From assembly GCA_950097015.1 (NCBI GenBank), contig CATNEN010000003.1:6820001-6884000 (forward strand): a stretch of DNA of 64,000 nucleotides. Direction: 5' to 3'. Both the position numbers and the translations under genes were made by a program. The notes beneath the pieces were generated by a model. That model did no database searches and was not told the DNA's origin. It was given only the letters and a program-made list of their open reading frames with translations. This document shows positions 1 through 64,000 of this stretch, one piece after another. The first letter of the stretch is position 1. The number at the start of each line of letters is the position of its first letter. Source of the DNA: Macrostomum hystrix (taxonomy: Eukaryota > Animalia > Platyhelminthes).

Positions 1-637
1 TGCTGTTCTAGTGTTAGACAGGATGTTCTAGTGTTAGACATGCTGTTCTAGTGTTAGACAGGATGTTCTAGTGTTAGACATGCTGTTCTAGTGTTAGACA
101 GGATGTTCCAGTGTTAGACAGGATGTTCTAGTGTTAGACAGGATGTTCTAGTGTTAGACAGGATGTTCTAGTGTTAGACAGGATGTTCTAGTGTTAGACA
201 GGATGTTCTAGTGTTAGACAGGATGTTCTAGTGTTAGACAGGATGTTCTAGTGTTAGACAGGATGTTCTAGTGTTAGACAGGATGTTACAGTGTTAGACA
301 TGCTGTTCTAGTGTTAGACAGGATGTTACAGTGTTAGACATGATGTTCTAGTGTTAGACAGGATGTTCTAGTGTTAGACAGGATGTTCTAGTGTTAGACA
401 GGATGTTCTAGTGTTAGACAGGATGTTACAGTGTTAGACATGCTGTTCTAGTGTTAGACAGGATGTTCTAGTGTTAGACAGGATGTTCTAGTGTTAGACA
501 GGATGTTCTAGTGTTAGACAGGATGTTACAGTGTTAGACATGCTGTTCTAGTGTTAGACAGGATGTTCTAGTGTTAGACATGCTGTTCTAGTGTTAGACA
601 CGATGTTCCAGTGTTAGACATGCTGTTCTAGTGTTGA
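1..637. repeat. 20-bp minisatellite (GGATGTTCTAGTGTTAGACA), runs off the window start
   Basis: About 31 near-identical tandem units are directly visible. Confidence 0.97.
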
Positions 638-721
638 TGACCATGCCACCATAGACGTAACCTTCAATTGTGTCCGCCGCGCCTACTTGACCTTCAAATG
701 TACCGCCCTCTAAAACTCGCC

Positions 722-761
722 TATATAAAATCAGCCGCCGCCCATTGCTGAAGTCTCATTC
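722..761 (+). promoter_or_regulatory. Candidate TATA/Inr core promoter of the EML gene
   Basis: TATATAAA at 722-729, TCATTC at 756-761, then ATG 772 of a short exon that splices in phase to the 1778 micro-exon. Confidence 0.5.
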
Positions 762-771
762 GCTCTATAAC

Positions 772-3700
772 ATGGGCCCGCTTCAGCAAGCCAGAGTAGC
801 CAACGAAATTGACATGGCAGTTTATCGGTATACAAATCATACTACTGTTTGTTAGTAGTTAGCAAAAAGCTATTTATCCCCTTCCATTTATTATTCAGTC
901 GCTCAGATCATATAGCTTAGATGGTTCTAGCTTTATTAATTTTAATTAAAACTTAATTTTGTTTCCTTAGCTTTACAAAATCTCAAGCATTCTTTCTTAC
1001 ATGCAAATGGGGTTCGCTTTTTAATAAATTAAATTTTCTTTTGGTAATATATTCAATCATGACTTACCGCAATACGAAATGAATTTACTAGTCTATATCG
1101 CAATGATTAATACTATTACACACTGTGATACACACTGTGTTACAGACTGTGTTACAGACTGTGATACACACTGTGTTACAGACTGTGTTACAGACTTTGT
1201 TACAGACTGTGTTACACACTGTGTTACAGACTGTGTTACAGACTGTGTTACAGACTGTGTTACAGACTTTGTTACAGACTTTGTTACAGACTGTGTTACA
1301 GACTGTGTTACAGACTGTGTTACAGACTGTGTTACAGACTTTGTTACAGACTTTGTTACAGACTGTGTTACAGACTGTGTTACAGACTTTGTTACAGACT
1401 TTGTTACAGACTTTGTTACAGACTGTGTTACAGACTGTGTTACAGACTGTGTTACAGACTGTGTTACAGACTGTGTTACAGACTGTGTTACAGACTGTGT
1501 TACAGACTTTGTTACAGACTTTGTTACAGACTTTGTTACAGACTGTGTTACAGACTGTGTTACAGACTGTGTTACAGACTGTGTTACAGACTGTGTTACA
1601 GACTGTGTTACAGACTGTGTTACAGACTGTGTTACAGACTGTGTTACAGACTGTGTTACAGACTGTGTTACAGACTGTGTTACAGACAGTATTTATACCA
1701 AGATGCGCTTGTGGTTGCTTTTGAAACATTTGTTGTTGCTCAATTTTAACAATTTGCTTCTTTTTTCCCAATTTCAGCAACAAGGAACCGATTTGGGTGA
1801 AGGGTGAGAGAAACTATTTGATTTTGTCCTTTGTTATTTTAGAAAAATGCTAGACTTTTATGTACAATCAATGCACTTTTGTACATTGCACTTTAGAATA
1901 CTAAAAGTACAATAGATTTGCACTTTACCCAACTACTCCACTCGCACTTTTGTCGCTCCCCTGCTTAATAATCATTTCAGACTTCAATAAACTCGAAAGT
2001 AAGAATACTTTTATCTAGTCTTTATCATCAAGCAACTGTATTTTACTAACACGGAGGGTGAAATTTTTGTGTCTTTTATCTAATTTTCTTCAGCAATTGA
2101 GGGCAAGCGAGACTTTGTTAATCGTCTAACAGGTAAATTATGTTTGTTGTAAAACATGCTTGTTGAGATTGCAAAGCATGAGCTGGATGGTACACACCCT
2201 CAGGATCAATAGGAATTTTCTGGAAGTGGTCACTGAACGTTGAGGAGTAGGTCACTGAAGGTTCAGGAGTAGGTTACTGAAGGTTCAGGAGTAGGTCACT
2301 GAAGGTTCAGGAGTAGGTCACTGAAGGTTCAGGAGCAGGTCACTGAAGGTTCAGGAGTCGGTCACTGAAGGTTCAGGAGCAGGTCACTGAAGGTTCAGGA
2401 GTAGGTCACTGAAGGTTCAGGAGTAGGTCACTGAAGGTTCAGGAGTAGGTCACTAAAGATTTGGCAGGTAAAAATGCTGATTGTGTTAGTTAAAATGTGA
2501 CTAATGCTTTCTTGACATGCTTTTTTTGTCTAATTGTGCATGGCAGCTTTTATCTGCGAAAATCTGTGCAATGCTTTTTTCAAGATTTTAAATTGCGCTT
2601 TTTACACCTAAGAAAAGTTGTACAAACTCTTTAATCTGCTGCGCATGTTTTCGAAGTTTTAATATGTTGAGCTTTCCTGGTGTCCTGAGGAAAATTAACC
2701 GATTTGTCAATGAAGCTTTCAATACTGTTCTTATTTTCCTTGCGTAAGCGAACCATTGACTTTGACTTGCCATTCCTATTTTACTACCCTTTCTTCCCCT
2801 CCTCTCTTCTCCTCTCCTCCCCTCTTGCAACTGAAGGTCACTGACGGTTGAATACCATCTTTTCCTCTCTTCCCCTCTCTTCCCCTTTCTTCCCCCCTCT
2901 TCCCCTGTGTTCCCCTCTCTTCCCCTCTCTTCCCCTTTCTTCCCCTCTCTTCCCCTCTCTTCCCCTTTCTTCCCCTCTCTTCCCCTGTCTTCCCCTCTCT
3001 TTCCCTGTCTTCCCCTCTCTTCCCCTTTCTTCCCCTCTCTTCCCCTTTCTTCCCCTCTCTTCCCCTCTCTTCTCCCGTGTTCCCCTCTCTTTCCCTGTCT
3101 TCCCCTTTCTTCCCCTCTCTTCTCCCGTGTTCCCCTCTCTTTACCTGTCTTCCCCTTTCTTCCCCTCTCTTCCCCTCTCTTCCCCTCTCTTCCCCTCTCT
3201 TCCCCTCTCTTCCCCTCTCTTCCCCTGTCTTCCCCTCTCTTTCCCTGTCTTCCCCTTTCTTCCCCTCTCTTCCCCTCTCTTCCCCTTTCTTCCCCTCTCT
3301 TCCCCTTTCTTCCCCTGTCTTCTCCATTCTTCCCCTCTCTTCCCTTCTCTTCTACAAAGTGCAAATAAAGTGGGAATCTATCAATTGAGTTGCATCCTCC
3401 CCAATCCTTCCCGATTCTCTCCACCCAGAGGAGGGCATCCTTCGCATCTACATGCGGGGCCGTGCTGTGAATCTCTATGCCCCCAGCGACCTGAGCGATC
3501 AGCTGACTAATGGCCCGGGCGGAATTAAAGAGGTCGGGGAGGCGCCCAACTCGAAGCTGAAGCTGGAGTGGGTGTACGGGTACAGAGGGCGAGACTGCAG
3601 GTGCAACCTGTACCACCTGCCAACCGGCGAGCTGGTGTACTTTGTAGCCAGCGTTGTTGTGCTGCACAATATCGAAGAGGGCACCCAGCGGCACTATTTG

Positions 3701-6700
3701 GGCCACAACGACGATGTGAAATGCTTTGCCGTGCACCCCGATCGGGTTACTATGGCAACTGGACAGGTGGCCGGGCACGACAAGAGGCAGGGCAAGGTGA
3801 GTTCTGAAATAGGGATAAAAAAATCCAAAAAAAGATTCTTACTAATTGATTACACCTGTCCCAATCGGCTATTGCCCGGCGCATCTGAAGGCTGCGTTCG
3901 GCTGTTCAGTCCATGGACTGCGGGGACGCCACACCCACCCCCAGCCAATGCTGGTACCCATTTGTCGTTGTGGGATATTGTGGGGGGATAAAAATCCCAA
4001 TTTGAGGACTCTAGATAGTGGAGGGATGAAAATCCCAATTGAGGACTCTAGATAGTGGTGGGATAAAAATCCCAATTTGAGGATTCTAGATCGAGGCGGG
4101 ATGAAAATCCATATTTCAGGGTTCTAGATCGAGGTGGAATAAAATTTCCAATTTGAAGCTCTCGATTGAGATGGGACAAAAGTCCCAATATAACGATCTC
4201 AACTTCGGGATCGATATTACATCGACTTGGAACTTTTTCATAACCTCAACACTGCTCAATCATCTGAGCAGCCCCACGTTCGCATCTGGAGCAGCGTCGA
4301 CCTGAGCACCCTCCACGTTCTTGGCCTCGGCGACTTCGACCGGGCTGTCAGCTGCCTGGCATTCAGCAGGGCCGACGGTGGCGTCCATCTTTGCGTCATT
4401 GACGACGCCAACGAGCACAACATATCGGTGTGGGACTGGCGGCGCGGGCACAAACTCACAGAGACCAAGACCTCAACTGAGCCTGTGCTGGCTTGCGAGT
4501 GTCACCCATTGGATGCTGGGGTCTTTGTCACCTGCGGCAAAAACCAGCTGGCCTTCTGGACTCTGGAGGGCTGCCAGCTCACTCGGAAGAATGGAATCTA
4601 CGATGTGAGCATGCTATTAGAGCATTGTGGGATAAATCTCCTATTATCATTTTCACAATTCCCCATCCTGATTCCCATCATTCCCAAATTGATTCCCATT
4701 CCCATTCCCATCCCCATTCCCAATTCCATTTCCCTTCCCATTCCCATTCCCAATCCCATCCCCATTCCCATTCCCATCCCCATTCCCATTCCCATCCCCA
4801 TTCCCAATTCCATTTCCCTTCCCATTCCCATCCCCATTCCCATTCCCATTCCCATCCCCATTCCCATTCCCATTCCCGTCCCCATTCCCATTCCCATCCC
4901 CATTCCCAATTCCATTTCCCTTCCCATTCCCATTCCCATTCCCATCCCCATTCCCATTCCCATCCCCATTCCCATTCCCATTCCCATTCCCATTCCCATC
5001 CCAATTTCCCTTCCCATTCCCATCCCCATTCCCATTTCCATTTCCATCCCCATTTCCCTTCGCATTCCCATCCCCATTTCCATTTCCATCCCCATTCCCA
5101 ATTCCATTTCCATCCCCATTCCCAATTCCATTTCCCTTCCTATTCCCATTCCCGTCCCCATCCCCATTCCCATTCCCATTCCCATCCCCACCCCACTCCC
5201 ATGCCCATTCCCATTTCCATTCCCATTTCCTTTTCCCATTTCCGTTCCCATTCCGATTCCCGTTATCATACCGTCTTCAAATTCGAATTTTTATCCTTTA
5301 AAGAAATCCCCGTGCATTTCAAATCCCTAATCCCATTTCAAACGCATCCCCAGAAGCACGAGAAGCCGAAGTTTGTCCTGTGCCTGGCGTTCGCCCAGAA
5401 CGGCGACCTGCTCACAGGTGACTCAAACGGCAGCATCATGGTGTGGCCCCGGGGCAGCAATCGGGTTGGTCACGCTGTGACTGCGGCTCACGATGGCGGA
5501 ATATTCAGCCTGTGCGCCATGAAAGACGACAAGCTGGTTTCCGGGGGTCGGGACCGCCGCCTGGTACAGTGGGATTCGGCCTACAATCGCACGGGTGCTG
5601 AGGCTGTGGTAGCCGAGCAGTACGGCCCGATTCGAACTCTGGCTCAGGTAGGGCGTGTTTATGCGTGTACTTTTTTGATATCCTTAACAGCTGTTCAGTC
5701 CGCGGACTAGGTAGGACCCACTGGCACCCATTTTACAGCTGACACGATTTTTTTTCTTTAAGCTGGGATTCGAACTCCCGACCTCTCTCGGACAGAATTT
5801 CGGCCTGCTAGAACAATTTTACTTTTATTTTTAGTGCATGAGCACTGGAAAAGTACGGAAATTTTCGGAAAATTAAAGTGCAACTTCAAATAAAATATTT
5901 AAAATGTTTAAAAAGTACTTTTAAATTGCTTTTAGTATTTTGTCTTGTAGAGGCTTGTAGCCTTGTGGTTAAAGCATCGGTCTCACGACTTGAAGGTCGG
6001 GGGTTCGATTCCCGACTATTTGTCCTTCAGCGAGACACTTGACTTTGCATTGCTTTAGTTCAACCAGCTCTTTTAAATGGGTGCCAGCATTAGCTGGGAT
6101 AATTGACGGTGGGTGTGGCGTCCCCCCAGTCCATGGACTGAACAGCCGTACGCGACTTTCAGACTCGTAATAAATGAGTAATAAATGAGTAATAAATGAG
6201 TAATAAATGAGTAATAAATGAGTAATAAATGAGTAATAAATGAGTAATAAATGAGTAATAAATGAGTAATAAATGAGTAATAAATGAGTAATAAATGAGT
6301 AATAAATGAGTAATAAATGAGTAATTAATGAGTAATAAATGAGTAATAAATGAGTAATAAATGAGTAATTAATGAGTAATAAATGAGTAATAAATGAGTA
6401 ATAAATGAGTCTCTACAATGGCTGCAATCGCTGTTTTCAGGGTCCCGGCAATGCTCTGCTAGTTGGCACCACTCGCAACTGCATCCTTCAGGGCGCCATG
6501 GACCTGGCTGGCTCGCTTTCTCCCATCGTGTCCGGTCACTCCGACGAGCTCTGGGGCCTGGCCTGTCATCCCAGCCAGCTGCAGTTCGCCACGGCGGGTA
6601 GCGATCGCCTGGTTGCAGTCTGGGACGCCCTGACCAGACAGATTGTCTGGTCTAAGGAGATTAGCGACTCTGGGCATTGTCTGGCGTTTCATCGAAGCGG

Positions 6701-8969
6701 TGAAACCCTGGCTATTGGCTGCCACAATGGCCGCTGGTACGTGCTGGACGCGCTTAGGCGAGGCGAAATCGCTGCCGTGCATACGGACGGCGCAGAGCAG
6801 ATTGAATGTCTGGAATTCTCACCGGGTGAGGCTGATCTGTTGGTTTCGTGCAGAATGATAAATAGACAAAAATACAGCTGCTCGTAGATAGACAGCTTGA
6901 TAGACAGGTAGATTGGCAGATGGATAGGCATATGGAAAGTTAGATAGATAGATAAATGGACTAATAGACAGGCGGATAGGTAGGTAGATAGACAGGTAGA
7001 TAGACAGGTAGGTAGACATGTAGGTAGACAGGTAGGCAGACAGGTAGGTAGACAGGTAGGCAGACAGGTAGGTAGACAGGTAGGTAGACAGGTTGGTAGA
7101 CAGGTAGGTAGACAGGTAGGTAGACAGGTAGAAAGACTGGTAGGTGGACAGGTAGAAAGACTGGTAGGTGGACAGGTAGATAGATACATAGGTATAGAGA
7201 CAGGTAGATAGACAGGTAGATAGGTAGATAGACAGGTAGACAGTTAGATAGACGGGTAGATAGGTAGGTAGATAGACGGGTAGATAAACAGGTAGACAGG
7301 TAGATAGACAGGTAGACAGGTAGATAGATAAGTGGATAGGTAGATAGACAAGCAGATAGAAAGGTAGATATACAGAAAAACAAACAGGTAGATAGAAAGG
7401 TAGATAAATCAACAGTCAGACAGCTGTCCATTAGTGTGTTGAACAAAACACGGCCAAATCGGTTACCGCCGCCTACCAGACGGCTCGATGCTGGCCCTTG
7501 GCTCCCGCGACAACAGCATCTGCGTGTACGCCTGCACCGAGTCCGGCCGGAAGTACTCTCGCATTGGTCGCTGCTGCGGCCACTCATCATTCATCACCCA
7601 CCTGGACTGGTCCGCGGACAGTGTCCACCTGCGCTCAAATTCTGGTGATTATGAACTGCTGTTTTGGACTGCGGCCAATTGTAGACAGGTGAGGCTTTTG
7701 AGCAGTTTGCTTGTGAGCAGTGTTTGCCACTTCTCTAAAAATGGCACATGAAATCTGGACGCGACAGATGATATATAGATTTAAGTGTCACTATTAAATT
7801 CTGAGAATCTTTACACATCATTTAATAGTGTCTGATCTAAATTAATACTCTAAACTATCTAAACAATGGCACCAAACCTAAAAAATGACACTAAACCTAA
7901 AAAATGACACTAAACCTAAAAAAATGACACTAACCTAAAAAATGACACTAACCTAAAAAATGACACTAAACCTAAAAAATGACACTAAACCTAAAAAATG
8001 ACACTAAACCTAAAAAATGACACTAAACCTAAAAAATGACACTAACCTAAAAAGTAGCACTAAACCTAAAAAAGGCACTAAACCTACAAAAGATACCAAA
8101 CCAAAAAGTGACATAAACAAAAAATGACACCTAAACTAAAAATCGCACTGAAGCCAAAACATTAGCACTAAAACCTAAAAAAGACATCAAAACCTAAAAA
8201 TGACACCAAAAATGACATCTAACCAAAAAATGGCACCAAACCTAAAAAGTGACACCAAACCTAAAAAGTGACACTAAACCTGAAAAATGTCACTAAACCT
8301 AAAAAATGACACTAAACCTGAAAAATGACACTAAACCTGAAAAATGACACTAAACCTGAAAATGACGCTCAAAACCTAAAAAAGGACACTAAAAAGACAC
8401 TAAACCTTAAAAAATGACATCAAACCTTAAAAGTGACAGGAAACCAAAAATGTAAATAACTAAACTAAAAATGGCACTGAAGCCAAAACGATACTAAACC
8501 TTAAAAAAAGACAGCAAAAACTAAAAATGACACCAAAAAATGACATCAAACCTAAAAAATGGCATCAAACACCTAAAAAGGCGCGGAAACCTTAAAAGTG
8601 AAATTAAAAAAGCTAAAACTCGAGCCAATTATTCCCCAGGTCGGGTCGCCGTCCAGTCTGCGCGACACCGACTGGGCCAGTCAGCGCTGCGCCATCAGCT
8701 TCGCCACCGCCGGCGTCTGGCCGGAAGGCGCCGATGGCACGGACGTCAACGCCAGCGATCGCAGCAGCGACCGTCAACTGGTTGCCACTGGCGATGACTT
8801 CGGCCAGGTCTGCCTCTACAAATATCCCTGCTTCCAGCCGCGCTCGAGGGGCCACGCCGCCACAGGCCACTCAAGTCATGTGACCAATGTGCGCTTCCTT
8901 TGCGACAACTCCCGGCTGCTGTCAGCTGGCGGCAAGGACACGGCCGTGCTTCAGTGGGAAATCGCCTAG
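772..8969 (+). CDS. EML: Echinoderm microtubule-associated protein-like (EMAP/EML; HELP + WD40 repeats), ~666 aa
   Basis: GT-AG exons in consistent phase: 772-827 (tentative), 1778-1803, 3429-3796, 4272-4604, 5354-5647, 6441-6825, 7480-7688, 8640-8969 (sum 2001 nt). Motifs: KEPIWVKEEGILRIYMRGR, LKLEWVYGYRGRDCRCNL (HELP), GHSSFITHLDWS, GVWPEGADGTDVNA, GHSSHVTNVRF. Confidence 0.95.
1113..1688. repeat. 12-bp minisatellite (TGTTACAGACTG/TT), EML intron 1
   Basis: Direct tandem units; explains the VTDC/VCNT/VLQT pseudo-ORFs. Confidence 0.97.
2229..2455. repeat. 22-bp minisatellite (GTAGGTCACTGAAGGTTCAGGA)
   Basis: About 10 tandem units. Confidence 0.93.
2862..3350. repeat. 10-bp polypyrimidine minisatellite (TCCCCTCTCT)
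   Basis: Tandem units upstream of the 3429 acceptor. Confidence 0.95.
3891..3963 (-). mobile_element. SINE 3' fragment, antisense to the 5951 copy
   Basis: GCTGTTCAGTCCATGGACTG..GGGGACGCCACACCCACC..ATGCTGGTACCCATTT is the reverse complement of 6076-6150. Confidence 0.75.
4660..5260. repeat. (CCCATT)n hexamer array, EML intron
   Basis: Explains the PI/HS/MG/WE pseudo-ORFs. Confidence 0.95.
5690..5790 (-). mobile_element. Degenerate antisense SINE fragment
   Basis: GCTGTTCAGTCCGCGGACT, GGCACCCATTTTACAGCTG and an antisense B-box GGGATTCGAAC match the 5951 element reversed. Confidence 0.55.
5951..6167 (+). mobile_element. tRNA-derived SINE
   Basis: Pol III A-box (TAGCCTTGTGG) and B-box (GGTTCGATTCC 6002-6012) head; central CCAGCT..AAATGGGTGCC block; 14-bp palindrome CAGTCCATGGACTG; further copies at 3891, 5690 and 51780-51997. 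Confidence 0.75.
6169..6410. repeat. 11-bp minisatellite (AATAAATGAGT) x22 at the SINE tail
   Basis: 242 bp = 22 units. Confidence 0.97.
6886..7410. repeat. Compound GATA/GACA/GGTA tetranucleotide array
   Basis: Directly visible; EML intron. Confidence 0.9.
7865..8600. repeat. Degenerate ~19-20-bp minisatellite (AAAAAATGACACTAAACCT)
   Basis: Tandem units; last EML intron. Confidence 0.9.
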
Positions 8970-10379
8970 GCTTTCCTCCTATTGGCTGGGCGGACTTTCG
9001 ACTGTTTGCGCGTGCCTTGTAGCTATTTTTAGTAACACGGAGGACTGGGGATTCCCCCCGGCCGCTTACCAGCGTGATTGCTTAAGCGGAGGTTATTTTT
9101 AGCATAAAATACTAAGCTGACTGGCATTCGAGAATTGTGGCAATGACAACCCCTTCGGGACCACCCTTCAGAACAACCCTTCAGGACCACCATTCAGGAC
9201 AACCCTTCAGGACAACCCTTCAGGACAACCCTATTTAGGTTTGTTACTCTGAACTTTGAACCGGAACTTTGAACTTCTTAGTTGCATCGCGAATTACTTA
9301 TCAAACTAAAATTAACACCATATCATATTGTGCGTTTTTTTTCTAAATTAGTGAATGCAACACAACGTTTTTATATTTCCCTAACTCGGAAGGTGTTGGT
9401 CAATATCCATATTTATATATTGTTTTTCAAGCCTTTTTTATCTCGAAAAAAAAAAAATAATCTATATAAATCGCGTAAAAGTTACTTATAGTAGAGCGTT
9501 GTGTTTTTTAGGTTTTAGGTTAGTTTTTTTAAAGTATTTAAAAGCGTATTAGTTCTATTTTCTAAAGCCCTCTTAGGGCCTGTTCGATGTTTTTTCTTCT
9601 CTAAATGCCAATTTTACTCGGAAATATTATATATTTTACGCACTTCATTGTTAACGATTGATTAACAGCCACAGTCAAAGTGTTTTTTTGCAATCTTCCA
9701 ATTTTAGTCTCAAGAAGCTCAGTCTTAACTCTCTTCCGTGCTTTTTATTGGCTATATTTTTGTGGTATTCGGTTTTTTCTACTCATTTCCGCTAATAATT
9801 TCGTTGTCTAACTGTACTACACTACTCATCAGCCTGGATAGTAGTATTTTTGGCGTTTCTATTTTATATCTATTGCACCGCAGCTGATTTTCGACTAGTT
9901 TTCGATTTGAACTTTTTTCAAGTTCGATTGATATTAGGACCCGAGCCTTTTGTTCCAATAGTGTTTACCTTTCGTTAATAGTTCGCTTAGCTGACACGTA
10001 TTTGTTGTATACACTACTAATAGTAGTGCAACTAACAGCTCTCAAATTATGATTTAGCTCGTCGAAACTCACTCTCTTCTTTTTCCTCTTGCAAATAGTT
10101 TTTTTTTATTTTCGATGCAATATTTGTTCCCTAATTGACAAAAATTGTTGGATTGGATAAAAAGTGGGCAAAATAAAATCGTTTTTCTTAATTTTTAATT
10201 TAGTCAATAATTCCGCTTTTGAAAATAGGACACATTTTTCACGTATTTAAATTAGCTCTTATTTTTCAGCGTTGCAGATGTCAGTAAACCGTGTTGTGAG
10301 GAGCTCAATGGTCAAGGGTAGAGTTATGGGAGAGCGAGAAAGGTTGAGGCAGAAGAGAATAAGGAGAAAAGAAAATACG

Positions 10380-12550
10380 AAGGGAAGAGAGGGAAGAATG
10401 AAGGTGAGAGAGGGAGGAATGAAGGTGAGACAGGGAGGAATGAAGGTGAGAGAGGGTAGAACGAAAGGGAGAGAGGGAAGAATGAAGGGGAGAGAGGGAA
10501 AAATGAAGGGGAGAGAGGGAAGAATGAAGGGAGAGAGGGAAGAATGAAGGGGAGAGAGGGAAGAATGAAGGGAGAGAGGGAAGAATGAAGGGGAGAGAGG
10601 GAAAAATGAAGGGGAGAGAGGGAAGAATGAAGGGGAGAGAGGGAAGAATGAAGGGAGAGAGGGAAGAATGAAGGTGAGAGAGGGAAGAATGAAGGGAGAG
10701 AGGGAAGAATGAAGGGAGAGAGGGAAGAATGAAGGGAGAGAGGGAAGAATGAAGGGAGAGAGGGAAGAATGAAGGGGAGAGAGGGAAGAATGAAGGGGAG
10801 AGAGGGAAGAATGAAGGGGAGAGAGGAAAGAACGAAAGGGAGAGAGGGAAGAATGAAGGTGAGAGAGGGAAGAATGAAGGTGAGAGAGGGAAGAATGAAG
10901 GGAGAGAGGGAAGAATGAAGGGGAGAGAGGGAAGAATGAAGGGGAGAGGGTAGAATGAAGGGGAGAGAGGGAAGAATGAAGGGGAGAGAGGGAAGAATGA
11001 AGGGAGAGAGGGAAGAATGAAGGGGAGAGAGGGAAGAATGAAGGGGGAGAGGGTAGAATGAAGGGGAGAGAGGGAAGAATGAAGGGGAGAGAGGGAAGAA
11101 TGAAGGGAGAGAGGGAAGAATGAAGGGAGAGAGGGAAGAATGAAGGTGAGAGAGGGAAGAATGAAGGGGAGAGAGGGAAGAATGAAGGGGAGAGAGGGAA
11201 GAATGAAGGTGAGAGAGGGAAGAATGAAGGGAGAGAGGGAAGAATAAGGGGGAGAGAGGGAAGAATGAAGGGGAGAGAGGGAAGAATGAAGGGGAGAGAG
11301 GGAAGAATGAAGGGGAGAGAGGGAAGAATGAAGGGAGAGAGGGAAGAATGAAGGGAGAGAGGGAAGAATGAAGGGAGAGAGGGAAGAATGAAGGGAGAGA
11401 GGGAAGAATGAAGGGAGAGAGGGAAGAATGAAGGGGAGAGAGGGAAGAATGAAGGGGAGAGAGGGAAGAATGAAGGGGAGAGAGGAAAGAACGAAAGGGA
11501 GAGAGGGAAGAATGAAGGTGAGAGAGGGAAGAATGAAGGTGAGAGAGGGAAGAATGAAGGGAGAGAGGGAAGAATGAAGGGGAGAGAGGGAAGAATGAAG
11601 GGGAGAGGGTAGAATGAAGGGGAGAGAGGGAAGAATGAAGGGGAGAGAGGGAAGAATGAAGGGAGAGAGGGAAGAATGAAGGGGAGAGAGGGAAGAATGA
11701 AGGGGGAGAGGGTAGAATGAAGGGGAGAGAGGGAAGAATGAAGGGGAGAGAGGGAAGAATGAAGGGAGAGAGGGAAGAATGAAGGGAGAGAGGGAAGAAT
11801 GAAGGTGAGAGAGGGAAGAATGAAGGGGAGAGAGGGAAGAATGAAGGGGAGAGAGGGAAGAATGAAGGGAGAGAGGGAAGAATGAAGGGGAGAGAGGGAA
11901 GAATGAAGGGGGAGAGGGTAGAATGAAGGGGAGAGAGGGAAGAATGAAGGGGAGAGAGGGAAGAATGAAGGGAGAGAGGGAAGAATGAAGGGAGAGAGGG
12001 AAGAATGAAGGTGAGAGAGGGAAGAATGAAGGGGAGAGAGGGAAGAATGAAGGGGAGAGAGGGAAGAATGAAGGGAGAGAGGGAAGAATGAAGGGAGAGA
12101 GGGAAGAAAGAAGGGAGAGAGGGAAGAATGAAGGGGAGAGAGGGAAGAATGAAGGGGAGAGAGGGAAGAATGAAGGGGAGAGAGGGAAGAATGAAGGGGA
12201 GAGAGGGAAGAATGAAGGGGGAGAGGGAAGAATGAAGGGAGAGAGGGTAGAATGAAGGGGGAGAGGGAAGAATGAAGGGGAGAGAGGGAAGAATGAAGGG
12301 GAGAGAGGGAAGAATGAAGGGAGAGAGGGAAGAATGAAGGGAGAGAGGGAAGAATGAAGGGAGAGAGGGAAGAATGAAGGGAGAGAGGGAAGAATGAAGG
12401 GGAGAGAGGGAAGAATGAAGGGAGAGAGGGAAGAATGAAGGGGAGAGAGGGAAGAATGAAGGGAGAGAGGGAAGAATGAAGGGGAGAGAGGGAAGAATGA
12501 AGGGGGAGAGGGTAGAATGAAGGGGAGAGAGGGAAAAATGAAGGGAAGAG
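10380..12550. repeat. 20/21-bp polypurine minisatellite (GAGAGAGGGAAGAATGAAGG[G])
   Basis: About 105 units, intergenic between the convergent EML and bZIP genes. Confidence 0.97.
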
Positions 12551-13638
12551 AAGACATCTTCTGAAACAAGACACAGGTCACCAGATGTTCAGACTGTCGA
12601 GATATTCAATGATTCTGGCTGAAGGTTGAAGTTTTCCCATAAGCGCTAGTGTATTTCATACACCCCTATACACGAATTAGCACTGTGTAGGTAGTCAAAG
12701 GCGTTAAATAATTAAACAATATAAAAAAGTTGTGGCTCTATTTTAGTTTCAAAACAGACAATCAATATTGAGCGGTCAAGTAGCTACTGTGCTCAGCAAT
12801 TGATGCGAAAGGCTGACCACTATTATTATTTATTATACTAATAACTAAAGAGAAGCTAATTAAGTTTTTACAAGCCTTAAATTTTAAACAGACAGGTTTT
12901 ACAACACCACAACTTTTAAATACGGCACATTAAAGAACAAATAAAACCTTAAATAAAGCAGGAAATTTGCTGTACAAAATGGAAAAAAATCTACCTTCTT
13001 ACTCGTAGTAATGTAGTAATTACTCTTCTTACTCACGGGTGTCATTCGAAAATTTGGATTAAAATAAAACCTGTTAAATAAAACAAATTAGCTTTTGTTA
13101 GAACCGAGTTGCATTTAAAATACCTGAGATTTTATTACAAAACAAAGTAATAAAATTTTTGCTAAAAGAAAGGGTTTTAAAAGTAAGCGGTATCCTACAG
13201 GAAATTACCGAAGACGGTTATAAAAAAATTGAGTCACCTGAATCCTGTAATGAAAATCAAACATAATGAGTCTGTTTAACCTGAGAGGTCAGTTGTTAAT
13301 GAAACGAAAAAATATATAAACGCACTCATAACAGACAGCACAGGGACAATTGTCTATGGCAAATTGTGCGACGCAAAACTCTTAGCAATTGCTCTGGAAA
13401 TCTTGCGAATTATATTCCTAAATATAACAAAAACTCAAACTATGTTACTGAATTCTAGATCAGTAGAGTAGTAAGCGTTGCGTTGTTTGGAAATCTGGAA
13501 GTAAAAATAAGAATATATAGAAGACTGCTAGGCGTGCTGACTCATTCTATCAGCTTGGGTATGTAAGACTGGGTGTGCCTGCAGACTGTTATTGAGGCCG
13601 AATGGCAGTTTTATCCCAACGATTTTATGGAAACATAA

Positions 13639-14091
13639 TTCCAATTCTAGCAGCTGGAATCCCAATTCTAGGAGCTGGAATCCCAATTCTAGCAGCTGGA
13701 ATCCCAAGTCTAGGAGCTGGAATCCCAATTCTAGGAGCTGGAATCCCAATTCTAGGAGCTGGAATCCCAATTCTAGGAGCTGGAATCCCAATTCTAGGAG
13801 CTGGAATCCCAATTCTAGGAGCTGGAATCCCAATTCTAGGAGCTGGAATCCCAATTCTAGGAGCTGGAATCCCAATTCTAGGAGCTGGAATCCCAATTCT
13901 AGGAGCTGGAATCCCAATTCTAGGAGCTGGAATCCCAATTCTAGGAGCTGGAATCCCAATTCTAGGAGCTGGAATCCCAATTCTAGGAGCTGGAATCCCA
14001 ATTCTAGCAGCTGGAATCCCAATTCTAGGAGTTGGAATCCCAATTCTAGGAGCTGGAATCCCAATTCTAGGAGTTGAAATCCCAATTCTAG
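13639..14091. repeat. 21-bp minisatellite (CCCAATTCTAGGAGCTGGAAT)
   Basis: About 21 units just 3' of the bZIP stop. Confidence 0.97.
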
Positions 14092-14266
14092 AGTCGCAAT
14101 AGCATAGCTGGAATTCTAAATCCTAACTCTAGGAATTCTAGGAAATTTGTATTCTAAGAACTCGAGGATCTCAATATTAAATCCATGTTCTAGGTACTTC
14201 AATCCATAACTGTAGGGGGATTTTTAAGCATCGAACATAATAAAGGAGAAATCCCAACCCGAGGAT

Positions 14267-15394
14267 TCACCGCAGTCCGGAGTGTTTTCGAAGCAGCTCT
14301 CTAAGAGAGTTGGCTTCCTCCCTCAGCGAAGCCATCTGGGCCTTCAACACAGCGTTCTCCTTCTCTAGGAAGCTGGCCCTGACCGCAATCTCGTCCTCTC
14401 GGTGCTTGCGGGCGTCGCGCGACTTCTTGGCTGCCTCGTTGTTTCGCTTGCGTCGCTCGAAGTACTTGTTGTCCTTCTGGCTGTCCGGCACTGGGCGCTT
14501 GTCGGGGCGAGACTGTGAGCCAGCGACTGGCGGTGAGCAGCTGCTGCTCTTGCTGCTGCAACTCGCGCCGCTGCTGTTGGTTATCGTTCTGGCGTGGCTG
14601 TGCTGCTGATGCTGATGCTGCTGTGACGGCAGTTGTGGTAGCGGAGGCGGCAGGTGTGACGGAGGAGGCGGTGGCGGCGGCGGCGGCGGCAGCGGAAGGT
14701 TGAGCTGAGCTGGTTGTTGCAGAGTCGACTGTCCGAGACTCTTTGAAACAGCGCCGCCAGCGGATGCTGTGGACAAATGATAGCCAGTGGTCGAGGACAC
14801 GCCTGAGAGACCATCGCCAAGCGGCTGGTGACAGAGCGGCAGATAGGAACCGAACGGCTGTTTCAGCTGGTGATGCTGCTCCAGCATGGCTGCCGTTTGA
14901 TGAGGCATCGATTGCGAAGGCGGAGACTGCAGGTGCTGATGCTGAAGAGCATGCGAATGATTAGTGTGATGCTGCCGGGCATTGCCAGCCGAGTCGTACA
15001 TCATAGGCTGCATGTAGTGTTGTTGTTGTTGCTGCTGTTGCTGCTGCTGCGGATGCTGAAGATGATGCTGATGCGGATGCAGCGGTGTCGGTGACTGGAT
15101 GCTGTAGTCCTGAAATGCAGAACTCAGCATGGATGACTGCAGCTGATGATCATGATGGTGCTGCACTGTGGTCCCGTCGCCATTCCAACTGCTGTTCAGG
15201 TAGCAAGACGCAGTAGCATTGACGTTCAGGTCGGTGTTTAGGTGTCCTGGATTGTACCGGCCCATCAGGCTTCCACAGTAGCCACCCGCGTTGGCAGGCG
15301 GTGACGAGCAGTCTAAGTCTAGCAGATCCTTCTTCACTGCGTTGGCTGTTGAACCAGCCGACGATGAGGTTGGCGTCAGCTTGCTGGTATCCAT
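14267..15394 (-). CDS. PAR-family bZIP transcription factor (HLF/TEF/giant/ces-2-like), 375 aa
   Basis: C-terminal [49 protein letters not shown] plus leucine zipper; Q/H/P-rich N-terminus; single coding exon. Confidence 0.93.
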
Positions 15395-15570
15395 GGCAAC
15401 GAATAACTATAGGACGGGCTGCTGTTGCTCAGAGGACTGCAAGCTGTTAAATTTGAGAACAAATAATTGGGAAACATATTTGACTTGTGTGTGGAAACTA
15501 AGGATGAGATTATGTGCCAGAAATAAGAAGGCCCTTTAACTTCTTGTAGCTGGCATGAAGGGAACACTTA

Positions 15571-16123
15571 TATTTATACACAGCTGTAGGTGAGGAGGCT
15601 GTCTCAGAGTCCATAACAAACGTTTGTCTAACTGGTATCGTTGTTTGTTACGTAAGTCAAGTCTCTGGTCCCCAGATGATGCCTATTGCCCATATATATA
15701 TTATATAATTTCTTAGGCCGATCGAGTTCAGCAAACGCGGTTCTAAGAATGGAAAATGAATGAATAAATGAAACGAAAGGTTGCATAACTCACACACACA
15801 CACAGCGAACACATCACAGCACAAACCAAGGACGACTGGGAGACAAGGCAAGGTGGATCATTTTGGTTCCTCGCCTGGTGCTTTAGGGGGGCCTTGCTCC
15901 GGTTCGCGATGACGTAACTATCGCCTATAACTTTTTAGGAGTCGCCAATATTCTAGACACAGACGCAGACTAAACGCATGCATGCAGTTATGACGCAATC
16001 GGGCCACGAAAACTATAAAGATGGAGGTGTGTGTGTGTCAGAAATGCTGAGCTTTTCGAAACACAATCACCTATATAATAGTGAGAAGGGCCGGGCTGGG
16101 GAACTCTTGATTTGTTACGCAAT
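15571..16123 (-). promoter_or_regulatory. bZIP gene promoter: TATA box plus cluster of PAR/CEBP/CRE-type sites
   Basis: TATAAATA (minus) at 15571-15578; TTACGTAA 15648-15655; GTTGCATAAC 15780; ATGACGTAAC 15909; ATGACGCAAT 15990; GTTACGCAAT 16114. Confidence 0.6.
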
Positions 16124-17872
16124 TCCTGCCCCTGTTCTTCTTCTTACCTCTGCTCTTCGTGGTTTAATAGCGCAGGTAGACGGAATTTTGCCTAAATAAG
16201 TCGACTAGTTGTAGCGAATGCATTTTAGAGTATATGCAACAATATTTATTATTGTTTTAGACTTTGCCTATAATGTTAGATATTCCTCACTCATAATTTT
16301 TCCAGTCAGCCGCTGTGCAGACAGAGATATACGGCGATGCCAACGCCGAGGAATGGGGAGAAAGAGAGAGAGAGAGAAAGGGAGCTCTCTCTCTCTCCAA
16401 TAGTCTGGCGTGGGGGAGCTATGAATGCATGTTCGCGGGCTTCAGCCGCAGACCGCTAAAAAGCAGTGAGGGAGGCTAGAACTAAAGGAAGGACACCACC
16501 CATACTACTGTAGGAGGGAGGGCCCACGGGCCTAGCAGACAGGCAGGCACAAGTGTGTGAGTGTGTGTGTGTGGGCAGAATAGAGGCGACGCATTGAGCG
16601 AGAGACGTCGGTCGGGAAAGGGGGGTCATGGGCGGAGGATGGGGTGGTTTGGCCAGACAGCGCCCACCCCGCCTCAGCCGGGCACGGTGGCTGGTAGTCA
16701 ATTATTGAAGGGTTTTGGGGGTTTGTCTATGGGGTGGGGGTTGGAACGGGGTAGGGCGGAAGGAGAGGACTGGGGTCGCAGCTTAGACAGAGCGAGGCGA
16801 GGGGTGGTGGGCGCGCTTTGACCGAGTCTGGTTGAGAGAGGGTGAGAGGACCTGAGAGGAGCGGCAGGCGGGCCGATTGCGCAACACTGGTGTTAGTCAG
16901 CCTAGGGAAGAGACTTGCCAGTTGCAATCTGTAAACATTTTGCGTTATTTTTAAAGACTAATACGACGTGCATGTATTAGTCTCGAAATATCCAATCATT
17001 ACGTCTATAATAAATGATTACTCGATTTCGTTAACTATTTTTTTTGTCTTTATAAGCCTTTATATTGTAACTAATTGATGACTTCGTGTCGCATATTTGC
17101 ATATCAGAAAAAGTAACGAAAAAATCTCTGAGACCTGAACACAATTATTTCTCAATGGTGACGAAGCCCATCTTTAGAAACTAATGAAAAAATGCGTGCT
17201 GCACAGTAGTCTATGCAGCAATTTACTTTTGTTTTGTCTATTTATGTTGAAACTTCGTAAAAAACACGCACCGGTGTTCTATAAATTAATTATTGATCAA
17301 AAAGAGCATAGTTAATTATACAAACAGTTGATAAACATTAATAACAACAGATAACAATGTTGCCGATGCACATCGTCTGTTACAAAATAAGTAGGCGAAG
17401 ATACAATAGCAGTAAAGAGCAGTAAAGAACAACAAGCAAAGAGAGACAAATTCATACTAATTTTCTTTTATAATAACGAAGTTGGAATAGTTAAATTAGC
17501 ATTGTTAGAAAAAACGTTACTGACCTACACGAGAGCAGATTTTTTAATTTAAATTTTTGTTTCGAATAACTATCCTGAAGTTACCGAGGTTTATACTAGA
17601 AGGTTATTTTTAAGAAGACAAAAATTACAAAAAAATTCATCCAGCCGAACAGAGAAACCAAACTGTCAGTAATTCGCTTAGAAACGAAATACAGAAAATA
17701 CAGTATTTAAACATTATTTTGGCTGCCAAAAAGCATGTGATTAAGAAAAACAAATAATAAAAAACATACCAAACAAGCCACTACTGATGACTCGTGATGC
17801 AAATTTAAAACAAAAGCATTTTTATTTAAGGAGTGTCTTTATGCTATATTTCATGAAAAAAGAATTCAAAGT

Positions 17873-20800
17873 TTATTTTCCGCGCATGTAGCCGCCACGG
17901 TCGCGCCTGCCCCCGGGTCTAGCGCCGTAGGTACTCCTTGGCAGGTGCATCTGTTGGGACATCATCTGCAGTTGCATGCTGTGCATGTGATGCTGCTGCT
18001 GATGCATCTGTGGATGCAGATGAAGCGGATGGCCAAAGCCGACGAGGCTGAAGCCACTAGATGCCTGGTCAAGGCCGCCCTCAGCAATGAGCTGCTGCTG
18101 CTGCTGCTGTTGATCAACATTCTCCGACAGCTTTTCAAAATCGTCGACGTGCATTGAAGGCGGCCTGGAGGTGTTCGGCGGGCGGGAACGGAAAGCGTCG
18201 TTGACACCGCCAAGGCCACCGCCGCCAAGGCCTCCTCCTCCGCCTCCGCCGCCGCCACCGCCGCCACCGCCGCTAAATCCGGCGCGAAGGCTGAAGCCGC
18301 GACCGCGCATAGGTGCAACAAAGCGACGCTGCTGACTGGTCTCGATGATGGCGTCGTGACCCTGACGGCGCTGCTTATGCCGGACGGCTTCGTCGTCTGA
18401 AGGCTGGCCGCAGCCGCCGCGTTCCAGCTCCTCAGCCAGGTTTAGACTGGGACAAGTGGACCTGCATGACAAATCATTTTTCGATATATCCAAGTCGGAT
18501 AACTTTATATTGCGTTTTAAAGGCATCGCGTTTCCATTCTTACGTACGACATACTTTCACAAGCATGTTGCAAAACGAAATTTAAAGGTTTCCGATACAA
18601 ATTGGCTCAATAAACTAAATAACTATGACAATGACAGCATCATATTTTTACATTTTTCGATACATATAGGTGAAAAAGTGAAACAAAACAAACCTGGCCA
18701 ACTCTTCCAGATCGCATCGCAGCATCTCTGGCTCCAACTCTGATTCGTCCGGCGCGGCCAATCCGAACCAATAATCCGACTGGAGTCGCTCTTCAGCTTC
18801 AGCTTGATTCACTCCGGCGCTTGTTGTGAAGACGGCACGCTGTTGAAACACAACGGCCAACGGTTGCGGCTCGGGCAGTTCAGGCGGCCGAGTGACAGCC
18901 GGCTCACCGTCTGGCGCCTGTTCCAGCATCTGGATGAGGCTCTCCATACTCTCTAGCAGGCCTTCCAAAGTGTTCTCCTCCTTGGCGTATTCGCAGAGCA
19001 GGTTATGCAACTCGTACACAGTGTGGCGGTCCTGCTGGTTGCCATTGTCCGGTCGCCAGTCGAGCATGGCCTTCACTTCGCCGACTGTGACAGCCTGACT
19101 GCGCAGAGGCATTGATTCGCCCTCCAGAGTTTCCGTGGTGATCAGAGCTCGCAGCAACTCCAGGGTAGTTAGCAGAGTGTTAAGACAATCAGGATTGTCC
19201 TTACTAAACGTGGTATTGACGCGACGCATCAGGTTTAGAAATACTTCGCTAGAGGCGGCAACGCATCTGCAGGTTGGTTTGAAAAAAGAGGAAAATTACG
19301 TGCACTGTCTACTTTCAGTGGTTAAAAAGTGCTAAACAATTTCTCGTCAAAAAAATCTTATTATATCCTTAATAGTCTACTAGTAAGTAGCAATAATAGA
19401 AAAAGCACAGCTTACTGTTTAACCAGACAGAAACCAGCGTCGTGTTCAGTCTGCAGCACCAAGACCTTCAGGCACAGGTGCACAGTAGCCAATTCGCTAC
19501 CTGGCTCTTTGACGTGCCGAAATACGGCCTCAGTAGCGGAGGCCAGCTGATCTCCTGGCGGTATACAATTAGCCAGAGTCTGTAAGGTGACTCTCTGCCT
19601 GCCAGATTTAGTCAGCGGCATCTCCAGTGCAATGTCCGGATCCAATAGGGACACCAGACAGCCAATTAGCTGCTCCTGGCAGCGCAGAGTCTGATCCGTA
19701 ACTAGACGAGCCGACAGCAGGCGCTGAGGGACATATTGGGATTGTTGCCATGCTAACAAATTAATGCTTGAAAATATAGGCATAACTAGGCATGTTAATA
19801 TGAGTAAATTATACTTGGTATGTTTAAACCAACTGAATCTATAATTAGCCCCAACTGAATCTATAATTAGCCTCAAACTGAATCTATAATTAGCCTCAAA
19901 ATGAATCTATAATTAGCCTCAAACTGAATCTATAACTAGCCCCAACTGAATCTATAATTAGCCTCAAACTGAATCTATAACTAGCCCCAACTGAATCTAT
20001 AATTAGCCTCAAACTGAATCTATAATTAGCCTCAAAATGAATCTATAATTAGCCTCAAACTGAATCTATAACTAGCCTCAAACTGAATCTATAATTAGCC
20101 TCAAACTGAATCTATAATTAGCCTCAAACTGAATCTATAACTAGCCTCAAACTGAATCTATAATTAGCCTCAAACTGAATCTATAATTAGCCTCAAACTG
20201 AATCTATAATTAGCCCCAACTGAATCTATAATTAGCCTCAAACTGAATCTATAATTAGCCTCAAACTGAATCTATATTGAGCCTCAAACTGAATCTATAA
20301 TTAGCCTCAAACTGAATCTATAATTAGCCTCAAACTGAATCTATAACTAGCCTCAAACTGAATCTATAATTAGCCCCAACTGAATCTATAATTAGCCTCA
20401 AACTGAATCTATAATTAGCCTCAAACTGAATCTATAACTAGCCTCAAACTGAATCTATAATTAGCCTCAAACTGAATCTATAACTAGCCTCAAACTGAAT
20501 CTATAATTAGCCCCAACTGAATCTATAATTAGCCTCAAACTGAATCTATAACTAGCCTCAAACTGAATCTATAACTAGCCTCAAACTGAATCTATAATTA
20601 GCCTCAAACTGAATCTATAATTAGCCCCAACTGAATCTATAATTAGCATCAAACTGAATCTATAATTAGCCTCAAACTGAATCTATAATTAGCCTCAAAC
20701 TGAATCTATAATTAGCCTCAAACTGAATCTATAATTAGATTGGCGTGAAACTAAACATAGTGAATTTTAATTGCAGTCCCTGAAACACAAGCCTTGTTTC

Positions 20801-23800
20801 AAACCTTGGCAATAATATAGAAATCTCTAGCGCAGAGGCTGGCAGTCTGTCCAGATGCGTTGTTAGCAGCAAACACGGACGTCTGCGGCGGGGGAGGTTC
20901 CATAGCTAGGCGAAGAAACGCCAGCTTGACAGAAGCTACTGACAGTAGGATGTTAAGCGCGTTTAGAGCGCGAGTTATTTCGCCAGCATCCGGTTGGGGA
21001 TCTTTAGCGGCAGGTTCAGCCAATAGCGGCTGCACTTGTAGGGATCCGTTGCTGCCTAGCAACGACTGATGTTGGGCCCTTGACGACTGCTGCGGATCAT
21101 CCTGATTAGAGGACTGATCTCCACCAGACTGCAGAACAATTATTTAGAATCGAAAAAATTATAAAAGCTGGCGACAATAAATACTTAGCTACTTACTACC
21201 TGTGTACACCTGCCTGTACCTAGCTACCTGTGTACACCTGCCTGTACCTAGCTACCTGTGTACACCTACCTGTTTGTACCTAGCTACATGTGCACACCTA
21301 CCTGCCTGTACCTAGCTACCTGTGTACACCTACCTGTTTGTACCTAGCTACCTGTGTACACCTACCTGTCTGTACCTAGCTACATGTGTACACCTACCTG
21401 TCCGTACCTAGCTACATGTGTACACCTACCTGTCTGTACCTAGCAACCTGTGTACACCTACCTGTCTGTACCTAGCAACCTGTGTACACCTACCTGTCTG
21501 TACCTAGCTACCTGTGTACACCTACCTGTCTGTACCTAGCTACCTGTGTAAACCGATCTGTGCCTAGCTACACAGCTACATATCTACCTATCTACCTGTT
21601 TACCTAGCTACACAGCTACCTATCTATCCTTTTAGCTAGCTAGCTAGCTACCTATTTATCTACTTTTTTACCTAGCTACCCAGCTAACAATCTACCTTTT
21701 TTCCTAGCTACCCAGCTAACAATCTACATTTTTTCCTAGCTACACAGCTACCTATCTATCTATCTACCTTTTTACTTAGCTACGCAGCTACCAATCTACC
21801 TATCTACCTATATACAATTTTAACTTGCTACCAATCTACCTAGGTACCAATCTCTCGCCAGTTCACCTCGGCAACTCACCTCAGAATGAGCCCGGCGAGC
21901 CTCCCAGGTGGTCAGCAGCTTATCGTAAGGCTCCCAGGCGTCCAGCAGGCACCTGACGCCCAGTTCAGCCAGCATTGTCGCTGCCGGAGCCGACAAGTCT
22001 CCAATCTGAGAAGCGACTCTACGCAACACCTGACTCACAAACGGATTAGTTGAACCGCCAATGAGACGCAACAGGTTGCCAGTCTGCTGAGATAGGCACA
22101 GCATGTGAGCGCTGGCAAGCTTGCGAAGATTCACACAGGCGGTGAGCTCGGACTCTGTCACCTGTTTAGGATTTGCACAGCTAGGTATTAGCTTGATTTA
22201 CTTGAGACTATGGACAATAACCGCTGGGTCACTAGGGAAGGCCATTTATCACACCCTACAAATACTGACTCAGATATCACACCCTACAAACACTGACTCA
22301 GATATCACACCCTACAAACACTGACTCAGATATCACACCCTACAAACACTGACTCAGATATCACACCCTACAAACACTGACTCAGATATCACACCCTACA
22401 AACACTGACTCAGATATCACACCCTACAAAGTACTATTACTTTAGCTAGGTCAGTACTATTACTTTAGCTAGGTCAGTACTATTACTTTAGCTAGGTCAG
22501 TACTATTACTCTAGCTGGGTCAGTACTATTACTCTAGCTAGGTCAGTACTATTACTCTAGCTGGGTCAGTACTATTACTCTAGCTAGGTCAGTACTATTA
22601 CTCTAGCTAGGTCAGTACTATTACTCTAGCTAGGTCAGTACTATTACTTTAGCTAGGTCAGTACTATTACTCTAGCTAGGTCAGTACTATTACTCTAGCT
22701 GGGTCAGTACTATTACTCTAGCTAGGTCAGTACTATTACTCTAGCTGGGTCAGTACTATTACTCTAGCTAGGTCAGTACTATTACTTTAGCTAGGTCAGT
22801 ACTATTACTCTAGCTAGGTCAGTACTATTACTCTAGCTAGGTCAGTACTATTACTCTAGCTAGGTCAGTACTATTACTTTAGCTAGGTCAGTACTATTAC
22901 TCTAGCTAGGTCAGTACTATTACTCTAGCTGGGTCAGTACTATTACTCTAGCTAGGTCAGTACTATTACTCTAGCTGGGTCAGTACTATTACTCTAGCTA
23001 GGTCAGTACTATTACTTTAGCTAGGTCAGTACTATTACTCTAGCTAGGTCAGTACTATTACTTTAGCTAGGTCAGTACTATTACTTTAGCTAGGTCAGTA
23101 CTATTACTCTAGCTAGGTCAGTACTATTACTTTAGCTAGGTCAGTACTATTACTTTAGCTAGGTCAGTACTATTACTTTAGCTAGGTCAGTACTATTACT
23201 CTAGCTAGGTCAGTACTATTACTTTAGCTAGGTCAGTACTATTACTTTAGCTAGGTCAGTACTATTACTCTAGCTAGGTCAGTACTATTACTCTAGCTAG
23301 GTCAGTACTATTACTCTAGCTGGGTCAGTACTATTACTCTAGCTAGGTCAGTACTATTACTCTAGCTGGGTCAGTACTATTACTCTAGCTAGGTCAGTAC
23401 TATTACTTTAGCTAGGTCAGTACTATTACTCTAGCTAGGTCAGTACTATTACTCTAGCTAGGTCAGTACTATTACTTTAGCTAGGTCAGTACTATTACTC
23501 TAGCTAGGTCAGTACTATTACTCTAGCTGGGTCAGTACTATTACTCTAGCTAGGTCAGTACTATTACTATAGCTGGGTCAGTACTATTACTCTAGCTAGG
23601 TCAGTACTATTACTTAAGCTAGGTCAGTACTATTACTCTAGCTAGGTCAGTACTATTACTTTAGCTAGGTCAGTACTATTACTTTAGCTAGGTCAGTACT
23701 ATTACTCTAGCTAGGTCAGGCCATAGACAATAGACTCACCTTAGAACCAGTTCTGATATAGATAGGCAGCGGTAGCGGCATCAATTCGCCCAGTATAGTC

Positions 23801-26800
23801 AGTCCGGCCAGGTAATAGCACGGAGCGGATACAGTCAGCTCAAGAACATGCTTCAAAGCTTTAGTCCATTGTGACTCGTCCAGTGCCCTCTCGTGGTCGC
23901 CGGCGGATGGTAGTGCAGTCTGGCTAAATGCCAGATAGCTGTCAATCACACCTGTGTGTATCTGGCCAATCACCTGGGCATAGAATAGTGGCAAATTGGC
24001 AGACGGAAAACTGCACACAACTGCAAACGCACGGAACAGGCAATCCAGCATAGTGTAGTTGCTGAATCTCGAGCCCATAGACTTGATCACACTCTGCAGC
24101 AATACGGCAATTGTTTGGACGGCCGGTTCCAAGGCTAGCAGCGATACTAGGAAATTGTCGTCTAAGAAGTCTGTACCTTGCTGCCAGGGCATTGTTAGCT
24201 GCGGGTGGAAATTGCGCAAAGAAGATTGTTGGGAGGGAGAAGGCGCAGCGAAGATTGTTGGGAGGGAGAGAAGGCGCAGAGAAGATATGCGGGGGGAGAG
24301 AAGGCGCAGAGAAGATATGCGGGGAGAGAAGGCGCAAAGAAGATATGCGGGGGGGAGAGAAGGCACAGAGAAGATATGCTGGGGGAGAAGGCGCAGAGAA
24401 TATATGCGGGGAGAGAAGGCGCAAAGAAGATATGCGGGGGGGAGAGAAGGCGCAAAGAAGATATGCGGGGGGGAGAGAAGGCACAGAGAAGATATGCTGG
24501 GGGAGAAGGCGCAGAGAAGATATGCTGGGGGAGAAGGCGCAGAGAAGATATCAGGGGGGAGAAGGCGCAGAGAAGATATCAGGGGAGAGAAGGCGCAGAG
24601 AAGATATGCGCGGAGAGAAGGCGCAGAGAAGATATCCTGGGGGAGAAGGCGCAGAGAAGTTTTGCGGGGCAGAAGGCACAGAGATTGTGGGGGAGGAGAA
24701 GGCTCAAAGAAGATTCTCTGGTGGACAAGGGGATCAGAAAGTTGAGGGGGAGAAGGCGCGGAGAATAAGAGGGAGAAGAGAGAAGAGAATATGCATAGAA
24801 GAGGAAAAGAGGGGAGAAGGGAAAGAAGCTGGGAAGAAAAGAGGAAAAAAGCGAGACGGAGAAAAAACAGAGAAAATGATAGATGGGAGACAAATGCTGA
24901 AGAACAGAGAGATACTCAGTGTTTAGTAAAGACACCAGCCAGAAACTCAGGTAAGCAAAAAATGGTAGCTCACCTGATCAACCAGCCGGGTGACGATTCG
25001 CACCAGCAGGTTGAGTCCGTCGGCGCTGACCAGCTCAGCCAGAGCGTACTGATATCGCAGCTCGGTGACGCGAGGCTCCAGAGCGTGCGGACACCACAGT
25101 CGAGGCGTCTCTCTGGCGCGAAACGAGCCGGGCGCAACAGCGAGGGTCTTTAGCAGGCGCAGAAGAGTCACGAGACCTGGCGGACAGTTTGAATGATCTA
25201 AGCAATCCGACCAGGTCTTCAGGCTGGCTAGCAGAGCTGGCAGCTGGTCCAGTGTGTACGGCGGCCTTGTTGCCTGAATGGTGTGAGATGGGTTGAGTAG
25301 AGATAGAGTAAGAGATTGATTGAGCAGAGATAGGGTGAGATTAATAGAGACAAGGTGAGATTAAATTGATTGAAGACAGGGTGACATTGAGTAGAGATTG
25401 TGGGATTGGGTAGATATAGGGTGAGATTGAGTAGATACGGGGTGAGATTGAGTAGATACGGGGTCAGATTGGGTAGAGATAGGGTGAGATTGAGTAGATA
25501 CGGGGTCAGATTGGGTAGAGATAGGGTGAGATTGAGTAGAGACTGGGTGAGATTGGGTAGAGACTGGGTGAGATTGGGTAGAGACTGGGTGAGATTGGGT
25601 AGAGACTGGGTGAGATTGGGTAGAGACTGGGTGAGATTGGGTAGAGACTGGGTGAGATTGGGTAGAGATTGGGTAGAGACTGGGTGAGATTGGGTAGAGA
25701 CTGGGTGAGATTGGGTAGAGACTGGGTGAGATTGGGTAGAGACAGGCTGAGATTGAGTAGAGACAGGCTGAGATTGAGTAAAGACAGGCTGAGATTGAGT
25801 AGAGACTGGCCGAGATTGAGTAGAGACAGGCTGAGATTGAGTAGAGACAGGCCTAAAGGATTTACAAACCTTCAACGGTGCTAGCCAATCAGCAAGCTCC
25901 GACAGTCGACCAGACTTGCCACCACCGCCACCGACTGCGCTGTTGCTGACAACACCGGAGCCCAGCTGCTGCTGCTGCTGAGTCGCAGCCAAATTGCCGG
26001 CTGGTTTTTTTCGTGCAACAGCGCCAGCCACCACAGCCAATAATCTTTCTCCGCAATTGGCAAATAATTTAACGAATTGGTCGCCATCGGCGTAGCGAAA
26101 ACAGGCGGCTAGAATGGCAAGACAATAGCTGCGACTGGCGCTCAGCAGCTTTCGCTGCTGCTGCTGTTGCTGAGCTCGCTGACGCTTAGCGGCCGTTGGA
26201 GCAGAATTTGCGTCTCCATTTTTATTAGCAAACATTTTATTATTAGTTTCTAGAAACGGCAGCAGCACTAGCATGCTCTCTTCTATTAGCAGCAATTCGG
26301 CTAGCCATCGACCAGCCTGTGGCGCGGAGGTCGACATCAGGTAGAGCTCGTGTAGGCTAGCCACAGCCTCACTGCATAGTTCCGCATCCAGAGCCTGCTG
26401 ATTGGCTGCTGAGCCAGTTGCTGTTCGAGCACCGGCCGAAGGTGAGGATGGCGAATTCGGGTTAGAATCGAGTTTATCAACAGCTTCAGCAGCAGCGGAC
26501 GCGGTGGCGTCCAATGACAATCGTTGCAGTTTGTGATGCACCAATAGGCGATCGATGTGGCCCACAGTGACCAGCTTGCAGGTTAGCTGCAGGCCCAGTG
26601 TGGACCATTCAGCCGGTACTGCTGTAGATTTATTGGCTCCGTAATCCTTGTCGTCGGCGTCGTCTGCGTCCTCCGGATCGGGATTCAGTTCCGGACTGAG
26701 TCGGTAGATGATAGCCTGGAAAGAATAATATCTGTTCTAGTAAGTCTTAATTTAAGGATATTTAATATTGCGGATTTGTTTACTAGTTTACTGGCGATGA

Positions 26801-29800
26801 TTAATGGGACATACATTTTAGGATTTTTTCTGGCAGATGTAGTCGAAACTCTATTGTTAGGGATTATAGGCACGTTGTCGAGGGTTTTAGGTACATTGTT
26901 GAGGATTTTAGGTGCATTGTTGAGGATTTTAGGTGCATTGTTGAGGATTTTAGGTACATTGTTGAGGATTTTAGGTACATTGTTGAGGATTTTAGGTACA
27001 TTGTTGAGGATTTTAGGTGCATTTTTGAGGATTTTAGGTGCATTGTTGAGGATTTTAGGTGCATTGTTGAGGATTTTAGGTGCATTGTTGAGGATTTTAG
27101 GTGCATTGTTGAGGATTTTAGGTGCATTGTTGAGGATTTTAGGTACATTGTTGAGGATTTTATGTGCATTTTTGAGGATATTTGGGGTAAATGAATGAGA
27201 ATTGTTGGGGGATATTGTTGAGAATAAAGGGGGCATACTGTTGAGGATTTTTGGGGGAGAAATGAATGAGAATTTTACGGGGTATTGTTAAGGATTAAGG
27301 GCGCATACTATCGAGGACTTTTGGTACATTGTTGAGGATTTTAGGTGCATTTTTGAGGATTTTTTTGGGAGAAATGATTGAGAATTTTAGAGGGATATTG
27401 TTAAGGATTAAGGGCGCATACTGTCTAGGATGTTTTGGTACATTTTGAGGATTTTAGAGTAAATAAAATGATTCAAGGAGGACATTGATGAGGATTTTAC
27501 GAGTAGTAAGTTTTGACGATTATCAAAAGGATTAGAACGCAGATGAAAACTGGCAAAACAGACCTGCATGAGCACCGGTTGAGCAGCCAGGTACTGTACT
27601 CCGTGATCTAAGCTAAGCAGAGCCTCCAACAGTCCGCAGGCGGAATCTCGCACAGTCTGCAGGCCCGGCCTAGGTCGATTCTCGCACACAGCGTGTCGCA
27701 CGCAATCCATCAGTCTGACAGAATTGAAATAGTGATACAGATCCGGATAGGGACTGTAGGGCGGCTGGGTGTGCTCAAAGCAGACACCGGCTGGCAGGCA
27801 TCGGCGTGGATGGCCAATAGATTGGGGCGCGTTTAGATAAGCCAGGCGAATGTCGGCTAGAGCCGAAGACAAGCGTTCAGCTATGGAGGTCAGCTCCTTG
27901 TCTGCCGTAGCTGCTGACAATTGAAGCTGCAGCTGCTGCTGCTGACTGTTCGATAGAGAAGTCGCCGGGTTGCTAACGGCATCGTCATCAGCACTGGCGG
28001 CTGCAGCTGCGGCGGCAGCTGATTCAGCAGCAGCGCGACGTTCTGCCTGTGGCACGGAATAATAAGGTGATTTGAGTAGATTCTATGGCATCTTGTTGAC
28101 TATATAGACAACACATCTATCACTGAATAGATATTCAGATCAGTGAGATTCGACTCTTTGGTATATAGTGAGATTACATTCTTTAGTGGCACTAAATCTA
28201 TTAGAGATTGCACACTTAGTGGGACTAGATCTATTAGAGATTACACACTTAGTGGGACTAGATCTATTAGAGATTACACACTTAGTGGGACTAGATCTAT
28301 AAGAGATTACACACTTAGTGGGATTAGATCTATTAGAGATTACACACTTAGTGGGACTAGATCTATGAGAGATTACACACTTAGTGGGATTAGATCTATG
28401 AGAGATTACACACTTAGTGGGACTAGATCTATTAGAGATTACACACTTAGTGGGACTAGATCTATTAGAGATTACACACTTAGTGGGACTAGATCTATTA
28501 GAGATTACACACTTAGTGGGACTAGATCTATTAGAGATTACACACTTAGTGGGACTAGATCTATAAGAGATTACACACTTAGTGGGATTAGATCTATTAG
28601 AGATTACACACTTAGTGGGACTAGATCTATGAGAGATTACACACTTAGTGGGATTAGATCTATTAGAGATTACACACTTAGTGGGACTAGATCTATTAGA
28701 GATTACACACTTAGTGGGATTAGATCTATTAGAGATTACACACTTAGTGGGACTAGATCTATGAGAGATTACACACTTAGTGGGATTCGATCTATGAGAG
28801 ATTACACACTTAGTGGAACTAGATCTATGAGAGATTACACACTTAGTGGGACTAGATCTATGAGAGATTACACACTTAGTGGGATTCGATCTATGAGAGA
28901 TTACACACTTAGTGGGATTAGATCTATGAGAGATTACACACTTAGTGGAACTAGATCTATGAGAGATTACACACTTAGTGGGATTAGATCTATGAGAGAT
29001 TACACACTTAGTGGGACTAGATCTATGAGAGATTACACACTTAGTGGGATTAGATCTATGAGAGATTACACACTTAGTGGAACTAGATCTATGAGAGATT
29101 ACACACTTAGTGGGATTAGATCTATTAGAGATTACACACTTAGTGGGATTAGATCTATTAGAGATTACACACTTAGTGGGACTAGATCTATGAGAGATTA
29201 CACACTTAGTGGGATTCGATCTATGAGAGATTACACACTTAGTGGGATTAGATCTATGAGAGATTACACACTTAGTGGAACTAGATCTATGAGAGATTAC
29301 ACACTTAGTGGGATTAGATCTATGAGAGATTACACACTTAGTGGGACTAGATCTATGAGAGATTACACACTTAGTGGGATTAGATCTATGAGAGATTACA
29401 CACTTAGTGGAACTAGATCTATGAGAGATTACACACTTAGTGGGATTAGATCTATGAGAGATTACACACTTAGGGGGATTAGATCTATGAGAGATTACAC
29501 ACTTAGTGGGATTAGATCTATGAGAGATTACACACTTAGTGGGACTAGATCTATGAGAGATTACACACTTAGTGGGATTCGATCTATGAGAGATTACACA
29601 CTTAGTGGGATTAGATCTATTAGAGATTACTTTCGATGGAAGTAGAAGTAAAATAAATCAGATTTGTTTTAAAAAAAATTTCTGAGTGGGGCAAAGTTAA
29701 CTCTTATTATAGACACAAAGTACCGGCCATAGATGGTAGTAATGCTACACGCATTTAAATACATTGCTCACCTGCTTAAACTGATGAAATAGCGTCCGAA

Positions 29801-32800
29801 AATCCAGCAAAGATTCGTACAGATGCAGTTTATTTAGCAGGCAGGCCATAGCGGCCACAACCCTAGCCGTGTGCTTGTGATAAAACATGGCCAATAGCCG
29901 CTTGTAGGGCGTGTCAAGCTCCATTCTAGCCAGGCATTTGCGCATGTGAGTCAAATCGTCCTCGCCTAGGACTCGAGGCGGCTCCACGTAACTCTTGCCT
30001 GTGGTGCAAAAACATATCATAATTCATATTTGCATATTCGTTCTGTCTAGCCTGTAAATTCACTTTTCTAAACATATCGGTCAATAGCAATCATAAAAAT
30101 GAAAGACACATTGTCTACGACGAAAAGCCAGATACAAACTTTTTTATTACATTACGACGTATCTGATAATGCTTGTTTCTTAATTTATTACTGTTTTTTT
30201 ACTAAGTAACATTACTTGTTTGCATATTTTCCTCCGGAGTAGGAGTTCTAGTAATATATATTACATAATTATTAAGCTTAGTCCGGTTAGTTATTAAAAT
30301 GTAATTTTCTATACATACCGGCAGGATATCGCTAATTATCTAGTATACAGAAGCCATATAGTTAAACTAGAACTCACCAGAAGTCACAGTCTGTGGCTGG
30401 TTGACGCCACTACTATTAGTAATAGCAGATTCGGCTGGCACACCCAGAAATGCCTCAGCGCCAGCAGCCAATCGTACAGAACTGCTCAAAGCTCGAACTA
30501 CTTGCAGTTTAATAGAAGTAGCCATGTGCTCGGCGGAAAGCAGATCTAATAGCCGATGCTGCACAGATCTGGCCAATAATCTGGCGCTAATCCGCTGGTC
30601 TAGGGTGCACAGCATACCGGCTAAGCTTAATCCGGCCTTCAAATGTCTCATAATAAACGTATTAGCCTCCTGCTGTTGTTGACGCCTAGCGGCTTGCAAG
30701 TCTAGGCCTTCCAGTGTCCAGTCAACCAAGGTGTCCATTGTAGTTTCAAACTCGGCCAAATTAATGCTTTCAACAAAGGCTAGCGCGCCAGGTAAATAGG
30801 TAGGCAACTTTTCTAATTGTTCAATCCATTGCCAATTGTGACTAGCAGGGTCGGCGTAGCGGCCAAGTAGGTCGGCTAGGCGACTAGCGGATTCTTCGCA
30901 GCGTTCCTCATCCTTGGTGTTAATGACGGGCTGGGCAGAATCGTACAGGAGCTTCTTCTCCACCTAAAATGAGAATATGGTTGCAAACATTGTCAATTCG
31001 CTTCCCGCGACTGAAAGTTCAGCTAAGAGTTTCGATAAATGAGCAGTTTGGGGTCCCGAAATAGAGATTTGGTAACGCACCTCGAACGCTGTTAAGCTTG
31101 GATCGGATGGAAATCTCAGCTCTCGCAGTCGACAACGCTCCGGTCTGAATGCCAACGGGAAACCCAACTCGACTTCGGTTAGGGCAAGCGAAGTGGCTTC
31201 CGGTTCGGCAGACAGCAGCTCCTGCTCATCATCGGTGCACCAACTGGCTGCATCGCAGCTGTCGTCGGCTCCAGTATCTTCGGCATCTGCCGTGGCATCG
31301 TCCTGATGCTGCTGATTTGACATCAATTCATTTGGTCGCTTATTGAGCCTAGCGCTGCCAAGGGCTCCAGCAATTAGCGGCGCCATCGGCATCACCGACA
31401 TAGCTGACGATGAGGAAGTCGGCGAACGAGGCCGAGTGTTTTGCTGAAGGCCGCCCCGCCTGCTAGAGAAGTCGTAGGAGCCGCCGCCGCCTCCGCCACG
31501 ATAGCGACTGAGCACAGATTGTTGCACTGGAAGCTGGGGCGGAGGGCCAGAAGTAACAGACGACGTCATGGTTGATGGATGCTGCAGAAGGCCTTGATGA
31601 TGCAGCTGCTGCTGCTGCTGTAGTTGATTTGGAGGAGGCAAAGAGAGTGGCGGAGGCAGAGTCATCTGAAGTTGCTGCTGCTGAGTCATAGGGACTGGAA
31701 ACGATGACTGATGCTGTTGGTGGTACATCTGCTGCTGTTGCTGTTGAAATGCAACCATAGGATTTGGTAGAGACATTGGTGGCGGCATCAATGACTGCTG
31801 AGGTTGAGGCGGCGGTGGCAAAAGCAGAGTCTTATTAGCTGGAGCAGCCGAACCAAACAAGCCCAAGGTCAGGCTGCTATAGGTGCCTCTTATTACTAGC
31901 AGGTCAGTACAGATGTCAGCCAGGGTGCAACTAATGTGGCCGGATCTTTCGTCATATTTCAATTCGCCAATGCGATCAAATGTGGCAGCCTCTGGTCCGC
32001 GTCTGGCAAAAAACTCCACATTGAACTGGGACGGACCAGTCAGGCCAACCATTGGCTCGGCGCGAGGCAATTCGCTGTTTATGGACACTCCAAATGGTAC
32101 AATGCGAGCTTCGCGCAGCCGAACAGTTGGGTTGAATAGAACAGTGTCGCATTGTACTTCCTAAATAGATGTCAGTGTTGGCATTTATATCATTTATAAG
32201 CCAATAATAACCTTGTTCTATTCATTAGAAGTCTCTACAGAGACTTAACTACTAGCCAAAGAGCTGTACACAGGTAATCAGTTGTAATGACTTATAAGCC
32301 TTTCTTAGTAGGCCTAAGCTGTTACTATGATCATATAGTTTATACAATGCTTGTAATATCCTTGGGAGATTCAGATCCCTGGGAGATCAATGTAGCACAC
32401 AAATTAGACTTATCTCAAGATTAGTGTAGACAGTCTAAAGTGGGGTTAATACTTAAATTCCTAGGTATTGGTAATTAAGTGCCATGGAATCAAAGTAGGG
32501 TACAAATTTGACTCCTATATAGTGAAAGAAGAACATTTAAAGTATTGGAGTTTTTTGCTTTCAAAGGCTATATATATATGCTTTCATTCTATCACATAAC
32601 CACAGTAGCCAAAATTATTCATTAGCTTGTGACGAAACGTGTCATGTCATTTTTGTTTTGATTTAGTCTGATGTCTCTTATTTCAATGATAATAAAATAA
32701 CACTAATAATAAGACACACTTCTTGGTAAGTTAGGCTGGCAAATAAAGGAACATTGCTGTAGGATTGAATAATAAAAATTTCATCATGGAACAAGTGGCA

Positions 32801-34288
32801 GAAAATGTTCACAGTTCTTAACAATAATGCTACTTTCATTATATATGTTGCTATGTAGGTTTTTTAAACTGAAGAAGGGTCTCTATATCCCTATTCATAA
32901 ACTATAAATATTTTGTAATACCAAAAATTTATGCCATAACAATATGTTGAAAATCATTATGTAAGCAAGATGTTATTACAATTTCTTCTAGTTTTAGATG
33001 ATTGGACGAAATATATTTTTAGCATGCTATAACAATAGACCCTTGCTAATGTATACCCCAGCTAGGCCTATTGACTACAGAGGGCTTGAATTATATAAAA
33101 AAGAAAAAACTTTTTTAATAAACAAAAAAATATTCAAATAAAAAGCTAAAAAATACAATAAATACATATAGTACTTGATAGCAATAGTATAGTTGCATTT
33201 GAGAAATGATTTTCATTTTTTTCTTAGCAATACATGGGAATTTTAAATATACATAGTCATAACTGACATGGTGTTAAAGTTATAAGAAACATCAATAGTA
33301 GAAATTAAAATGATAACCTGAGGCTACAGTCATTGCAATCTAGCCTCAGTGGTTGATGTTAGCATGATGATGATTATGATAATCAATTAAATTAAAAAAT
33401 ACCATATTGTTAGGGTATGGTATTTTGTTTGGTGGAATGATGAATGTTGGTCTTTGAGGTTGTCCATTGGCATTATATTAGTAGTTAGTTGAAATTAGTA
33501 GAGGTTAGTAGAAGTAGAAATTAGAGTTTGTTAGAAGCAGAAGTGGCAAAAAAGATTTGGCAGAAATGTCAGACCAAAACTGCAATGCCATGTCAATTAT
33601 ACATATGTAAAATTCGGCAATGTTCTACTCCCATTTGTTATATTATCTTTTTGTTTGCAGATGACAGATAACAACAAAAAACAAGTTTAATGGTAACAAA
33701 AAGTCAATAGTTTGGTCAGACAGTTCTGAAAAGTCTTGGTCAGTCTTTCTTCTTTTAAACCAGGTAAGTGCCTAATCGAGTAGAGGAGGGCGCCGAAGCT
33801 CTTCTTGGGGTATAGACAGCGCCATAAGAATTCTTTGAGGTGGCTTTCGAATAGAGCAGCACTCGTGCCAAGCATTTGACGTAGCTTGGCCTTCGCAAAA
33901 CTTCAGCTGCAGAATTTCTGTGCCTTAGCTTCCTGTTCCCCCATATTTGCCAGATTTTGTCATAGACATAGATCCAAGTGTCAAGTCACGGCAAAGCCAC
34001 ATCAGCACAACTTTTTCAAACTCAGAATGCATGTGTGGCATGAATTCAAACAAAAAAATAATATAACGAACGGAAGTAAAACATTGCCTAAAATTCCTAG
34101 GACAAAAGTTGCTGTCAACTTTGCAAAAAGAATTGCATGATTATCTACTAGATTTTAGGCAATTGCCATTTTAGCAATTTAGTTACAAGTAGACCAACGC
34201 CACTTTGCTAACTTACCTCATGGGTTTCCACTTCTTTTTGATGAACAAAATAATCTAGAAATAGTAGACACACCTCTTCTGCAGCCAT
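17873..34288 (-). CDS. VIRMA: Protein virilizer homolog (m6A writer complex scaffold), ~2042 aa
   Basis: 13 in-phase exons: 34288-34217, 32160-31081, 30963-30378, 29998-29772, 28046-27564, 26715-25870, 25273-24974, 24198-23740, 22161-21880, 21128-20805, 19723-19416 (acceptor tentative), 19266-18694, 18461-17873 (sum 6129 nt). VIR_N-like start (LLFLDYF..DTVLFNPTVRLREARIVPFG..TDLLVIRGTYSSLTL), ILGELMPLPLPI, and the hallmark FRSRPPNTSRPPSMHVDDF. Confidence 0.93.
19830..20738. repeat. 23-bp minisatellite (TCAAACTGAATCTATAATTAGCC)
   Basis: VIRMA intron, ~39 units. Confidence 0.97.
21190..21810. repeat. Degenerate TACCTAGC/TACCTGTGTACAC array
   Basis: VIRMA intron. Confidence 0.85.
22246..22430. 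repeat. 28-bp minisatellite (CACTGACTCAGATATCACACCCTACAAA)
   Basis: About 6.5 units abutting the next array. Confidence 0.93.
22430..23719. repeat. 23-bp minisatellite (AGTACTATTACTCTAGCTAGGTC)
   Basis: About 56 units; VIRMA intron. Confidence 0.97.
24235..24700. repeat. ~28-bp minisatellite (GGAGAAGGCGCAGAGAAGATATGCGGG)
   Basis: VIRMA intron. Confidence 0.9.
25400..25850. repeat. 21-bp minisatellite (GGGTGAGATTGGGTAGAGACT)
   Basis: VIRMA intron. Confidence 0.92.
26885..27180. repeat. 21-bp minisatellite (TTGTTGAGGATTTTAGGTGCA)
   Basis: VIRMA intron. Confidence 0.92.
28200..29630. repeat. 33-bp minisatellite (GAGATTACACACTTAGTGGGACTAGATCTATTA)
   Basis: About 43 units; VIRMA intron. Confidence 0.97.
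33750..33900 (-). mobile_element. Merlin/IS1595-like transposase C-terminal relic in VIRMA intron 1
   Basis: The minus strand reads AKAKLRQMLGTSAALFESHLKEFLWR, resembling the ISXO2/IS1595 end motif (recalled, not searched); no intact ORF. Confidence 0.5.
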
Positions 34289-35100
34289 ATTAAAATGACT
34301 TGTAAGTTAGAGCCCTTTTAAATGAATACTATGGGTGATAAACACTTACTAGGCCTAACTTCTATTAGGTAAACAAGTAAGTGAATATCTAATAAACACA
34401 CTTCGAACAAATAAAGGGTATTTTTGCACTTTGCCTAGCTCAAAATACTATATAGGCATATTATGGGAAAACGGCAGAGCTAAGCCTTCTTATGATAGCG
34501 AAAATGATTAAATAAAATTGAAATCGGGCACTGAAACTAGCTAGAAGTAAATCTGTATCGAAGTTTCATTTAGTAATGACACAAAATAATGACATAGCTA
34601 GTCGCTAGACACTGCATAGATGTCAGGCGAGAAATGTTTAATCAAACGATGTTGAAAGATACTATTTTTAGAAGGTATAACTACAGCCTTGTGCTGCTGA
34701 TGTTGGCTCCGTGTAAATTTCCTTAAACTATGTATTTTCTTAAAGTAATACCAAAGATGGCAATTCTGAATAATGAACCGTGCAGTTTTAACTTTGCGAG
34801 AATCGTGTCTACGAAAATCTAAAACCGAAAACGAGAGAGCCTGAGAGTTTGAATGCTTTTATCCAAAATAACAACACATAGTCATATCTTATCATTTCGT
34901 TTCTTTAAATTATTTACCAGCAACACAAATAATTACCAACTTTTAAATATAAAAAATTTATGCCTAATAACTTATACCATGCAGCCTGGTTTCTCGGCTC
35001 TCCGCTCTCGGTAGTGTTTTGTGTTTTGTGAGTGCTGTGAGGGTTGTAACTTATCAGCCGAGTGATGTGTGAAGTCGGCCATAAGCCTTTCTTTAAATAC

Positions 35101-35906
35101 TGTCGTAGGGCTCCTTACTGATATCCTACAGCTGCCACTAAGTTGTCGTAGGCCTCCTTCTTAACTCCCACTGCTTTCACCAATTTGTCGTAGGCTCTCT
35201 CCTCTTTGGGTTTAAATATCACCGATACTCTTTTATTAAATATTAACAATTGCTTATTTCACACCTTGAATTAACCTTTGAAATAACTCTTAATTTCCTT
35301 TGTCTATGACTTAGTTATTCTTCATAGGCTAGCTATGTATCCTCTTATTGCATATGCATATATTGTTTAACTTGGCCAGATAGGCTGCTTTCCTTCCAAA
35401 ATTGGTAGCGTTCTCACGAGTGTCCGAGCGGCAAGACACTTCTTCCTCTCCTTACTTACTCACAACTGTCTGGCTCTCTGGTTTGTTCCCAGTCTTTCAA
35501 GGCTTCCAATGGACTGAAGTTGCCCAACTTTGCACACAGTGCTATTCCACCAATCAGGATTTTACCCTCAGCTCTTTAGTTTTACACTCTACTACGGCTT
35601 TTTATAACTATCTCCTTCTTTATTCTTTCGAATGTTCACCAACTTGTGTATTATCACAGACCTGCTTTTCTCCTTCTCTCTAAAATAATTGAATTCAAAC
35701 ACTTTGAGATTTATTCTCCTTTGTTTTCTCAGAACTGGGCACGGGGCACCGGTTGGGGCTTTTTGGGTTAAACTGCGTCTATATTTATAGCAAAAATTGG
35801 GGCGGTTGGTGCAACACATTAAAACAAACCAAAAATATAAAACTGAGGAAAAGCATTTGGCGGGAATTCAACTTTAAGAATATACGATAAATTTGGGCCT
35901 GCCTCA
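35101..35906 (-). repeat. 3' LTR (806 bp)
   Basis: Apparently identical to 43279-44084; TATAAATA 35782-35789 and AATAAA 35232-35237 on the minus strand. Confidence 0.96.
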
Positions 35907-36092
35907 ACTGGCTTCCCCTATATACATTTTGGAATAAGACACGCATGACAAAATTTATAATAACAATAGCCTACACAAAATAAAACGGATAGCAAAATAG
36001 CATACAAAAATAAACGGGTAGCAGAAAAATTTTTTAGAAAAGTAAAATACAACACCAAATAAAACGATTAAAACACGATCAAATTGTCCTTT

Positions 36093-37280
36093 TTAAGAAA
36101 AATAACAGTCTTCAGGCAATCTCTCGTTGCGGGGCCAACCGACCGTACTCGCCATCCACCTCAACTCAATGTTGAGGGGGATGCGGTTTACCGGCAGTGG
36201 ACTGCGGTTGATTACTTTTCGCGCATATTGTACAGCCCTTTTCCAGGCGGCTATACAATGGCTCCGGGCGAACTTCTCGCATAGAACACGCATAGCGGAA
36301 TAGATTGCGGCCCGCTGCGGATATCGCCGATCATTGTTGTACAGTCCGGCATCCAGGATGTAGCCCTTCAGGTGACGGATGAGCCGCGTGTAATGCTCGT
36401 GTTGGGCCTGAGGAATTTCCGCCATTATTCGGGCGAATTCTTCCTGATTCTCCGCGGGCTCCATATCGATGTCCTCATCTGATTCTGGTCGCTGCTGCGG
36501 CTGTGGCGACTGCTGCAGTGGCTGCTCTTGCTGCAACGGCTGCTGCGACGGCTGCAGCTGCAGCTGCTGCTGTGATGACTGCGGCTGTGCCGGCTGCGAG
36601 GACTGCGAGGGCTGCGGCTGCGACTGCTGTGACGACTGCGAGGGCTGCGACTGCGACTGCTGTGACGACTGCGGCTGCGGCTGTTGCTGGAAGTCTGTCC
36701 TGTATTGGTACTGGATTGGTACCCTCTGCGCCTTTGGTGCTATGTGCCGACCCTTAGGCGGTGGCTGCGGCTGCGGAATCGGCTTCGGCGCTATCGACCG
36801 CTGTCCGGCAGCTCGTCGACCTGGCTCCTGGCTTGGTGTACTGATGACTTTGATGGTTCTGGCCACCTCCGTGGGCATATTTTGAGCCTTCTCCAATGCT
36901 GCCACTGGTGCGATTGACTGCTGTCGGAGTTGGTTTACCCTTGCGGTGGCATCGAGGAAAACCGGTAGCCTTGAACTCGGCAGTTTCCTCTTACTCGCGA
37001 TTTCTTCTTGCATCGTGGTGGCAGCTCGCTTCTGGCTGTTTGCCCTCGATTGCTGACCAACCATAGACGGTTGCGTCCTCTGCCGCAATGGCGCCTCGAG
37101 TTCTTCCGACTCATCGATGATCACTTGAATAATATCTTCTTCGTCATTATCGACTCTTTTCTCCTTATCCTGCTTCACTCTATCCGGCTCAACATTCTCA
37201 TTATCCGAGAAATCTACAGTCACAGCTTCTAACAGCTTCTCAAACTCACTTACGCTCATAGCTTCACGATCTTGCTCCAT
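36093..37280 (-). CDS. Retrotransposon ORF3 of unknown function (395 aa from first ATG), not env-like
   Basis: Intact ORF between pol and the 3' LTR, same strand; acidic N-terminus, Q/P/S-rich middle, ordered-looking C-terminal ~110 aa; no signal peptide or TM segment. Confidence 0.8.
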   Translation of the reverse strand: MEQDREAMSVSEFEKLLEAVTVDFSDNENVEPDRVKQDKEKRVDNDEEDIIQVIIDESEELEAPLRQRTQPSMVGQQSRANSQKRAATTMQEEIASKRKLPSSRLPVFLDATARVNQLRQQSIAPVAALEKAQNMPTEVARTIKVISTPSQEPGRRAAGQRSIAPKPIPQPQPPPKGRHIAPKAQRVPIQYQYRTDFQQQPQPQSSQQSQSQPSQSSQQSQPQPSQSSQPAQPQSSQQQLQLQPSQQPLQQEQPLQQSPQPQQRPESDEDIDMEPAENQEEFARIMAEIPQAQHEHYTRLIRHLKGYILDAGLYNNDRRYPQRAAIYSAMRVLCEKFARSHCIAAWKRAVQYARKVINRSPLPVNRIPLNIELRWMASTVGWPRNERLPEDCYFS

Positions 37281-37354
37281 TTCGGAATTTGCTTGCTTTG
37301 TCAATATGACTTCTCTCTCACTCTGTATGTTTGTTTGCCTTCCCAGGGCACTGG

Positions 37355-37435
37355 TTTATATAGGCGTGAGGCTGACGCGCATCATTGTGTCTCAGATTTC
37401 ATTGGGCTATACTGGCTTATTCTTAATCCTATTGG
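37355..37435 (-). promoter_or_regulatory. Internal promoter for ORF3 (2x CCAAT + TATA)
   Basis: CCAAT at 37431-37435 and 37401-37405 and TATATAAA at 37355-37362 (all minus), 75 nt above ATG 37280. Confidence 0.55.
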
Positions 37436-37554
37436 ATCCCTACTTGATTTCAATTAACCCCTACCTAATTGACTGGAAGTGGCTAACCCCTACTCCCTTT
37501 CTATCCCTTGCACGTGGTTTCCTTGTGTTACTATTGCGTCACCCCAATCTCTGC

Positions 37555-40500
37555 CTAGATCTGCAAATTCCCTAGTATACTGAACACGGTGGCAAGCCTC
37601 TGCAAATAGCCTTCAAACCTCGCGGGGGGTCTGATTTGTCTGCGCGGACGGCTTGTCACTCCTTCCCTTTCTTCATTCTGTACAATGTACATGCCTCCTT
37701 CTGAGGTGGCTGTTGCCAGACCCTCAGCTGTCCCTTCGCTTTCGCTCTCCTCTTCACTGCTCGTAGCCTCAGGCTCGGTGTGTGATTCATCCTCAACTTC
37801 TATCTCAGCTCCTAGTTCCAAATCTTCTCCATTAATTTCACTTGGGTTTTCTCTAAAATGACATTGCCATTCTAATCTGTCTTCTTCCTCTTCGGATTCA
37901 TCTTCCTCTGTTAGAACAAATCTTCCCTTCTCCTTCGGCTGGCTTCCCCTAACTTTGACCTCTGTCTTCTTAGCTTTCTTCTCTGGTGCGGCCTGGCTTC
38001 CCCTAATTAATTCCTCTTGGGTTGAATTAGGCACAATAGTTATGTTGTCTCTATGGACAATCATGATATTGCCTACTAACTGTCCTTGCTCCTCTTTTTG
38101 CACTCGAAATACTACCTCTGATATTTGCTCTATTACTCTGAAGGCTGATCTCTTTTTCCTATGAAATTTGTGAGATTCCTCACTGTCCAACTGTGGATTA
38201 TTGATCAATACTAGACTTCCAACTGGGACTGTCTTAGGCAATTTGCTGTTTTTCGCAGACTCTTGTCTGTTACTGACAACCTTCTCCAATTTTCTTTTGA
38301 CAATGTCTCTCGCAATCTTCAGCCGTTCGGCATGTTCTGTCACATAAGATGGATAACTGGCGAATGACTTTGGTTGGCTGATTTGACTGTCCATAGGCAA
38401 TACTGCTTCCCGTCCAAATAACAGGTAGTGGGGAGTAAAGCCTGTGGTTTTGTTTACACTAGTGCGGACAGCAACTAATGCAGCTGGGATCATAAGGTCC
38501 CAATCACTGTGATCTTTCTCAATGAGACAAGTTACTATTGATTTAATTTGCTTGTTAAATCTCTCCACCAATCCATTGCTTTGGGCATGGTAGGGTGTTG
38601 TAAACGTATGCTTCACGTTATACATTTCGCAAAAAGCTTTGAACTGCTTGCTAGCGAATGCCTTGCCATTGTCTGTGTGTAACCACTGACATTGCCCATA
38701 CTCTGCGAAGATTCTTTCCTGTAAGATTTTGATCACAGTATCTGACTTTTGATTTCTAGTTGGGAATGCAAACGGATATCGAGTGGTGCTATCCACAATA
38801 GTTAGGACATACTTGTGCCCTCTTTTGCTCTCTTTGGATAGTGGTCCTATAAAATCGACATGCAGGCGGTGAAAAGGTTCACTTATAGGGAACGATTGCA
38901 CTGGCGCCTGAATCGGGTTTCCTCTCTTGCTTTCCAGGCACGGAATACACTCTGCGATATGAGCTTCCACTGCTTTGACCAATCCTGGTCTCCAAAATCT
39001 CTGCCTGACACGTTGAATTGTTTTATCGCGTCCCAAATGTCCTGCTAGTGGGCTATCATGCAGATCGCTGAGAACTAGCTTATCCAAGGACTGGGGCAGT
39101 ACAACTTTCCAACTGTCATCTTCGCTAATGATTAGCATCTCATTCTCTACCTTCATATCCTCAAAGGATTTCCTCATCTTCTTCAATTCTGGGCTGACAA
39201 TTTCAGGTAACTGGGGATTGTTCTCTCCTGATTTCTTCCATTCAATTAGCACTTTAATTACTGGGTCATCTCTTTGTGACGCAATAATTTGCTCTCGTTT
39301 CAATGGGCTGGGTAAGAAATCGGTCAATAACTTCTCGCACTTGCTACTTGTTGCTTGCAGCATATTCTCACTCTCAATAGGATTAAATTCTTCAGGAACT
39401 GGACTCGGAAGCGGAATGCTGGAGTCATGTTCAAGTTCACTGGGAATTCTCACCTCTCCTTGTCCTGAGATAGTAGACTGGATCCTGCTATTGGGATCTA
39501 ACGTCTTTTTCTCTCCTTCACTTAGGGCAGTCTGGGGCTGTGTCAAGCTACATGAGCTATCATTAGCCTTAACTTCCTGTCCTGACTCTTCCATTACACT
39601 GCAGCTTTGCACTATCGGCTCAATAACTTGCTCTGCTTCAGGGACATCAGCTGGTCTTCTTGACAGACTGTCAGCGTTCTGGTTCTTTGCACCGCTTCTG
39701 TGTTCTATATCGAACAAGAATTCGTTTAGGCGCTCAACCCACCGACCAAGAATTCCTTGAGCTTCTGTTTGCCTTAACAGCCAAATTATCGCCTTATGAT
39801 CCGTTCTTGCCAAAAACTTCTTGCCTAACAGGTAGAAACGGAAATGCCTCATGGCATCCACTAGGGCTAAGAGTTCTTTTCTAGTGATAGGGTAGCGTTT
39901 TTCCGACTCTTTCATAGCTCGGCTGAAATAAGCTATGGGTCTCTCTATGCCATCTGATTGGATCTGGCTAAGTACAGCGCCAATACGGCTATCACTTGCA
40001 TCGGTATCCAATACCATCTTCACCTTCTCATCATCCACAAATTCGGGATACGCTAAGACTTCAGTGGACATCATCCGGTTCTTTAGCGACTCAAACGCTT
40101 CGTCATGCTCTTTGCTCCATCTCTCTTGAAAGTTCTTAATTCCTTTCCTTGTTAGCTGGAAAAGGGGATGGGCAGCTTCTGCATAATTTTTAATGAAGCG
40201 GCTATAGTAATTACATAGACCAAGGAAACTGCGTAGCTCCTTCACATCTTTTGGCTTCGGCCAGGTCTTGATTGCTTCAATCTTCGTCTCATCCGTACGG
40301 ATACCTTCTGTACTGATCACATGTCCTAAGTACTTTAACTCTCTATGAAAAAGGTTACATTTCTTTGGCCTTAGCTTCAATCCTGCGATTATTAATCTCT
40401 TGAACACTTCCTTTAGATGGGAAAGGTGGTCATTAAAGTTCTTCGAATAGGTAACTATATCGTCTATATACGACATAGCAAATTGATGTTGAATCCCTAA

Positions 40501-42318
40501 AAGTACAAGATTCATGAGCCTCTGGAAGGTTCCTGGGGCATTGGACAAACCTTGCGCCATAACCTCATACTCAAACTGGCCTCGGGTTAAAGTAGAGAAG
40601 GCGGTCATGAACTTGTGTTCTTCCTTTATTGGCACCTGCCAATAACCAGAATTCAAATCGAGACTACTAAAATATTGACTACCAGATAAGTAGGTGAAAG
40701 TCTGATGAATGTTAGGAAGCGGATACGGAACATAGTTCACCTTCGAGTTTAACACTCTGAAATCACTTACAATCCGTATGGATCCGTCCTTTTTCGGCAC
40801 AATGACTAGTGGTGTAGAATAAGTTGAATAACTGGGCCTGATTAAATTTTTAGCCAACATGTCATCCAACTGTGTGTCGACTTGCTTTTGGAGATGGGGT
40901 GGTATTCTCCTAGTTGGGATCCTCACGGGAGTCTCATCCTTCAGTGAGATCTCATGTGTGATCAGATGGGTTAAACCCATATCCAACTCATTCTGTGAAA
41001 AAGCTTCACGATGCTCCTTCATCAATTCGATGACTGATTTCCTCTGGTCATCGGTAAGATCTTGACCAATATTAACTTCATTAATCCAGGCATCTTCCAC
41101 AGTTTGTGTCTGGTTGACTCGTCCGGTAGGTTGACTGACTATTTCCCTTTCGGCTTCGAAATATTTCAACTCACTTGCCTTCACTGGTTTGGCTAGGCCT
41201 ACCAATGTTGACTTCGACAGCTTCACCTCAACTGGATTGTTATTCACAATCTCCACAATGGCGGAACCTTCTCGCATTGTGACTAGAGTGGGAGCCATCT
41301 CGACTGTCAATTCTTTGGCTTTTACGCCTTCGCCAATCATACTCACTGTCATAGGTGTTCCAAAATTGCACTCGGCATCTCTCGCCAATCTCACTGGGAT
41401 TCTCAATGCACTATTTGCAGGAATCACTACTTTCTCCTGAGTATACACTCTGCATACTTTTACAGGTAGATGAGTGAACTGCATAGGAATGCTTGCTCCT
41501 TCATTTAGAATCAACATGCCTTTAGCAAGATGAATGCTATCACAATGTCCTAGGAAAAATTCCATTCCTAAGATATTGTCGCTCTCATGTCCACACAAAA
41601 GGAATTCTATTTCTATCTGGATGTCTCCGAATCTAACTGGAATACAACTCTCGCCTTCCAATTGTACTCTGGTTCCGTCGAAAGTAGAGACTCGCTTGTC
41701 TGTACTTCTTATCTGTTCTGGCTTAAGTAATTTTGACCAAATAGATTTGCTCAAAAAGCTGTTCCTAGCCCCTGTGTCTAGGATAAAATTAATTTCCTGA
41801 TTCTTAAATTTTCCTACAATTACAGCTTCAAATCCTTCAGGTTTAATAAGTTCTAGTTTAGAATTAGAAACAAATACTTTGCGTTTGTTCTCACGTGTCC
41901 TTGAGTATTTTCCAGATGTTGCGGCGGCTGATCTCGGTGCTGATACTTCGGAAGCTGGTTCCTCCAGGGTTGACATGCAGGGGGCTGACGCAATGGTTGC
42001 TGACACAGATGCCGCTGGGGCTAACGCAATGGGTGCTGACGCAGATGGTGCTGACGCAATGGGTGCTGACGCAGATGGTGCTGACGCAATGGGTGCTGAC
42101 GCAGATGGTGCTAACGCAATGGGTGCTGACGCAGATGGTGCTGACGCAAATGGTGCTGACGCAAATGGTGCTGATACTCGATACTTCGGCTGCTTCTGTG
42201 CATTACACAATCTCGACGACTGGGCTGGGTATCGCCGATTCTTAGAGGCCTGCGATTCGAATCGGGGTTTACTAGAGGGGCGCGGCCTCGACTCTCGTCC
42301 CTCGATATTCAGTTTCCC
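37555..42318 (-). CDS. pol: Pol polyprotein (protease, RT, RNase H, integrase), entered by -1 frameshift
   Basis: LDTGA protease; YIDD RT; DTDASD..IGAVL RNase H; H..H..C..C and DDE integrase; frame open from the GGGAAAC slip site. Confidence 0.96.
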   Translation of the reverse strand, partial: GKLNIEGRESRPRPSSKPRFESQASKNRRYPAQSSRLCNAQKQPKYRVSAPFASAPFASAPSASAPIALAPSASAPIASAPSASAPIASAPSASAPIALAPAASVSATIASAPCMSTLEEPASEVSAPRSAAATSGKYSRTRENKRKVFVSNSKLELIKPEGFEAVIVGKFKNQEINFILDTGARNSFLSKSIWSKLLKPEQIRSTDKRVSTFDGTRVQLEGESCIPVRFGDIQIEIEFLLCGHESDNILGMEFFLGHCDSIHLAKGMLILNEGASIPMQFTHLPVKVCRVYTQEKVVIPANSALRIPVRLARDAECNFGTPMTVSMIGEGVKAKELTVEMAPTLVTMREGSAIVEIVNNNPVEVKLSKSTLVGLAKPVKASELKYFEAEREIVSQPTGRVNQTQTVEDAWINEVNIGQDLTDDQRKSVIELMKEHREAFSQNELDMGLTHLITHEISLKDETPVRIPTRRIPPHLQKQVDTQLDDMLAKNLIRPSYSTYSTPLVIVPKKDGSIRIVSDFRVLNSKVNYVPYPLPNIHQTFTYLSGSQYFSSLDLNSGYWQVPIKEEHKFMTAFSTLTRGQFEYEVMAQGLSNAPGTFQRLMNLVLLGIQHQFAMSYIDDIVTYSKNFNDHLSHLKEVFKRLIIAGLKLRPKKCNLFHRELKYLGHVISTEGIRTDETKIEAIKTWPKPKDVKELRSFLGLCNYYSRFIKNYAEAAHPLFQLTRKGIKNFQERWSKEHDEAFESLKNRMMSTEVLAYPEFVDDEKVKMVLDTDASDSRIGAVLSQIQSDGIERPIAYFSRAMKESEKRYPITRKELLALVDAMRHFRFYLLGKKFLARTDHKAIIWLLRQTEAQGILGRWVERLNEFLFDIEHRSGAKNQNADSLSRRPADVPEAEQVIEPIVQSCSVMEESGQEVKANDSSCSLTQPQTALSEGEKKTLDPNSRIQSTISGQGEVRIPSELEHDSSIPLPSPVPEEFNPIESENMLQATSSKCEKLLTDFLPSPLKREQIIASQRDDPVIKVLIEWKKSGENNPQLPEIVSPELKKMRKSFEDMKVENEMLIISEDDSWKVVLPQSLDKLVLSDLHDSPLAGHLGRDKTIQRVRQRFWRPGLVKAVEAHIAECIPCLESKRGNPIQAPVQSFPISEPFHRLHVDFIGPLSKESKRGHKYVLTIVDSTTRYPFAFPTRNQKSDTVIKILQERIFAEYGQCQWLHTDNGKAFASKQFKAFCEMYNVKHTFTTPYHAQSNGLVERFNKQIKSIVTCLIEKDHSDWDLMIPAALVAVRTSVNKTTGFTPHYLLFGREAVLPMDSQISQPKSFASYPSYVTEHAERLKIARDIVKRKLEKVVSNRQESAKNSKLPKTVPVGSLVLINNPQLDSEESHKFHRKKRSAFRVIEQISEVVFRVQKEEQGQLVGNIMIVHRDNITIVPNSTQEELIRGSQAAPEKKAKKTEVKVRGSQPKEKGRFVLTEEDESEEEEDRLEWQCHFRENPSEINGEDLELGAEIEVEDESHTEPEATSSEEESESEGTAEGLATATSEGGMYIVQNEEREGVTSRPRRQIRPPARFEGYLQRLATVFSILGNLQI
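42255..42318 (-). other. -1 programmed ribosomal frameshift signal
   Basis: G GGA AAC (42318-42312) right before the gag TGA; the -1 frame is the pol frame; downstream GAGGGACG/CGCCCCTC stem whose loop can pair with CCCCGATTC. Confidence 0.85.
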
Positions 42319-43208
42319 TGATATCGGTACTGCTGCTGCTGCTGTGAGCTCTTGCAGTACTTGGCAATATGCCCAACTTTGTTACAGTTAAAACATGTCG
42401 GCGGAGGCCTCGACTGTTGCTGCGGCTTCAGGTACGTCTTCGGCTGCATGAGCGGCTGAGGTGTTACTCTCTGGCATTCAGCCTTCCTTCTTTCCTGAAT
42501 CAGGTCTTCAATCAGCTTCTTCTGCTTATTGATTTCATACTTCTGCCTCTCGATGGTCTCCTCCATCTTCTTATTCCGATCCTCGTCGAATTGCTCGTCT
42601 TTAACAACTCGAACTCCACTCTTGTGTGACATATGCCACGCTGCTTCGATGCGTCTCAACATCCTTCTAGCCTCTTGCAGGCTGGCTGGCTGTGCAAATA
42701 TTAACTTTTCCCTAGTGTCGGAAGGGATTCTCGCTCCTTTAATGAACTGCTCTACTACTTCCTCCTCCCTTTGTTCTGCATTCATATTGGGGAATGCTTG
42801 CGCGGACAACTCAATCAAGGCATCTGCGAATGAGTCAACGGGCTCATTCCTCCCTTGCATTCTACCTCTAAATTCCTCCCTAAACTCGGCTGAGCTTCCT
42901 AGTCTTCCAAACCTTTCTACAAGTCTTTCCTTCAACTCCTCATACGTTAAGTCTTCTGGCAGATTCAACCGCTGAACGGCTGCAAATGCGGTCGCGAGGT
43001 CTAGATTAGCTAACAGCTCATTCTTCCTATGTTCATCCTGTTCTAATCCTTCATTGTCGCATCTCTGATCAAATGCTTTGAGCCAAATTCTGATGTCCTG
43101 GCTAGGTGTGTACTTTTGGATCTTTACGTGTCTCATGGGTCCTAATTCTAGTCTATTTCTTAATTCTTCTGCTAACAAGCCAATAGCATCATTAATTCCT
43201 GCGGCCAT
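42309..43208 (-). CDS. gag: Gag with CCHC zinc knuckle, 299 aa
   Basis: Capsid-like EFRGRMQGRNEPVDSFADAL; CFNCNKVGHIAKYC. Confidence 0.95.
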   Translation of the reverse strand: MAAGINDAIGLLAEELRNRLELGPMRHVKIQKYTPSQDIRIWLKAFDQRCDNEGLEQDEHRKNELLANLDLATAFAAVQRLNLPEDLTYEELKERLVERFGRLGSSAEFREEFRGRMQGRNEPVDSFADALIELSAQAFPNMNAEQREEEVVEQFIKGARIPSDTREKLIFAQPASLQEARRMLRRIEAAWHMSHKSGVRVVKDEQFDEDRNKKMEETIERQKYEINKQKKLIEDLIQERRKAECQRVTPQPLMQPKTYLKPQQQSRPPPTCFNCNKVGHIAKYCKSSQQQQQYRYQGN

Positions 43209-43257
43209 ACCTTTATCTAACTTTCAAACTGACTGTGTGCTTTAGCTGGATTCCAAT

Positions 43258-43275
43258 CCTTTACCGCTGACACCA
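43258..43275 (-). other. Primer-binding site, tRNA-Leu-like (TGGTGTCAGCGGTAAAGG)
   Basis: Starts with TGG 3 nt after the 5' LTR end; TGGTGTCAG complements the ...CUGACACCA end of tRNA-Leu(CAG/CAA) types. Confidence 0.8.
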
Positions 43276-43278
43276 AGT

Positions 43279-44084
43279 TGTCGTAGGGCTCCTTACTGAT
43301 ATCCTACAGCTGCCACTAAGTTGTCGTAGGCCTCCTTCTTAACTCCCACTGCTTTCACCAATTTGTCGTAGGCTCTCTCCTCTTTGGGTTTAAATATCAC
43401 CGATACTCTTTTATTAAATATTAACAATTGCTTATTTCACACCTTGAATTAACCTTTGAAATAACTCTTAATTTCCTTTGTCTATGACTTAGTTATTCTT
43501 CATAGGCTAGCTATGTATCCTCTTATTGCATATGCATATATTGTTTAACTTGGCCAGATAGGCTGCTTTCCTTCCAAAATTGGTAGCGTTCTCACGAGTG
43601 TCCGAGCGGCAAGACACTTCTTCCTCTCCTTACTTACTCACAACTGTCTGGCTCTCTGGTTTGTTCCCAGTCTTTCAAGGCTTCCAATGGACTGAAGTTG
43701 CCCAACTTTGCACACAGTGCTATTCCACCAATCAGGATTTTACCCTCAGCTCTTTAGTTTTACACTCTACTACGGCTTTTTATAACTATCTCCTTCTTTA
43801 TTCTTTCGAATGTTCACCAACTTGTGTATTATCACAGACCTGCTTTTCTCCTTCTCTCTAAAATAATTGAATTCAAACACTTTGAGATTTATTCTCCTTT
43901 GTTTTCTCAGAACTGGGCACGGGGCACCGGTTGGGGCTTTTTGGGTTAAACTGCGTCTATATTTATAGCAAAAATTGGGGCGGTTGGTGCAACACATTAA
44001 AACAAACCAAAAATATAAAACTGAGGAAAAGCATTTGGCGGGAATTCAACTTTAAGAATATACGATAAATTTGGGCCTGCCTCA
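43279..44084 (-). repeat. 5' LTR (806 bp)
   Basis: Copy of 35101-35906. Confidence 0.96.
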
Positions 44085-44792
44085 ATACAATGTTCACCCG
44101 TACTTTAAGTACACATTTAAAAAAGTTACCGTATTACCTTATTAAAAATGCATTTTAAACTAACTGGAAAAAGTTATTTATTTGCTATACCAAATCTTTT
44201 TGGATAAACTTCGTTTTTAATATGTATGTAATGTATGTATATGTACTAAGCCCTAAGCCAAATTTGCATTGTAGTCGTCACGTGTCAGACTTTGACCCTT
44301 TGTATTCAAATGGCTCCTTGGCTGAGTGGGCTCCCGTTTGTATTCTATTTAATTTCGATTATAGATTCTTCAAATAGTTAGGCCTTGTCAATGTCTTAAA
44401 AGTGATGTACACAGTACATGTAACATATTTCCTTGGCTTAACTTTTTAAACACAACATTCAAGACATTTGAATAAAATAATTGAAGTATTATATAATTAT
44501 ATTTTATTGTTAAGCAGTGTAGGCCTTCTGGACTTCATTCTAGGCACATTTCCAACAGTGGCATATTATGGGCTTTCCCAATCTAATTTTTCAAACACAT
44601 TTTAACACACCTAATTACCCTAGCAAAAAAAATCAAAGGGGGACCAAGGGACAAAAAAGGAAGGCATGAAGAAGAATAAAAAGGGGAGAGAAAAAGAGAG
44701 CAATTGAGAGCAAACTAAGTTGTAAATAGAGCAAAAACTAAGTCGGACGGCGGGCTAAGATTTGGGAGGTTGCACATGTATGGTCTATGGTA

Positions 44793-46227
44793 GTCTATGG
44801 CCACCCCTTGTTGCACCCCAGTTTTTTGGGCACGCCTTGCAAGCAAAGTGAGATATTTTTTTAAAGCTAAATGAGAACCATATTGAAAATGAAGGGGTGG
44901 TTTTGCAAAAATACAAAATGATGTAGGCCTACTATTGGAAACTATATATTTGGAAAAGGATAGGCAGGAAAACAACAGAACAAGCAGTACAAAAATTGTT
45001 AATAATGTTATAAGCATTCAAATAAAGGGTTGCATGTTGATATGCTGAGCAAACTTTCAAGTGCAGTGGAGCTCCTAGCCTGCAATATTGTGTGGAGTAA
45101 TGATATGCAGCAATTCTCTTCCAAGCCTACATCAACATGTATAGCCAATTATCTCGTGTCATGCCTGGTGGGCAAACCTTTTCCTAAGCCACGATTGTGG
45201 GCTCTACAAGGCGACGCTTGATCTCACTCTTAAGAGCATTGTGCACCATCTCCACGGTATTCAAAAAGGGTGAGTATGCTGGTAAAATTTGCTGACAAAT
45301 AAGATCCTCAAACTGCTCAGGTATCACAATCCCTTGGTGAAAATTTGGACCATCAACAATGAGAATAACTCGTCTGCCAGGAGCATCAGCCTGTATGATG
45401 TTAGCCAGTTCCAAAATAAACTGCTTAAATCTCTCTTGTGTCTGACCACCTTGCTGCAGTGTACAGTGGACAAGACCCAGTTCAGATGACACTGCTAAGC
45501 ACATTGTCATGTTGGGACCCCTCTGCATTACCACTGTTTGTCACATAGGCTGGCCAACTCTTGCTCAACCCTGCATCCTTCTTGTCTATAGGTTGTAGCC
45601 AGTCTCAGATAAACACAGCCAGGTCATTCACAGGCAGTCCCGTCATCATCATATAGCATAGTTGTGCCTTGCTTCTATTACATCCTGGGTATTCATAGCA
45701 AGCCTCACTTTGGCATCCTTGGTGGCGAATGTCAGTCAGATAAGCATAGAGTTTGTTGCTCCAGCAATGGGGAATTCAGTGATGCCGGCTTTTGTGGCAA
45801 CTCCAAAGTCAGTTTTCTCTTCACATCCATCAGAGTAACTAGGATTTTGCTCAACTCTGCTCAAATCTACTCAACTGCATTCCAAATTTCAGCATCCATT
45901 TTTGTTGACCCCGGCTTGTGGCCACTGCATTGCAATGCATGGATCTCACCAGTAGCTGCGTAGAGACTCCATATCCGATAGGCCATCTTCTTGTTCAGTT
46001 TAAGGATTTTGGACGCAGTCAAAATTGAGTAACCATCTTTGACGGCATTGACCAGGCGCTCTCTATCCTCTATCCTATCTCTATCCTCATTGCTTGTTAA
46101 ACGCAGTTGATTTGCCATAGCCCAGCCTTTGTTTTCAATATGGTTCTCACTTGGCTTTAAAAAATTTCTCACTTTGCTTGCAAGGCATGCCCAAAAAACT
46201 GGGCTGAAGCGAGGGGTGGCCATAGAC
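44793..46227 (-). mobile_element. Decayed Tc1/mariner (IS630-superfamily) DNA transposon
   Basis: ~97-bp imperfect TIRs (44793-44889 / 46132-46227, both starting GTCTATGGCCACCCC); TA on the left flank. Confidence 0.88.
45184..46118 (-). pseudogene. Disrupted Tc1-like transposase
   Basis: HTH-like N-terminal piece ending in a stop at 45867; DDE_3 piece LIVDGPNFH...LPAYSPFLNTVE in another frame. Confidence 0.85.
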
Positions 46228-46953
46228 AATAGTTTTTTGCTATTCAGTCTCAGATTGCTTGAAAAAAGTCTCACTAAGCATGCAAAAACCAATTATTACA
46301 TCATTCCATAGGATTAGTACATCATCTGTGTTCTGCTAACATGCTGAGCTTCTAATTTTCTACCATTAAGTAACACACTTAAAGACTATTAACACCATGC
46401 CAGCACCATCATTTACTGTGGATTAAAACTCCCTTGCTGAATTTTAGCATACTTAATATTGCAGAATTTGGACACAACATTTGACGCTCATCATATCATT
46501 GTTTCCCATTGTTTCAAAATGATTTACCAATGTTTTTGCATCATTGGAAATGAAACTTTTCAGAAAACAGTTTATCAAACAATTTGGAAAGAATGCCAAA
46601 CAGATTGTTGTTGGTTTCATATATGGTGCAAAATATGGACTTATATTGGGGCCCTCAATCCTACATAGCCTACCTTTATTGTATGTGTGTTGGCCTCAGG
46701 GTTGTTAAATGTTAGGGTCCCATTGATAGAAAATTAATATGTATGTTTATTTCCTACTCTAATTTAAATAATAACTAGCTAAGACTAAATGTGGCAATGT
46801 GTTTTTTCTACTATACAGTTTATATTACTAGCTATATTTAGTTTCTAAATTTTTATAAGCATCTTTGTTTAAATTCACCATTTTATATTTACAAAATATT
46901 TCCAGATATCTGACTTTATTAATCAATAAGTCAATCCCAAAGCAGAGAAAGCC

Positions 46954-48436
46954 ATGCCATTATTTATGAAAGGCGGCAGTCAGGCTGTAACCTTCACCAA
47001 AGCCTACTTGCAATCTGGCAATTTAATCCTACGCGACACGGTGAAAATTTTGGCATTCAACTATCTGCCTGGTCAGGCTATATCCCACGGTGTCAATGAC
47101 TTCCTGCGCATGACACTGCCACAGTTGCAGTTTAAGAATCCGGCTGTACAGATACTCACTATGCAGAATCTGGCACCTACACCTTTCATTAATTGCTATC
47201 TGGATGCTGATGGTAGGCGAGAGTTGCTAATTGATTGTTCGCATCGTAAGCGTGTGGAAATCCAGGTGTGTTAATTAATTTTGACGCTGATTAGATCAGC
47301 TTGTTCCCTTGTTTATTAGTGATGTGCATGACTAGCCTGGAATAGCTTATTAATGATTTAGTAGCTGCATTAACTTTATGTATAAAATAACAAACTGAAC
47401 AACTACAGAGGAATGAGACATCGGAGACAAAATATGAAACAGAAGACAGATTAGATAAGACAAAAATGAGATACGTGAGAAATAAAAAACGGAAGAGATA
47501 AGACACGGGAGAGATGAGACACGGGAGAGATGAGACACGGGAGAGATGAGACACGGGAGAGATGAGACACAGGGGAGATGAGATACGGAAGGGTTTGGGA
47601 CATGGGAGAGATGAAACACGGGAGAGATGAAACACGGGAGAGATAAGACAGTAGAGAGATAAGACACGGTAGAGATGAGACACGGGAGAGATGAGACACG
47701 GGAGAGATGAGACACGGGAGAGATGAGACACGGTAGAGATGAGACACGGGAGAGATGAGACATGGGAGAGATGAGACATTGGAGAGATGAGACATGGGAG
47801 AGATGAGACATGGGAGAGATGAGACACGGTAGAGATGAGACACGGGAGAGATGAGACACGGGAGAGATGAGACACGGTAGAGATGAGACACGGTAGAGAT
47901 GAGACACGGGAGAGATAAGATACGGGAGAGATGAGACACGGTACAGATAAGACACGGCACAGATAAGACACGGTACAGATAAGGCACAGGATAGATAAGA
48001 CCCGGTAGAGGTAGAGATAAGACGCTAGTGAGATGAGACATAGGAAATATAAAAAATGGGATATGATAATGTAGCATTGATAATGCAATTAGGCTTCAAC
48101 CCACTCACTGTTTTACAGGATCACATGCGCAAGATTCTATGCAAAACCTCCGACGAAGTGGCAGAAGAGAATCTTCGACGTCAGGTTGTGCGCAATCCGG
48201 CCAACTTTGGCTACGGCTGCAAGCGGCACTGCATTTGCGAGGTGTTTGGCCAGGTGCCGTGTTCCAGTGCGCGCACCAAGCAGCGCAGATATGTTGAATT
48301 AAGAAAGGCCGCAGCCGAAGCTGCTGCCACCGCGGCTAAAGCGGCCGAGATAGGCGGCGTTGGGGAAGGATCTACTGAAGCATTTCCTTCATCGCCTTCT
48401 TCAGATGAACCAGTTGAGAATTTGCTCACTAACTAA
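46954..48436 (+). CDS. MRPS25: Mitochondrial ribosomal protein S25 (mS25), 209 aa
   Basis: Exons 46954-47265 and 48119-48436; PQLQFKNPAVQI, PTPFINCYLD, HMRKILCKT, NPANFG..CKRHCICEVFGQVPC. Confidence 0.93.
47500..48040. repeat. 16-bp minisatellite (ACGGGAGAGATGAGAC), MRPS25 intron
   Basis: Tandem units; reverse complement of 49855-50555. Confidence 0.95.
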
Positions 48437-48710
48437 TTAGAGAAAAAGGCAAGGAGTAATGCTAGACTAGGTCCTTAGTTTAGTTCCAAATGTTGCAGTT
48501 AGTCAAGACAAGGCTTGGTCCACAAACGGCCTTGTTTTGTTTGCTTTTTGTCCTAATTTTTTTATTAATTATATTGTTCCCGCCAACTTGCTGATAAAAT
48601 TAGAAATTTCCTGCAGCTTATCAATATCTTCTTGTCTTTCCTTTTTTTATAACACTTATGTACTACGGCTCGTATATTAACTAGTTATTATTTGTTAAGT
48701 GAAAGCACGA

Positions 48711-49445
48711 GTGGAAGGTTTAGTGAAGGGCCCCTGTGGAATGTTTAGTGAAGGGTCTCTTTGGGAGATTTAGTGAAGGTTCTCTTTGGGAGGTTTAGTA
48801 AAGGGTCTCTTTGGGAGATTTAGTGAAGGTTCTCTTTGGGAGGTTTAGTAAAGGGTCTCTGTGGAAGGTTTAGTGAAGGGTCTCTGTGGACGGTTTAGTG
48901 AAGGGTCCCTGTGGAAGGTTTAGTGAAGGGTCCCTGTGGAAGGTTTAGTGAAAGGTCCCTGTGGAAGGTTTAGTGAAGGGTCCCTGTGGAAGGTTTAGTG
49001 AAAGGTCCCTGTGGAAGGTTTAGTGAAGGGTCCCTGTGGAAGGTTTAGTGAAGGGTCCCTGTGGAAGGTTTAGTGAAGGGTCCCTGTGGAAGGTTTAGTG
49101 AAGGGTCTCTGTGGACGGTTTAGTGAAGGGTCCCTGTGGAAGGTTTAGTGAAGGGTCCCTGTGGAAGGTTTAGTGAAGGGTCCCTGTGGAAGGTTTAGTG
49201 AAGGGTCCCTGTGGAAGGTTTAGTGAAGGGTCTCTGTGGACGGTTTAGTAAAGGGTCTCTTTGGGAGGTTTAGTGAAGGGTCCCTGTGGAAGGTTTAGTG
49301 AAGGGTCCCTGTGGAAGGTTTAGTGAAGGGTCTCTGTGGAAGGTTTAGTGAAGGGTCTCTTTGGGAGGTTTAGTGAAGGGTCTCTGTGGAAGGTTTAGTG
49401 AAGGGTCTCTTTGGGAGGTTTAGTGAAGGGTCCCTGTGGAAGGTT
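48711..49445. repeat. 25-bp minisatellite (GTGGAAGGTTTAGTGAAGGGTCCCT)
   Basis: About 29 units between MRPS25 and MED28. Confidence 0.96.
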
Positions 49446-49460
49446 TCTTAATTCAGTATT

Positions 49461-50831
49461 ATGTTCTTGTCTCTACAGTCTCAGGCAGCCACACCTGAAA
49501 GTCAGCAGGTAGCGGCCGCTGAAGCAGCCGCCACTGCTGCCGCGGCCGTCGCCACCACAGCAGCCGCAGTTGCCGCTGAAGAGCGGCCTCTTGCTGAATT
49601 TGAGCACTCTGTTAGTCGCCTGCTGGAACTGCTGACTAGCGTTGAGTCGCTAACTGAGCAGGGAGCTGAGCTGCCTGAATGTCGCAATACCGCTGAGAGT
49701 TTAAGCAGTCAAGCAGCTGAATCAGCCAGACAGTTGGACGCCTGGTTTCGACAGCGGCGATTTGTCTTCTTGCAGAATGCACTGCTGTAGGTCTGCGTTC
49801 TGAAAATTAATTTTTTAGCTCTTTCTAAAATATGCATTTTCTTGTCTTGCGACTATCCCGTGTCTCATCTCTCCTGTGTCTCATCTCTCCCGTGTCTCAT
49901 CTCTCCCGTGTCTCATCTCTCCCGTGTCCCAAACCTTTCCGTATCTCATCTCTCCCGTGTCTCATCTCTCCCGTGTCCCAAACCTTTCCGTATCTCATCT
50001 CTCCCGTGTCTCATCTCTCCCGTATCTCATCTCTCCCGTGTCTCATCTCTCCCGTGTCTCATCTCTCCCGTATCTCATCTCTCCCGTGTCTCATCTCTCC
50101 CGTGTCTCATCTCTCCCGTGTCTCATCCCTCCCATGTTCCAAACCCTTCCGTATCTCATCTCTCCCGTGTCTCATCTCTCCCGTATCTCATCTCTCCCGT
50201 GTCTCATCCCTCCCATGTTCCAAACCCTTCCGTATCTCATCTCTCCTGTGTCTCATCTCTCTCGTGTCTCATCTCTCCCGTGTCTCATCTCTACCGTGTC
50301 TCATCTCTCCCGTGTCTAATCTCTCCTGTGTCTCATCTCTACCGTGTCTCATCTCTCCCGTGTCTCATCTCTACCGTGTCTCATCTCTCCCGTGTCTAAT
50401 CTCTCCTGTGTCTCATCTCTCCACTGTCTCATCTCTCCCATGTCTCATCTCTCCCGTGTCTCATCCCTCCCGTGTCTTATCTCTCCCATGTCCCATCTCT
50501 CTCGTGTCTTATCTCTCTACTGTCTCTATCTCTACGTATCCCATCTCATCTCTCGCTGAAGAATGTCAGGGCCAGATGTGCAGTCCTGAGCACCTGCGCT
50601 TTATAATCGTTTGTTTCTAAGAAAGCTATTTTCTCTCGCAGAAGCGGTGCCGGCAATTTCAGTGATGATCGTTTAGCCAGCCTGCGCGAGGAGGTTGCCC
50701 GGAAGGAGGATCTGATCAGATCCGCGGAGCGTCAGCTGCGCGATTCCCGGAATCAACTGGCGAGTCTGATTGATCGTCGGGGTCAGAGACGCGACGAAGA
50801 GACGCCGAATCTGTCCTACACAATGCATTGA
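49461..50831 (+). CDS. MED28: Mediator subunit 28-like, ~171 aa
   Basis: Exons 49461-49786 and 50642-50831 (phase 2). LAEFEHSVSRLLELLTS..ARQLDAWFRQRRF and LASLREEVARKEDLI fit the MED28 pattern; the start codon is tentative. Confidence 0.72.
49855..50555. repeat. 16-bp minisatellite (GTCTCATCTCTCCCGT), MED28 intron
   Basis: Reverse complement of the MRPS25 intron array. Confidence 0.95.
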
Positions 50832-51371
50832 CAATGCCTTATACTACTCGTTCGTGTTAATCTTCTCAAGTAGTATGTGCGGCATATTAAAAGATTCTTT
50901 CAAACGTGTTTTGCTATGGAGAAATAAATATTGTGCGCTGCATTTTTTTTATGTTGATGTTTACATCTGGTGTGTAAATGCCTCTTGCTGTATTTCCAAT
51001 TTAGGTTAAACTGTGCAAAAAATAAACTGCTTTTGATCTAGCTTGCTACTTTTAGGGCGTACAACTTACTATCACCGTGAGTGAAGTAAATTTAACAAAC
51101 GCTCAAACGTTGTATTTTTATTAAGTATTAAAACATTTACAACAGAAACAAAGACAATAAGACTGGTCGCAAGAGTATATAAGATGTACAGAAGAAAACA
51201 TTCTCGGAGACAAACGTTAAGTGAAATGCATCAAGGAGATTAGCATTTCATACTGTACAGTGAACACACGTTGACTTGGATAAGTTTGTTATACGGCGTA
51301 CATTCCTTCCATGGTTCGCATCTATCCTATATTGGGACCATAATCAGGATCATAATCTATCGTTCTTGTGC

Positions 51372-54300
51372 TTAAGCATCGCATTGTCCATAGTCTTCTC
51401 CAAGAAGTTTGCCTTCGTCTAGAAAGTTACGAATGGTTTCATAGAGAATCTTTGCCTGTTGTTGTTTCTGCTGCTGCTGCTGCTGCGGCCATTGCAGTAC
51501 AAAGCAGCGGTGCTTCTCCATCAGAGCTATTCGTTCGATGGCCGGCGGTAACATTTTCAACTTATGGGCATTGTCTGCATGTAAGTTAATTAGGTTATCA
51601 TTAAGGCAGATTAGTGTGATGTTAATGAACATTTAAAAATATAGTCTAATTTATACTACGAAAAGCTAGATCCGTACTATCTTTAGAATACCATGTACTG
51701 TATTACACCCCTAATAAGTTCAGGAGAACTTTCAAAAATATCAAAGTTATCCTTTCGAGAGATGCGAAAAATTGGTGCCGGCATCAGCAGGGGTAGAAAT
51801 CTGAGTGGTTTTTACAGTCCATGGACTGAACAGTCTGCATCAGTCTTCATGTTACAGCTTGTAGAGTGTGTACATTTTGATTTTCTAACACAAGTCGGCC
51901 AGGTGTGTAGCTATTGCGCGTCGCATCTGAAGGCTGTTCAGTCCGTGGACATTGGGGGGACGCCACACCCACCATGAATTACCCCAGCTGATGCTGATAA
52001 AATTTCGATGAAATAATTGGTGATGAATTCTGATTGCTACAACACGAATGCAATTTTCACCTCGATCGCCCAGGATAAGTACTCTGCTACTACAGTCGAC
52101 CATTCTCAGGTGGATGCTGTTGGCAATGGTCGAATTGCTGCTGTCAATGGTTGCCAGTTGCAGCTGATATCCGAATCTTTCGGCGCGTCTTCTCAGCTTG
52201 CGCCACCACCTGTACTCTCGTGTCAGCAGGCCGAGTCGCTGCTTAGACAGCTGGCCTAGACAGTCGGGCGATGCGGTGACAATGAGCAGGATGCGAAGCT
52301 GTGAGCACCTTCGATTGCCTGCGAGTGAAGCATTTGCGGATGTGGCTTCTGCTGTAACAATGGACGTGTTAAAGGCATTGTGTCCAACCAGTTTCAATGG
52401 TTTCTATTTCTTTTTTTGAGGTCGCAATGTTGCAATGGTGTGAATGTCTACTGGGATATTGCGACGTCATTCTGTTGCATCGGTTTAAATGTCTATAGGG
52501 ACATTGTGACGTCATTCTGTTGCAACGCTGTGATTATATCTACTGGGACATTGCGACGTCATTCTGTTGCATCGGTTTGAACGTCTATAGGGACATTGTG
52601 ACGTATTTCTGTTGCATCGGTTTGAATGTCTATAGGGACATTGTGACGTCATTCTGTTGCAACGCTGTGAATATATCTACTGGGACATTGCGACGTCATT
52701 CTGTTGCATCGGTTTGAACGTCTATAGGGACATTGTGACGTAATTCTGTTGCATCGGTTTGAATGTCTATAGGGACATTGTGACGTCATTCTGTTGCATC
52801 GGTTTGAATGTCTATAGGGACATTGTGACGTCATTCTGTTGCATCGGTTTGAATGTCTATAGGGACATTGTGACGTAATTCTGTTGCATCGGTTTGAATG
52901 TCTATGGGGACATTGTGACGTAATTCTGTTGCATCGGTTTGAATGTCTATGGGGCCATTGTGGGCGTATTTCTATCAAATTCGCAGGCAACAGCTTTGCA
53001 AAGCTGTTGAAATCAACCCGCTAAATACAACTCACGTCGAATCACGAATACAAAAACGGAGCATATTGTGACGGCGACTGCTGTAACACTGAGAACACTG
53101 CAGATGAGAATCATTGTCAGTCTCCTCTTAGTCAGCAATGGCTGATCGTGCTCATGGTTGCATTCGTTAGAGCTGCTTGAAACTAGGGTCGAATTCGGTT
53201 TTTGGTTGCCAGGCGCTGAGACAGACGGTCTTAATGGGCTCCAGAAGTGTGGCAAGTCTAAAATGTAGAGAATAGGGTCATTTCAGGATCCGATTACGAT
53301 AACTAACGCTGTTTGGTTTGTGGTATACGATACTATATCTTCGAGTGTATTTAGAAGCACATGATTTATCATTCAGTTCTAGTTTCGAGTATCTTCTAGA
53401 ATCAGATAAATATATCCTTTAATGCTAAAACAGGCGTAAAAACTAGCAAAATAATTGATACGAGTACGCTCGTACTTACTAATTCGATAGAATATCTTCT
53501 GAACATTTTTGTGATGTATTTTTTCTTCTGGTTTCTGTGGAAGATCGAACTGAAAAATGAATATAATACGCTTTTAGTTAAATTTAACTATCTGCTATAA
53601 GTCCTTAATTACACCTACTTAAAGTAAACGTCTGTAAAAGCTCTTTGTCAGTCTTATCTTTTTACTATATAATGCAAACTGTCGTATGTTTTGAATTTGC
53701 AAGCTACGTCTGTTCCAAAAATAGAAATAAAATTGATTTATCCGGTCGAATAGACGCGAAGCTACCCCAAGGTCGTTTTCTCAAGGTCACACATAACGAA
53801 AGTCACGCAATCGTTGAATGCAGGCTGGCTGGCTGGATATGCTTTTCACTAACAAAGTGCAAAAGCAACACGAAAGGGATCCAAAGCGCAATTACTTACC
53901 CGCAAGGAAAGCACTTCTACTTTGCCCTTCAGAGCCGAGAGCCAATCTTTAAAGTCGACGGTGCACCAAACTGCTTTACAATATTCCTAGAATTAATGAT
54001 GGGCGACATTTGCGTTAAAAACTAGTCATTGAAAAAGCAAGTAAGCGTTTTAAAAAACTCTCACTATAGCCTTCGTCGCTCTTCCGACTTCGTTAATGCC
54101 GCTTGTTGTTTTAGCATAGACTTGCAGGTGTGCACGAACATTGGAATCTTTCAAGAAGCCGGCATTCGGCTTTGGTGTGCTCACAAGAACATAGAACCGA
54201 TCTGCATTTCCAGGTAAGATTCTACCGTCAGCAGCTTTCGATGCCTGAATCATGTAGCCAAGAGTCACAACCCACTGACGCGGAATGTCATTCAAAGTTA

Positions 54301-57300
54301 GTCTTTGCTCTGGGCTCTCTGCGGAACGCGGTGCATGCGAGCTATACTTAATACGAGCGTACATTGGCTCCGAATCACATCCCGTGCCATTGGGTGTCTA
54401 ATCCCGTGCCATTGGGTGTCTAATCCCGTGCCATTGGGTGTCTAATCCCGTGCCATTGGGTGTCTAATCCCGTGCCATTAAGTGTCTAATCCCGTGCCAT
54501 TGGGTGTCTAATCCCGTGCCATTGAGTGTCTAATCCCGTGTCACCGAGTGTCTAATCCCGTGTCACCGAGTGTCTAATCCCGTGCCATTGGGTGTCTAAT
54601 CCCGTGCCACCGAGTGTCTAATCCCGTGCCATTGGGTGTCTAATCCCGTGCCATTGGGTGTCTAATCCCGTGCCATTGGGTGTCTAATCCCGTGCAATTG
54701 GGTGTCTAATCCCGTGCCATTGGGTGTCTAATCCCGTGCCATTGGGTGTCTAATCCCGTGCAATTGGGTGTCTAATCCCGTGCAATTGGGTGTCTAATCC
54801 CGTGCAATTGGGTGTCTAATCCCGTGCCATTGGGTGTCCAATCCCGTGCAATTGGGTGTCTAATCCCGTGCCAATGGGTGTCTAATCCCGTGCAATTGGG
54901 TGTCTAATCCCGTGCCATTGGGTGTCTAATCCCGTGCAATTGGGTGTCTAATCCCGTGCCATTGGGTGTCTAATCCCGTGCCATTGGGTGTCTAATCTCG
55001 TGCCAACGTGCCAATGGGTGTCTAATCCCGTGTCACCGAGTGTCTAATCCCGTGTCACCGAGTGTCTAATCCCGTGCCATTGGGTGTCTAATCCCGTGCC
55101 ACCGAGTGTCTAATCCCGTGCCATTGGGTGTCTAATCCCGTGCCATTGGGTGTCTAATCCCGTGCCATTGGGTGTCTAATCCCGTGCAATTGGGTGTCTA
55201 ATCCCGTGCCATTGGGTGTCTAATCCCGTGCCATTGGGTGTCTAATCCCGTGCCATTGGGTGTCTAATCCCGTGCAATTGGGTGTCTAATCCCGTGCAAT
55301 TGGGTGTCTAATCCCGTGCCATTGGGTGTCCAATCCCGTGCAATTGGGTGTCTAATCCCGTGCCAATGGGTGTCTAATCCCGTGCAATTGGGTGTCTAAT
55401 CCCGTGCCATTGGGTGTCTAATCCCGTGCCATTGGGTGTCTAATCCCGTGCCATTGGGTGTCTAATCCCGTGCCATTGGGTGTCTAATCTCGTGCCAACG
55501 TGCCAATGGGTGTCTAATCCCGTGTCACCGAGTGTCTAATCCCGTGTCACCGAGTGTCTAATCCCGTGTCACCGAGTGTCTAATCCCGTGTCACCGAGCG
55601 TCTAATCCTGTGTCACCGAGTGTCTAATCCCGTGTCACCGAGTGTCTAATCCTGTGTCACCGAGTGTCTAATCCCGTGTCACCGAGTGTCTAATCCCGTG
55701 TCACCGAGTGTCTAATCCAGTGTCACCGAGTGTCTAATCCCGTGTCACCGAGTGTCTAATCCCGTGTCACCGAGTGTCTAATCCTGTGTCACCGAGTGTC
55801 TAATCCCGTGTCACCGAGTGTCTAATCCCGTGTCACCGAGTGTCTAATCCCGTGTCACCGAGTGTCTAATCCCGTGTCACCGAGTGTCTAATCCTGTGTC
55901 ACCGAGTGTCTAATCCCGTGTCACCGAGTGTCTAATCCCGTGTCACCGAGTGTCTAATCCCGTGTCACCGAGTGTCTAATCCCGTGTCACCGAGTGTCTA
56001 ATCCTGTGTCACCGAGTGTCTAATCCCGTGTCACCGAGTGTCTAATCCTGTGTCACCGAGTGTCTAATCCCGTGTCACCGAGTGTCTAATCCCGTGTCAC
56101 CGAGTGTCTAATCCAGTGTCACCGAGTGTCTAATCCTGTGTCACCGAGTGTCTAATCCAGTGTCACCGAGTGTCTAATCCTGTGTCACCGAGTGTCTAAT
56201 CCTGTGTCACCGAGTGTCTAATCCAGTGTCACCGAGTGTCTAACCCCGTGTCACCGAGTGTCTAATCCCGTGTCACCGAGTGTCTAATCCCGTGTCACCG
56301 AGTGTCTAATCCTGTGCCATTAGGTGTCTAATCCCGTGTCACCGAGTGTCTAATCCTGTGTCACCGAGTGTCTAATCCTGTGTCACCGAGTGTCTAATCC
56401 AGTGTCACCGAGTGTCTAATCCAGTGTCACCGAGTGTCTAATCCCGTGTCACCGAGTGTCTAATCCCGTGTCACCGAGTGTCTAATCCCGTGTCACCGAG
56501 TGTCTAATCCCGTGTCACCGAGTGTCTAATCCTGTGCCATTAGGTGTCTAATCCCGTGTCACCGAGTGTCTAATCCCGTGTCACCGAGTGTCTAACTCTG
56601 AGTATCTCTCACGGAATCTAAAGTCAAGATAGCAAAGTTAAAGGTCTCACCAATGAAGAACAGTCCGTACTGTTCAACGTATTTTACAGTGTTCAGTCTT
56701 ACAGTGACCAAACTATATGGCAATATTTGATCTACAATCTGCACTGTAAGTTGATTATAATTTGAGCAGTTATCATAGCTGCGAAGCCAATATCGAATGG
56801 AACTAATCTGCTTCTCTATGTACTTATGCCGCTGACTAGCAGTCACTGTCACATTCTGTTGGTCTTGTGAGACTAGGATTTGCAGCCAAGTACTGATCCT
56901 CAATTCTGCTGATCCAGATGAGTTGTCGCCCTCACTGCAGACGGCATAGTTGAATGCCTCTGTCGGGCACTTGGCGGCTAAACACATTGGACTTGGGACT
57001 GGCTGTGGAAGTCAATTAAGGGATGGGTTTTAAATTAGCAAAAAAATTTTTATAGGCCGTTAGTGGAGTTTCTATGTGAATTAGTGTCTATGGGATTTAA
57101 TGGATTTAGTCTATGGGAATGAGTGGGTGTCTTTGGTAGTTAATGGATATAGTCTATGGGAGTGAGTGGGTGTCTTTGGTAGTTAATGGATATAGTCTAT
57201 GGGAGTGAGTGGGGTGTCTATGGGAATTAATGGATATAGTCTATGGGAGTGAGTGGGGCTGTCTATGGGAGTTAATGGATATAGTCTATGGGAGTGAGTG

Positions 57301-58250
57301 GGTGTCTTTGGTAGTTAATGGATATAGTCTATGGGAGTGAGTGGGGTGTCTATGGGAATTAATGGATATAGTCTATGGGAGTGAGTGGGGCTGTCTATGG
57401 GAGTTAATGGATATAGTCTATGGGAGTGAGTGGGGTGTCTATGGGAATTAATGGATATAGTCTATGGGAGTGAGTGGGTGTCTTTGGTAGTTAATGGATA
57501 TAGTCTATGGGAGTGAGTGGGTGTCTTTGGTAGTTAATGGATATAGTCTATGGGAGTGAGTGGGTGTCTTTGGTAGTTAATGGATATAGTCTATGGGAAT
57601 GAGTGGGTGTCTTTGGTAGTTAATGGATATAGTCTATGGGAGTGAGTGGGTGTCTTTGGTAGTTAATGGATATAGTCTATGGGAGTGAGTGGGGCTGTCT
57701 ATGGGAGTTAATGGATTAGTCTACGGGAGTTAATGGACTAGTCTACGGCAGTTAATGGATTAGTCTACGGGAGTTAATGGATTAGTCTACGGGAGTTAAT
57801 GGACTAGTCTACGGGAGTTAATGGACTAGTCTATGGGAGTTAATGAATTAGTCTATGGGAGTTAATGGATTAGTCTATGGGAGTTAATGGATTAGTCTAT
57901 GGGAGTTAATGGATTAGTCTATGGGAGTTAATGGATTAGTCTATGGGAGTTAATGGATTAGTCTATGGGAGTTGATGGATTAGTCTATGGGAGTTGATGG
58001 ATTAGTCTATGGGATTTAATGGATTAGTCTATGGGAGTTAATGGATTAGTCTATGGGAGTTAATGGATTAGTCTATGGGAGTTAATGGATTAGTCTATGG
58101 GAGTTAATGGATTAGTCTTTGGGAGTTAATGGATTTGTCCATGGTGTGCCGGTTACTTACCAAATTATTTTGTCCTCGACACAAAATGAAAGCCTCAGAG
58201 TAGCCGGCAATGAGGCACATGGTCAGGCAAAGTGCATGCAAGATGGCCAT
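51372..58250 (-). CDS. Multi-exon type I membrane protein of unknown family
   Basis: Phase-consistent exons 58250-58161 (signal peptide MAILHALCLTMCLIAGYSEA), 57002-56651, 54318-54065, 53986-53900, [unresolved small exons 53.26-53.85 kb], 53257-53036 (TM LTMILICSVLSVTAVAVTICSVFVFVI + RR), 52351-52061, 51574-51372. Confidence 0.62.
51780..51997. mobile_element. Two inverted SINE 3' fragments
   Basis: CAGTCCATGGACTGAACAG (sense) and GCTGTTCAGTCCGTGGAC..GGACGCCACACCCACC (antisense); same family as 5951. Confidence 0.7.
52420..52960. repeat. 45-bp minisatellite containing TGACGTCA/TGACGTAA
   Basis: About 12 units, intronic. Confidence 0.92.
54379..56595. repeat. 22-bp minisatellite (TAATCCCGTGCCATTGGGTGTC / TAATCCCGTGTCACCGAGTGTC)
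   Basis: About 100 units of two variants, intronic. Confidence 0.97.
57085..58135. repeat. Minisatellite (GTCTATGGGAGTTAATGGATTA): ~44-bp dimer grading to 22-bp monomer
   Basis: Directly visible, intronic. Confidence 0.94.
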
Positions 58251-58519
58251 AATTACAATCAAATTCTTTGAACAGCTCTGCTTAAAAATATTTCACGCCT
58301 TTAAATCTGTACAGTATATACGTCAATGCCGGTGCGCTCAAGATAACAATCTCACGTAACTATCTCTTTGGTCCATATATAAACTTTATTAGTGCCTTAT
58401 CAGTGTCGCCTATCTAGCTGCTCTAACATTGGCTGTATCTGTGGCCACATGGTTAGTTGGTTGTACAAAACAAGGTTTCTAACAGTCTTTCAAGGTGCAC
58501 TGAAGAGGCTAGATCAAAG

Positions 58520-59730
58520 AGAGACTAGTTCCCAGAGAGACTAGATCCCAGAGAGACTAGATCCCAGAGAGACTAGATGCCTGAGAGACTAGATGCCTGA
58601 GAGACTAGCTCCCTGAGGGACTAGATACTGAGAGACTAGATGCCTGAGAGACTAGATGCCTGAGAGACTAGCTCCCTGAGGGACTAGATACTGAGAGACT
58701 AGATCCTGAGAGACTAGATCCTGAGAGACTAGATCCTGAGAGACTAGATACTGAGAGACTAGATCCTGAGAGACTAGATCCTGAGAGACTAGATCCTGAG
58801 AGACTAGATACTGAGAGACTAGATCCTGAGAGACTAGATACTGAGAGACTAGATACTGAGAGACTAGATACTGAGAGACTAGATACTGAGAGACTAGATA
58901 CTGAGAGACTAGATCCTGAGAGACTAGATCCTGAGAGACTAGATACTGAGAGACTAGATCCTGAGAGACTAGATCCTGAGAGACTAGATCCTGAGAGACT
59001 AGATCCTGAGAGACTAGATCCTGAGAGACTAGATCCTGAGAGACTAGATACTGAGAGACTAGATCCTGAGAGACTAGATACTGAGAGACTAGATACTGAG
59101 AGACTAGATACTGAGAGACTAGATCCTGAGAGACTAGATCCTGAGAGACTAGATACTGAGAGACTAGATACTGAGAGACTAGATACTGAGAGACTAGATA
59201 TTTAGAGACTAGATCCTGAGAGACTAGATCCTGAGAGACTAGATACTGAGAGACTAGATCCTGAGAGACTAAGATACTGAGAGACTAGATACTGAGAGAC
59301 TAGATCCTGAGAGACTAGATACTGAGAGACTAGATAACTGAGAGACTAGATAACTGAGAGACTAGATCATGAGAGACTAGATACTGAGAGACTAGATACT
59401 GAGAGACTAGATACTGAGAGACTAGATGCCAGAGACTAGATCCCTGAGAGACTAGATACTGAGAGACTAGATTAATGAGAGACTAGATTAATCAGAGACT
59501 AGATTAATGAGAGACTAGATTAATGAGAGACTAGATTAATGAGAGACTAGATTAATGAGAGACTAGATTAATGAGAGACTAGATTAATGAGAGACTAGAT
59601 TAATGAGAGACTAGATTAATGAGAGACTAGATTAATGAGAGACTAGATTAATGAGACACTAGATTAATGAGACACTAGATTAATGAGAGACTAGATTGCT
59701 GAGAGACTAGATAAATCAGAGACTAGATCT
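58520..59730. repeat. 15-16-bp minisatellite (AGACTAGATCCTGAG)
   Basis: Tandem units. Confidence 0.96.
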
Positions 59731-60359
59731 CTGGGAATGTGAGGCTCTAGTTTATCCTAGAAGTCGCAGGTACGGTTAGCACACCCCGCAGGCAACTAAA
59801 AGTCAGTGTGTCATGTTTGGCTGCCCTACTGAAGGGGCAAGAAATGCAAACATGGCGACTGTTGACGCTGATAAGAGGCGCGCACGTCGATCTCTCCTTT
59901 CCGTCGGTTCGTGCATGGGAAACCGAGTAAAGTACACGGGATTTATTGGAAAAGTAGCGTGTGCATGGTAGTGCATGTTTACATTTCCCTAACAATAAAT
60001 TGACATCCTTGAGATCAATGGCCGATTTTCTGTCAGAAGTTATTAAAATATATGCTTACAAATTATTGATTACGATCACATCCTCATTGACAAATTACAT
60101 TACGTTGGTTTTATATTGTCGCAACATTTAAAGACACTGCTATTAAGTTTTACTATCGTTCTTCTTTATATTAAATTTCATTGGATTGGAAATTAACTTT
60201 TTTTCAGCCTTATATCTTAAAGTTTAACGTATGCAATTAATTTAATAATTAATTTCCATTTAATGGATCCATTCAATCCATTTAATAATGTATGCAATTC
60301 ACAATAAAATATAACTTAAGGGATTTTTTGCGTTAAAAATTGTATAAGAAAACTGCCGG

Positions 60360-61121
60360 GAGAGTGACACTAATAGTGACTGGAGAGTGACACTAATAGT
60401 GACTGGAGAGTGACACTAATAGTGACTGGAGAGTGACACTAATAGTGACTGGAGAGTGACACTAATAGTGACTGGAGAGTGACACTAATAGTGACTGGAG
60501 AGTGACACTAATAGTGACTGGAGAGTGACACTAATAGTGACTGGAGAGTGACACTAATAGTGACTGGAGAGTGACACTAATAGTGACTGGAGAGTGACAC
60601 TAATAGTGACTGGAGAGTGACACTAATAGTGACTGGAGATGACACTAATAGTGACTGGAGAGTGACACTAATAGTGACTGGAGAGTGACACTAATAGTGA
60701 CTGGAGAGTGACACTAATAGTGACTGGAGAGTGACACTAATAGTGGCAGCAGAGTGACACTAATAGTGGCAGCAGAGTGACACTAATAGTGGCAGCAGAG
60801 TGACACTAATAGTGACTGGAGAGTGACACTAATAGTGGCAGCAGAGTGACACTAATAGTGGCAGCAGAGTGACAATAATAGTGGCAGCAGAGTGACACTA
60901 ATAGTGACTGGAGAGTGACACTAATAGTGGCAGCAGAGTGACACTAATAGTGGCAGCAGAGTGACACTAATAGTGGCAGCAGAGTGACACTAATAGTGGC
61001 AGCAGAGTGACACTAATAGTGGCAGCAGAGTGACACTAATAGTGGCAGCAGAGTGACACTAATAGTGGCAGCAGAGTGACACTAATAGTGGCAGCAGAGT
61101 GACACTAATAGTGGCAGCAGA
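60360..61121. repeat. 23-bp minisatellite (GAGAGTGACACTAATAGTGACTG)
   Basis: About 33 units. Confidence 0.96.
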
Positions 61122-61262
61122 GACATTTAGGCAATGCTGAAGTGAAAGAGAAAATGCTTAATCAATCTGTGCCCATCTGGCCGTTGTATTTGAGCCAGCA
61201 TCTTCTGCATCATTAATCTAGCCAGAGCAGTCGATACCGATGCTTCTCAACCAGAGTGAGTT

Positions 61263-61839
61263 TTAACATCCATTGCTCAGCTGTGTAGCCAGCCGGCAGT
61301 ACAAATACCACGCAGTTCTCGGGGCGAACGATCGCCTCGACTTCCGACAATTTTCTTGGCCAGCGTCGAAAGACAATCTGGCTAGCTGAGTGTGCGATGT
61401 CGTCGTCAGCTTCTTGAAGGTGTCGCTGGAGTTGTCGTCGAATGCTTGGCAGTCTGGGCAGCAGACGAAACAGTTGGAAAACTTCAGGCGGAAGCAACGC
61501 CAACACGACCCGAGTCGGTCGACTGCCACTGCTGGATCTGCGGACTGTGAAAATATGCTTTTCGGTCTACTCGTCAGTAGTATTATTAGAGTATTACAAG
61601 CCAAGCATTTTTATTCTCACCCCCAAGAACCAATGCTAGAGCTATCATAATAGCAGACATTGCTGCAATAATGGCTACCGCAACCGCTGCTGTTAACAAT
61701 TGCCAGCAAAAATCACACCTGGCATTCGATATGCAACCAATAGCAATTGTTGCATTTGCCAAATTTGCTGTAGTAATCTGATTGGCTGACGAATCTGATT
61801 GGCTCGCCCTTAACGCACGCAAATACAATTCCTTCATGC
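61263..61839 (-). CDS. Probable 3' exons of another membrane-protein gene
   Basis: TTTCAG acceptor near 61840, hydrophobic stretch LLTAAVAVAIIAAMSAIMIALALVLG, GTGAGA donor near 61620, then a Cys-containing terminal ORF; the final frame is uncertain. Confidence 0.4.
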
Positions 61840-61899
61840 CTGAAATATAATAGCCAATTGAAGTTGATCAGGCTTATAAATTCATTAAAACAATTCCTG

Positions 61900-64000
61900 A
61901 GACACTAGATCCATTAAAGACTAGATCCATACGAGACTTGATCCATGTGAGGCTAGATGCCTGACAGACTAGATTACTGAGACTAGATGCCTGAGAGACT
62001 AGATGCCTGAGAGACTAGATCCCTAAGAAGAGCAGACTAATAAAAGACTAGATCTATGTGAGACTAGATCCATGTGAGACTAGATCCACGTGAGACTAGA
62101 TCCATGTGAGACTAGATCCATGTGAGACTAGATCCACGTGAGACTAGATCCATGTGAGACAAGATCCATGTGAGACTAGATCCACATGAGACTAGATCCA
62201 TGTGAGACTAGATCCACGTGAGACTAGATCCATGTGAGACTAGATCCATGTGAGACTAGATCCATGTGAGACTAGATCCATGTGAGACTAGATCCATGTG
62301 AGACTAGATCCATTAAAGAATAGATCCCTGAGAGACTAGATCTATGGGAGACTAGATCCTTGTAAGACTAGATCCATGTGAGACTAGATCCATGTGAGAC
62401 TAGATCCACGTGAGACTAGATCCATGTGAGACTAGATACATGTGAGACTAGATCCACATGAGACTAGATCCACGTGAGACTAGATCCACGTGAGACTAGA
62501 TCCATGTGAGACTAGATCCATGTGAGACTAGATCCATGTGAGACTAGATCCATGTGAGACTAGATCCATGTGAGACTAGATCCATGTGAGACTAGATCCC
62601 TGAGAGACTAGATCCATATGAGACTAGATCCACGTGAGACTAGATCCATGTGAGACTAGATCCACGTGAGACTAGATCCATGTGAGACTAGATCCATGTG
62701 AGACTAGATCCACGTGAGACTAGATCCCTGAGAGACTAGATCCATGTGAGACTAGATCCACGTGAGACTAGATCCATGTGAGACTAGATCCACATGAGAC
62801 TAGATCCCTGAGAGACTAGATCCACATGAGACTAGATCCATGTGAGACTAGATCCCTGAGAGACTAGATCCACATGAGACTAGATCCACATGAGACTAGA
62901 TCCACATGAGACTAGATCCACATGAGACTAGATCCATGTGAGACTAGATCCACATGAGACTAGATCCACGTGAGACTAGATCCACATGAGACTAGATCCA
63001 CACGAGACTAGATCCACATGAGACTAGATCCACATGAGTCTAGATCCACATGAGACTAGATCCACGTGAGACTAGATCCACGTGAGACTAGATCCACATG
63101 AGTCTAGATCCACATGAGACTAGATCCACATGAGTCTAGATCCATGTGAGACTAGATCCACATGAGACTAGATCCACATGAGACTAGATCCACATGAGAC
63201 TAGATCCACACGAGACTAGATCCACATGAGACTAGATCCACATGAGTCTAGATCCACATGAGACTAGATCCATGTGAGACTAGATCCCTGAGAGACTAGA
63301 TCCACATGAGACTAGATCCACATGAGTCTAGATCCACATGAGACTAGATCCACGTGAGACTAGATCCACATGAGACTAGATCCACACGAGACTAGATCCA
63401 CATGAGACTAGATCCACATGAGTCTAGATCCACATGAGACTAGATCCACGTGAGACTAGATCCACATGAGACTAGATCCACATGAGTCTAGATCCACATG
63501 AGACTAGATCCACATGAGTCTAGATCCATGTGAGACTAGATCCACGTGAGACTAGATGCCTGACAGACTAGATTACTGAGACTAGATGCCTGAGAGACTA
63601 GATGCCTGAGAGACTAGATCCCTAAGAAGAGCAGATTAATAAGAGACTAGATCTATGTGAGACTAGATCCATGTGAGACTAGATCCACGTGAGACTAGAT
63701 CCATGTGAGACTAGATCCATGTGAGACTAGATCCACGTGAGACTAGATCCATGTGAGACAAGATCCATGTGAGACTAGATCCACATGAGACTAGATCCAT
63801 GTGAGACTAGATCCACGTGAGACTAGATCCATGTGAGACTAGATCCATGTGAGACTAGATCCATGTGAGACTAGATCCATGTGAGACTAGATCCATGTGA
63901 GACTAGATCCATTAAAGAATAGATCCCTGAGAGACTAGATCTATGGGAGACTAGATCCTTGTAAGACTAGATCCATGTGAGACTAGATCCATGTGAGACT
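61900..64000. repeat. 16-bp satellite (TGTGAGACTAGATCCA) with ~1.6-kb higher-order period
   Basis: Same GAGACTAGAT core as the 58520 array; runs off the window end. Confidence 0.96.

Follow-up and report, generated by a model that had tools for sequence, protein, structure and literature searches.

The U5 end of an intact Ty3/Gypsy LTR retrotransposon, found in the 64-kb stretch of DNA analyzed here (hereafter the window), consists of three units, each made of the 9-mer CCTACGACA, 3 nt and a tRNA-Leu-like 18-mer, and two of these units lie inside both LTRs. Unit number and order vary in the family to which the element belongs, and the array is probably a dynamic, relic record of primer sites. 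We give an even chance to an account in which the element is primed at its outer site, likely by a tRNA-Leu, and the inner units are relics captured from the primer through faulty second strand transfer. The extra units are likely leftovers of copying errors and not working alternative start sites.

The element and its surroundings

The element spans 8984 bp of the minus strand (44084-35101), with gag, pol and a third ORF all open. Its two LTRs stand in direct orientation and are identical, each 806 bp long with TG at the 5' end and CA at the 3' end, and the element is a young jumping gene. It is assigned to Ty3/Gypsy by its LTRs and TSD, its domain order, a PBS next to the 5' LTR and a PPT next to the 3' LTR, and its relatives were identified by similarity matches: the best match of the RT-RNase H region is a Macrostomum lignano protein (84%), and a member of a protein cluster matches the element's protein at 63% over 1344 aa. 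From these matches, the element likely comes from a flatworm resembling Macrostomum. The main features are the following.

44085-44088, minus strand: TSD GTAT, upstream copy
43279-44084, minus strand: 5' LTR, TG...CA, enclosing units 1 and 2; same sequence as the 3' LTR
43410-43415 (starting at 43415), minus strand: AATAAA, putative polyadenylation signal, upstream of the array
42309-43208, minus strand: gag ORF, first ATG to stop, encoding a zinc knuckle of CCHC type
37555-42381, minus strand: pol ORF, -1 frame, with protease, RT, RNase H and integrase in Ty3/Gypsy order (Pfam)
36093-37355, minus strand: third ORF, located between pol and the 3' LTR (420 aa, stop to stop)
35907-35919, minus strand: polypurine tract followed by AGT, which mirrors the U5-end gap ACT
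35101-35906, minus strand: 3' LTR, with units 1 and 2 inside, stopping at terminus 3
35123-35194, minus strand: units 1 and 2 within the 3' LTR
35097-35100, minus strand: TSD GTAT, downstream copy

A 5-bp TSD (GTATT) was discarded, as the LTR would then lose its TG start. A slippery-type heptamer, G GGA AAC (42312-42318, minus strand), lies just 5' of the gag stop and is likely a -1 ribosomal frameshift site, pol being in the -1 frame. The protein of the third ORF is acidic and then Q-rich, and Pfam gave nothing for it at E 0.05. Within pol, a 15-bp in-frame tandem repeat (ASAP-type, 41984-42174) lies in the 5' part, ahead of the protease.

Short terminal extensions of cDNA are trimmed by integrase. 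Since the AGT after the polypurine tract mirrors the ACT gap, the cDNA of this element likely carries 3-nt extensions at both ends, and integrase would likely remove them. The position of the AATAAA upstream of the array would place the array within U5, so that the element RNA would have a single array copy, in its 5' leader.

A remnant of a Tc1/IS630-type DNA transposon adjoins the element (44793-46227), with inverted ends of about 100 bp and with DDE_3 and weak HTH matches in separate frames. The window also holds EMAP/EML-like (3389-8969), bZIP factor (14267-15406) and Virilizer-like (17873-32160) host genes, the introns of which are filled with many different minisatellites.

A serial array of termini and tRNA-like sites

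An earlier note on this DNA had described three in-register units of terminus, gap and PBS-like sequence, 42-43 nt apart, and every coordinate proved right; the positions likewise confirm that the two inner units lie in both LTRs, 3' of the AATAAA, and that the TSD adjoins the outermost terminus only. The 9-mer occurs exactly six times in the 64-kb window, three times per LTR end, with plus-strand starts at 43364, 43322 and 43279 in the 5' LTR region (spacing 42 and 43 nt) and at 35186, 35144 and 35101 in the 3' LTR, where the third terminus continues into host DNA. The units of the 5' copy are laid out as follows; the tRNAs named are the stand-ins described in the next section.

43361-43372, minus strand: terminus 1 (CCTACGACA) and gap AAT
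43343-43360, minus strand: site 1 (inner), TGGTGAAAGCAGTGGGAG; 15/18 to a tRNA-Leu 3' end, with A at position 6 (stand-ins L124, L129)
43319-43342, minus strand: 12-nt purine-rich spacer, terminus 2 and gap ACT
43301-43318, minus strand: site 2 (inner), TAGTGGCAGCTGTAGGAT; 15/18 to a tRNA-Leu(AAG/TAG)-type 3' end (L168, L172, L178); TAG start
43276-43300, minus strand: 13-nt spacer, terminus 3 (the integrated end) and gap ACT
43246-43275, minus strand: site 3 (outer; PBS of this copy), 18-mer TGGTGTCAGCGGTAAAGG; predicted duplex with stand-in L123

LTRs stopping at the inner termini would measure 763 and 721 bp. TRF reports the array with a period of 42-43 and about 80% matches. When all 127,964 18-mers on both strands were compared with three tRNA-Leu-type ends, at least 14/18 matches were reached by four, namely the two inner sites of each LTR, and the resemblance of the inner sites to tRNA-Leu ends is beyond chance.

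Among the three units of the window, 1 of the 12 columns of terminus and gap varies, against 19 of the 30 columns of sites and spacers (Fisher p 0.0017; 0.024 against the sites alone), a comparison to be read with the fact that the CCTACGACA motif is what revealed the array in the first place. Measured against the decay rate of the sites, the excess conservation of the termini falls short of significance (p 0.07), and recombination at the termini would also homogenize them. A special RNA fold of the array was considered and dropped, since 169 of 200 shuffles fold equally well (z 0.90), and predicted accessibility is alike at the three sites (0.45, 0.35 and 0.33).

Predicted pairing with tRNA-Leu and the site that primed this copy

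Both inner units are present in the 3' LTR, and this copy was therefore primed at the outermost site. The argument is independent of any tRNA model, because the U5 of both LTRs, copied from the RNA 5' end starting at the primer, holds units 1 and 2.

Pairing was predicted with stand-in tRNAs, which come from viruses and prokaryotic bins and not from the host, and the match of site 3 to them is partly circular because the retrieval pattern was built from site 3. This pattern gave 142 loci, 65 of which are tRNAs according to ARAGORN (21 Leu, 34 Thr, 6 Ser, 2 Met and 2 Cys), and pairing was scored for 18 of the 65. Where site 3 has AAA, all 65 tRNAs have a 1-nt gap, and ARAGORN recognized no tRNA at the 43 loci where the gap is 2-3 nt; the bulge is thus not a tRNA feature. 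Among the 18 tRNAs scored, the first nucleotide of the sites suits the Leu stand-ins better than those for Thr, Ser, Met and Cys, and the primer is, judging from sequence, likely a host tRNA-Leu.

With a Leu(CAA)-type stand-in, site 3 is predicted to pair perfectly over 13 nt, to open a 3-versus-1-nt internal loop and then to pair with the T arm, for about 24 bp in total. The predicted duplex over 30 nt reaches -43.4 kcal/mol for site 3, -27.2 for site 1 and -26.7 for site 2, so that with these stand-ins the inner sites would bind more weakly by about 16 kcal/mol; over 18 nt the difference is smaller (-28.5, -24.2 and -23.0 kcal/mol, respectively). The perfect run from the CCA end extends over 13 nt at site 3, 6 nt at site 1 and 1 nt at site 2, whose TAG start mispairs with CCA at the second nucleotide of the primer end. 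For an 18-nt tRNA fragment, the long bulged PBS (43246-43275) would be a poor partner at the fragment's far end.

Each inner site is identical to tRNA-Leu ends at 15/18 positions, compared with 11/18 between each inner site and site 3; sites 1 and 2 share 12/18. Both inner sites lack the 2-nt bulge of site 3, and their likeness to the tRNA stops after nt 18 (2/8 and 1/8 at nt 19-26), whereas that of site 3 continues to about nt 28. The three sites are each nearest to a different Leu acceptor type, told apart by a single letter (A, G and T at position 6). Hence the different tRNA sites of the earlier note persist in a narrower form: all are Leu-type, and the types differ by one letter.

That note had also offered, as one of two readings, a multi-primer system in which priming at the inner sites gives shorter LTRs able to integrate. 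In the form considered here, the inner sites, mainly site 1, would additionally be primed by other tRNA-Leu isoacceptors, with all units retained in the 5' leader. Site 1 does retain TGG and 15/18 matches, its predicted -24 kcal/mol over 18 nt comes near the -28.5 of site 3, and the termini are spared in this copy. However, the copy itself was primed at site 3, the inner duplexes are predicted to be weaker, and site 2 mispairs with the CCA end. These findings do not support such a system, which we regard as quite improbable also in view of the family data given next.

Variation of the array within the family

The element is present in eight public runs (two studies, one of which may have yielded the window itself, and two coded organisms), and five of them (X1-X5), all consisting of contigs, were compared. 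The three-unit form of the window is spanned by single contigs in X3 (record 13, 43305-43419; also record 9, 43240-43329) and X5 (record 28, 43305-43419), and an assembly artefact was discarded as an explanation because single contigs in these other runs bridge it. Unit number and order, which the earlier note had proposed to check, both vary among the contigs of the five runs. Single-unit members, recognized by an 84-nt skip, occur in X3 and X5; site 2 is skipped (42-nt skip) in X4; U5 runs straight into site 2 (loose end at 43356) in 5/5 runs compared; site 2 is placed upstream of site 1 in X1, X2, X3, X4 and X5; and it is repeated in X1, X2 and X4 as well as in X3 (record 11). Three of the alternative arrangements occur in both studies. 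Site 2 recurs with its TAG start in 5/5 runs compared and in several arrangements, which is poorly explained by pure decay; at 43304, within this site, most of the X1 depth differs from the window in one of two contig listings.

The inner termini are altered in some family copies (43324, 43325 and 43367), only at letters that differ between the U3 and U5 ends. The invariance of terminus and gap that had been claimed therefore stands for the terminus in this copy and for the 3-nt length of the gap, and fails for the family contigs and for the gap letters (AAT, ACT and ACT in units 1, 2 and 3). The altered termini retain CCT-n-C-n-n-CA, the letters common to the U3 end, which together with the occurrence of single-unit members speaks for inner-site priming. 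Against it, no change of an inner site towards the tRNA was found among the contigs listed, the site-1 variant at 43350 being another mismatch. Furthermore, long flanks end at 43279 only among the matches listed (three contigs in X3, one in X4), and none was seen at 43322 (terminus 2) or 43364 (terminus 1) among the 24 of 124 and 23 of 46 loose ends listed, a weak result since the junctions expected from single-unit copies are also absent among them; in reordered arrays, besides, a terminus that follows site 2 may have further units of the same copy beyond it. Among the flanks listed at 43279, the last letters are ATAC or ATAG, a hint of some target preference. One X3 contig of 968 nt leaving terminus 3 has a depth of 55.9, matching the element interior, and the flank seen in X3 resembles the window's own (35069-35100); the insertion site may be repeated or unevenly amplified.

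At the outer site, position 6 (43270) carries T, G or A across runs, the three letters of the Leu stand-ins, part of this variation stemming from sister families, and in a single X1 contig 2 nt of the bulge are missing (43261). Contigs with an unrelated U5 (loose ends behind 43281, 43286 and 43293-43294) and contigs with an unrelated leader (loose ends before 43241, 43248 and 43251) carry the same bulged outer site, which suggests that the bulge likely predates the array. The stepwise record of primer switching suggested in the earlier note is borne out as far as the array reads as a record, and "switching" is too strong a word because none of the sites has departed from the Leu type and the outer one seems to predate the inner ones.

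Proposed origin of the inner units

We propose that the inner units arose by capture of primer copies. First, the 3' LTR, which holds both inner units and ends at terminus 3 followed by the TSD, indicates that the minus strand began downstream of them. Second, the outer site is predicted to pair over 13 nt with tRNA-Leu, to bulge and to re-pair across the T arm. Third, the last 18 nt of plus-strand strong-stop DNA are copied from the primer tRNA. Because of the bulge in the element's own site, nt 14-18 of this copy would find no match in register, and the loose 3' end might then re-anneal 21-22 nt upstream in U5, from where it would re-copy spacer, terminus and PBS and so add one unit of 42-43 nt. 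Given this anatomy, outer-site priming of the next round would fix the new unit in both LTRs. Template switches between the repeated termini could subsequently add, drop and reorder units, and sites out of use, no longer corrected against the tRNA, would decay. A U5 stretch upstream of terminus 1, CGGTGAT (43392-43400, minus strand), is similar to the final letters of the tRNA copy and might represent the landing site of the proposed jump, an older decayed unit or a chance likeness.

Several observations bear on this proposal. The inner sites are free of the bulge, match the tRNA at 15/18 positions and lose the likeness at nt 18, from which they are likely mis-transferred copies of the primer tRNA. 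The letters at position 6 and the 2-nt loss from the bulge are what correction from the primer would give, the loss being known from one contig. The multiple PBSs of HIV-1 forced onto a non-cognate primer (PMC1084362) are a further point in favour. In the other direction, termini and gap are better kept than the remainder of the units in the window copy and site 2 recurs with its TAG start, both of which count against this account, and no clear case of microhomology was seen for the jump of 21-22 nt.

Plain duplication would leave relics too. Here a bulge-free 18-nt PBS together with the U5 end would have been duplicated by slippage or recombination and then diverged, the outer site gaining its bulge later. 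This also predicts that each site is nearer to the tRNA than to the other sites; tandem duplication is common in this DNA, where TRF lists 95 rows in the window, and HIV-1 MAL offers a natural partial PBS duplication, as described in part of PMC3185550. Nevertheless, the bulged outer site in contigs with unrelated U5 or leader suggests that the bulge is older than the array, and the end of tRNA likeness at nt 18 in the inner sites, compared with about nt 28 in the outer one, also counts against such a history. We consider plain duplication somewhat unlikely, yet a serious rival.

The recurrence of site 2 with TAG in all five runs compared, and its repetition in some copies, could instead reflect a selected role other than priming, such as sponging 3' tRNA-Leu fragments, recruiting extra tRNA or providing a DNA or RNA signal (site 2 contains a CAGCTG palindrome). 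The inner sites are in register with an 18-nt fragment and the outer site is not. Moreover, according to the portion of PMC12853362 used here, which also serves as our background on these fragments, 3'-tRFs act at the PBS to repress LTR elements and tolerate some mismatches, and Drosophila gypsy has a second tRNA site that does not prime, as part of PMC1635307 describes. Extra sites in the 5' leader, however, could equally add silencing targets, single-unit members persist, and the region folds no better than shuffles (z 0.90), so that a selected role appears very doubtful.

Capture through faulty strand transfer, with the units as relics, thus remains our preferred reading. It is tempting to go further and to see in the array a self-written, reorderable log of primer tRNAs, in which a bulged PBS captures 18-nt copies of whichever tRNA-Leu served as primer and some units are still used as alternative ends for priming and integration or act as sponges for 3' tRNA fragments. 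This stronger form is unlikely; if true, it would give LTR elements a direct route to new primer sites.

Searches outside the window and significance

A 17-nt pattern gave 119 loci in metagenomes, of which 7 had more than one core motif and none an array; BLAST against the element returned one short, isolated match without an array (L101), which we read as chance. No relatives of Pol were found in viral contigs, and neither the array pattern nor the outer-site pattern matched any genome or viral contig. A tandem-site pattern hit 7 loci in viral contigs, all low-complexity coding repeats, and was dropped.

LTR elements account for 21% of the genome of M. lignano (part of PMC5730564), and how LTR elements change their primer tRNA is, according to part of PMC10886601, not understood in detail. 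A young family with one to three or more units is natural material for asking whether new primer sites come from primer copies and whether spare sites are used. There is also a consequence for annotation: placing the LTR end at the first PBS-like match would shorten this LTR by 43 or 85 bp. If the units are only relics, the family offers a neat record of reverse-transcription errors of limited reach.

Comparison with known systems

No natural terminus-plus-PBS array inside an LTR was found in the literature searched, which was mostly open-access, without Repbase reports or supplements. The element shares the CA end, the short gap, the site matching a tRNA 3' end, the 4-bp TSD and the PR-RT-RH-IN order with the canonical Ty3/Gypsy U5-PBS with a tRNA-Leu primer, as presented in part of Kojima 2024 (PMC10886601). 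Whereas the canonical arrangement given there has a single PBS outside the LTR, here two further units lie inside both LTRs and their number and order are variable. The Helenus, Ajax and Cassandra TRIMs, as far as the same source treats them, also carry a tRNA-related sequence in the LTR that does not prime; they are, however, non-coding and hold a sense, tRNA-derived Pol III promoter, while here antisense 18-mers sit in an autonomous, fully coding element and ARAGORN found no tRNA genes in the window. The "two PBSs" of an Anopheles copia family are, in the relevant part of PMC3212995, different copies with different sites.

The 5' and 3' PBSs of Drosophila gypsy and the multipartite PBSs of Ty1 and Ty3 resemble the array in having more than one tRNA site, of which one primes, but in the part of PMC1635307 drawn on, the additional sites pair with different regions of the one tRNA, lie elsewhere and are not serial copies of the junction. 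In this element all three sites match the same 3' 18 nt of the tRNA, with the outer one alone reaching the T arm, and they would therefore compete for it.

HIV-1 with a dual PBS was reportedly the subject of Li et al. in 1997. When forced onto a non-cognate, badly fitting primer, HIV-1 gives rise to viruses with multiple PBSs, as described in part of PMC1084362, so that misfit between primer and site goes together with several PBSs for different tRNAs; those viruses arose in laboratory culture and are likened to our element by their multiple PBSs only, whereas the array described here is natural and fixed in the LTR. The 23-nt insertion of HIV-1 MAL and subtype A is likewise a natural, tolerated PBS duplication, but according to the parts of PMC3185550 and PMC11181671 used, it is partial, lies downstream of the PBS and outside the LTR, and has no repeated integrase terminus. 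Multiple PBSs are thus already known as a phenomenon, and the unusual part of the present case is a natural, variable array within an LTR.
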